Made by a program: the position numbers and the translations under genes. A model generated the notes under the pieces. The model was not told the DNA's origin. It did no database searches and saw only the letters and a program-made list of their open reading frames with translations. DNA of 61,365 bases, counting the filler, from Ionaspis alba (lineage: Eukaryota), in NCBI GenBank assembly GCA_964255285.1. It is 5 parts of 5 records of this genome, joined end to end, with 100 filler letters (N's around TTAATTAATTAA, not from the genome) between each part and the next. Parts side by side here need not be neighbours in the genome. Positions count along the whole stretch, not along the records: positions 49,218 to 61,365 come from CAXUUL010000526.1; 4 more parts are not named here. The stretch is one strand, 5' to 3'. How positions within the stretch are numbered: the first letter of the stretch is position 1; the number at the start of each line of letters is the position of its first letter. Positions 1-61,365 of the stretch are shown here, one piece after another.

Positions 1-175
1 CGCCATACACGTCAATTATTACACAATCTGTTGAGATGGTTTCTATAAGAAGGCGGGTCGTTTCTGCTACTTCCTTTTCCTCTTTCAATCCACAGCTCTT
101 CTCTTCTTATCATTGTGTTGTACTTGAGTCGTTTTCAGAAGATTGGAATCAATACCGCACAAAGCATCGTCCAGA

Positions 176-1364
176 ATGTCCAAATTGATCGTAATCCTCG
201 GCATCACTGGTGTTCAGGTAAGTTCTTACAAGCCCAGACATCTCCTTATTTGAAGCCATCATTGTGACCAGTTCCAAGGGCGGCTCTGTTGCAGCCACAT
301 TCAGCAAACTGCCCGAATGGCGCATCCGTGGCATCACACGTGATACTAGCAAGCCAGCAGCACGTAATCTCGCATCCCAAGGCATCGAGATGGTAACAGC
401 CGACGTAAACGATACCGATTCCCTCCTCGCAGCTTTCCAAGGAGCACATGCTATCTTCGCCGTCACAGATTTCTGGGGAGCATTTAACGATCCTGCCAAC
501 CACGAGAAGGCAGCCGCTGCTGGTCAGACAATCAATATTTTTGCCTATGACCACGAGATCCAGCAGGGCAAGAACGTTGTGGATGCTGCGGCGAAAGTCG
601 AGGGTCTGGAGAGGTTTGTTTATTCAGCGTTGTCAGATTCGACAAAATGGAGTAAGGGCAAGTATACATGGGTTTATCATTTCGAAAGCAAGGCCAAGGT
701 CGTGGAATATGTGAGGGAGAAGCTTCCAGCTTTAGATGCCAAGATGTCGACCCTGCACTTGGGTTTCTACACGACCAATTGGAAGCAGGTGGCGTTGATG
801 GCACCGAAGAAGGTGAGCGTTCGGTTGCAGCAACAGCTCTAGTTCTTGGGGCCTGACTCCTGTATGTATTTTCAACTGACTTCTTGCAGCAAGTAGATGG
901 AAGCTATGTTGTAAAAGGATTGTCAAAGGGTGATGCTCTTTGCCCCTTCGTTGTGGCGGAGAGAGACACCGGATCGTTCGTCAAGGCACTGCTCGAGTCG
1001 CCCCCAGGAATAGAGGTGCTAGCATATAGCAGGAACATATCGTGGAACGAGTACATGAAGCTTTGGAGCAGCATCTTGGGTGTGCGTGGAACATACCAGC
1101 AGGCGTCTCCAGAAGAGTTTGGGGCAGCACTTCCTGAATCGATGAGGAGGGAAATTGAAGAGACTTTTTACTATGTTGTTGAATTCGGATGGGCGGGAGG
1201 CGACCCTAAGGTGGTGCATCCTAAAGATGTGAGTACCAAGTCTCCGTACAACCTACTATGGATTTGAAGCTGATGTTGGTTTTCGCGAAAAGCTACCTGT
1301 CGATGTTGCAACGACAAGCATTGAGGAGTATGTCAAGAATGAAGATTGGTCTTCAGTCTTGTAG
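176..1364 (+). CDS. NmrA-like NAD(P)-binding (atypical SDR) protein, 4 exons
   Basis: Spliced N-terminus MSKLIVILGITGVQ|GGSVA gives the Rossmann GxxGxxG. Also IRGITRD, AFQGAHAIFAVTDFW and HFESKA (HxxxK). GT-AG introns at 218-278, 813-889 and 1229-1292; ends EDWSSVL*. Confidence 0.9.
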
Positions 1365-1630
1365 TTGTCTTCCTGGATAAATTGCCGTCAAACTAAAGGC
1401 TCGTGTCAAGTCGCCAGAGGACATTTGGACTCTGGTTGCGGCAGAACTAGCGCAACTCTAATCTTTCAATGATAAGCTCAGGGTATTTCGAAGTTTGGCC
1501 TCAAAACAGAAAATTCACAAATAGAGCACGTGATATGTTTAGTGCACTCCTGCGTGCTTCTTCCCTTCAACGCCAAACAGTGCCATAGGATCTCCCTTGG
1601 ACCAAGCTCTTCCATTCAGATTTCACAAGT

Positions 1631-3156
<1,526 letters not shown>

Positions 3157-3618
3157 GCTAATGTCTGTATGCGTTGAGAACTAAGGGACTCCTTGGCCAG
3201 AGTAGCTAGCTAGCTTGTGCTGTGATACTGTCAAAAATCTCGTAGCTGTGAGAATGCTTCTCGCAAAGAGGTTGTCAGGCAATGAGCCTTAAACCAGAAG
3301 GGAACGCGCTTCGCGTAAAGTGGTTCTCGCGCTAAGATTCGACGGTTCGGGAAAGCAACATCAATTATGTCTCGAATGCGGCAACGGCTTGCTCGAAACA
3401 CCCCAATTTGAATCACTTTCTTTCGCTCTATAAAGTCACAAGACTCTATCGGCAAAGCCGCTGATGAGGAAAGGCTATCATTGCTGGTAATTCGCCCTCT
3501 CCTCAATAGTCTTTGCCATCCTGGGAAGTAAAGCAGCTCTAATTAGTCCTTAAACAGATCTCCCAGCAACCTCTCTAACAGCACCATACACCCTCATTTC
3601 TACCACTCAACCACAGCC

Positions 3619-6600
3619 ATGGGAGTACCTAAGTTTTTCCGATGGCTCTCGGAGAGGTATCCGGCAATCTCTCAGCTGATTGCAGAGAACCGCATACCGG
3701 AATTCGACTGTCTCTACCTCGACATGAATGGAATCATACACAACTGCACACACAAGGATTCTGACTCGCCTACGTTTCGTATGACGGAGGACAAGATGTT
3801 CATCGCTATTTTCAACTACATCGAGCATCTCTTTGGGAAGATTAAACCGAAGAAGCTCTTCTTCATGGCTATCGACGGTGTGGCACCGAGGGCAAAGATG
3901 AACCAGCAAAGAGCGAGGCGCTTTAGGACGGCTCTGGATGCTGAGAATGCGAGAAACAAGGCGCTGAAGGATGGTGTCGAAATGCCTAAAGAGGACGCTT
4001 TCGACAGTAATTGCATTACCCCCGGTACAGAGTTCATGGCGAAGCTTACTCGGCAACTCAAATACTTCATTAACAAGAAGGTGTCGGAAGACGTTGACTG
4101 GCAGGGGGTTGATATTGTACTGTCTGGACATGAGGTACCAGGCGAGGGCGAGCACAAGATCATGGAATACATACGAATGGCAAAAGCACAGCCGGATTAT
4201 GATCCAAACATCCGGCATTGTCTCTACGGCTTGGATGCAGACCTAATTATGTTGGGGCTTCTTAGCCATGATCCGCATTTCTGTTTGCTGCGAGAGGAGG
4301 TCACATTTGGCCGTCAAGCACAGAAAAAGTCGAAGGAACTGGAGCACCAAAATTTCTATCTGATGCATCTCTGCATTGTTCGGGAATACCTGGAGTTAGA
4401 GTTTCAGGAATTGAAAGATCCGGCTATAATGACTTTCGAGTACGACATGGAGCGCGTGATTGATGACTTCATCCTAATGGCGTTCTTTGTGGGCAACGAT
4501 TTTCTCCCTAATCTTCCTAATCTGCATATCAATGAAGGCGCTCTTGCATTGATGTTCAAGGTGTACAAGTCTGTGCTACCAAAGGCAGGCGGGTATATCA
4601 ATGAGGGAGGAGTTATCAACCTGGAACGGTTGGCTTTGCTGCTCGATGAACTGGCTGACGTTGAATATCGATTCTTCGAGGCTGAAAATGCCGATGCTAG
4701 CTGGTTCAAAGGCAAGCAAATGGAAAAGGTAGACGTCATGGCTAAGGAGCCTAAAGCGAAAAAAGGTCAGTTGGTGATATCGACGCCACAGAAGGCTATC
4801 TTCAAGCAAGTCAAGAAGCACGTCAACAACAGGTTTTCAACTGGATCGCAACACGCACTAGATCTGTCCCCAGGCTTGCCTGCTCGGGATAGGAAGTTTG
4901 TGGAAGAACTCGCAGACGATTTGCGCTTACAATGGAAGACTATCGAGAATGAGCAAGGCGAGCGCCATCTTCGTCTCAATTTCCCTGAGCAGCTGGAAGA
5001 TGACGATGATGACGAGGAGGAAGACGAGGAGGCACAGATGGCCCTGTTGCGAGTCATGAAGCGCTATGAGAATGCAAAAGTTGTGGACGTGTCTTCCGAA
5101 GAGGCCCAAGAGGAGATGAACAAAAAGTACGAGCAAAAGTTTCAAGGTTGGAAAGACAAGTATTACAAGGGAAAATTCGAATGGGGCATCGAGAATGGAG
5201 AGGAGATGCGGAAACTAGCAGAGAATTACGTACAGGGTTTGCAATGGGTCTTGTTCTACTACTACAGGGGAGTGGCTTCATGGCCTTGGTTCTATGGCTA
5301 TCACTATTCACCTATGATCTCAGGTCTGTCGTGAGTGTGGCTGGAACTTTGACATTGCTGACAAACACAGATGTCAAGAAAGGTCTTGGGGCAGACATGA
5401 ATTTCAATCTTGGACAACCATTCAGGCCATATCAGCAATTGATGGGTGTTTTGCCCGACCGCAGCAAGAGCATTGTCCCTACTCCGTATCATGACCTCAT
5501 GACAAACCCGGATTCCCCGATAATCGACTTCTATCCTAGAGACTTCAAGCTTGACATGAACGGAAAGAAGATGGAGTGGGAAGCTGTTGTCAAGATTCCA
5601 TTCATTGATGAAAAACGCCTGTTGCCAGCTATGATGACTAAAGAGCATCTCTTGACAAAAGACGAGAAGGATCGGAACGAGTTTGGCGTCTCCCTCAAGT
5701 TTGCTTATTCACCCGAAGTGGATTATACATATCCTTCATCATTGGTCGGCATCTTTCCTGACCTACCCCACTGCCATTGTGTTGAAAACATTTTTGATTT
5801 GCCAACCATGGAAGGTTTGGACGTGTATGTGGGACTCATGCAAGGTGTCGTGCTTGGACAGTCTGCCTTAGCTGGCTTTCCTAGTCTCAAGACTCTACCG
5901 TATCATGGAGCTCTCGATTTTCATGGCGTCAGCATCTTCCAGCAAGAAAGCCGGAATGAAAGCCAGATTGTCACGATCCTGGAGTCGGACATTCGAACGA
6001 ACGTGGAGGAAGCGAAAAAGCTCCTCGGCCAAAGAGTATACGTTGGCTACCCTTTCTTATCAGAAGCCAAAGTCGTCCGGATCTCCGACGAGTTGTTTGA
6101 TTACACACTGCCACAACAAGAAGACATGCCACCGATTGCGGTTCCTCATGGACCGTCGGAGATTGAGATGTGGCGCAAGAAAGCCCATCGAATAGAGAGC
6201 ACTTACAGCAAGAGGTTAGGTATGATCACTGGTCATATAGACTCGTTGGTACATGTCGAGACGCTGAAGGGATTGAAGAAGACGGACGAAGGTGCAACTA
6301 TCAAAGAGTTTGCGCTTGTCCAAGGTACCGAGACAGACTTTGCAGCTCAAATGGTAGTTCAGAACGTCATCAGCGAGGATCAACGGTTCCTAGAGAAAGC
6401 TGCCGTCCCAATCGAGGAAGAGTTCCCCGAAGGTGCCCGAGCATTCTTCCTCGGGGAATTCAACTATGGTCGACCACTTGCAATCATAGGACATGCAGGC
6501 AACAAGGCAGACATTTGGATCTCTACCGTGAAAGGAAAGGAAGCAGAGTTTGGTCGAGACATCGCCAGAAGCGCGAATGCCAGGACGCCTTACACTCCCT

Positions 6601-7931
6601 CTTTTGCTGTTGCACGAATGCTTGGTTTAAATCCGTTGGTCTTGAGTAAGATTACGTCGGCATTTCACGTTGTCTTGGAGGAGGGGAAGGTGAATCTAGG
6701 CCTCAACCTCAAATTCGAAGCCAAGCAGATGAAGGTCCTGGGGTACTCGCGGAAAGGCAATACCGGCTGGGAATTCAGCGAAAAGGCTATCCAGCTCCTC
6801 CAGCAATACATGATGAAATTTCCAGACTTCATCGCCGCGATCCAGCGAAACCCTCAGGGAAACATCTATTCTGCCTCGGAATTCTATCCTGAGGAAAGTG
6901 CCCAAGCGAAGATCAAGGAAATCCAAGCATGGCTAAAATCTATTGAGTCAAAGAGCTTCGAGAAGGTTCCCCTTGAGGCAGAGCAACTGGATTCAGAAGT
7001 TGTTATGGACATTGAGAAAGCTGCTGAAGCCGCTTCAAAAAATGGTGCGGCAATAGAAGGCAAGAAGGTCAAAGCTGCCCCACGAAACGCTTTGCTGAAA
7101 CCTTCTGACGCCGAACACCGACTCGGGAATCAGCGCTTCACCATCGGAGATCGAGTGGTCTATGTGCAAGACTCTGGAAGAGTTCCTATTGCTACTCGAG
7201 GTACGGTTGTTGGCATTACTCGTACGGCTAGAACAACATTGCTAGACATCGTCTTCGATGCCACCTTCATGAGTGGGACAACGCTCAATGACAGATGTTC
7301 GCCATTCAGGGGTTCAACTGTGCCGGTTTCGTCGGTACTTAATCTCACTGATAAGCAACTAATCGTCGCTTCTAAGGCAGCCGACGTTCATAGACCACAA
7401 CAGCCATCCCAGCCTTTGACTGTCAATGGCTACGGTGCACCGATGGGACCAAATGGTTTTGGACAGATGGTTCCTGCCCGTACGCCTCCACCGCTAAGAG
7501 GATCGTTTCGTGGCGCTATCTCAGGGCAACAGAACGGCGCTCGTGGGGGATTTCCAAACCGGGGTCGTGGTGGACCAGGGTTTGGCGATGGTCAGATCAC
7601 ACAAGGGCTGCCTAGTCGTCCGCTCTCTACCAACGGCACAGGTCGAGGCGGTCAGTCGAATGGATCTTCATGGAGAGGTAGAGGTGGTGGAGAGCCTTTC
7701 AACCAGCGGAACGGATATACGCCAATAGATCGAGGAGATGCCGACACGAACGTTATGAGAACAAACCCAAATTTCAGACCTCAATCATATTCGAATGTAC
7801 CGCCTCCGGCAAGTCTTGACTCCAGAGGCCGTGGTGGACGAGGCCGAGGGGGCCGAGGTGACGGCTTCAGAGGGAGGGGCGGAGGCATGTCCCGCGGCCG
7901 TGGGACTGTAGCGGCGGAGCAGCTGCAGTGA
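3619..7931 (+). CDS. XRN1: 5'-3' exoribonuclease 1
   Basis: MGVPKFFRWLSERYP, LYLDMNGIIH, FDSNCITPGTEFM, GEGEHKIM and YGLDADLIML. One intron (5324-5370) joins the 571-aa and 927-aa ORFs. The long C-terminal extension fits Xrn1 rather than Rat1. Confidence 0.97.
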
Positions 7932-8299
7932 GATTCAATGAGAAATGAAGTGAGGTATGAGACTCACCATATACTTATCAGCTTTTGCTTCGGGAAAGCA
8001 TGGTTAAAGAGTTCTAAGAATGGTCCCGATGAGCCTTAGACTCAATCGTTGCAGATAATGTATCTTTTGCTAGCTTGTCTAGAGAATAGCTGTATTCATT
8101 GCAAAATAGCACAAGCTCCTCCAAATTGACCTCAACGCAGTTCCAAGAAGAGCTAGGAGCATAGATGATTGACCCGACAATATTTACTCGGCATTCAATG
8201 AGCCTTCGGTCAGCCTCCATAATCGTAGGGCTGTCATAGAAACGTCGCGACTTTGAAAACTTGCGAACAAAGCAAATTCCTGTCTACCTCAACGCCAAA

Positions 8300-9220
8300 A
8301 TGCATTCGACCCTTGTGAGAATACAAAATGTATTCGGCTACTTCACAACTGTGGCCTTCGCCCTTGGGGCTCTGGTCGCCTTCTCCGTCGTCTTCTCCCC
8401 CCAAAATCCCTCTGCCAGTATCGCCCTCCGGAATGTCCAGGTGTAAGCTTGTCTCGGTGGATACTTTGTGCAGCACAAGCCATTGGTCACTGACACATGC
8501 AACTCTACAGCGTGAAAGGTCGACCTCACTACTACTCATCCAAGCGCGAAGAATACGCGCACATAAAATTCGACCTCGAAGCCAGTACGTCACCTCCAAT
8601 CTCATCCGCGAAATCCCACCAGCTAACAAAACTTCTACTATATAGATCTCTCCTCCCTCTTCAACTGGAACACAAAACAGCTCTTCGTCTACATTCTCGC
8701 AACATACCCTTCTCAAACCCCCTCCTCTCCCCCCTCCCAAGCCATCATCTGGGATCTCATCATCCCTTCCACCTCCCAACTCCATCCTTTTGACCCATGG
8801 CAATTCCTCATGACCAAAAACTCCGCCCTTCCCCCCAAAGAACGCGCCGCCTTCAACGCAAAAACAGCTTCAAAATCCAAATCCAAGTTACAAACCCCGC
8901 CAACTACAAACGCCGAGGCTACCCCGAAACCTGGTGTACTAAACCTGAAGAACGTGAAGCCCAAATACCAGATAACAGATATCAGCGGCAAGTTGGCAGA
9001 AAGAGGGAACGTGACGCTCGAGGTGGGCTGGAATGTGCAACCATGGATTGGAGCGTTGACGTGGACAGTTCCGCAGGGCAAGGGTTGGGGCAGGTGGAAA
9101 GGGGTTAAGGGTGGACGGAGCGAGGCGTTTGTGTTTCCAGCGCTGCCAGGGAAGAAGGTCGAGACTACGTTGGGGCAAAAGGAGACACCGAAGCCGGCGG
9201 AGGCGAGTCCTGTTGTTTGA
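8300..9220 (+). CDS. SPC3: Signal peptidase complex subunit 3 (SPC22/23), 3 exons
   Basis: MHSTLVRIQNVFGYFTTVAF, KGRPHYYSSKREEYAHIKFDL, LSSLFNWNTKQLFVY, KPKYQITDISG and VGWNVQPWIGAL. Two GT-AG introns. Confidence 0.92.
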
Positions 9221-9528
9221 GTAAGGGGATGGGTATAGATTGGTGAAAATTGAGATGCATAAAAGGTCAGGAACGTCATGATTCCGCTGTATATCATTTC
9301 AAAACTCGTGTTTTCTATGCAAATCACTGTTCTGCTGTCTTTGTATTGCGTTCTTGTTTCATGCGTGATGGCTCATCGAATCTGAAATGAGCAAAGCCTA
9401 GGTGTTCCGGGCATACACTGGATGGGATTTGCAGGCTCAACCTATTTGACGACAAACATTCACCATCTATGTTTACTCGAGATTCTTCAACCAGCCATGA
9501 TGTTCCTGACTCTTGACACTGAATTTGG

Positions 9529-10218
9529 TCATCTTGCAGTCAAGACATACGCCGGAGGAGGAGTGTCAGGTAGCCAGCTGTCCACATCTTCCGCTGTCGG
9601 CGTGATGGGGGGCGGAAGCCAACTTCCGGGATTATTTACTGCCAGCACAGGTGGCAACGGCATCCAGCAGTCTGCATTCTGTGTTGCCGCAGCTGCAGTC
9701 GATGGCTCAGCAGTGGCCTCCTCAACGCAGTAATCACAGATTCTTTGTGTACAGGTAGGCTCTGTGGCGGCTGGATCTGGTAGCGGATCGATGATTGGTG
9801 TCCACCGCCTGCCTAGGCATGCTGCTATGATTCTCGTGACCGGTGAAGACAGTCTTCGAAGGTGTCTTTGACGACCGGTGGTGCATGATTGACAGGAGCA
9901 GGAGCAGAGGGCGGAGACAATGGCTGGGATCGACCAAAGGATGAGGTATATGGAATAGATGACGAGTAATGGGAGGCTTAAAGCATCATGAAGTGACCTT
10001 TTGAGCGAACACTCGGACCAGCAAGTGTGGCTCTTTCTGACGATTTGTGATAACTCGGCGAGTGCCCGCCGTAGGACCTGATCCTCGTAGGGTAATGGAT
10101 GGGAAAGAGATAGAGGTTGATTGCATACAGAGCAGTGAGGACAATTTGGTTGAGTAGGAGGTCCTAATGTTTCTGAGGCAAGCTGCCGATAGTAACGAGT
10201 GAGACCAGTGGCTGCCAT
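9529..10218 (-). CDS. Hypothetical single-pass membrane protein, Cys-rich, with C-terminal PPxY
   Basis: Intronless ORF of about 229 aa from ATG 10218, with one hydrophobic segment (LPLLVIYSIYLILWSIPAIVSAL), Cys clusters and terminal PDTPPPAY. No family recognised. Confidence 0.5.
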   Translation of the reverse strand: MAATGLTRYYRQLASETLGPPTQPNCPHCSVCNQPLSLSHPLPYEDQVLRRALAELSQIVRKSHTCWSECSLKRSLHDALSLPLLVIYSIYLILWSIPAIVSALCSCSCQSCTTGRQRHLRRLSSPVTRIIAACLGRRWTPIIDPLPDPAATEPTCTQRICDYCVEEATAEPSTAAAATQNADCWMPLPPVLAVNNPGSWLPPPITPTAEDVDSWLPDTPPPAYVLTAR

Positions 10219-10889
10219 CTTAACCGTCAGCAAAGTCCTTCAAGACTTTGCAGACGGTCGTGCTAAATGGTATACCATGATCTCTTATGCTCAGGCTGAA
10301 ACGAGCAAGGAAGGATAGTCGAGGTCTTGGCAGGGCTTTGCTATTTTGGGATACGAAGATCAACCCTAAGTTCGGGTACGACCATTCGTGCCGTTTCATG
10401 CCCTCGTGCAAGGGATGCCTCACATTCCTTCCACTTTCCTTGGTAGATCGTCGCGAATGATGGGTTGCAGGAGCGGGAAGATATCGTATCGGCTATCGTT
10501 TCTGCCTGATAAGAGCTTCTTTGCAACGTCATTCGCGTTGTCCTGATTTTGCAAGACCGGGGCACTCGTCATTCTCTAGGGGAAGTAAAAATAAATGGAC
10601 AATCGCGCTCCAGGATCATGTGCATTTGTTCCTGGACAAGCTGGTCAAAGTACGCCTTATGGTCTGTTCTAACCTCTAGGAGCTGAAAATGTGTCCGCTT
10701 GAACGCATTTACAATCAGCTGTTTCACTCCCTATCCAGTATTCCAGGGAGAGTCAAGATCAGCACTCGGTTCTTCTTTCCTGACATCGTTAAACCGTAGC
10801 CATATTGCTGGGAAATGAAAAGGAAAATCTCAGTGAAGATGAGAAAATAGACAGGAAGCAGTGATCGATTAGTACGAGAATCGAGGTCG

Positions 10890-10989
10890 NNNNNNNNNNN
10901 NNNNNNNNNNNNNNNNNNNNNNNNNNNNNNNNNNNNNNNNNNNNNNNNNNNNNNNNNNNNNNNNNNNNNNNNNNNNNNNNNNNNNNNNN
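10890..10989. other. Within-scaffold assembly gap (100 N)
   Basis: Plain run of 100 N with no linker. Confidence 0.95.
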
Positions 10990-11053
10990 TAGACGACGTT
11001 CATCCTACATTTTCATCCAGTCGCCTGCATTGTCTATATATTGAGTTACAATA

Positions 11054-12234
11054 ATGTCCAAACAGCCGGACCTCCCAGAGCCGGCCCACCACGACGTCGA
11101 TTCAATGTTGAGTCGTAAATTTGGCAAGGAGATTGCCAACTACTTCTCCGGTGAGGAACCTGCATCTGATCTAGTGCTTCGAAATCTGATAGTCACCAGG
11201 ATCTCCATTAAATCGTGTCTCTTTCCTTCGAACGGACAACAAATTCCTCTCCAAAGCCCTCCAACACCCATCGACCTCCTTCCTCCTACTCAACGAATTA
11301 GCACCATTAGCTCACTCGCCGTCGAAGCTTGCATACGCAGCATACAAAGATGTCGTACCCCTCATCGGCGAAGATCCATACTCCAAATCAGAGGAAGAAC
11401 TTATAGAATCCTACAATTCCACAATCACAATCCCTCAACTTCTCTTTCTAGGTCTCGACGAGTCTCAAAAGACCGGCTTCGAATACAACATATACACCGG
11501 CACGCCCTTCTTCGCTTTAGACGTCACTCCCAAAGGCACAATCACAGAAGCAGCAAAATCATTAATCGAAAGCAAAAAAGCCGAGGGCTTGACCTTCGTC
11601 GAAGGCCGAATGCATATGAACCTACCGGCACCGTCCGCCGCCATATATGCACAAGCGCGCGCCCTCATCGACTGGAACAGCCGCAATCCATTCTGCGCCC
11701 AATGCGGCCAACCAACACTATCCATCAACGCAGGCACAAAACGCACATGCCCACCAAAGGACATGGCATCGATATCAGGGGCAATAGGCAGTACCAACTC
11801 CGCCACACCAACCGAGCGACCTCCCTGCGCAACAAGGAAAGGAATTTCCAACCTCTCCTTTCCCCGCACAGATCCCACCGTCATAATGGCCGTCCTCTCC
11901 CACGACTCCAGCAAAGTCCTCCTCGGCCGCCAAAAACGCTGGCCTCCCCACTGGTACTCGACCCTCGCCGGCTTCGTCGAGCCCGCCGAATCCGTCGAAG
12001 AAGCAGTGCGTCGCGAAGTCTGGGAAGAATCAGGAATCACACTGGGTAGAGTCGTCATTCATTCTACGCAGCCGTGGCCCTATCCTGCGAACCTGATGAT
12101 TGGCGCTATTGGGCAGGCGGTGCCGGACGGGGAGACGATCCATCTGAAACATGATCCGGAGCTCGAGGATGCGAAGTGGGTGGATTTGGAGGAGGTGAGG
12201 GAGGCGTTGAGGGTTGGGACGAGTGGGTTGGGGG
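11054..12234 (+). CDS. NPY1: NADH pyrophosphatase (NudC-type Nudix hydrolase), 3' end lost at scaffold end
   Basis: WNSRNPFCAQCG, FPRTDPTVIMAV, Nudix box AGFVEPAESVEEAVRREVWEESG and STQPWPYPANLMIG. Intron near 11151-11199. Confidence 0.93.
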
Positions 12235-12334
12235 NNNNNNNNNNNNNNNNNNNNNNNNNNNNNNNNNNNNNNNNNNNNTTAATTAATTAANNNNNNNNNN
12301 NNNNNNNNNNNNNNNNNNNNNNNNNNNNNNNNNN
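12235..12334. other. Artificial scaffold linker N44-TTAATTAATTAA-N44
   Basis: Six-frame stop spacer flanked by 44 N on each side. Confidence 0.97.
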
Positions 12335-12787
12335 GAAAGAGGGGGAGGAAGTGCATTGTTATGTAGGGTGCGGGATGTCTAGATGGGGATATGAAGTGGT
12401 GCTATATAGGGCGGGTTTCGGATGATATTTTCACAATGGGACGGTATCGAGGTACGGGCATTTTTGAGCGAGAGCTTGATCGCTCTTGACATATACCCTG
12501 CGTTTGCATGTCTCGGAGTCTCGATGGGGTAAGGAATCATAGATCAATATTGATATGTAGAGTAAACGAAATTTATGCAGCCCCAGAAACTTAAAGTTAT
12601 CAGTGATTCCAATCCGCACACGATGTGGTATTGGTGTACTAATATAATACAATGTACACTTACGTCCATAGCACCTTCCCACCAAGTCCTCTCTGTCCCA
12701 AAAAGTACCGCTATGCCGAAGAGAGAAGATTGTACAACGAAGTGCTCATCCTCAACACCTCTTCCAGACTAGACCTCCCTAATTCGT

Positions 12788-14651
12788 CTACTTTCCCTTG
12801 CCCTTGCCCTTCTCAGCTTCCGCTCCACTACCCCCGCCACCAACTCCGAACCACCCCAAAAACCCTTGCTTCATGCCCTTCAGCTGCTCATCCCTCATTT
12901 TCTCCTCTTCCGCCGCCTGTTCCTTCAACCACTTCTCGCCATTCTCCCTAATCTGCTGCTCCAACCACTCATACTGCTTCTGGCCCCTCTCCCTCACCTG
13001 ATCCTGCCACATTTTCCCCTGCTCAAACGCCTCGGTATAGCTCGTCTCTCCCTCCATTTGTCCCTGTGGCACATTCTTGATCCCCAACGCGCCGCCCAGC
13101 AGCGAGACGCCCGATCGCTTTGGTCGTTTGGATTTCTCGGCGGCGAGCTGCCGCTCAAATTTCTCGCGGGCTTGTTTTTCGCGGAGGGCGAACTCGGTGG
13201 GTATGTGTTTTCCGGAGAAGGAGGAAAGCGCTTTTCGAGCGTCGTCAAATTGCATCGTTGCGACGTATTCGAGGAAGGGGATTAAAGAGACGAGTTCCTT
13301 GTCTGAGGGGTCGCCGGTCCATTTCGGAAGGAGAATGGCGTTTTCGGGTTGGTGTTTGGCGTGCGAGGGGACGGTATCGAGGAGGATGGTTTTGGTGAGG
13401 GGGCGGTTGAGGTAGGAGAGATCCTGAATCGATATTAGCATGAAGCGATAAGAGAGAAAGAAAGCGGAGAGATTGAAGACTAACCTTGATGTATTCGCCA
13501 TTTTTGTATAGCGTGGCTTCTCGAAACAGTGAATACATAATGATATGGTAGGGATCGAGCTTCGCGATGATAGGGGCAGCAATGGCGTAGGGTATACTAG
13601 TGAATAGCACAAGCTCATAATATTGGCTAAGATAGCGCAGGAAGTAATCCATGCCTGGTCTCTTAGCCATTCGCCATCCATGTTCGCGCGTCCACTCGCT
13701 ATGGATCAGTAGATCCTCCAAGCTGAGTACGAGTGTGTATGGTCTCTCCCATGCGTCTCCATCTGGTAGCAAATGCTCGAATGCTGGCTCGTTGTAGTAG
13801 TTGAGTGTACTCGCTAGCCGCGTTTTCGCTCGATTGTAGAACAAGCCGAATCCCCATCCCGATGGCGCGTCAGGGTGTTTTCTCTCCTCTTCTTCCGTCT
13901 CCCAATTTCGTCCCAAGTATATGGGCCCTGTGATTGCAAATAGGAACATGCCAGCGAACATCCAATTCATCAGCGTGTTACGTCGCCGTTCTGCAGAGGT
14001 AATGTATGCGCTTGCTGGCAGCTGTCGATCCCCTCGACCACCACTTGATGTTTGAGCTATAGATGTTTGCTCTGATTGTGAGGACGAAGCCTCTGCCAAC
14101 TCTGCGTCGAGGGTGGATGGGATGCCTTTTGTCAAGTCGTGCAGAGGAAGCCTAACTTCCTCCTCATGCTTGTCGATCTTGGCTGGATCTATCGCGGAAG
14201 GTGAAGTATCTTGTGGTGCAGTGTTCTGATCCGACGATGCTCCTGTTTCGAACTCATCTTGCAACTTCGAGTACTCAGGATGAGAGCTGGCCTCGGAATT
14301 CGAAGGCTGCGCAGGAGCGGGACCTGGCCCAGTCCCACTAGATGACGGGGTTGTATTCTCCTCTCCATTTGCCCCTGTCTTGAACTCATCTTGCAATTCT
14401 GAATAATCGTCATTTCCTGACTTATCACTGCTCTTCGAAGTTGCAGCAGCTCCACCTAACGTACCAACATGAGATACACTTTGCGAGATAGGTCCATGAC
14501 GAGGTGTTTGAGGGGTGTGAGTAGGTGGTTTGTAGTCAATGGGCTTTCGAGGCTTGTTGTTCTTCGCATACGTTCGAGTTTGAAGAGGTAGGGCTATTCG
14601 GATCGGAGATGGGTGATGTCTCAACGACCGTACAGCTGCGCGTGCCAACAT
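12788..14651 (-). CDS. TIM50: Mitochondrial import inner membrane translocase subunit Tim50
   Basis: Presequence MLARAAVRSLR, TM segment, YYNEPAFEHLLPD, PYTLVLSLEDLLIHSEWTREHGWRMAKRPG and KDLSYLNR across one intron (about 13425-13484). Confidence 0.95.
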
Positions 14652-15163
14652 AGTCGAGTATAAGGCTAGGCTGAAGCGCAAGCACCTTCCCACCTTCAGG
14701 TCAGTACATACTAACTTCGAACCCAACTGGCAAATCAAGGAACTCTAGCTCTCTAGATAAAAGTCATGGAAATTCTGACGATCTTGTCGGCGAATGGAAG
14801 ATCTAAAACTCCGGACGCGATCCCCGGATGTTTATAGACTAAATTTAGTTTGCCGCGCTCATGTTTTTCCTTCTTCAGAAAGTTTCCACCCAGACGGCAA
14901 GAAATTTGACGCGGTGTTCCTAATTCTTGGACACGGAGTTGTATCAGCTGGGAAGACCGATGTAACATAAATCTTACCTTTAAAGAACAGCAGCGAGGAA
15001 TCCTCTGAACTGCCTCTGTTCCGGTGGTATCGATACAAATCACCATTCACTTTCCAACATGATCAACTATGGACCTGTGTGAGAGCCTCGTCTTTTCATC
15101 GATCCATTCTCGTTTCAACTATATCTCGTTTCCTATTTATCCTTAACTTTATATCTACTCATC

Positions 15164-15871
15164 ATGGATTCCTCCATATCTCCTACCTCTAATACCGACC
15201 CTCCCGAACATTTCCGCTTCTTCGATTTGCCAACAGAACTACGACTCAAGATCTTGGGCATGGTGCTTCATACTGGCCAGACGCTTGACATTGAATACTA
15301 CAACACGAGACGAAGCGCTATCTTACCTGTGTCCAAACAGTTTCGGACAGAAGCGTCTGATGTCTTCTATGGTGGCAATACTTTCCGGCTCCTTCCCACC
15401 CACGGCCGCGCAGGTAGCAACAAGTTTCAGCCGCTGATAACAAGATTCTCCCCTCGAAACCGAGCCTTGCTTCAGTCAGTGGAACTGCGGTTAGGGCCGT
15501 TCTGGACAAATCCGCCTAAATGCTGGAAGGTGGATGACAGGCTTGGTCTTGAAGACGTAACAAGTCTCCGTGTCTTGAAGGTTTTCGTCGAATGCGATCC
15601 GTCTCATTCTATTTTCAACGGCTTTCGATCCGCAAGGGATTACTACACGAATTTTTCTGGCGAAATACTCCGAGAAATCATTCGGCGTCTTCCAAATTTA
15701 CAAGAAGTGGTCTTGGATGGATACCCATCGGTCTGGAAGGGGGGCCTATTGATGAAGCGACTTGTTGAGGAAATCGTGAACGGCCAGAAAAAGTTGATTT
15801 GGGGTCCGGGCCAAGCTCTCTATGATGATACTGACAATTTCGATGAGGTACCCTGGGTTACCAAGCAATAG
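15164..15871 (+). CDS. Conserved fungal hypothetical protein with N-terminal F-box/2EXR-like motif
   Basis: Intronless 235-aa ORF with FRFFDLPTELRLKIL and VSKQFRTEASDVFYGGNTF, motifs typical of this fungal group. Confidence 0.8.
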   Translation: MDSSISPTSNTDPPEHFRFFDLPTELRLKILGMVLHTGQTLDIEYYNTRRSAILPVSKQFRTEASDVFYGGNTFRLLPTHGRAGSNKFQPLITRFSPRNRALLQSVELRLGPFWTNPPKCWKVDDRLGLEDVTSLRVLKVFVECDPSHSIFNGFRSARDYYTNFSGEILREIIRRLPNLQEVVLDGYPSVWKGGLLMKRLVEEIVNGQKKLIWGPGQALYDDTDNFDEVPWVTKQ

Positions 15872-16242
15872 CTGGATCTTGACTCTGATTGTTCTCCAGT
15901 TTGTCGACGATGTCCGCAGCCGAGGAATGGTTCCTTTCTACGGTCTTGGACTAGCCCCGGTCGAGCTGTTCCTTGCGAAGAAAAAGCGAGCTCAAGTGGT
16001 GCAGGCTAGTGGGGCTTGATGTGCTCTTGCCACTTGACAAAATGACTGCAACTCATTCAGTATTTAGCAAGTACTTCGAATATTGTACAAGGAAAAATCG
16101 ATTGCTGGCCATATTGCAAATACCTAGAATGCACCTCGTCCTGCGAATATCATTACCCACACGTCAGTAGTCATGCTTCCTACCCAAATGCTATGAGAGT
16201 TTCTGCAGTGAACAAAGAAGCCGTTTATTAAATTTAGGTATA

Positions 16243-17449
16243 TTACAGCTCCTCGTCAACTTCCATCGAGCCATTCTGATGCCCGTTTGTATCTCCTTCC
16301 GTTTTCGCGACTGATGCTTCCTTATCGATCATCTGTCGCGAGACTGACACGATGTTGTCCTCAATCAATTGTTGCCCGACATCTTCCAGGTCTGCAATGG
16401 ACATTAGTGACAGCCTTGTGTGCACGAGAGGAGCGACATACGCTTCTTAGGATCCAATTTCCCCACATATCTCGTCTTCAGCTGGTCTTTTGTAAGCTCT
16501 GTCTCCTCCTTGACCCTCTTCTCGTAGCCTTCCGCAAGCCCTACCAGTCTCTTGAGCTTCTCCTCATTCCTCACTCCTTCGTCTCGGAAGTCATCCATTT
16601 GCAGTGCCTCTGTCCAGACATGCTTATGTAAATTCATAAGCATATTCTCCTCCAGTCCTGTCTTTCGATAGTTGATCCCTATACTATAGTAGTGTCTATT
16701 GAGACCGTGAATCAGAGCTTGTATTGACGGTTTGTTGAGATGTCCGAGATTAGATGTAGTTTGCCGTGGTTCGTGTCCCATCATAAGCGTTTGAGGATTA
16801 ATGAGCCGGAATGCGTCTATCACAACTTTACCCTTGACAGACTGTATAGGATCGACCACGACAGCGACAGCACGAGGTGTGAGTTGTTCGAAGGATTGTT
16901 GAGTGTTTATGTCCACAGACGATAACCAACAGCCGAATCCCGGATGTGAATGGTACCAGCCAACGACCGTCTCATGCCTGTTTATCCAATAATCAACAAC
17001 CGAGATGTATTCGATCAGCTTGCAGATACACACCTCCCGGTTTGCTTCAACATGTCCATCATTTTGGTCTGGAATACAGGATCCACAGCTTCGACGCTGA
17101 CACCAGTTCCACTCTGTGGCATGGCGAAAACATCAACCACTCTGACAGTATAGTCGTCCACAAAGCTTCCTAGCATCAAACCCATGACTTCCATGGGAAC
17201 ACCAGCTCTCCCATGCCGCAACATCTTGAGGAGTGCAAGGGAGGAGATGTAAACGGTTTCCGAGTTGTCAACGAGGTTGGTGTCCTAATTAGCACGACTG
17301 TCTCAGCACAAAAAGCCCGCTCCAAGCTCCAGATCCACATAATGCGTTCATACGACCAGTTGATTTGGGGTACTTACCGCACCAGGAGCTCCTCCGCCAG
17401 GGCCGCCCATGCCCGCTGCAGCGGCCATCATTCTATTGAGCCTGTCCAT
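16243..17449 (-). CDS. RPN11: 26S proteasome lid JAMM deubiquitinase
   Basis: [31 protein letters not shown] and JAMM motif [19 protein letters not shown]. Three introns; starts MDRLNRMM. Confidence 0.97.
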
Positions 17450-17813
17450 GGTATGTACCTCTACCGCAGCGAAGGGTGGATGGCTCGAGAAGACAACAAC
17501 AGAAGACCTTAGAGGAGCCCAAAGAATGAGCTGAATTACGAATAAGGTTCGAGCGAGGATGTTTTCAAAGATCTTCCGGGGCTATCAGACACCAAAAGGC
17601 GACAGGGCGAGGCGCGTTGCGGAAGACTGGCCGATGAGCTTAATTTTTAGCGCATCGGAGCTTCTCAGCCTTATGCCGACATTTGAGGAAGTGACCAACC
17701 CGCCCCAGTTTTCTATTCACTTCTTTCGAGCTAGGACTTCTATCCACTTTCCTTATTTCTTATCCACAATCCTCACTTCTTCCCTTATGCACTGACAAGA
17801 CAAAAAAGCCGAT

Positions 17814-19942
17814 ATGTCTTCTTTCGCCCCTTTGGACCCGGTTGTCCACAACTCTAGCAACAAGAAGTGTGTAGCATATTTCTACGATTCAGACGTCGGC
17901 AATTATGCCTATACAGCGGGGCATCCGATGAAGCCGCATAGGATCAGGTTGGCACACAGCTTGATCATGAACTATGGGTTATATAAAAATATGGAGATAT
18001 ATGTAAGTTCTACGGATGCAACCCAATTCCCTTTTCCAGCTCAGTACCTGAAGCCATATCTACTTCCCATTTGGTGGACCCCTTTTGCCTCCTCCTTCAC
18101 CTGCGATCACATGAGATTAACCATGCTACTGAGCTAACATCTTCAGCGCGCAAAACCTGCCTCGCATCTTGAGATGACACAGTTCCATACTGACGAATAC
18201 GTCGACTTCCTCAAGAAAGTCACTCCAGACAACATGGAGTCCTATGTCAAGGAACAAGCAAAGTTTAACGTGGGAGATGACTGTCCAGTGTTCGATGGTC
18301 TATTTGAGTTCTGTGGCATCAGTGCAGGAGGCAGTATGGAAGGTGCCGCAAGACTTAATCGTGGCAAATGCGATGTCGCAGTGAATTGGGCTGGTGGCCT
18401 ACATCATGCGAAGAAGAGCGAAGCGAGCGGATTCTGCTACATCAATGGTTAGTGTTCTGCATGAGCCTTTGTTAAGTAGGGACTAACAATGAACGTTAGA
18501 CATCGTGTTGGGTATTTTGGAGCTATTGCGCTACAAACAGCGGGTGCTTTACATTGACATTGACGTTCACCATGGTGACGGTGTGGAGGAGGCATTTTAT
18601 ACGACTGACCGAGTCATGACGGTTTCTTTCCACAAGTATGGCGAGTACTTTCCAGGCACTGGGGAGCTACGAGACATTGGTGTCGGTCAGGGGAAGCACT
18701 ATTCGGTCAACTTTCCTTTGCGCGATGGCATCGACGATGCCTCCTACAAAGGAGTTTTCGAACCGATTATTAAGAACGTCATGGAATACTATAGACCGGA
18801 AGCTATCGTTCTGCAGTGTGGTGGCGATAGCTTGTCTGGTGACCGTCTGGGTTGCTTCAACTTGAGCATGGCAGGACATGCAAACTGCGTCAATTTTGTC
18901 AAGAGCTTCGATCTTCCAGTTCTGGTACTGGGTGGTGGAGGCTACACCATGCGAAATGTTGCGCGCACTTGGGCTTATGAGACTGGATTGCTTGTGGGCA
19001 AGACGATTGGACCAGATTTGCCATACAACGACTACTATGAAGTGAGTTCTTACCAATTGCCGACCTTCATTCATTCGCTAATGTTCTCAGTACTACGCAC
19101 CTGACTACGAACTGGATGTAAGACCATCTAACATGGAGAATGCCAACAACGTCGACTACCTGGAAAAGATTAAGAAGCAAGTCATTGAGAACCTGAAGCG
19201 TACTACCTTTGCCCCGTCCGTACAAATGACAGACGTTCCTAGAGATCCTGAGGGTATGGACGACGAGGCAGACGCAATCCTCGATGACCGAGACGAGGAC
19301 GAGAATATGGACCAGAGGCATACCAAGCGTCGCTGGGATAAATATATCGAGAAAGACGGGGAGCTGAGTGAGAGTGAGGATGAAGAGGAGAGTCAGAGGA
19401 ATGGCGTCAGACGACAAAATCACAACCAGAAACGGCGAAACATTATGGACTACCAAAATCCAAATGCAGCGTCAGACGATGAGAAAGTCGCTAGCCGGAC
19501 GCGACGACGTAGTCGTGAATCAGCTGGTAGCGCATCTCGCCCTGCTGCAGTCACGAATGGATCAGCGCACTCTGAGAGCAACACGCCCAGTCCAGCACCA
19601 AGTCGTCCTGAAAGTCAAGATTCTTTAGTCGCCGACGATACTGCCATGCAAGATGCCGATATCGATATGGATGAGGAGCCATCTCAACCTGCGACAGCTA
19701 CAAACCAATTTGCAGCTGAAGGACCTCAAGAGGCCACTCCTCCAGAATCTCCACCTTCAACTGCAGCAGTAGCCGCTCCAGCAGGGCAGCCAGCCGCTGA
19801 TCCAGGAGACGTGGTAATGGATGAAGGCGACGTCAGTGACGATCCTGAGGCGGCTCAAGAAAATGGCCTTGAGGAACGTGATCATGAGGATGTAACGGCA
19901 GAAAAGACTGCTGAGATTGCGCAAGAGCAGGAGCAAACCTAG
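17814..19942 (+). CDS. RPD3: Class I histone deacetylase
   Basis: [67 protein letters not shown] and an acidic tail. Three introns. Confidence 0.96.
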
Positions 19943-20458
19943 GAGAGCGATACGGGTTCTGGCTGAAATTTAGCGAGGCGTCTGGCGGAATGGAGAATGC
20001 GAGAGTTTCGTGCATTATTCGGTGCGCACAAGCGGGGATTTTTTGTGATACAACAATACTAGAGGTGGCGGTGGCCTTACCTATCTCGTGCTACATCTTG
20101 GAGGAGCGTGTATGAGGTTGGATTGCTACCGGAATTTATGTGGAATCTAGTCCGATCTTGGCAGTGTGGATGTTATTGTCATAGATCTTGCATCATGTAG
20201 TAGTATTTTACTAGCGAAGAAATTTTACTATTGAAAAATTCAATATTCGGGTTTCTTTTTTGCAAACTTTAGATCTAGTAATGATCGCTCGTTTGCCTGT
20301 CGAAGAGCCTCATGTTAGGGTTCTTCGCTTCGACCCTCCGCCAAGACATTCCATACTAGCGCCCACATCAACCCCGAAGACCTTGAAAGTGGCTCTATAG
20401 TAAGATCGCACATCAATCATTCTACTCGCGTTTAGTAGCCTCAAAAGCATCATCCAAG

Positions 20459-21261
20459 ATGTCAAAAAGAGGGTATAACGAACTCGCCACCTTACCATTC
20501 TGACGCAAGCTGACAGAACTCCCACAGTCGAGGCGGAGCCTCGGGCAACAAGCTCAAGATGACTCTCGGTCTTCCAGTGTACGTGCCTATCGACCCGCAT
20601 GCATTTTAGCTCCACTGGTCTCAGAGTTATTTCATGCCTTGTCTTAAGCTCAGAGTGGTCGCTAACATTTTTGTGTCAACAGCGGTGCGGTCATGAATTG
20701 CTGCGACAACTCCGGCGCCCGAAATCTCTACATCATCTCCGTCAAAGGCATCGGCGCCCGTCTCAATCGTCTTCCTGCTGCCGGTGTGGGTGATATGGTT
20801 ATGGCTACGGTCAAGAAGGGAAAGCCCGAGTTAAGGAAGAAGGTTATGCCTGCTGTGGTGGTAAGACAGAGCAAGCCGTGGAGGAGGCCAGACGGCGTGT
20901 TCTTGTATTTTGAGGATAATGCTGGTGTGGTGAGTTGCTTCTCTGCTTGGGTGGTGTAACTAGGGAAAGATTGAGAAGGGTGCTGAGAAGGAGTTGGAGG
21001 TTGATCAGGCGACACAAATAGGCTTTGCGTTGTGATGAGAGAATAATGAAAGAAAATACAGTGGCTGCTAATACGTTGGGATCTACAGATCGTCAATCCG
21101 AAGGGTGAGATGAAAGGGTCAGCGATAACGGGGCCGGTCGGCAAGGAAGCTGCTGAGTTGTGGCCAGTAAGTTCTCTCTCGCTGTAAGACCGTGTTTCAA
21201 ATACTCCGAAATTCTTACATATCTATAGCGTATTGCGAGCAATTCAGGCGTGGTGATGTGA
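20459..21261 (+). CDS. RPL23: 60S ribosomal protein L23 (uL14), 5 exons
   Basis: Spliced [37 protein letters not shown]...[10 protein letters not shown]...[18 protein letters not shown]...[10 protein letters not shown]. Confidence 0.97.
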
Positions 21262-21861
21262 TGGGCTACTCCTTTTCCTTGAGTCTTTGAAGGCATCTAC
21301 GATAGCTTGAGCTTTTGAGCAGGCTACGGCATGTATGCTAGCTAGATCAATCAATGGTGCTGGAATAGATATCATTTGACCGTTCACTGTAATCTCAAAG
21401 AGATGTGCTTCGAGTCTTGGCAAGGGCAGTTTGAGCTCCCCTGGTAAGGCACCAAATGGTTGAGATTCGCTACAAGCATTCTTTGGGACATTGATGTAGA
21501 GGATGCAACCGCTATCCAATGCTATGTCTCTAGCTGGGCGATATATAACACATTATGGCCGTCGCCGATAGGGCGCTTCTGCTAATATACACAAGGCTTT
21601 TGCTTGATTGACGGAGGCATGCTACCCAGAACCTGGCGTTGTCAACTCCGTCGAATCGTGTGTTGTATCGATCGCCATGGCGTCCACTATCCGCTTCACT
21701 TTTGATGTGTCCCTCATTTCCTCGCCTGTGTATTGTCGTCTTCCAAGGCTCCAATCTTCTCCACCGTCGAATCACCCACAGCTGTGACGGGGTCCCCTAA
21801 CCAAATAATTCACACCATGAGATCTCCCGGCTGTTTTCATCAGGTGCAGATCCTAGACTTT

Positions 21862-24344
21862 TCATATCCCGTTTTGTAACAAAAAAGTGGCAGTATTAAT
21901 TTCTGCCTCAATGATCTTGCTCCAGCGCTGCAACAACCGAATATCAACAATGATTCTACCAAATAAAGAAGGAGGTTGGCAATATAACACGTACCTCGAT
22001 CGCTGTGGTATTCTTCGCATCAATGCTCTCAGTCAGACCAGGGAAGACATCACCTGCATACCCAGTCCACAATCTGTAGTTCACCAATTAGTATTATGGA
22101 TCTAACGCACACAGAGGACGGATCTTACCCTGGGGCAAAGACTACATGTTTGAACCACTTTCTGCTGTCTAGTCCTCCCTGCCACAGAAACTGCCGCTCG
22201 AAGTACTTGTACCTATCATTGACCTTCTTGACCTTGTGAGACATTTTCGACCTCTCCGACCACTTCCACCACGGTACGTCATCATTGATAGTACTAGCCA
22301 GAGTAGCAGCGTAGGTGTCGAATGCTATCGCCTCGACCTTGAGATGCGCGATTGCTTTCTCAATGTTGGAGAAGCTGTAAGATCTCATACCCGGGAATTC
22401 AGAAGCTGCAGCTTTGTCGATCACCTTTTGAAGGTAGACCTCTAATCCTAGGGCATAGTCCGTCGTATTCAACGGGATGATGGGTGTCTCAACAAGATTG
22501 GCAGCAAAGAGAGACCATACTTTGGTGATCGCCACGTGATAGTGCCACCCTTTGTCACCAAACTTGTTCATCCAGTCGAAGCTATCGTAATTAGAATGGT
22601 AGTGGTATACCGGACTGTCTGGTCCTCCACCAAAGCCGAAGTCTACCGAGGGAACGCCCGCGAAATCCTGAAATGCAGTAAAATCAGATCCTGAGCCCAT
22701 GGTGCCAATGTGGCCGTTCCACAAATCTCGGACGGTTTGACCTTTAATGGTTTGATTTGGAGACTGCACTAAAGCGGTGGCCTCATACAATGCTTTATTG
22801 AGCAATGGAGAAGCAGACGACTGGAAGTGTGGACCACGGGTACCAACGTCAAGATTGAGATAAGCTACAGCGGCTTCTGACAGCCATGGCAAGTATTCTT
22901 CAACCCATTCAGTAGAGCCAATCAAACCATATTCTTCACCATCCCAGCTTGCAAAGACAATCGTACGGAGAGGCTTCCAACCTTTCTCAAGAGCTAGACC
23001 AAAGCTGCGGATGACTTCGTTCATCGCGGCAGATCCACTATTTGGGTCACCAGCCCCACCAGCAATCCAGGCATCTCGATGATTGCCAAGGATGACCACT
23101 TCGTCAGGAATGGTGCCGTTGATGATGCCAATGACGTTCCATAACGGAGTGGTGACATACTCTTGCTCATTGACCAGGTTCAAGACCAGATCCTTGGGTG
23201 ACGGTCCAATGTTGTACTTGACTCCCTTGTATCCAAGGCCTCCTCCTTGCCAGCATTTGTTGAAATCTGAGGCTTTCGGACCATGACCGTTCAGAGCTTT
23301 CAGGAGCGGGAGGGCGTCTCGGAACGAGATCGGTAGAGACGGGATGGAAGGAATAGAACCATGGGGGTCTTGTCTCGGAACTCCTGGCTTGGACGGATAG
23401 CCTGGTGTCGTAGGATCACCAGGCGCCACGCTCAAAAATTGGGTGCTGCCTCTCTGAACACTACTAGGGTTCCTAGCAGGTCCATCCGGATAAGCCTTGT
23501 ATCGATTCTCTTCCGTGATATGCCCGTCCTCTTGGGGATCAGAATAGATGACCGTGCCGACCATTCCAAGCTCTTGTGCTCGTTTCACCTTCAGACCTCT
23601 GAATATTTTGCCGTACTTCACAAGAGCAATCCTGCCAGCAAGACTGATGTTTGCCTTGACGAGATCGTCATAATCTTGGTATGTACCAAAGTTGGCGTAG
23701 ACGTACTGCGCTGTCACGTTGCCATTCGCCGAATATCCATGGAATGTCGGAATGCGGTTGGGCAGGCCGCTGGTCGAATCTTCTGCAAGTACGTCTTCCT
23801 CCAAAGAGCACTCGTACTTGATCTTGTACCCTGCCTTACTTGAATCGGATTTAGCTCTTCTACTTAACGTCTTTCCGCCGTCGCTTGAGGCTTCCAGAAG
23901 CGCAAGTCGATGGCCGAGAGGATAGTTGATGTACACATCGTATGGGACGATCTCAACGTTCTTGACACCAAACTCCTGCCATTTCTCTTTCGTCCATACT
24001 GCCTGACTCAGATTCTTGCCAGCAAGATGAGGTCCAGCTGTGTAGTACTGGCTCCATTCTTTTGCCTTTTCTGCACTAGGCGTCTCCAGAAGCACCTTCT
24101 GGAGGCTTTCATATGACGGTCCATCACTCTTCGGCCACGTCTTGTGCGAATGTGATAGCGACCAGAGACTAAATCTCTTGCCGCCGTCGCCCCAATCCCG
24201 TATCAAGAAGACTCCAGCGGCAACAACTAAGGCACTTGCGAGGATGATGGTACAGAAGCGGCGAATGATATGGTGAGGGTAGCGCTGTTGTGGGGGTGCT
24301 ACTGGGACAGCTTGTATCAGAGGTGTCCTCTCCGTAGCGGACAT
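21862..24344 (-). CDS. Peptidase M28B, glutamate carboxypeptidase II / transferrin-receptor-like (Vps70/Tre family)
   Basis: N-terminal TM, PA domain, GNHRDAW, AGDPNSG, SWDGEEYGL, GSGSDF, YHYHSNYD and WFKHVVFAPG. Two 3' introns lead to LWTGYAG...LLQNGI*. Confidence 0.92.
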
Positions 24345-24547
24345 GGCGGGCTTTTGATCACTATGCATTGAGGCGTGTCAGTCTAAACGGGTCAACTCGT
24401 GGAGTGTGTCTCGTCCAAAGAGATCCGGCAAGGAAGCGCAATAAGAGACAGAATAATAGCTGACCTTCATTTGTGCAATAAGCTATAGTCAGGAAGATAA
24501 AACTACCTTCCTCATCTGATTCTGGCGCGATAGACCGTTGATACTCC

Positions 24548-24647
24548 NNNNNNNNNNNNNNNNNNNNNNNNNNNNNNNNNNNNNNNNNNNNTTAATTAAT
24601 TAANNNNNNNNNNNNNNNNNNNNNNNNNNNNNNNNNNNNNNNNNNNN
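24548..24647. other. Artificial scaffold linker N44-TTAATTAATTAA-N44
   Basis: Same structure as the linker at 12235. Confidence 0.97.
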
Positions 24648-24802
24648 GTGGGACGCGTTCGTTCTTCCCGACGTGTTGAAGTTTGCCCTGCCAAGGAATT
24701 TCCACCGGTGGATATGGACAAGATGTTCCACGGTAGGAGCAGGAGCTAGCATATCCCATGGTTCCCTCAACCGTTTTGCGTGCAGATCCGTAAACAGGCT
24801 TT

Positions 24803-26899
24803 CTACGGGCGAAAGTTCGGAGGCGGTAAAGTGGGGTGCGAGCCCGACCATTGCGGCATCTGCGGGAGATTTTGCCACGAATCAAGAGGCAGATAGGGCA
24901 CGACACCGGTCTTCCTTTCGCTCAACGGTTTCCCTAAAGGTTGGTAGTGCATATTCTGGAAGCCGAGATTCTGCGAGGGATTGTGCAGAGAGGCTGAAGG
25001 CGGAGGCACTAGCAGGGTATTGACTTTGCGAATGGGTTTGTAGGGCGAGCTTCGCTGGGGTGGGTAACCTGATGGAGAGAGCAGATCTTGGTTTGGCGGC
25101 GGGAACGTCGTGGAGGTGGGGGAGGAGGTTCTGGAATATTCGTTGTACGGGCGGCGGAAGTGGTCGTTCATTGGTGGGAGGATGCTGCTACTGGAGGTGG
25201 AGGAATGCGTGAGTGGGTTCAGGAGTGTTGTGTTTGGGTGTGGCGTTTGTAAGCTTCCGGATTGAACGGTAGACATTGATCGGCCGCTTGATGGTGGAGG
25301 GAGCTGGGCGGAATAAGTTCCAGGATGAAGCCCTAAGTGACCACTTGTGCTAATTGACAGATTTGGTATCGGAAGTCTCGGAACCGCGGGAGTGACCAAG
25401 CTCGACGAAATACTCGGGACGGTTACTGGCGCTCTAAAAGGTTTTGTTTGCGCGAGTCTCTTGGCAGCTGGTTCTTGCATTGACTCATCATGACTTCTCT
25501 TGATACCACTTGGTCTGAGATCTACCTCGGGCATTCTTGCCATGGGTGATGGTATTGGCGGAACCATATGAAGTGGCATTGGCTGGTAAGGCCGGAGTAT
25601 CCCATTGCTATCTGGAGCTGACGAAAATGGAGGAGAGGAGTGATGTGATTGGGGCGGAGAGGGAAATGGGTATGGTGTGATCATCTGTGGTGTCGGAGCG
25701 GTCGAAATGTTCGATTCCACCGGTGGTCTAGACGCTTTGTCGAAATAGTCCCAGAACCGACCCAGCTTACGGTGCCACAGATTCCATTCTTTCTCGGAAG
25801 CATAGAGAGTGTATCTCATGTTGCTCAAGAATTCGACCTCCATTATGTGGATCTCCCCTACCGAGATACCCGATACTTCGGCCCAGGTCTTGTTCGTGTA
25901 GGTGTTGTCGTCCAGGACTGCACAGATTCGGTTAGCTCATTATCAAGCTATAAGTACTTCGTCCAGACTCTCTTAACTTACACTTGTTTCCCAACATCAA
26001 AGCCACAGTCAAGAGCCGATATTCACTTCCTGGCCTTCCCTTGACTGTCGGATTGAGCTTCTTCAGTCGGTAAATGAACATCAATGCCAAGAGAATGACA
26101 TTCTGTGTAACCTGGGTTGTCGAGAGAATTGTGGTCACCCATTTACGAAATCCCATATTCGGTAAGGCTTCCGGAACAAGGGGAGTGGACGGAGTGGGCG
26201 TGATCCTCGACTCTTCCACTCGGTGAAGGGTAAAAGATGACTCGAACCAGAACAGACACGTAATCTACGCAGCATTAGTGTCGGAATTCACTGAAGAAGC
26301 TTCCCTGCTTCGCTCACCTGAGCTGCAAATTCCGCCAAGCTGCCCTTGCTGTTGTTAATTGATGCAGGGATCTGGAGATACGAGACGATCTGGTTGCCGT
26401 CCCCAGAGTTTCTCCGTCTGGAACTATTGTCCGAAGCTGCATTGTCCTTCTGTTGGGTTGGACTGTGAGGTTGACTAAAACTACCCTGAGGTTGTTTGGC
26501 CACAAGACTGAAGTCTTTCCTGTCATAAAAGCCCAAACTAGATTCATATCCCGTGGTAGGTGGAAGTGAAGTCGGCACTGTGGTATGGTTGTTGTATAGG
26601 CCTCCGTATGTCGCTGGTAGCCTTGGTCCTGGTCCGCCTCCGTTCATCTCCAAGGGTGGAGTCTGTAGACCTCGAGGTGATACCTCAGTAGTTCCTGCAA
26701 GCCACCTTGCGACGAGCCTCTGATTAGGATTGTGTGCTTCCTCTTGCAGCAGTGGCCTTGCTGCTCCCCTTCCGTCAGCACCATGTGTACTCGGTGTGGG
26801 CAGCGGAGCCCAATTGCTGTGGGATTGCTGTAGGGGGATGCTTTGAAGTGACAGGGGCAATGTCGTACGCACTGCAGATGGATGGAGGAGGTCGTTCAT
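24803..26899 (-). CDS. Pho85-type (Pcl family) cyclin, Clg1-like
   Basis: GSLAEFAAQ, FRKWVTTILSTTQVTQNVILLALMFIYRL, GSEYRLLTVALMLGNK and MEVEFLSNMRY form a cyclin box, followed by a Pro/Ser-rich tail. Two introns. Confidence 0.88.
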
Positions 26900-29800
26900 T
26901 TATGTAGTGATTGCTGATTCGTAGTGGAAACGTGACAATGGGTCAAGAGACGACGGTGTAAACCCTACAAGAGGGTGTGGAGAAGCCTAGAAGGTTTCGT
27001 GGAGCAGGTCGTGGACGAATTTGTAGAGGTATGAGCATGGTTCGATAGAAAGATTGGTTGAGCTGTATTCTCTTCCACAATGTGAGTTTCGGTGTGGTGA
27101 TTGAGTGTTGTAATGTGTTGAGTCAGGAAATGTCCATTGGTATTGTTCTCAAAGGTTCAATAGAGCACCAGGCTTTGCAATCTATTGACCGAATTTCTTG
27201 GTTGACTGACAATAGAATCCGTGCGAGGCAATAGCTAACTGGCACGAGCAATCAAGGAAAGAACTGCCAGGTGGAATGATGAGGCAGACGACAGGCTATT
27301 ATTATGATTATGATAGAAACGCCCAGAGTGGAGAATGTGAGAAATAAGAGAAAGATTTCAATTTGGGAAACCTAGGGAATGAATAACAAAGATGATAAGG
27401 TATGTTGCTCATCAGGCCAAGCATGATTCAAGCATGCTTGTGAGTGAGAGGCTGATGTGCCGGGGGGTGTGTGTGTGGAAGACGATGTCTTGGGTTCACA
27501 TATTAAGAGGTAGATTTTGATGATTATTAGTTTGTATGAGAGGAGTCGGGATGTCTTTCAGCAGCATTGGTGTATGGCTGTTACCCGCGTCCTGATGGCA
27601 AGATGTCAGAGCCACCCCGCTTAGTGCAAGCAGTTGTCTGCTGAGTGCTGAGTTAGTAGTTGAGGCTAAGCAGCTAGGTTAGTAGTTGGCGGAAGGTCCA
27701 TTCTGTTTTTTCTGTCCCCTTCGTTGCTGCCACACATGATCCTGGAAGAGTTTGCGATTACGGGAGTACGAATTAAGTGGTTAGTCGCTAGTTGTGGATT
27801 TGAAGGAGGACATGCATCGTACAGGGTAATAGCAAGGGGGACAAAGTGGGAACGAAACGCGAGCTTGCTTGGATCATCGACTTCCCTTAGGTCGGGTAGG
27901 GGACCGGTCAATCATCCCAGAAAAGGATCCGGCCCGGGCAGTTCTCACCGATCTCCTGCTTTCTCGCCGTCTGCCTTCGAAAATGGACAGAGAGGGGCGA
28001 TTAGATTAATTGGACACAAATCTGCTCCCTTGCAAGTTGCATCAGGCTCCGACCACATGGGGTGAGAGGAGGTTGGCATCGTTGGGTGTGTGTTCTAGCG
28101 CGCATGACGACGGTATCCTACGGGCGGCCGCCGCCTCATGTGAAATGATAAAACCTGTGTGTGTGAGATTGTGATTGGAGGGAAACTGCACTTGCTCTTT
28201 TTGGGGGGTGGAATGAGGGAGGCATAAGCCAGATGGGAGAGACACACAAAGCAAAATTAGGCGTCATTCCGTCCTGTTTCTTCGCTACTTGGCTCGGTTG
28301 GTTTGCTTTTGCCCGGAAGGTGGTGGAAAGAGTGAGAGTGACAATGATCAACAGGTAAGATAGCCTGGCTGATTTGCATTTGCTGCCTACCGAGCTCCTC
28401 ATGTGAGCCAGAACCAGACGAGACGAGACGCGGCCCACGTCTATCCTAGGCCTTGCTGGCACCAAAGGTGGAGGAGGAAGGGGGGTGATGCTAAGGAGAG
28501 AGCATGGGAACATGGCATATACGCAGCAGTACGGAAGGAAAAAATAGTGGCGGCGCGGTGTGTGGTCGGAGGAGCCAGGCCCCGGCAGGAGGGAAAGGAG
28601 TACGTGTAGGGGACGAGGTGGTGGGCCAAAGGGGGAATGCAAGTGCGCGTCGTTGTCCTCGGGGAAGTTCTGGTGTGCTGCTAGCGTGATGGATCTCTCC
28701 TTATTCTCTTTGCCCACCCAACTACGGAGGCACACATCCACCTATACTACATGTGTCTAGGATCACGAGCCTTGGTGGGAATTGCCTTGCCTCGATGCAT
28801 TCCTGCCGAATAGATGCTACTACTACTACTGTACATACACTGCCTGCCTGGCCCATGGTGCTTTTTCAGGCTCATTACGACTATTCTGACCGGTAACGGT
28901 GATGGAGGGAATAAGGATCTTGGGATGTGCACATACTGTGTGTCTAACATCGACATCGTCGTCTCCACCGCCGCCGGAAGCGGGAGTGTATCTACTCCGC
29001 TTGTACAGTCCGGCTGTGTATGCAAACAGGAGCATGGAAAGTTGGTAGTATTAGTAGTAGTAAGAGGTAACAACGATGGAACAGGATGAAGCCACGGAAG
29101 GCTATCAATGTTACCTCCAAGAGATGATGCTGATCGATGATTTGACTATTGACGAAGCTGTCGGTCCTTCCATCACCACAGGCCGTTTCCTATTATTTGT
29201 GCTTAACGACAGTATATCCGAATGGCTCGACAAATAATGCCAAGTTTGTTCCTGTACATGGCAGCCGTACTCCGATGATACTACTACCGATCCTAGATCG
29301 GTTATGATGGGGGTGTGTGTGATACGGGCCAAGTTGGCGGATGGTGACGGAGAAACAGTTCAGTATAGGCTGCAGAGTTAGTGATGACTACTGTTGCGAC
29401 TGGGCGCTATGATTTCCAAGCTTCAGAGAGCATGATTGAGTGATTGTCAGTGCATAGCATGATCGCGAGGAACAACAATTAATGCAACAACTGGATGAGT
29501 GTCACCAGGAAGACTCCGTATCCTCTGACTTGAGCGATGATGGAGAAACGAGGCGTATTCGATGCGATGTGATATCCTGATTGTGATGTCTTGTGTCTCG
29601 TCGCTGCTGACGATAGCGGCCCAGTAGTTCGGTTGCCATCATCCTTATTTCCTTTTCACTTTCTTGCGACCTTGCAGACCTTTGCAGGCCTTGCTTTGTT
29701 GCTGCTGATGCTTTGCCGTTATTACTAATTCGACACCGGGCCGGCAAATCGGCTCCTCTTTGCCAACCCAGCCCGGCCGTCAAGCCCCAATAAAAGGGAA

Positions 29801-32800
29801 GAGAGAATCAGTCTATCGGGGCTAAAACCCAGCGAGAACCAGGCAGGCCATGCACAGCGAGAATCACTGTCGGTTTGAGATTTGTGGACATTTGAGGCTG
29901 CGAGCCTGGGCTTCGGGGCCGCTGCATGCGTCTTTGCCTTTTCTTCGTTTTTCTTCCTATCGATGGAGTCAGGAGGGGATGCGGGAGGGTTTCGAAGCTA
30001 AGCGCTGATTGGTGCAATCTCCAAGGATTCTAAGATGGGGTGGACATGGAATTTGCGTTGGTGCTCTTTGTGCGTGCGAGGAGGCGGTGGTTTAGAGTCG
30101 GCTTGTGAGATGTAGGGTCTCTTCACATATCATCGGCACGCTGATCTCGAAGGAAGGAACACACAAGGCGTCAGAGCTGCAAAGCAAATCAGCACGACAA
30201 ATTTGGTCCGAAGCGCCTTTGCCCTTCTCGGCAAGATGTACAAGCCTTCCATGGAACTGTTAATTTGGTTCCTACAAAGATTGGTTGTGGGAGTTGCATG
30301 TGCGCGTGCAACGATGGATCCATGACTTGGATGACTTTGCCCAACTCATGGATTCACTCCGAACACAGCCAAGGCAAAGCATGACACGAATGTCTAATGG
30401 ATGATGCAGGTGGGTCGCGAGGGTTGTGACTATTCTCTATCGCGGCTTCTTCTTCGTAATAGTGATCCTCATTCTGGCTGATGATTTGTCCGAGCAAAGT
30501 TGCTCACCTTGAAAGCCTTGTGGCGGTAGCCAGCCGGTGAATGGGTGCGTCTTACTCGCAACGCAGGCCTGGAAGGCTTGGAAACGGCTTGGATCTGAAG
30601 CCTGCCGGCACGCGTCGAGCCGCCATTAATCCAGCTGCACGTATGATTTACCAAGTTTATACACACCGTGGTCAGACTTGTGACCCTGACAAAATAATCG
30701 CTCCATTTAGTCTCGCCAGCAGCAGGCGTAGCACATCGATAATCAGGCGTCCGGTCGGCGAGGTACAGATGAGCATTAAGCGCTAGGACAGGAGCTGAGT
30801 CTGAGGACGGAAGGCGGAGGACAGAAAAGCCCCAAAACGCATGGTTTAAGATCTCGGATGCAAGTGTTGGGAATCATTGGGAAGGAGTCCTAGTATCAAT
30901 CTAAACCATTAATAAATCTTACCGTGCTGCTGATCATCAATCATCGTGGCCTTCCAGCTCCACTTTCAAACCTTTTTGCGGCATCTGAAATACGCTTGCT
31001 TTTTTGTGCTGCCGGGGCCAAGGTGCAACGCCCTCTTTTACCGAGCCATCGTGGTGACGCTTGTACGAACAACTACCTAGTATGATAAAACGACGTCAAG
31101 GAAGGCTGATCTAGACAACATTCTTGTCGGATCGTAAGATTGAATCATGCCGGTACGGTGGATGGCTTCTCCAACATGGTAGTGGTCAGCATCCCAACGC
31201 ACTTCGGCGCTACGGTGGAGAAATCTCGCTGAGTCGGGTGCACTGAGGAATTTGTTGGCGGCAACATGTCAAGATCCAGCAGAGACCCGTGTCCTCCAGC
31301 CAGCTGGAAACAACACGCGACCAGGATTCGTAGTGGATTGGAGTCCGGTATCAGCTGTGGGGTGCATACTAGACGTGATAACTATCCAGACGATGACGAA
31401 GATGGTTGAGAACGGGAAGATCCAGACTTCTACTGCCTATCCTTATCCTCTCATGCCCGATACGGGACGATTATCATAGAGCCGTCTAACTGCGTATGCA
31501 TGTGCGTGTAGGATAATGACCTTGGACGATGACTGCGTTTGCTGTATGAGCAGTACTCCAATCTTACACGAAGCTATCATATCAGTTTCCAATACCTGTG
31601 TACCTGTTGGAGACTAGCGGCCCAGAGTGTTTGTGTTTGACCAAGGATCGTTGCATTGAGTGGTGACACTTATATTCCGGCGTGGTTATGCAGGTGCTGC
31701 TGGGTGAGAAGATGTTGATGCGACCCGAGAGGGGCAAAGTTCGTCTGTCGGATAGTCAGTGTTGGAAACTTGTTATGCAGCAGAGCCAAAGCGATTCCGA
31801 ACCTCCCACCAAGGATGGGAACTCCGAGCGGCGGAGCCATGGGTGGATGGAAGCGAAAGGGATGTAGTGATATGTGAGGGAGAGGCGGAGAGGAAAGGAT
31901 AAGTGGCAGTTGCATCATCTTGATTGGCTGGCATGGGAGCAAAGGTCGAGTTGACGGTTCAACGAATGAGGGGTAATCCCCATGATTGACCACCCGGTCA
32001 GGATCTGCTTGTCCGAACGCGAGAGCTCGAGAAGTGTTTGATTTGCTGGACACGGGCACGGCGGGATGGTTTGTGAAACCACACAACCACCCAGGAAAAT
32101 GCCCAAGGTTTCCGAGACTTGGCACATCGTCGATTTAGGGTTTCGAGATTGCAACACCTTGAACGATATTATGTGCAGTGTGCAGCGAGTACGAGAATCC
32201 AGCTTGCAAGCGACCAAGCACTCTGTCGGGCATTGTGTCTTACATGCTACCTGGAGTCTTGAGTGTCAGAGGGCAAGTCCGAGGACAGTGTGCGACCGGC
32301 TATGTATCCTCCATGTACCTTCGGGGTCCCACACAACGTCGGGGATCTCATGCTGCCGGGCTTTGTAGCACTTTGCAAGGTCTCTTGAACCTGGAGATGT
32401 TTGCGGATTGCGTAACAAGTTTGTTACGGTCTGAGAATTCGTCCAAGCAGGTCGCGACCAGCAACATCCTCTCCTATCTAGCTCATCGTACACTATCAAC
32501 GATAGCGCGATTCAAGCCTTTAATGGACGAGATGATAACATCAGACGTAAGGCTAAGACGAGACAACCCGCAGGCTTCTAGGAATATTCTGTTGATGCGC
32601 CTGAAGCCGCCCCATAGATCGATCTGGAGCGTGCCGACGTCAAGTTGCGTGGACCAATGAAAGGATCGGCTCGCATTCGCATACCACCTGCTTCGTGAAT
32701 GCCACTCGGGACGCGAGGGACTGTGCAATGCATTCCAATTCACACGTCGGCGGAGACCGCCCTATGCGGACGTTTTGCCCAGCACATACAAGACTGTTGG

Positions 32801-33310
32801 CAGGCAGAACAGAACATGGCCAATAGGAGGTACACCATCGTCTTGCATAACATCTCACAGGCTGTACGACGACCCTTTACACCCTGAAGCCCAAAAGGTA
32901 GCTGGCAATCCTGCAACCTGTCAGCCACAGCTGGCCTATATGACTTGGTGAGACCTCGTGTTGCACAACATGGCTTTACTTTTTGCGCGCCTTTTCCTTC
33001 TGGACATTTTTCGTTTCTCTGTGTGCTGCATCGCGATATCACTCTCCAGCAGTCATAGTCACTCGGGCGGCTCTTCAGGAAGTGCTCACGCTGTCTGTCT
33101 CTCTGTCGGCTTTGAGCCTGCTAATTATTACATCGTTCTGATTGCAATCCGAGAACACCGCTCTTCTCCGATATGCGCCATACAGCTTACATGGGGCCTC
33201 AAACTTTAGTCTGCCTTCTTCGTCAGAGCCCCGTCTCGACAACCATCTTCCCATCCGAGGATTGACTTCTTACCGGTAGCCTGGCGATAATTCTCGTCAT
33301 GCGTCTTAGA

Positions 33311-33876
33311 TCACATTCTGAAGATCTGCTTCCTTGGTCCGGCACTGATGGTGCCATCGTCGTCCTTCCAGCCCTCCAGCACCTCCTCCATAAACTCTGG
33401 ACTGTTCAACTCTGTGCTCCTTATCTTTCTTGTTGTCATCCGAGTTCTCAATCTCGCTATGCAGATCCGTACCCACACTGGGTGGTGCGATCTCCACCAC
33501 CTTGACCTTTGACTCTGCGTTCGCAAGCTGCTTCCGCAGAATCATGGCGAAAAAGTGTAACCAGATTTTGGTACCCTTGTAGACAGCATTGATAACGCTG
33601 GAGGGCAGGAAGCCCAAAATGGAAGAGATGTGCATGATAACGGCGTCGTTAGAAAGAGAGTTAAATCGCAGCAGGAGAGCGAGAGTTGATATCTACCTCT
33701 CGGACCGCTTTGCCAAGGCAAAATTTAAAGGTGGGTCCCAAGACCTGAAGTGGTCGTTGCACGCCGACGTTATTGAATAGACAGTCGACATCGGGGTGTT
33801 TTGAGAGGACAGTCCGGATGAAGGAGGGTATCGTGGAGACGTCGCCGATGTCGACTTCGTAGTATGCCTTTACCTC
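33311..33876 (-). pseudogene. Decayed short-chain dehydrogenase (DltE-like SDR)
   Basis: HPDVDCLFNNVGVQRP (NNAG-like), then an in-frame TAA at 33661-33663. SSILGFLP...YKGTK (YxxxK) and VVEIAPPSVGTDLH follow, with a frameshift near the C-terminus. No N-terminal TGxxxGIG found. Confidence 0.82.
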
Positions 33877-34330
33877 TGTCTCGGAGGCCGTATAGGAAAG
33901 CGTTGACTCTGATGTCTAACTCTCGTTTGGGGGTTTATAATGACTATTACCATTTTAATTAAAAATAGCGTAGAGGAAAGGCTGAAGTCGAAAATTGATC
34001 TTATTTCAAACCTGTTACTTATGATCCCGACTGTAATCATGGACTAGTCCGCTGAGCTCAGGGATTCTGCCATTACTACTGGTCCAACTAGTGATCAGAG
34101 CGCAGTTGAATGAAAGCGTTGACGCGGGTGCCACAACGAGTAGTATCATCCTCGTGGGTTGGCTAACGAGCTTACCAGTGCACTGTGTCTCTTGGCTCAC
34201 AATTATATTAATTATATTCTCACTCCTTTAAGAGCAGACGGAGGGCTCTAAGTACTCATGATGTCACATTTTATTGATCCTGCTCTGACAAAGAGAGTAC
34301 AGCGTTCTTGAACAGAGTTTAACACATGAG

Positions 34331-36112
34331 CTAAACAGCCCTCTGTCTGACCTTGAGCAAGACATCATGGCCCTTAAATGGATCCACGACGCCTACAGTC
34401 GGCTTCCTGATGTCCAGTTTTGGCAGGCCCTCTTGTTTATTGCCACTTCCAGATCGTATGAACTCAATACCACCACCGTCAACATCAAGACCTCCTAGCA
34501 ATGAAGCTTCCAGAACAGTACGTCATACCGCCGCTGAATGGTCTGAAGTACGGGCTCTTGTGCAATTCTTTGTTGTCGAGAAAGCGAGAAGGATGAAAGG
34601 CATATATATCAGGACCGAAGTATTCTCCTTCGTAGTGCAGCTGACGGTATAGCATGATCAACTTAGCTACAGGGGACAGAGTCCTGTCGCCAATGATCGT
34701 TGGTGCTTCTACGGTACGAGCATAAGGATTGCCTGTGACGAGCCGAAGGATCTCGTTGAGCATTGCGCCGAGAAGAGGGCATCGTTCGAGTAAGTACTGT
34801 ACGTCGATGGTTCCGGGCAGGAGAGCAAGAGCGAGCTCCTTCCTAATCTCTTCAAGGAGGTTTGGATCGTAAAGATCATAGGCGATTAGCCAAAAGGAAA
34901 TTTTGTGATGGTTGGCATTAGCCCTGGGGGGGGAACGTCAGAACTCGATTCAGCACAATGAATGTTGCGTAGAATACTTACGCCCAAAACATCCCCAGAG
35001 CAGAAACTGCAATGTCTCGATCATTCATCCCGAATTGTCGTTGCTTTGCTTCAACCGTCTTGGAGTAGTGACATCCCCGATATCTTTGCTCCAATGGAAG
35101 TTGGAAATATCGAGTGATGGATTGAGTCATTCACCCAACACTCCCATAGGTTGATTTAGCAAAGACGTGTGGATACTGGAATGTTACCTTCCAGCTACAG
35201 CTATCGAAACTGGTGGAAGACCTCCAGGAATTCGGGATCGAGATCAAGTAGAATGTTGCCGAAGAAGGCCTCTACAGTGGCTGGACCTGGAACTTTAGCG
35301 TACCCATTTATTGAGAGAAACTGTTTTCGCTTCGCAAGAGTCATGTAGTACACAGCCTGCTGGTATGTTGTCCCACTGCAGTTGTTGCCCAATACGACGC
35401 ACGTATACTGCAGTCAGATCCTCTAGCCGTTTGCCGGGATGTAATTGCTCCGTCTGGACGGCAAGTCCTATGTGATCGCGCAAGCCATCGCCAGAAGATG
35501 TAGGCTGATACCTTGTTGCAATCGCAGTGGATGACATCCCGAGCGAGGCGTATAAGGTTTTGACGAAGCCTTCAAATCTCAAAGTTTGATGGTTCTTGTA
35601 TACCAGGGAGATGTCCTTGGGTGACGTTATGACGTACATCTTTTGTCCCGCCAGGTGAGTGAGAATATCTCCCTGGTGTTGTGGAAGTAATGCCTAAGTA
35701 GGTGTCAGAGCTCTGAAACAAGATAGACCTAGAGAGCGGAAGGCCGCCGCTCAACAGTGAGCTGAGTACCTTCCATATGTAAGAAGAGCTTTCTGAGTCC
35801 TTGAAGAATGCTCGTGCATGTCCTACAGCATGAGGTAGTCAAGAGCCTGCAAAAGCAAGACCGCATTAGCTAATAAGAGGGTGTGGAGAGTTACCTAAGA
35901 CTAGAGAAGAGGTCAGCATGTGTGGCACTAATATCACATAGCTAAGTCTCCTCACAGGGTATCCAAGATGGAAGCTCTTTTGGCTCGTTCGGTTTCAACG
36001 TAGGTAGAATTGTAAAGCGCCATACCCTCCATACAACTACCAATCCCGCAAAAGCAGTGAAAAGCTTGACCGGAAGCACCAGCTGCTCATCAAGCTTACC
36101 GACTGTAGATGT
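34331..36112 (-). pseudogene. Decayed cytochrome P450 (CYP7/prostacyclin-synthase-like fungal group)
   Basis: WRVWRFTILP...PKELPSWIP(FLG)HA, NEILRL (ExxR), FHPSRF and heme-region PFSGGMTYCSG. Several frameshifts and stops (e.g. 35295 and 35201 ORF ends), an in-frame TAA at 36113-36115, and no ATG between it and the conserved N-terminus. Confidence 0.87.
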
Positions 36113-36849
36113 TTAGTGAATTCCAGTATTCCAAAACGTAGATGGTTTGATCACTGCCAAAGAACTTGAAAGCAGAATCGGACACTCAGATTATCAATGC
36201 AGCAATAATCATGGAGCAGACTTGATCGCAAGCATTCATTTCCTGGAAGATCACACATCTATGTATTGTAAAATTGAAAGACATATTTGATAGCTGAGGC
36301 TGTACAAGCCAGCCCGACAGCTATTCTACCGCGCTTACTCTTGAGCCGCAAGAGCGTAATGCCTCAATCCTTCTAGACTATGGAGATCCTAGAATCCTAG
36401 CGTAATCTATAGGTGGCCTGAACACGAGTCACACGGTTCACATGGTTCATGGTCCTTCGCGCAGTTTGCAGCGGGCCAAATTCAGCAGCACGAAATCAGG
36501 AGCCAATCCAAAAGTTAACCGCCGCAGCGCTTGTTGCTGTAAAAGGTTCGATTTCTGTACGAGCAGGGGATAGATCTTTCCATACTATTATAACTATTAG
36601 TGTCGATTAAACTTTCGGTATCGTTAAGCTTAATTCCATCGACCTGTTGAGATATATAAGATTACTTTTACATCAATTGCGGTTCTCTGTTCTTTCCAAA
36701 AGGTCTGTTCTTATTCGCAGCAGCGCCCATCGCCGATGCTCCATCTTTATGTTTTGGAGGATCCTGATCCTGATCCCGATGACAAACAGCTTGCCGTCTG
36801 CGGAAGCCGATTGGGCCTACAAGCCGAGCTTTTGAGCGGTGCTCTCTTC

Positions 36850-36949
36850 NNNNNNNNNNNNNNNNNNNNNNNNNNNNNNNNNNNNNNNNNNNNTTAATTA
36901 ATTAANNNNNNNNNNNNNNNNNNNNNNNNNNNNNNNNNNNNNNNNNNNN
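36850..36949. other. Artificial scaffold linker N44-TTAATTAATTAA-N44
   Basis: Same structure as the linker at 12235. Confidence 0.97.
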
Positions 36950-37891
36950 CTCCTCATCGGTCGCGCCCTCCCACATCTCCAATCGTCCTCCACCAGTCCA
37001 ATATTTCCCCAACGCCATGCTTCAACCTCAACCGCCACCTCCCCCAAACCCATCGCTCTCTCCTCCGCCATCAACCCACCACCCAGCACACTCCCCCCAC
37101 CTCTCACCCTCCCAACACGCACCCCTAGCCAATCAGCCATAAACTACTACTTCACCCTCGGCCGCACCTACCTCAGTTTCTACAAAGCTGGTCTCAAAGC
37201 CGTCTACACAAACCACACCCTCGCACGGCCGCTCCTCGCCCGCGTCCCATCCTCGACCCCCCTCTCCACCGCCGTGCACTCGGGTCTGCTTACCCGAGCG
37301 GAGTTCCAGCTCATCAGACGCAGTCGCGCAGACGTGCGCAAGATCCCGCTTTTCGCGCTCGTCTTCATCATATGTGGCGAATTTACGCCACTGGTGGTGC
37401 TCGCGATGGGGGGTGTGGTGCCGGGGACTTGTAGGGTGCCGAGGCAGGTGGAGGGCGAGAGGAGGAAGAGGGAGGAGAGGCGGAAAGCCAGTTTTAGGGA
37501 GGGTACTGTAAGGACGGAGGAGAATGCGCGGAAGGGAGGGGTGGAGGCGTTGGCGAGGGAGCAGGTGTTGCATGTGGGGAGGAGTTTGGGGCTTTATCCG
37601 AGGTGGGCGGATAGGGTGGGAGGATACCCTACTGCGCTTTTGAGGGGAAGGGTTCGGAGGTGGATAGAGTATTTAGAAGCGGATGATGTGGGCTTGGAGA
37701 AGGGTGGTGGGATCGGGGGATTGGATGTTGAGGAGGTTAGGATTGCGCTTGAGGAGAGGGGAGTCGATGTCTTGGGGAAGGGGGAGAAGGTCATGAGGGA
37801 TGAGTTGAGGGCGTGGCTGAGGGCGAAGAGGAGAGAGCCTGTTACGAGGATGCTGCTCACGCGGCCGAATGTTTGGGGTGTGAAGGGATAG
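36950..37891 (+). CDS. LETM1-like mitochondrial protein, 5' end lost at scaffold start
   Basis: INPPPSTLPPPL, LGRTYLSFYKAGLK, LTRAEFQLIRRSRADVRKIPLFALVFIICGEFTPLVV and YLEADD...EEVRIALEERGVD. Confidence 0.82.
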   Translation, partial: LLIGRALPHLQSSSTSPIFPQRHASTSTATSPKPIALSSAINPPPSTLPPPLTLPTRTPSQSAINYYFTLGRTYLSFYKAGLKAVYTNHTLARPLLARVPSSTPLSTAVHSGLLTRAEFQLIRRSRADVRKIPLFALVFIICGEFTPLVVLAMGGVVPGTCRVPRQVEGERRKREERRKASFREGTVRTEENARKGGVEALAREQVLHVGRSLGLYPRWADRVGGYPTALLRGRVRRWIEYLEADDVGLEKGGGIGGLDVEEVRIALEERGVDVLGKGEKVMRDELRAWLRAKRREPVTRMLLTRPNVWGVKG

Positions 37892-38285
37892 ATATGGAAG
37901 TGGAAGTTGGGCGGCCGACTGATCGAAATTATTGTTGAGATATACAATGTGAGTATATGGACGAGGAAATTGACGAATATAGATTTCTACAGATTCCCCT
38001 CACATAATGTCACACTATAGATACATGAGATTCCGATTCTGCATGTAGCGATCGTTTTTCTCGGTATTTTGTGGCCTAATGTACATAGGATCCGTGATTT
38101 TGTCTCTCAGAGAAGATCTAAAGGGGCAGAAAACGCCTCGCACCGCTCATGCAATGTAAACACCCGCTCAGATACCCTGCGTATCGACATAAGCATTGCA
38201 AGCGAAGAACATTATCACCAGAGGTCTCTCCTAGTCTGGGATTTACAGAAGTGGCATGTACACGTTTCTGGACATTACTCTCCAA

Positions 38286-41271
38286 TTACTGCTTCCACTT
38301 CGCGAGTTGTTCCATGATGTTCTGCACATGTTGCTGCTCATGCTGACCCTGCTGAGGCTGCTGATGCTGAGAAGGCATAATCTGCTGTTGGCCCTGATAC
38401 GGAGTGCCATATTGGTATTGCTGCGACGATTGTCGTTGCATTGGCTGTTGCTGGTAGGGGTAACCTTGCTGATTTGGGGGCGGTTGTGCAGGTAGCTGCT
38501 GTCTTGCAGCATTACCGAGCAGTGCTGCAAGGTCCTGAGTCTGAGGAATCTGTTGCTGAGGAATGTGCTGCGGCGGAGCATTATGCTGTGGAGCTTGCGC
38601 TACCTTTGGACTCTGTTGCATTGCGCCTAGAAGTTTCTGGAGCGCAGGACCGTCGAGCGAAGTTATCAAGTTTGCAATGTTAGGTTGTTGGCCTGCTGGT
38701 GCAGGCGCCTGGTGCTGCAGTGGGACTTGTGGCGGAGGTTGTGCATACTGGGGTGCCCCATATGCTTGAGGAGGTATTTGGTACTGACTCTGTGCACTTG
38801 GCTGTGGCGCAGAGGATTTAGCCTTGGCGCGGATAACCAATTCGGCGGCGATACGGGCTTCCAAGTCGTCGTATTCTAAAGCAGGGACATTGGTCAGTAC
38901 TTGGGGGGATTGTTTTGATTTCCAAGAGCATACCTTCGAAGCGTACGTTGTCAACTCCACCACTCCTGTCAAATAGCTGTAGAGGTATTTTGCCAGTATT
39001 CAAAGATCCGCGATAGAGCTTTACGACAGCTTGAACGCCTTCGAGGATTTGTCTCTTCACAACAGCTGCAAGTGATGCACGAGGCATGAGTAACGACGCA
39101 CATCGTAGTCCACGCTCTCGGAAAGACTGCTCCACATATGAGACGAAGGTCCTGAAGCGGACATTAGCGTAGAGCCACGATATCGAAGGTTACGAAGACG
39201 AACCTGTCCAGCTCCTCAATGAGGATTAACTGTACGTCCGGCACATCTCTGGCATCACGTCTTGGAATAGGTAAGGCAGCATCTTCATCCAAGTCTCGAC
39301 GTCGAGGACTCGGACTCCTTTGCCTGATTGAGCCTCGACCATATGGTGGTGACCTTGAACGACTTCGTCTTCCACCATAGTAACGATTGGGACTTCGGTC
39401 TCTTCCCCCACGATACTCGTCACGACTGCGATAGCCCTTGGGTGATGGCGAGCGCATAGGACGGTAATCATCTCTTCGCCTCGGCTGATCTCGGAAGTCG
39501 TTGTTGGGGACAAATCTATCGGCTCCAGGCCTGGGGCCCATCCCACGCGAGGGAGGGCGACGGCCTTGATTAGGAGACCTGGAACGCCTGTAGTGGCTAG
39601 CTCTCAGATTGTCCCCGGCTGCCGTCGATGGTGCATTGCGAGAATTCTTCGGTGGCTTAGAGATTTCGAGATCTATAGATGGATCAGTGAATGATATATG
39701 TGTTGGAGAGATTGCATGATGACTTACTCATGGTGCGATCTTTGATCCTCATGCCTTGTTCGGCCTGGAGTGCCGCCCAACAAGCACTGGCATCTAAGAA
39801 CTGAACAAAACCATAAGCTTGCTTGATAGAGATTTGTGCGAGCTTTCCGTATCTATGGAAGATATGAAAGATGTCGCGTTTAGTGACCACCTCACTAGGC
39901 AAGTTTCCTATGGATGCAGTGAGCGTAGATCTCCAACGTGAATGTTAGCGGTTTGCGCTTACCAACAAATAGCCTCGAACCTTGCGGAAATTTGTCCCAT
40001 GTCCCTTCTGCGGTATACACTCTTTCGTCACTCAGGAATTGATCGTAATCTCTCTGGGTCTCGGGTCCCCAAGGCGCGTCGTCGTCGCGACCTCCTGAAG
40101 GCATACCCATACCATGGTTTATCCTCCCCGGCAGATCTCTCTGTTGAGGATGTGGCACATTGGGACTACGCTGAGCTTGTTCCGGATGTCGCGGCAGCTG
40201 CTGGAAGGTCGCTAGGGGAGGTGGTGGCAAGCCGTTCGGTGCAGAACTGGTGCCAGGGGCACCGGCTGCGACGACTGAATGTGCATAGGACTGGGGAGGT
40301 CGGTAGGAGTTACTTGGCTGGGATGAATGATTTGTATGAGTGTTTGCATGGTGATTATGAGGGTAGTGGTATGATCGGATATCTTCGCCTGGGACATAAT
40401 TAGGATGTATGGCTGGTTTCTCCTGTGGTGGAGGGCGTGGCGGCAGACCAGCTGGAGCAGGCAAAGTAGCTGCTGGAAGGGAGTTGTTGTTACTAGTCGC
40501 AGGAATATCGACGGGCTCACTTGGAGAAGCGGTAGCAGCAACAGGAAAGTCGGGTACTGGTGGAGCTGCCGTACTGGATGGGGAGATGTTATCAAGGAGG
40601 GACTGATAGTTCACACCTCCACTTCCACCAGCTTCGGAATCTTCTTCATTGTTGCCCATTCTCTTCGATCCGGCATCATCATTGACGGCAGACGCGGGAT
40701 GACTCTGGAGGGTGGGAGTAGCTTGGTAGGGCTCAGAAGGCTCTGCAAAATTCTGGGTGGGATCTTTGGAGAAAGAGAGGCTATGAGGGTTTGGGTCGGT
40801 TTGGGTTTGCGTAAGGGTAGGGGAAGTGTCAAACGAAGCCATTGAAGTGGGATGCTGGTCAGCTAGCAAAGATGTTTGGATCTGATTGAGAGAAGATTCT
40901 GCCTGCTCCCGCTCAGCCGTAAGGTCTTCCATGCCCAACGAGATAGAATTCCCATTTTCACCGCTCGCATTACCATAGCTGGTCTGGAACTGCGTGTCAA
41001 AGACCATGCCATCTCCACTGCTCTGTGTGTTGGACTTGTGTGCTGCTTCGTTGGCCGATGCAGTACGACCTATTTCGAAGTCCATCTCAGTCAAATCTCT
41101 TAACGCGTGTGGAGCCTCCATATGCGTCGACATCAGGTTGAAGATGGGGTCTATCTGTTTCGCGAGGACCGGTATATTCGACGGCTCGGGAATATGAATT
41201 GGCCGAGGGCTTTCAGGCGTGATTGTCTTTCCACGATAATGAGGTATATCAGGTAGAGGACTATTAGGCAT
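38286..41271 (-). CDS. NAB3: Nab3-like RRM protein with RS/RD-rich region, anticodon-binding-like domain and Q-rich tail
   Basis: WDKFPQGSRLFVG|NLPSEVVTKRDIFHIFHRYGKLAQISIKQAYGFVQF, VPDVQLILIEELDR, RQILEGVQAVV and C-terminal VQNIMEQLAKWKQ. Four introns. Confidence 0.85.
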
Positions 41272-41554
41272 CGATGCAACAAGAAGTCGTCATTGATTGT
41301 ATTTACAGGGAATGGAGGGACTTGAAGACGGAGGTGAGGAGTGGTGAATGGAGGACGACCGAATATTAGCCAAATTCAAGCGCAACATGTAAGACGAAAG
41401 TCGATATTGTAGAGCATGACGATGCTGTGCAATTCAGCCAGATTTGAGTGAAGGGAGGGGCGGGCACAGAGGTGTTGATAGATGTGTGGAATGTTGAGGT
41501 TGATGGATCGATGCGGTCGCAACAAAACTATGGTAAAAGTTCCATCTAGCGTCA

Positions 41555-41576
41555 CCGGTCACGTGCATGTGACCGG
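41555..41576. promoter_or_regulatory. 22-bp near-perfect palindrome with inverted E-box (Cbf1-type) sites
   Basis: CCGGTCACGTGCATGTGACCGG in the divergent NAB3/PTH4 intergenic region; contains GTCACGTG. Confidence 0.5.
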
Positions 41577-41606
41577 ATACTATTTACAACTCAACGCATC
41601 ATCGTG

Positions 41607-42317
41607 ATGCTGGGTAAGAGTAGGTTCCTACAGATGATGCTGCGCTATGTATCGAGAACGTCTACGCGTTTCTCTGCCGTAGGTGTATCGGATTACCAGT
41701 ATTCAGCCCGATTTTTCTCTTTCCTCGCAAACAATGAGGATGATGGGCCATCTGAGGAAGCACAGAAGCAAGCACGGCAGTGGTTAGCAAGCTACAATCC
41801 GAATACAATTCCTAAAAGACTATGCGAAACAACCTCCAGTCGCTCGAGTGGGCCTGGTGGTCAGCATGTCAACAAGTATACAATCCAGGTGCTCATGCAC
41901 ATACTCAAATTAATGTAGAGCAGGACCGAATCCAAGGTAACTCTAAGATTGCATCTAAAGGATCTGCAACCGCTTGTACCTCAGCTATTACTGGAACAAC
42001 TACGGTTCTCGCGCTATCATGCTCCAAGTAAGGACGACATTGTCATCAAATCTGACGGAAGTCGGAAGAAGGCCGATAACGAAGCGGCCTGCTTCAAGAA
42101 ACTTCAGGAGGAGATTTTAGATGCTGGGAAGAAGGCCATCCGAGGCGAAACATCCTCCGTACAGGCAGCGAAAGTAAAGAAGCTGTATGTACCAATGATC
42201 CTCCATCCTCTCCGTATGCTCACATATTCTCTGAACTTCAGGCAGAAGGCGGAGAACGAGGCTCGGATGAGAATGAAGAAGATGCATAGTGCTAAAAAGA
42301 ATTCCCGAAGGGCCTAA
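41607..42317 (+). CDS. PTH4: Mitochondrial codon-independent peptidyl-tRNA hydrolase (ICT1/ArfB family)
   Basis: SRSSGPGGQHVNK|TESKV GGQ motif and a basic tail RMKKMHSAKKNSRR. Two introns. Start codon uncertain (41607 or 41634). Confidence 0.88.
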
Positions 42318-42323
42318 TGAGCA

Positions 42324-43756
42324 CTAATCATTGACATCTACTTTTTCAAGAGACTGTGCGTCTTGGATAGCAAGCAGACCTCGGTTTGCAGGCCAAACCT
42401 CCAGAGCCCAAGGTAAGTGCTTGGTCACTATGAAACTCATGCCCCTGCTACCAACATTTTTAAGCATAGAAGCGAACTCGCTCCCCGAAGCCACACCCTG
42501 TCCTGTCACAGCATTCCTGTACTGGGTTATTATCTTGCTGATAGTAGCAACTAGGACCTTTCGAATATCAGGGTCGAGATCGGTTTCGTTGAGGTATGGA
42601 ACGAGCCAGCCGATAGCGTTGGGAGTGAATTCGACGGGGTTTGAGTTCTCTGCACCGGATTTCAGCCGACTCAAGGTGGTCCCCAAAGCCTTTGGAAAGC
42701 TAGATGAAGTGGCCTTTATCCCAACGATGGGCTGTCTGGCATAGCAGCTCCAGGAAGCAGAACCATTTTTGTCAAGGTTGATCAACCTATCCGCAACGTG
42801 CTGAAGTATTTTGCTGAGGCACGGAAGACCATCGAATTGGGCGACCATATCAAAGAATTGTTCTCCGAGCCTCGCATCTTGAAATTGAGCCATCGCTGCA
42901 TCGAATATGGCGATTGGGATAGCACCGGATAAAGCTGGCACCAAACTTAGATGTTGAAGAGCATCCTGGTCCACTCCTTCATCGTTCCTCAGGCTTGGAT
43001 TGATGTCTTCTGCTGTAATGGCAGGCAATGCTATGTGTTCCGCACCATCGTCCTCCCTGCTCTGACGAGAGATCTTCTCGTGCTGCCTTTGATCAAGCCC
43101 AAGAATCTTCCGTCTCCCAGCAATCTTGGCGATATAAATCATCTCCAACTTTGCGTACTGTAACCAGAGGTCTCTTGACTGTTTACAGAACCGTAGACCT
43201 CTTTGCATGTAGCTTCTTGCTCCAGTCATATCTCCTTGATCGTCCATGACATATTTGGCCGCATAAATCCACAACTCAGGTCTCGTAGGGTGTAGCCGCA
43301 AGACGCTTGTGAGAATCTGCGACACCTTCTTGTAGGCTTTTTGTCTCCTGGCGTAGTCCAAGTATTGCATCCACAGTCCGATGTCACCATGGAACTTCCT
43401 GGTTGATCTGTCCATGATAAACATTATGCGCTTCTGCCCTGCGTGCCTGCTGGCTTTAATCCCCGTTCTCCAGGCCCTCTTCCTCCTCAAGGCTTCGAGG
43501 TTCATTTCATATTCCGCATACCGAGCATAATCCGAGGGATGCGAGCCTCGCGCATTCAACTTGTGCTCGAAATCGGATCTCTTCTTCGCAATCGACGTGA
43601 CTTCGGCCTGAAAACGCTGTTAGTCTTTTGCTCCATATCTTCGGAATCTCGGCATTGGTTGTGGACCTTTGAGAAAATCTTCTTCCTCTCGAGCTCCTGA
43701 AGCTCTGGAATTGATTGCTCAAGATAGAAGCGGGCTTTGTCACTCGCTCCGGCCAT
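42324..43756 (-). CDS. UTP6: U3 snoRNA-associated protein 6 (HAT repeats)
   Basis: MAGASDKARFYLEQSIPEL, DYARYAEYEMNLEAL, KFHGDIGLWMQY, LRLHPTRPELWIYAA and ARSYMQRGLRF. One intron. Confidence 0.93.
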
Positions 43757-44077
43757 GGCTCAACATGTGGTCGCAAGAAGTCAAGAAGGAAAGTTTACCT
43801 TCGAAAATCATTGAAAACCATGCGGGATGACCAAATTAGTATTAGCGGTAGGCGGGAAGGGCCTCGAATCCATCCGACGCCACAAAGGATCGCCCGCGCT
43901 TCCCCTCAACTGCAACAGCCAAACCCTCCGGTGTTATCGGTCAGTTGCACCGACCGAGCAGGAAGGGTAGTTTTGTATGTGGTCATAACTACGTGTCAAG
44001 GGTCTATAAAGACCAGATGGCCTACAACTACTCCTTGCCATCGATCAATTACCAATCTATATCCTCCTATCTACATC

Positions 44078-44878
44078 ATGAAAATCATCCTAACAGGCTC
44101 CACCGGCTTCGTTGGCGGCGAGGTGCTCCAACAATGTCTCAAAAACCCTACCATAACTTCTGTCGTGGCTGTTGTCCGCAGGAATCTTCCTGAATCAGTG
44201 ACCAAGGACCCAAAGCTCAAGACCATAATTCTCAAGGATTTCAATACTTATCCCGATGATGTCTTACAAGAATTATCAGGAGCGGAGGCTTGCGTCTGGT
44301 GAGTGGATTTTATTATTGTGTTTCCTCGTCAAACCGTCGATATGCTTTTAACTGATTCACAAATAAAGGTGCCTAGGCGGATGGTCAGGCAAGCGAGAAA
44401 TCGATGTCGGCTACACCATGGCTGGCGCCAAAGCCTTCGCCAAGTCTCTCGCACCAAAGCTCGGGAATGGGAAGAAATTCCGTTTTGTGTATACCAGCGG
44501 GATGCTCATAGTGCGAGATCAGAAGAAGCCGTTGTGGATCTTGCCAGCATTTCGGCGCCTCAGAGTATGCTGCCTCCATTCAGCTCGAATCAGTTCCTAA
44601 GTTGAGCATGACTGACGGACAAACAGGGCGAAACGGAGAATGAGCTAATTGCTCTTGCGCAAGAGCATCCGGATGTTTTCGAAGCTTACATTGCCAAACC
44701 GGCAGGAATATATGTCAAAGACAGTGCGATCAAGCACATGACCATGGGACTGAGTACGGCTTATACCATCAGGGTTGATGAGCTGGCTCTGGCGATGATT
44801 GATGTTGCGCTCAATGGGAACGAGATCCAGACGTTCGATAATGCTACTCTGAAAGCCAGAGGGAAAGCACTGATGTGA
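44078..44878 (+). CDS. NAD(P)-binding Rossmann-fold protein (epimerase-like atypical SDR), 3 exons
   Basis: MKIILTGSTGFVGGEVL, GAEACVW|CLG, FRFVYTSG, R|GETENEL and TIRVDELALAMID. Confidence 0.87.
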
Positions 44879-45281
44879 AATCGCCGGCCTGAATTTGAAG
44901 TTTCTCAAATTGGGTTTGGAAAGTCTGATACGGTAATGTAGACGGCACTGTCGAGCGGGATTTGTGAGACCACGTATAGCGTTCAGTGTAATTCAGATAG
45001 AATTGAGCGGATTGATGGACAGGATAGTTAAAATACCCATTTCATTCCCGTTAGCCGGAAGTCCCGAGGCTACCCCTGTAAATTGATGGAAGCTTGGCAA
45101 CCGCGAAGTACGCGAGCTTGAGAAAAGAATAATACGTAGCTCAGGGGCCATCAGGATCCCGTGTAGCTGACCGAGACGACAACAGACACAACCAGTCCTT
45201 TCCATTCCTTCCCTTCGCGTCACTCTCTACGTCCAATGCTCTAGCTTTACCGTTTCTGATTGACTCCTTTTCTCCTCCGGC

Positions 45282-48200
45282 ATGGCTCCAAAGTTTACGG
45301 GGGGAGATGTCATGGTATCGTTCTCTGGAAAGTGGATATCATATATACACACCGGAGCCGCCTATGCTGCTTTCGTGGGTGCCTTGATCACTGGTCTTGC
45401 TCTCCATTACCATAAGATTGTGCAAAACCAGTACTATGTGAGTCGGACCGTGGGAGAAACCATGCTTGCGGCTGCTTACAAGAATCGGTCTAGGGCTATC
45501 CTCAAGAGTGGTTCCCATCAGTGTCTGCTACCATTGGTGACCGGTATCCTGAGCGCTCAGTGTTCCAGTTCTTCATTGCCCTCACGTCCGGTAATCCGTG
45601 CCCAGTCATGCTTGAACCATGCGGCATGCTGACGTGGTCTACAAAGGTCCTCGATTCGCCCTCGTCTTTCTTTGGTATGTCTTGACGGCACGACCGAACT
45701 CGAATCTACCAAAATGGATAGCAGGCGTGGGACTCTTCAGGACCCTAAGCTGTGGAGGGTGGACATATGTCACATCGACGGACGATCACGATTGGCATGA
45801 CATTTTCATGATATCCTATCTCGTTGCTACAATACCATGGACTCTGGGTTGTCTTACCCTCAGCCCAACCAACACAAACGCCTTGAAATACAGAAAGATA
45901 TTCGCGGGATTGTTCTTCGGCTCTATAGTGCCATTGGTGTACTTCTTTATACAACACAAGGTTCATCGGGTTGCTGGAGGTATGGTAAATATGTCTCTCT
46001 TTTGATATGAAATTAACATGCCTAGCCTACACCACATATTCGTTCTTCGAATGGGCCCTTGTGTTATTCGACGTCAGCTTTGATGCTGTCACTGCGATCG
46101 AGTTTGAGAACTTCGAGCTTGTGGTCAAAGATGTGAAAGGAATGAGCAGAGGGTATGTGCAATGGCTTCCGAAATAAACCAATGTATGGGAATATCGTGC
46201 ACTACTGTCAGAGTCATGTTCTGATGGGTCGTCCTCGACAGAGACAACAAATTACTTGCCGATTCTTTGCGGGAAACAGAGTATGTATCTATGTACAATG
46301 GCAAGAGGATTGCAACTCACAACCTTTATAGAAAAGATAAGCCAATTGGCAAGGCACTTGATCAGGCTTTCTCTTTCGACGAAGCTTTAGACGCTGTGGC
46401 AGATACTTACAATGGCGTAAGCTAATTCCCTTATCGTGATCTCGGGCATATACTAAGTACCGTGTTAGTTCGTCTTCTGGTCCATCCTGACATCACTTGG
46501 CCTCAGTGTTTGGTGTAAGTCCTTCGATTTGTGTTTTGAGTGGCTGCTGATCAGTGTAGACTTTCCCTTATGGCATATGGGCTTGTCTGGCTGGGAGGCA
46601 TTCGTGATGTCCAGTATATCTCCCCTGGTACTTGGCATTGGTTCCCTTCGTTCGCTTGTCATTCGAAATATCCGATACATTCACCTGCTCTCTCTGTCTG
46701 GACTGCTTGCCTATTTGGTTGCACAACCCGAACTGCGTCTCACCATGGTGGGATTTGGAGTCTCAATGTCCTGCTTAGCGTGGTCAGCTACATTTTACGG
46801 TGAACGTGCCCATCCAGTTCGCTTGGAGAATCGAGCTCTGGCGTGGGGCGCTGGCTTAATTCTTTCGAGCCTTGCTAAGTTTGCATTCTATACCAACAAT
46901 CCAATCTGGCCTATCATGCATGCCGCAAATGGGGGATGGAACAAGCTCGGGATTGCGCTGGCTGTGCTCGCTGCCTTAAGATCGACTAGACGTGTTGAAG
47001 CTAATAGTGGTGCTATCGAAATGGCTGGCAAGCCTAGAGGTTCATCAGTGCTAGCGGCCCTTGGTTTGGCTGGTCTTTTCTTCGGAATGCATTCCATGCT
47101 CTCGGATTCGAGTACCATGATTCTGTGGGTGTGGGATGGGTATCCTGTTCGTGGTCCTATTGCGTATAACGGCGTCCTTACTCTCACAGCAATGAGCGTT
47201 GGTCTTTGCGTAGGGACGTTCTGTCCCGAAGTTGTCACTCCACGGATGAGACTTTCTACGGCGGCATTGGGCACGATCGTGGTCCTGTATTTCAAACACT
47301 GGTTTGGTTACCTTGGAGCGCTGACCCTCGCCTTTTCCTTGATGTCCTTATCCCCAACACTCATCACTTCAGCTGTCCGTGGCAATCCAGGGGTCTCCTT
47401 CGGCCTAGGCTTCTTCCTCTACAACATCATGGTCCTTGCACATGTCTGGGTGGTAGCATACGCCTTCGTACCCGGTGGACCCATTATGCGGGAGCACACT
47501 GACTATGTTGTGACCGCGATGATGCTGCTTCTCGGTGCAGGCGTCTGGGGTAGCGGGGAAGCCGGACGGTCTCCCAAGTTTAGAGCTCGGACAGAGGGCC
47601 ATAGACGGTACAAATCATCCTACTACGTCTATGTCCTCCTCATCCTTGAAGTCCTTGCTGTCTCCGTCTCCTATCTCCGTTTCCCTACCAACGACTATGT
47701 CCCATACCACAAAGACGACAAGGTTCTCACGGCCGCCGTCTGGACCATCCACTTTTCTCTCGACAACGATATGTGGTCTTCCGAACACCGCATCCGCGAT
47801 TTGATCAAAGAACTCGAAGTCGACGTCATCGGCCTCGTCGAATCGGACCTCCAGCGCATCATCATGGGCAATCGCGACACGACGCAATTCCTAGCCGAAG
47901 ACCTCGGAATGTACGTTGACTTCGGTCCTGGCCCTAACAAGCACACATGGGGCTCTGCGCTCCTGTCTAAGTTTCCTATCCTGAATTCCACGCATCACCT
48001 GCTACCCTCTCCTGTGGGTGAGCTTGCGCCCGCCATTCACGCAACGCTTGACGCGTATGGTGAACTCGTCGATGTGGTTGTATTCCACTCGGGTCAGGAG
48101 GAAGATCGGGAAGACAGGCGTCTGCAATCCGAATATCTGGCTAAGCTGATGCATGACTCCCCACGACCGCTGATCCTCATGAGCTATCTTGTCACCAAAC

Positions 48201-48581
48201 CCCTTGAAGGCAACTACAACACATATGTCGGTGAGAAGAGCGGGATGCGAGACATCGATCCCAGCGACTGGGATCGCTGGTGCGAGTATATCTTGTACAA
48301 AGGCATAAAGCGGACCGGGTACGCGAGGGTGAGCCGATCGACGATTACAGATACGGAAATTCAGGTAAGACAATCAATTTCCCCATTGGGATCGAGGACT
48401 ACATGCTGACATGCTCGGTTGACAGGTTGGGAAATTCGTCGTCGGACAGCCTGAAGGGGGCAACGATATGATCGCCGAAGAGCAGGTCGCGCCAGGGTTG
48501 AGATTTCCGGCATTGTTTAGAGGTCAGGGAGTCAGAGGACATCAGTATCATGTCTTCAATGAGCCGAGATATTACAGTTAA
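45282..48581 (+). CDS. CWH43: GPI-anchor ceramide remodelling protein Cwh43, 9 exons
   Basis: [89 protein letters not shown] and ITDTEIQ. Confidence 0.95.
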
Positions 48582-49117
48582 AGATGAAATAGCGGGATCG
48601 AGTGTTTGAGGGCGGACGTGATTGTCTCATAAATGTGGTGGATGGGGAAGCTTTGTGTACTACATTTAATTTCTTCTCAGATAATTGTCATTTCTCATGT
48701 GTACAGCCTTCCGCTGTCCACTTCCATCATAGAACTGTGAAGGCTATTCCAATTGGGCCGTAACTGATTCATCCACCTTCCCCACTCATCAGCCAGCCAC
48801 AACCTCGATTCTCCCTAACACAAATCCATTACCCAAAACAGCCCGCACATCGCTGCCCGAACCGCGAAGATCCCCATCCATCCCAACCCAGATCCAGCCA
48901 TCTCTCGGGGAATTCACCATCGCCTGCATCGTCGATCCCCCTTCGAACTATTACGCAGGTACGACGCGATCTGGCATGACTACGCCTTGTTCTTGCCGAG
49001 AAGGATTCGGCGCTCTGCCTATTTGAGTACGGGGCGTTGACGCCTTTGGATATGCCCACGCGGCTTGCCAAACAAGTGGAACGATTGAGTGCACTCTCGC
49101 CTGTTTCAATGTCCAAC

Positions 49118-49217
49118 NNNNNNNNNNNNNNNNNNNNNNNNNNNNNNNNNNNNNNNNNNNNTTAATTAATTAANNNNNNNNNNNNNNNNNNNNNNNNNNN
49201 NNNNNNNNNNNNNNNNN
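49118..49217. other. Artificial scaffold linker N44-TTAATTAATTAA-N44
   Basis: Same structure as the linker at 12235. Confidence 0.97.
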
Positions 49218-49354
49218 GTCTTAGCCCCAAGATACGTCATCCTCGAGTTTGTTTTCCCGGATTTCATGCAGGTACGAGTTGATCGATGCGACACCCAGAG
49301 TACACCATTATCATTTAATCTTCATGATCAGATAAGCCTTGACAACTTTTGATA

Positions 49355-50517
49355 ATGTGTCGGTACTTAGATCTTGACATATGCATCTACTACTCTGCGT
49401 GCTGACTAGAATTACAGTTGGTTTGCCTACGTCTCGCCCACAGAGGAATGTCTCTTGGAAGACGTCCTAATTCTCCCTGTAATCCTCTCTCTTCTACCAC
49501 TTACAATACCCCCACACACATTACTGACCCATACCTTAGGCACACTCCCTTTCCCAACAAGTCCACGAGCATTACCTTCCCAAATTGCTCACCCATTCTC
49601 TCACCAATATAACCACCGAACAAGAGATTGCTGCCCGCAATCGTCTCTTCAATGTCGACGGCTTTGGACTCGCCTGGTACACTCCCAATCGCTCCACCTT
49701 CGGCGCCACAGCCGACGGCCCCCGACCCGCCCTCTATAAAACCGTACAACCTCCTCTTCATGACACGAACTTCCGAAGTATCTGCGCAAACACTGCCACG
49801 AAAGCATGTTTCGCGCACATCAGATCAGCAACCGCGACGCCAATTGTGGCGGTGAACAACCACCCATTCGTCTTCGGAAGACATGTTTTTATGCACAATG
49901 GCGTCGTGGAGCACTTCATTGACATCTGTCGTGAGATGTGTAATCTCATGGATGATGATGCCTACGCCAATATCTCCGGCTCCACAGATTCCGAGCATTT
50001 TGCAGCGTTGTACATGACATACCTGACGGGCGGAAAGGGCAAGAAAGCATGGGAGGTGCAATATCCTGTTACGGAAATGCGGGACGCGCTGCAGAAGACG
50101 ATGAAAACGGTCGTCAGGCTGCAGAAGGCGAAGCTAGGGGACAAGGCTCACGCCAACAGCCTGTGCATCGCCACCTCGGATGGTTCCCGCTTCGTGGCCA
50201 TTCGCTGCTTGAATCATGCCACGGAGCAGCCACCGTCGTTATATTACTCGACCACTGCAGGCGTGACACTGAATCGAAAATACCCTGGTGACCCTGATGG
50301 GAAGGAGAATCCCAAAGCGAGAAAGAGTGCAGAGGAGCATGGGAGCCATGTGATTGTTGCGAGCGAACCGTCGACTTACAAGAAGGAGGAATGGACTTTG
50401 ATTGAGAAGAATCACTGTGTGATGGTTGAGGAGGATGGGAAGATGAGAGTCGAGGAGCTAAAACATCCTAAGGAAATGAACTCCGTTGTCAGAGATGTGT
50501 TTGGGAAAGAACATTGA
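49355..50517 (+). CDS. Class II (Ntn) glutamine amidotransferase, Dug3/EgtC-like
   Basis: Spliced start MCRWFAY places the nucleophile Cys at residue 2. Also NVDGFGLAWY, FAHIRSAT, NNHPF, FMHNG, GSTDSEH and VIVASEP. Two 5' introns. Confidence 0.9.
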
Positions 50518-51198
50518 AGATAGCACGGAATCTCGCTAGCCGTTGGAAGTACAGTAATAGATTTTAGGGATGCGAAGGGAGAAAAGCAAAATCAGTACCC
50601 ACGCAGTGGGCTGACCCTCTTGTGCCGACGTCTTCAGGCAGGAGCAGGACGATTATACGAATGTAATATGAGAAGGGCTCGAAGAGCAGATGATCTTTGC
50701 TCTGGCGACGAATGACAAAGGGAATACCAAGAAGCAACATGAGATTTGCCACCAACGGCTCGAGACAGGAAGATCGAAGCAACATAGATAGGCAAAGCAG
50801 TCGGAGACCATGTAACGCCACGACTAAAGGCAGATGGCATCATGAAACACATTGATTGCTAAAAACTATTACCCAGAACCATCGTACACAGTAGTAGACA
50901 ACGCCATTTCCAAAAGCAGACATAGCACAGGGCATAATCGTGACAAGCAAGCAAGAATCAAGTACCAAGCACCAGTAACCTTCCCATAAAGCAGAGCAGA
51001 CCCAACGCCGTTATGAAAGCAAAAGACCGTAAAGGGAGAGTCCATCTCCTTGTGTATCCAGAACGTTGTGGACGACAAAACCTGAAAGCAGCTGTCTTTG
51101 CTTCACCTTCCGAGTAACCAGGTTGTAACGCTGTGCTTCATCAATCATCCCCGGCGGAGCCTTCTCTTTCCAACCTGTAATAAGATAATAGGTAGACC

Positions 51199-51356
51199 GA
51201 GCTCGACAAGTAGACATGCACCCTAAGGAGGTCAGTCAATACAAGGAGCACACAAGTCTTCTGGGAAACATTGCAATGGTAGAGCAGGGCTAAGAGCAAG
51301 GCTGAGCTCGACAAGTAGACATACACTCCGGTGGAGTCAGTCGATACATGGAGCAC
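51199..51356. repeat. Two imperfect 53-nt direct repeats (51199-51251 and 51304-51356)
   Basis: GAGCTCGACAAGTAGACAT...TCAGTCRATACAWGGAGCAC; 43 of 53 positions identical by manual alignment. Confidence 0.9.
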
Positions 51357-51651
51357 CTAACCGAGTTCGTGCAGGGTGTTCAAGAATAGAAGGCGATGTG
51401 ACTTGGTAGCAGGTACGATTCAGAATAAAGTATAGCTGGTGGCCGAGGAGGTGTAATTTGGGATAGTTGGTGTTCATCGAAGACGTTACGACAAAGTAAA
51501 GTATGTAGACTCAGACATAGAGAGTCTCGATAGCAAGTGTAACATGGGTTCAAGAGAGTGTCCCAGGTCGTGGCGAAGTGTGTCGAGGTAGGTTTGGTAT
51601 GGAAACGACGGGCGTCCCAGAACGAATCCGCTTAGGGAGATGAGGCAAAGA

Positions 51652-53006
51652 TCAAAGGCGTAGAGCATCCTCGTCAGCTTCAATTGCTGCAGCAAGAACA
51701 TCATCGAAAGTCTCCTGAGGTTGTTGTTGTTCCAAAGGCTCAAGGGAAACATGGCGAAGAGATTGTTGATCATCGCCCTTGGCGCTTTCACTTTCCCAGA
51801 TCTCGATCTCCGCAGGGGGGATCTCTTGCTCAGCACTGGCAGCCTTGGCTTTCTTAGATGTTTCAAATTGAGCCAGAAGATCTTGCCAGCTCTCCTTGGA
51901 CTGTTCGGTAGTCTCAACGGTTGGGCCCTCAAGTGAAGTTGTATCTTTCTGCTCAGTTGTGGCACACACTTGCTCGTTTGCCGCATTGGAGTCCTTCTCG
52001 GCCGGTATGATCACATAGGACGAAGCATCACAGCCTGCGGCGTAAAACTCAGAAGCCTCCAGGTCTCCGAGGGGAGTACGAGGCTCATCGGTCATCATGT
52101 CCTTCCGTGAGACAGGCCGATGAGTAGTAGCGACAGGTGCAATGGATAGCGATGGGTGTTCAGACGGTGGGATATTCTCCTTGCCACGATCGTCTTTTTC
52201 AGCAACACGGCCCTCGTCATCAGAGATGTCGAGCGTTTGGGTGGAGAATTGCATCAGGTTGCCAAGTTCCTCATCGGGAGTGTCTTCATGGATATCGAAC
52301 AACCATCCCTTAGGTACGGACTCGTCCAATGTGGATACGGCAACGGGTTCCGGCTTGTGGGAAGGGACGGTGGCGGCGAGAGCGGCGTCGATGGAGAACG
52401 GAAGGCCATTAGAGAGACCGTAGGCTGGGGGATCAATACGAGTAAATGGGGACGAAGAAACCCGACGACGAGATAGAATTCCAACTCGTTTGCTTTTCGG
52501 AGAACGGCCTGCAGCTGCAGGCGCAGAATTTGGGCCGGTTACTTTCCGCGTCGAGCGAGCCGTTTCCAGGCGTCGAGGTGTTATGATGGGACGGGCGATG
52601 GATGCTGGAGCACTGTCGGCCTGCTTGAGAACGAAATGAGAGACTTTGGCCGGTTTGACGGGATAGCCAGCGAGGTTCTTGGCTTTCTTGGAAGGAGAAG
52701 CGAGAAGCGATGGGTCGACATTTTCAGAGTCGATGTCGTCAAAGCTGGGTGGAGAGTATCGACGTTTGACTGGTGAAGCCAGAGTCACAGGAAGAGCTGA
52801 GGACGCGTCAATTGATGTAATTATGAATTGGGATGTGATTCTATGCAGTGCATTATGGTTTTGTGATGGGTTATGGGCAAAATTGGTATGGATCTGCTCA
52901 TACCATTCTGTTTGTTCTTAAGATTTCCCAAGTTCCTGAGTCTCGCACCATCAAGGGAAGCGAAGGGCTGTCTCGCAGGAGACTGGTAGTGAGCGAGGGT
53001 GGCCAT
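51652..53006 (-). CDS. Hypothetical 415-aa disordered protein with ABBA, KEN and D-box motifs (Acm1-like candidate)
   Basis: Exon 1 (53006-52904), GT-AG intron (52903-52797) and exon 2 splice in frame. Motifs RQPFASL, FDIHEDT, GKENIPP, RTPLGDL and several S/T-P-x-K/R sites. Confidence 0.8.
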
Positions 53007-53675
53007 TCTGTAGACTTTGTCGATATCGAGGTCACGACTTCAAGGGCTCTGATGTGTATTGCAATTCCAGGTAGAAAGCCGATCGTGCAATAAAATACCA
53101 AATGTGTAAACAAGGTCTTCAACACACCCGTCAGCACACTCAACACCACCAGAGCCCACTCTCCACACAGAACAATCAATATGAATGTAGTTATGACCTG
53201 ATCAACGACGTATAACAATGACAATGAAGGAAAAAGAAGGCAATGGGATAGAGCTTAAGGTATATCCCTCGGAACCCAGGCCAAGCACTAGCGCAGCAAC
53301 GAACTTACTCGGCCAAGGAAGTGCAGGCGGAGAAGGAGCAATGAGAGGACAGGAAACACGACGAAAGTGCGTGGTGCTGATTCCCACTACTGCAGGCAGA
53401 AAGCCGTGGACGGAGCGCGACGAAGCGTGTGTTGTCGCTGGAAAGGGAGACCTTTAGCGTGCTGTGGGATGCCTTGCCGGTGTAAAGGCCTCTCGGGCGC
53501 AGGCACGATCTGCGTTGATTGAGGAGGACGGCGTCGAGGACGGAGAGTGGGATTGGATGCCTGAGAATCGAGGCTTGCACTGGCGTCGTTTGGATCAAGG
53601 GTGGAAAGGTGGGAAGGGTGGAAAGATGCAAGAACTACGCGCTGGGCAGGCCAAAGTGGGACATGCAAAGGTCAA

Positions 53676-53688
53676 ACGCGTGGCGCGT
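53676..53688. promoter_or_regulatory. Tandem MCB-like elements (ACGCGT, GCGCGT) upstream of the Acm1-like gene
   Basis: AAACGCGTGGCGCGTC lies about 670 nt upstream of ATG 53006 and matches the MBF consensus. Function is inferred. Confidence 0.45.
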
Positions 53689-54184
53689 CGTTGGTGTAAA
53701 GATGATGGTTGCCAAGGAAAATTGTGAGCTGCATAAACAATCCAGCCCCACCGGGTTCTTGCACACGCCTGCTACAGCATTATTTGTACAAGCATAGTCG
53801 ATCCCACTGCCCATTCTCATTCTATTGTAGCGTCAAGTGTTTGAAGCATAAAATTGGATGCCTCAGGTTGAACATGGGGATTAAGTCTGCGCGCGGCAAG
53901 CACAAGACATTGGTAGGGGCAAGGCTCTAACTGGAAACCTTCGTGTCTAACTTTTAACGGCCATCATTGCAATCTATGCTCTCAAGTGGCATATGGTCTC
54001 GTCCATCATACCTGAAGATTATGCAGCATCTATGTTCTATTTCCGATCCCTCTTTTCTGGTCTATCGAGGGCGCTTCGTTAAATATCTAGACTTGGTGCC
54101 CGCGGTCGACCTAAGAAAGGACAGTTTCATACTCCTACGTCGAAAGAACTCCCAGTGTCGTCCAACAGCAGATCCAGGTCGACG

Positions 54185-54284
54185 NNNNNNNNNNNNNNNN
54201 NNNNNNNNNNNNNNNNNNNNNNNNNNNNNNNNNNNNNNNNNNNNNNNNNNNNNNNNNNNNNNNNNNNNNNNNNNNNNNNNNNNN
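54185..54284. other. Within-scaffold assembly gap (100 N) with 55 nt duplicated on both flanks
   Basis: 54130-54184 is identical to 54285-54339. Confidence 0.95.
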
Positions 54285-55109
54285 TACTCCTACGTCGAAA
54301 GAACTCCCAGTGTCGTCCAACAGCAGATCCAGGTCGACGAAGGAAGGAGCGGGGGACGTGTTTCGTCGATGCTGCCAGCTCGTCCACGAGAGCATCCACG
54401 GCATTATACTTTGGGCTCGCCAGGGACTGTCGGTGATGGGACGGGTCAAAGTGACAAACTTTGGACAGATCTGCCTGCAACCTTATAGTCATGATAATAA
54501 GATGACGACCGCCGCGACGAGAATAGCCTTGTGGTCCTAGTTATATACTGCCTGACTTGTCGAGTCCGTAGATCGGTAGCGGCGCCGCTAGTAGGACTTA
54601 ATGAGTTCAGATTCAACGATATACAGATGTATCCTGCTAAGTTGAGTTGGTGAATTGCAGTGAGCATTGGAAACGGGTAGTCCACCTCAGCACATCGTCT
54701 CAGCGGACTAGGTCAAGTGGGAAGCTCGTCCACATGGGCAGGGGAAGACGAATACAAATGAGCACGACACTATAAATCATATTCTGTAGCCCATCATCCC
54801 GATGTCCATAATGATCAATGGGTTGTTTTCTTTGAGCCCTTCTTTTCATGGAATCATAAGTCATCGTAATGTAGACCCGATAGGAGTCAAGAATGTCAAG
54901 ACTCGACACAAGTCCCCGAAGCCCCACGGAGAGGCTCTTGTTTAGCGAGATACCGCAAGGACGTCAACAATCCCATCATGACGTCGCGCTATCACAACTT
55001 AAGGTATATTTACCTCGAAGTTATCCCTTCATCATGGTTACCACAAACTCCCTACCTCGTCACAGTACTTTTTTCTTGTACACATCCACCATCACAACCG
55101 TCGGCTACC

Positions 55110-55755
55110 ATGACATCCGCCGAAACCCTCCAAGACAAATACGAGATCCGTCCTGATCCGCAGTCCTTGACACACAATAAGGAAAACCCGAGCCAAAACT
55201 CCAAAACCGATGTAGACTACGAACCACATCCAGAGAAATCTATCTCCGTATCCCCAGAACATGAGAAGATTGTGAAAGCTATTACGAGCCTCTACAGCGG
55301 CAGTGCCAGTAAGGAGGACATGGAAGTTTATGCACCAGAAGCTATCTACGATGATCCGTGGAGCTACTGCGACACGAGGTATAAGATCGCTGGGCAGTGG
55401 TATGGTAAGGCATCTCTTTCGCTCCCCATAGCCCCCTCAATTTCATTTAGGCTAATCGCTATCAGGCATCCCCATGATAATGTCCAGCTCGAAAACCCTA
55501 GCCACCGAGATCGTATCTGACACGCCCACCGAGATCATCTATAAACAACGGCAGGAGTACAAGCCTAAATTATCACCGGCTGGGAAAGCGGTGAACAGCT
55601 TAGTGAGCTTGACGCTGGACGAGGCTGGGAAGGTGCGGTATCACAAGGATCAGTGGAATGAGAAGGATTATAGCCATGAAGGGCTTGGGAAGGTCATGAA
55701 GACGTTGAATGGAGATCATCTGACCAAGATTACACGGCCGCCAGGGGATTTGTAG
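55110..55755 (+). CDS. Conserved fungal hypothetical protein, probable NTF2/SnoaL-like fold
   Basis: YAPEAIYDDPWSYCDTRYKIAGQWYG|IP and VNSLVSLTLDEAGKVRYHKDQWN. Intron 55405-55465. Confidence 0.8.
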
Positions 55756-56282
55756 TGCAATTGGCTAGTAGCGGAGTCTAGGAGGAAGCATTGAGTGGCA
55801 TGCTGTGGAGAATAACGTTGCTTGATGGGAGTTCCATAGAGTAACGACACATGAAATGAAGGTCAAGTACGCTTGGGAATGTCCAGTTCATTTGAAACCA
55901 TTACTGGCTCCGTTCGCTGGGCAGGATATCCAAGAATCCCAAGTCTCACCTCTTCGGCGCTACAACACTGCCAGTTTCTTGGTTCACCAATTCTCCAATC
56001 CATAACCACCTCCGTTGCCATCGCTCTCTCTAGACTCTTCGTTTCCTTCCGCCTCATCATCGCCACGAAGCATTTAACTTCGTCCTTCCATATCCTTCAG
56101 TCCGGAGCTATAGAGCTCTACGCTCCCATATCTCAATCTGTGTCCATGTCTCCCGCACAATGAGACAGAAACTGCGGAGAAAAATGACCAGATGAATTTT
56201 GTTGATGTGTAACAACGATTGCTACAACCTTTCAACCGACATGTTCAGAGCTTAGGAGGTTCGCATTACCGTAAAATAAACA

Positions 56283-56890
56283 CTACGTCTCCTCCCAATC
56301 TCCGTCTTGCTCATCAGCCACTACCTCTGCCGCCAACTCCGCCCGCTCAAACACTCGTTCATCCACCAAATCCATTGTCTCTGGTGGAGTTGACTCTCTT
56401 CTTCGTTTCCGCATTCCCAATGGCATTGCTTCTGAAATGCCTTGCTTCACTTTTTGGAGTTGTTCTTCCGCTTCCACCTCTTCAAGGTACTGCGCGAGTT
56501 TTTCATACGGGATAATAACTTCTTCCTCGGCAGCCGCGAGTGGAAGGAGGTCTGGTGAAGGTAGAAAATATCTAAGTGGAAGCCGGAGCGTTTGTTGCGT
56601 AATTCGAGTCCCATCTGCCTGGCGAAATTCCTAACATCTTTGGCTTCACGCTGAAGGCGATGGGCCATTTTCTATACCTGGGACACAATCGTTCCATTAG
56701 CTGCAAGATACTCGCCGTCTTGATCTGAACCATAGCTCGGGTGCCATATTGACACTGTCGCCTTCTTGGTACCCCGGTAGTCGAGAGATATTCCAACGAC
56801 AGCCTTTATCTTACCGCTTGACTCGACAATATATTGATCTGCCAATTTTAGGAGATCTTTTCTTCCATTCTTCTTACTCTGCGCATAGGC
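56283..56890 (-). pseudogene. 5'-truncated remnant of a fungal PD-(D/E)XK restriction-endonuclease-like family gene
   Basis: AYAQ...KDLLKLADQYIVESSGKIKAVVGISLDYRGTKKATVSIWHP, a GT-AG intron (about 56677-56631), then EFRQADG...LRLPLR...RKRRRESTPPE...DGDWEET*. No ATG; similarity starts abruptly just downstream of TRK. Family assignment is from memory. Confidence 0.6.
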
Positions 56891-57118
56891 ATCGAAGGAA
56901 TCTCTGTTGACAACCGATATTATTACCACTTATCCATTCTGAACCATTCATAAGTGAAGGAGCATACGATGTATCATAGAGACTGCAAGGTCAAGTAAAG
57001 ATAAAAACAAGTTTGATTCATATATAAGATAAGCCATACAGGACACAAGTCTCCGAAACGCCACGCTAATGAACAAAATACATGATACAATCAAAGAGTA
57101 CAACCACGTCTAATATCA

Positions 57119-60118
57119 TTACACGACTTGTTCCATTTTGGGATCCTCAGTATGCCCAGTGTGCTGTGCTAATCCTGCCATCATCTTTCCCAATCCTCCC
57201 CTTGTATGGTGACCAGTCGTATGCGAATGGGTTTCTGCTATAACACCACCATCGGCACCTATCGAGATCGGCCTCAGGGGCGTTCCCCCGGCACTGAAGC
57301 CACTTGCGGTAGAGTTGCGGCGCTGCAGTCTCTTCGCCGCGTCCTCATCCTCTTTCTTATGAAGCGATTCGCTGGGAAGGAGGATTGCACGATCGAGCTC
57401 GTAAGGTAAGCCACGGTGACGACCTCGAATTTGCATAGCGATAATGACGAGTTTGGAGACGACACCGAACTCGGCCGAGAACGAGGCGTTGATCGTTGGG
57501 TAGCCGAGAGAGAGCCCGACGGTACCGTAGGCAGAGACGATCTCGAAAAGGCATGCTGGAAAGAAAGGGGAAGGTTAGTCGAGTACCAGGCAAGTAGAAA
57601 AGGGCTTTCTTTGGCGTACCAAACATAGAGAATGCAACGTCATTTGGGTCTTGAAGCCTGCTACCCTCGGCGATGGCAATGATGAAGAGTCCCAAGAAAA
57701 TGAACCAGAGATCGAAACTCAGCTGACGACGTAAGTGCGCGCCTACGTAGCTCGGTTCCTTCTCGTCCTCGTCCTCCTCAGGCTTCGAGCCATAGATTCC
57801 AAGACTCTTTTCTTCATACACGTTGGTACGGCGGACGGAAATGGCGATTGGGAAAACAGATATGTACATCATGATGAGATAGGAGACTTGAATACCAGGG
57901 TGTAATAGAGATAGATTCACCGCCGCAGTGCCAGCTGTGCGAGTTGAAGTTGCTTGAAACCACCCGTCGAGGATTCGGTAGCCCACGGGAATAGAGGTGA
58001 CAGCTGTGTCGTTGAGCTATGGGCAAGAATCAGTGGAAGGTCCAAGGTTCATGAGCGTGTAACCTACGTCGAGAATAATGAAGAGTACCAGATCAACACC
58101 ATTTAGCACAACCAGTATCCAGAAGAGCCACCAGGTAGCCGAGCTAGGGAAGAGTAAGGTGAAACATCGACGCGGATGGTCGAGAAGAAATTTGAACTCT
58201 TCCCAGATACCGCTTTCACGAGGGACGAGTCGCTCAAAGGCCCAAATGATAAAACGTAGCATGCAGGGGAATCCGGTGTTCCCAATGATGATCAGGAACG
58301 ATCCCAACAATAAGGGTAATACGGCTTGTTGGAAGGATATCATAGAATCAGGTGTAAGTGTGAAGCCGAGGTCGTTGAAAAGAGTTGCAGACGTGAATAT
58401 TCCCCTGTTAAGGCGTCAGCGATGGTAAAGAAGTCCGAAACGCAGAACATACCACCAGACACGATTTTGGCTCACAGCATCCACTACGGAACCCCAGGTG
58501 TCTGTGCGGACGATCCAAGGTACAAAAGTGATAACTCCAAAAAGGTGAATCAGGGTAAAGTAACCTATCGAGAGTTAGCTCATCAAACACAAAGCGCTGG
58601 ACCTAGGAGGCGAGAAACCTACAAACAAGTAAAACGGCCAGAGTCTTCAATGATCTATACTCAATACCACCTAGTTCTTCTCGCTGTTCTTCTGTGAGAT
58701 CAATAAAGGCAGAATTCCTTCCAATAGTAGGCTGCCAGCTCAAATAGGGCATGGGCTCCTTGTCTCGCGTCGTCGTTGGGCGGACACTGGAGAAGGAGCC
58801 GGCACGAGACCTCATTCGTCCTAGTGACGTTGGAGTCTTGTGAAAGGGCGATGTAGTTTTACTCTGGGTTGTGCCCGTCTTCCTGAACGTCAATCTTGAT
58901 AGATGAGAAGGCATCTTGTTGAGTCGGGGATGTTTTGGATTCGATTCGTCGATAGTGATATTCCGCTTTACAGCACGGTCACCACCATTGGGTGCCTCTC
59001 CATCCTCTTGATCCGTGTCGTGCTTAGCAAGATCGTTTTGATCAATTGAGCGAGTTCCTTCCAAATCGGAGTGACCTTCGTCGTTCAAAGTTTGGGGGAC
59101 GTCGCCTCTATCGAAGTCTCGTGGACCAGGTATTCGAAGAGTTCCTTTGTCCTTCGGATTGCGTTGATTCTCCAGAAAGGCGATGTGTTGTTCCGCACTC
59201 ATCTTTTGGGGCAAACGATCCATGGGAGTACTTGGACTACGCTCAAGCTCGTCCGCAAAGGTAATGTTACGATGAAACGAAGTAAGCTTTTGAGAAGATA
59301 GATCCAAAGGTGGAAGGTCCGAATCTTCATTACTGGATTCAGAGCTTTGCTTCTGTGCATCCGAAGAGTCGGAAGATGGTACAATCCGTGGATCCTTTTT
59401 CGGCCTCTCCAGGAATGGTGAGAGTCTGTTTGGTCCTATGGGATTTCCATCTTCGCGCAGCACGACGATATTTCTTCCGTTCACACCTTGCTCTTTCCCT
59501 CCAATATCCTTCTCGTCAATGGCCTGAGTATTCGTACGAGACCTGCTCCTTGTCCTCTTGAAGTTCCTAGCCTCTCTCACAACGTGCTGGAAGCGTTTCT
59601 CAAACCAGTAAAGGCGAACAAAGACAACAAATGTATTGATAAAGATGGGATTGGCGACCATTCCGATGAAGTATATGACAATCTGGCTCGTTTGTTAAGC
59701 CTTGGTATTTGTGCGAGCTCGAACAAATCCAACAACTGACCTGCTGGTACGTAGTAATCAGGTTGAGATCCTTACTGCACCATATGTTAACCATTGGATC
59801 GGTGTTACGGAGAGTGTTCTTACGTATTCAGACCGCTTTGAGTAGCTGCTCCACTGGCGAAGAACAATGCGTCAATGTATGCCAACCCTCCTGCCGGATA
59901 GAGCAGGATTGAGCCGACGACAGCAAGACCCATCAAATAAAGATCTGTAGTCCACATCTGAGTCAACATAACAGAAAGTGCGGGACAAAATCTGGTGACT
60001 CACAATGAATGGTGATGAAGCTCAAACGCCTCTTTTTGAATGGCGAACCCGGGTTATGGCCTCTAATCCAATTCCAGACGTCCATTGGAGGACCTAGTAT
60101 CATACCTCTGAGTACCAT
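57119..60118 (-). CDS. TRK1: Trk-family potassium transporter
   Basis: Pore loops ATQSGLNT, FNDLGFTLTPDSM, STRTAGT and AYGTVGLSLG. Also FVRLYWFEKRF, REELGGIEYRSLK, LDHPRRCFTLLF and IRGRHRGLP. Multiple introns. Confidence 0.94.
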
Positions 60119-60922
60119 GATGGCGACTTGTTAGGATTGGAGGGACTCTCGGGTCGCTGCTGGGCAGATCGATGATGTCGTGACGAGCGTTTCCCCCGTT
60201 TCTTCTCGCAGCTCGACCACTCCGGTTGGTAGAGTGGAGGCTAGAAGATGTTAACGTTGAAGATCCAACTGCCCTTGGGCTATCCAGTGAATCTCCATTG
60301 CGGTGGGATGTAGAGTAATGCTGAAAGACACATCAATCAGTCATGGAGATGTTGGTAGAAGAACCTGCAAAGTACAGTACAAGTAGGAGAATGCGAAAGA
60401 TCCTTGTCACTGCCACACAAATTGCCCGCAGCGGAAACGTGGAAGATTCCTCCGCAGGCTTGGCAGCCACAACAACGCAAACGGTAACGACCTTCACGTA
60501 AAGGTTAAGGTACTCTGCAGCGCATCGTCATAGCCATTTGTTATTGCACTTCTCTACTGGTTCTATGTGTTTCCCAGATTCCTCCGAGAGCCATGCTGAC
60601 TGGCCCTTTCGACGGAGTCTGCATCATTTTCTAGGATCCTGCGTATCAGTTCCGTTTTCCTTGTTGACTTTGGTAGCAACGTCATTGATGTCTAAACGGC
60701 CTCCTTGCCTGTCACAGACCTAGGATTTAGTAGTCTGGGATTCTCTATCAGCAACCACGTATATGGCTTCACCACGTGCAATAGCCATGTGCTCGTCTCT
60801 CCAGTCATTCTTTTGTGGTGTGCTGTACCTCAATGAACTGATCTGCTTGTTTTCAGAAAACATCAAGTATCTCACAACCAATGTGTATTTAAACCATTTC
60901 CAACCTGCTATAATAATAACAG

Positions 60923-61365
60923 GATGTGGAAGGCAGCAGCCCTACGAAAGAAGGATTCTATGAAGATCCAGCATCAACTCCATTTCCGACCTGCATAGCC
61001 ATGTTTCTCATCAAGGCCACTTTCCAAGTCAGATATGGCTCTCTTCTCTCTTTCGGGTTTGTGATGGCATTGGCTCGGAAAGAGGTATGCATGTTGAGCA
61101 TCCGCAAACTAACGGAAGAAGCACATCCGAGCCTCCTGCCACTGACCATGCCTCTGGAGCTCGACTGTCGAGTTGCACCCAACATTCCCAAGCAGGACAA
61201 GCCATACGAAGTAACCCACGAAGCTGAAATGCCTTGTGCGAGGAATTGCAGCACAGAAGGGAACATAGTGCTTTCCTCAAAGGAATGTTCGGAGCCACTC
61301 GACCCTTCGGCCACCGCCATCCTTTGGAAACGGCCGATTCTCAGAATCCCACATCGTCAACCACT
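60923..61365 (+). CDS. Possible coding exon running off the window end
   Basis: Stop-free frame of about 147 codons (DVEGSSPTKEGFYEDP...) after a possible ...TAACAG acceptor. No family recognised. Confidence 0.2.

Follow-up and report, generated by a model that had tools for sequence, protein, structure and literature searches.

A protein of 415 amino acids encoded in the genome of Ionaspis alba carries an ABBA-type motif, a KEN box as well as a D-box, in this order, and this cassette is the best conserved part of a protein family that is widespread in Pezizomycotina. The gene was found in a stretch of 61,365 nt, filler included, which is referred to here as the window. Sequence comparison supports a match in geometry between the cassette and the central inhibitory region of Acm1, a pseudosubstrate inhibitor of APC/C-Cdh1. 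We tentatively propose that the conserved core serves an APC/C coactivator, either Cdh1 or Cdc20, as a docking module in three parts, with binding predicted from its motifs.

Gene structure and predicted product

The gene is located on the minus strand at 53006..51652 and consists of two exons. Exon 1 (53006..52904) comprises 34 codons and 1 base, the intron (52903..52797) is 107 nt long with GT..AG borders, and exon 2 (52796..51652) extends to the TGA stop, which is counted in. The spliced product reads ...KNKQN-A-LPVTLASPVK..., and its junction is identical to that in the annotated Lambiella and Trapelia orthologues.

All features of the product are given here by their coordinates on the minus strand and by residues of the 415-aa protein. 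The N-terminal conserved motif RQPFASLDGARLRNLGNLKNKQN (52905..52973, residues 12-34) is D-box-like, with Phe replacing Leu at position 4. It is followed by a second KEN-like box, DSENVDP (52711..52731, residues 57-63), in the frame [D/N]-x-E-N-x-x-P of KEN boxes, by a basic island that contains an SP site and a run resembling an NLS (AGRSPKSKRVGILSRRR; 52462..52512, residues 130-146), and by the islands SPFTRIDPP (52426..52452, residues 150-158) and LPFSIDAAL (52378..52404, residues 166-174), the latter with a short predicted helix. The cassette begins with the ABBA-type motif FDIHED (52282..52299, residues 201-206), which is preceded by a conserved Trp. A conserved linker (TPDEELGNLMQFSTQTLDISDDE; 52213..52278, residues 207-229), consisting of a predicted helix and then TLDISDDE, leads towards the KEN box GKENIPP (52165..52185, residues 239-245). 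The D-box RTPLGDLEA (52054..52080, residues 274-282) is directly continued by a conserved extension (SEFYAAGCDASS; 52018..52053, residues 283-294). Finally, a C-terminal patch (EIEIWESESAKGD; 51772..51810, residues 364-376) resembles a separase-site pseudosubstrate. Lysines were found around the degrons.

A preliminary description of this DNA had reported FDIHEDT at 52299-52279, KEN at 52182-52174 and RTPLGDLEASEF from 52080, and these coordinates were exact. Its spacings of 39 aa from F to KEN and of 34 aa from K to the D-box RTPLGDLEASEF matched when rechecked in the translation. The N-terminal RQPFASL that it mentioned is present and encoded by exon 1, and the full CDK sites SPAR, SPVK, SPSK and TPRR were located at residues 9, 42, 68 and 107, respectively.

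The product is an intrinsically disordered protein, and its AlphaFold2 model has a mean pLDDT of 52.2 and a pTM of 0.18. A single element was modelled with confidence, a helix that comes immediately behind the ABBA motif (exon-2 residues 173-186) and includes a 10-residue block at pLDDT 86. The D-box extension reached pLDDT 69-75, and a short helix was modelled at exon-2 residues 135-140, at the LPFSIDAAL island.

Conservation of the cassette and of other islands

The family was represented by 522 clusters in Pezizomycotina, and its members include, among the matches listed, proteins from Aspergillus, Fusarium, Colletotrichum and Verticillium, which are relatives of model species. Members are ~360-450 aa long, and KEN is invariant. 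No Pfam family was matched in a search with 26 members, PF16500 being below threshold in two of them. Many UniRef and NCBI entries of the family are named 'thymidylate kinase', an identity that was rejected because no Pfam match at E<=0.01 was obtained for four of four members, one of them so named, and none for 26 of 26. Whi5/Nrm1, Mad3 and any folded domain were likewise rejected for want of a Pfam match. Sororin was discarded as well, since the Sordaria protein is described in the accessible part of PMC12758814 as 701 aa long and without a KEN box. Readings of the other islands as PP1 (SILK/RVxF), PP2A-B56 (LxxIxE), LIR, SIM or 14-3-3 motifs were set aside as weak, none of them matching its consensus family-wide. 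A search of the ESM Atlas with the cassette alone returned no usable match. Literature searches, in which 'securin' was blurred by 'securing', found no paper on the family or on a filamentous-fungal Acm1-like protein.

Among the 215 homologues of at least 300 aa, KEN was present in 215, the ABBA motif (Fx[ILV][FHY]x[DE]) in 212 and the D-box in 209, and 211 kept the whole cassette in order. Conservation of the motifs among orthologues, on which the preliminary description had made its proposal depend, was thus borne out. In the same homologues, the spacing from ABBA to KEN is near-fixed (median 39, interquartile range 39-40), and that from KEN to the D-box ranges from 15 to 66 aa (median 34). 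Twelve residues were invariant across 26 diverse members, nine of them in the three cassette motifs, including, in exon-2 numbering, F166, I168, K205, E206, N207, P210, R239 and L242. Invariant positions outside the cassette were W333, the E-N of the second KEN-like box, and S134 in the LPFSIDAAL island.

The logo of the ABBA motif (n=211) reads W200 x F211 [D/E] I207 [H157 Y54] E189 [D194 E17]. In the KEN logo (n=211), K, E and N were found in 211 of 211 sequences, and P occupied position +2 in 193 sequences and position +3 in 206. The D-box logo (n=210) reads R210 [T85 S56] P190 L204 G173 D149 L195 x A142, with an S/T-P pair at positions 2-3 in 141 members. Position 9 was occupied by A (142), V (22), P (20) or T (19), and Asn was outside the five commonest residues. 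The extension at positions 11-16 (n=210) was also well conserved: [D127 E54] [F151 Y54] Y183 A150 [E120 D37] G194. The term 'D-box extension' is that of Qin et al. 2019, as given in a passage citing that paper.

Conservation did not peak only at the three motifs, contrary to the criterion set in the preliminary description. About 11 conserved islands were recognized in total, seven of them outside the cassette, including DSENxDP and the [IFV]-E-[IV]-W-E-S patch, and conservation was highest in the cassette itself. The N-terminal motif gave the logo R45 Q36 P45 F45 ... K45 N45 x Q45 N44, based on the 45 of 214 homologues that have exon 1 in their gene models. The logos of the second KEN-like box (n=186) and of the C-terminal patch (n=176) were D179 [S120 T29] E186 N186 [I/V] D179 P185 and [I123 F33 V18] [E113 Q35 D11] [I146] W176 E174 S166 x S166 A154 K136, respectively. 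Downstream of the patch there are 0-45 poorly conserved residues, and several members stop 8-10 residues after it.

Since the motifs are short regular expressions, their matches might be fortuitous in a low-complexity protein unrelated to the APC/C. In 200,000 shuffles of the 415-aa protein, RxxLxx[ILVM] alone was matched in 28%, the ABBA motif in 1.4% and KEN in 5.4%, while 0.019% contained all three. Just 2 of the 200,000 shuffles had the cassette in order with gaps of 10-80 aa. This rarity, the retention of the cassette at near-fixed spacing in nearly all the homologues counted above, and defining residues that are invariant across classes while their flanks vary make chance a highly improbable explanation.

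Comparison with Acm1 and other ligands of the APC/C

The preliminary description had likened the cassette to that of Acm1, and the order of the three motifs is indeed that of Acm1 and strongly conserved. In the accessible part of He et al. 2013 (PMC3690534), from which the KEN flank rules were also taken, the central inhibitory region of Acm1 is placed at 59-128, with the A motif at 61-70 followed by a helix to about 80, NEN at 90-92, KEN at 98-100 with P103 (KENxxP), and the D-box at 119-127 with V at position 9. Of the Acm1 D-box context given in the preliminary description, the part that stood is its first nine residues, which agree with R119 I A L K D L S V127 in the same text. Both proteins thus share the order of A/ABBA motif, helix (predicted here), KENxxP and D-box. 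The distance from ABBA to KEN is 39 aa here and 37 in Acm1. Position 9 of the D-box is not Asn in either protein, being A, V, P or T in 203 of 210 members and V in Acm1. The KEN to D-box spacing of the family lies beyond the 13-residue linker that, in the modelling reported in the accessible text of He et al. 2013 (PMC3690534), suffices for both sites on one Cdh1. An additional xEN box, an N-terminal D-box-like motif, CDK consensus sites and disorder are further features in common. The ABBA consensus is Fx[ILV][FY]x[DE] (PMC5717348). Position 5 is Glu in Acm1, where it touches a Cdh1-specific Lys, and is Glu in 189 of 211 members here.

Nevertheless, sequence homology to Acm1 was undetectable. 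All PDB chain sequences, the Acm1 fragment of 4BH6 among them, were scanned with a profile of the whole family and with one of the cassette; at E<=10 these yielded 3 and 7 matches, respectively, none of which was Acm1, and the orthology suggested earlier thus found no support at E values up to 10. A comparison of the cassette profile with short proteins was saturated by the family itself and speaks neither for nor against Acm1, since family fragments or short gene models made up all of the best 120 out of 645 matches. Moreover, the protein is twice as long as the 209-aa Acm1 and has seven more conserved islands, and its N-terminal half has no counterpart there. Acm1 has a CDK site overlapping its KENxxP and binds 14-3-3 in a CDK-dependent manner, whereas KEN is followed here by IPPSE, without S/T-P. 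The conserved W-E-S patch at the C-terminus and the [DE][FY]YAEG extension have no described counterpart in Acm1.

We regard an Acm1-like competitive or pseudosubstrate ligand of the APC/C as a plausible but tentative identity for the protein. In this mode of action, the ABBA-type W-x-F-[DE]-I-[HY]-E-D would occupy the groove between WD40 blades 2 and 3, and the helix after it would run along the propeller. On the top face of the propeller, GKENIPP would fill the KEN site, and R-[TS]-P-L-G-D-L would enter this same propeller's D-box groove. With the three pockets filled together, the protein would compete tightly with other substrates, as Acm1 does. Such simultaneous engagement, with inhibition beyond mere degradation, is a possibility to which we give somewhat less than even weight. 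RQPFxxL, DSENxDP and the SP/TP sites may provide CDK control and eventual APC/C-dependent removal. The lack of Asn at position 9, together with the [DE]-[FY]-Y-A-E-G extension, fits a poor hand-over to Apc10 and is in that respect pseudosubstrate-like. Against the logic of Acm1, phosphorylation of the S/T-P in the D-box by CDK, if it occurs, would be expected rather to loosen binding at high CDK activity. As a separate observation on WD40 propellers, Cdh1-type genes were sought in metagenome contigs with a degenerate pattern and intron-free frames, and 12 WD40 domains were aligned, one of which was CDC20/Fizzy (PF24807, 437.9 bits).

True substrates, cyclin A and Clb5 for example, contain ABBA motifs as well (PMC5717348), so the cassette does not by itself show inhibition. 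The protein might be an ordinary, efficiently targeted APC/C substrate with its real job in the conserved N-terminal half, the cassette serving only as a strong degradation module as in cyclin A/Clb5. This half is basic and SP-rich and carries the family islands AGRSPKSKRxGILSRRR, SPFTRVDPP and LPFSIDAAL. The seven islands outside the cassette, the lysines around the degrons and the weak matches to the cyclin-A APC/C-binding region PF16500, which stayed below threshold in the two members of 26 that gave them (best E 0.007), would all suit a substrate. We nonetheless consider this explanation rather unlikely, because the N-terminal half matches no known family or domain, conservation peaks at the cassette, and the D-box is non-canonical at position 9 with a conserved extension. 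The N-terminal region of cyclin A/Clb5 (PF16500, Cyclin_N2) likewise combines D-box, KEN and ABBA in a disordered stretch, but the present protein lacks a cyclin box and its motif order differs. In the pseudosubstrate region of Mad3/BubR1, KEN, ABBA and D-box jointly block a coactivator, but neither a TPR domain nor a Bub3-binding region was found here.

The C-terminal patch and possible roles in the cell cycle

The C-terminal patch suggests another identity, namely the securin of Pezizomycotina. As such, the protein would be an APC/C substrate whose destruction is timed by KEN and the D-box, and [S/D/E]-[IFV]-E-[IV]-W-E-S would plug the active site of separase without being cleaved. The separase consensus is (S/D/E)xExxR, and securins use the same frame with a residue other than Arg at P1; the human securin motif EIEKFFP was found via homology to the C. 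thermophilum securin. The patch fits this frame, with E, D or S at P6 in 117 of 176 members, a hydrophobic residue at P5 in 174 and E at P4 in 113, followed by W in 176 and the next E in 174. The putative P4 Glu is, however, replaced by Gln in 35 of 176 and by Asp in 11.

The accessible part of Cromer et al. 2019 describes a Pezizomycotina-wide securin family (seed C. globosum XP_001225358.1) with conserved KEN and D boxes and an invariable Glu within a conserved patch, a similar picture to ours, although the two families are likened here by description alone. Disorder, conserved KEN and D boxes and a Pezizomycotina-wide range are shared with securins, as represented by human PTTG1 and by the Pezizomycotina securin that Lin et al. 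2016 and, later, Cromer et al. 2019 described, and the conserved Glu-bearing patch fits the separase-site frame. No Chaetomium member was among the 120 listed of 891 matches. A single neighbour in the ESM Atlas bears a name and serves as a lead only; it is an Ascomycota cluster with PF04856 (Securin) in 55% of its members (score 0.77), but this cluster is distinct from the family's own, PF04856 was matched in none of the 26 members at E values up to 10, and the name 'securin' is absent among the database entries listed.

The architecture also differs. In known securins, a separase-binding segment of ~90-115 residues extends C-terminally from the pseudosubstrate, which is followed by an LPE/VPE motif, whereas the patch is at the extreme C-terminus here, with no downstream separase-binding segment and no LPE/VPE motif after it. 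The degrons occupy the middle of the protein (residues 240 and 274 out of 415) rather than its N-terminus, and C-terminal of them are only the D-box extension and the last ~40 residues. Furthermore, an ABBA motif is not known to us from any securin, and in a securin such a motif would risk checkpoint-resistant destruction. Overall, a securin identity seems somewhat unlikely to us but is a serious alternative. The sequence by itself is compatible with the protein being a blocker of the APC/C, its substrate or the fungal securin.

In filamentous fungi, the shut-off of APC/C-Cdh1 at G1/S is understood only in part. According to the accessible text of Paolillo et al. 2018 (PMC6078057), A. nidulans needs the cyclin PucA for it. 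The same text states that no obvious homologue of Acm1, Emi1 or Rca1 exists in A. nidulans, and that PucA is required as well as sufficient for inactivating CdhA, with no redundant pathway. Because PucA suffices for CdhA inactivation in that account, any inhibitor would be auxiliary to PucA-CDK or act downstream of it. A broader proposal is that an Acm1-type pseudosubstrate inhibitor of APC/C-Cdh1 exists family-wide in filamentous ascomycetes, having either arisen by convergence or diverged too far to be recognised, and is stabilised or switched by the G1/S CDK (PucA-NimX in A. nidulans); we hold this to be doubtful.

The family offers a concrete candidate with invariant docking residues that can be tested by mutation. 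If it is the fungal securin, its ABBA motif together with the second KEN-like box would constitute a feature not reported before and relevant to how anaphase events are ordered, and new names could be given to hundreds of entries now called 'thymidylate kinase' or 'hypothetical protein'. If the Acm1-type reading is true, the family would supply the Aspergillus field with an inhibitor that has no obvious homologue there, and would add a second layer of control on nuclear division cycles in multinucleate hyphae.

The two-exon gene and its motif cassette

The gene under study lies on the minus strand at 53006..51652 and encodes a 415-aa product from two exons. Exon 1 (53006..52904) codes for MATLAHYQSPARQPFASLDGARLRNLGNLKNKQN and the first base of the following codon, the intron (52903..52797) is 107 nt long with GT..AG borders, and exon 2 (52796..51652) supplies 380 more residues and the stop codon. 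Lambiella insularis and Trapelia coarctata have annotated orthologues with an identical splice junction (...KNKQN-A-LPVTLASPVK...). The motif positions in the preliminary description were reproduced, namely FDIHEDT (ABBA) at 52299-52279, KEN at 52182-52174 and the D-box RTPLGDL from 52080, as were the N-terminal RQPFASL, encoded by exon 1, and four CDK sites with the full consensus, at residues 9, 42, 68 and 107.

When the protein was shuffled 200,000 times, the ordered ABBA-KEN-D-box cassette, with gaps of 10-80 aa, appeared twice. Of the 215 homologues at least 300 aa long, all carried KEN, 212 the ABBA expression, 209 RxxLxx[ILVM] and 211 the ordered cassette. The ABBA-to-KEN spacing in these homologues was almost constant (median 39, quartiles 39 and 40, range 35-48), whereas that from KEN to the D-box was variable (median 34, range 15-66). 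That the motif matches arose by chance is thus very improbable. The logos from 214 homologues read K-[GS]-W-x-F-[DE]-I-[HY]-E-D-T for ABBA, D-R-[GN]-K-E-N-[IV]-P-P for KEN and [DE]-E-P-R-[TS]-P-L-G-D-L-x-A-x-[DE]-[FY]-Y-A-E-G for the D-box. An alignment of 26 diverse members, with a mean column identity of 29%, contained 12 invariant positions (E24, N25, S134, F166, I168, K205, E206, N207, P210, R239, L242 and W333 in exon-2 numbering).

AlphaFold2, run on the 26-sequence alignment, gave a mean pLDDT of 52.2 and a pTM of 0.18, and the protein is therefore predicted to be disordered. The sole confident element was a helix at exon-2 residues 173-186 (block pLDDT 86), directly C-terminal to ABBA; the D-box and its extension reached pLDDT 69-75. 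In profile searches of PDB sequences, TLDISDDE...GKENIPP (window 52165-52240, exon-2 residues 186-210) resembled the ubiquitin segment TITLEVE...DKEGIPPDQQ at a non-significant E of 0.06-0.6, probably by chance.

By Pfam on open frames at 222-50514 and 57122-59694, the window carries ordinary housekeeping genes: an RBBP4/CAF1C-type WD40 protein (1809-2863), Xrn1 (3547-7928), a NIF/FCP-type phosphatase (12791-14744), Rpn11 (16407-17132), a histone deacetylase (18493-19101), an M28/transferrin-receptor-like peptidase (22128-24377), Utp6 (42327-43619), a PGAP2IP/Cwh43-like protein (46469-48406), a class-II glutamine amidotransferase (49540-50514) and a TrkH-type cation transporter (57122-59694), with an NmrA-like protein and a P450 fragment also within 222-50514. 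No coactivator, separase or cohesin gene was among these Pfam-identified frames. The window also contains ten N runs (552 bases in total), several of them paired 44-base runs about 12.3 kb apart; their sites (10890-10989, 12235-12334, 24548-24647, 36850-36949, 49118-49217 and 54185-54284) are stretches that were masked or withheld, not biology.

Family range, annotation and conserved islands

Relaxing the threshold to E 10 still gave the exon-2 product no match in Pfam. Related proteins numbered 619 at E up to 0.001 in a 90%-clustered collection (8,000 candidates scored), and 522 representatives of 50% clusters reached the same threshold, 160 of them at E up to 1e-30. Among the matches listed, the closest named relatives were Lecanoromycetes (58-66% identity), including Xylographa, Trapelia, Lambiella, Lasallia, Umbilicaria and Acarospora, which places the origin of the window in a lichen-forming ascomycete or something closely related. 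Pyrenula, Tolypocladium, Trichothecium, Aspergillus navahoensis, Thermomyces stellatus and Lachnellula were also represented, together with many Sordariomycetes, such as Colletotrichum, Fusarium, Verticillium, Metarhizium and Hypoxylon. No member outside Pezizomycotina was found among the matches listed (best 120-150 per search).

All entries among the matches listed were named either 'hypothetical protein' or 'thymidylate kinase', the latter carried by many UniRef and NCBI entries (e.g., P0029, P0203, P0216 and P0374). Four of four members tested, one of them so named, matched nothing in Pfam at E up to 0.01, and none of the 26 diverse members matched any kinase family; the name is an unfounded, propagated misannotation. 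Additionally, hundreds of gene models are short, starting at an internal Met just upstream of ABBA (MKxSWFFDIHED...) and containing only the cassette and the C-terminal patch, as P0304 (189 aa) shows beside P0364 (376 aa). These short versions make KEN and the D-box look 'N-terminal', which may matter for comparison with published securin descriptions.

Conservation had been expected to peak at the three motifs only, but a profile of 208 homologues revealed about eleven islands. A second KEN-like box, D-[ST]-E-N-[IV]-D-P, retained E and N in 186 of 186 extracted sequences and fits the D(-1) and P(+3) KEN flanks described in the available text of PMC3690534. Further islands were the basic AGRSPKSKRxGILSRRR, SPFTRVDPP, LPFSIDAAL, NLMxHSTxTLDISDDE between ABBA and KEN, and the C-terminal patch [IFV]-[EQ]-[IV]-W-E-S-x-S-A-K; RQPFxxLDGxRLxNLxxxKNxQN was visible in the 45 models with exon 1. 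In Sordariomycete and Leotiomycete members, F-E-[LV]-W-E-S is preceded, at a distance of about 2-3 residues, by an extra conserved block, L-[LQE]-[EQ]-P-[IM]-E-[GK]-[TA]-[GE]-E, of which the window protein and other Lecanoromycetes show no evident counterpart.

Securin and substrate alternatives

The C-terminal patch raises the possibility, which we consider doubtful, that the family is the Pezizomycotina securin. According to Rosen et al. (2019) and a review from 2023, separase sites follow (S/D/E)xExxR, securins share this frame with a non-Arg P1, and the human motif EIEKFFP was identified through homology with C. thermophilum securin. The patch fits this frame (e.g., E-I-E-I-W-E in the window protein); however, of 176 sequences, 113 have E in the P4 register, 35 have Q and 11 have D. 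Moreover, according to these sources, known securins contact separase with some 90-115 residues that lie downstream of the pseudosubstrate, together with an LPE/VPE motif, whereas the patch lies only 0-45 unconserved residues from the protein end.

Cromer et al. (2019), in the portion available, described a Pezizomycotina-wide securin family (seed C. globosum XP_001225358.1) in which KEN and D boxes are conserved and a conserved patch holds an invariable Glu, a description that, compared as such, could fit the present family. No Chaetomium member appeared in the best 120 of 891 matches to a Sordariomycete query. The only named ESM Atlas neighbour was an Ascomycota cluster in which 55% of members carry PF04856 (Securin), a lead only (score 0.77), but PF04856 itself was matched by none of the 26 members. 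The degrons are also central, and an ABBA motif would favour checkpoint-resistant destruction, undesirable in a securin, as suggested partly by work on cyclin A. In the literature searched, neither the family nor any Acm1-like protein of filamentous fungi was described; the main caveat on novelty is a possible overlap with the published fungal securin. Sororin was rejected, the Sordaria orthologue being a 701-aa protein without a KEN box in the available text of PMC12758814.

The family might instead be an ordinary APC/C substrate with its effector function in the N-terminal half, which we regard as unlikely. ABBA motifs are known in cyclin A and Clb5 (PMC5717348), and two of 26 members matched the cyclin-A APC/C-binding region below threshold.

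Comparison with Acm1 and a putative role on the APC/C

The cassette probably docks on a Cdh1 or Cdc20 propeller by way of its three degron pockets, a view based on the identity, invariance and spacing of the motifs and on the helix predicted beside them. In three metagenome open frames for Cdh1-type WD40 proteins (contigs L063:1496-2581, L012:2450-3556 and L034:2-967), one loop of the propeller contains a low-complexity insertion of 30-45 residues that L061 and L077 lack; it could be genuine, or it could be an intron left unspliced in frame.

The available part of He et al. (2013; PMC3690534) places the central inhibitory region of Acm1 at residues 59-128, with an A motif at 61-70 (F61, Y64, E65 and E66) adjoined by a helix to about residue 80, an NEN at 90-92 able to occupy the KEN site, KEN at 98-100 with P103 and an SP site at residue 102, a D-box 3 reading R119-I-A-L-K-D-L-S-V127, whose position 9 is unusually V, and an N-terminal D-box specific for Cdc20. 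The Acm1 D-box given in the preliminary description agrees with this text over its first nine residues. The proposed Acm1-like order also held, the family having ABBA, a predicted helix, KEN and the D-box in turn. ABBA-to-KEN spacing is 39 in the family and 37 in Acm1, and 189 of 211 homologues carry Glu as the fifth ABBA residue, the one that in Acm1 makes contact with a Lys specific to Cdh1 (PMC3690534 and PMC5717348, available parts). Both share the KENxxP proline and lack Asn at D-box position 9, and the family likewise has a second xEN box and an N-terminal D-box-like motif; its KEN-to-D-box distance of at least 15 aa is compatible with a single propeller. Unlike Acm1, the family has no SP site in its KEN box, and its protein is twice as long.

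Homology to Acm1 was not borne out: family and cassette profiles searched against PDB sequences at E up to 10 missed the Acm1 chain of 4BH6, and a profile search among short proteins was filled by the family's own fragments. With no detectable homology, the family is therefore taken as Acm1-like in docking only; we treat it as working like Acm1 at that level, and not as a demonstrated Acm1-family member.

Beyond docking, we tentatively suggest from the motifs that the protein may exert competitive, pseudosubstrate-type restraint on the APC/C, most likely with Cdh1, which the CDK sites would switch and the N-terminal degrons would terminate. According to the available text of Paolillo et al. 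(2018; PMC6078057), A. nidulans has no obvious Acm1, Emi1 or Rca1 homologue, and PucA is necessary and sufficient for CdhA inactivation, with no redundant pathway. Such an inhibitor would therefore be auxiliary to PucA-CDK or act downstream of it, a place that may be likened to that of Acm1 relative to Cdc28.
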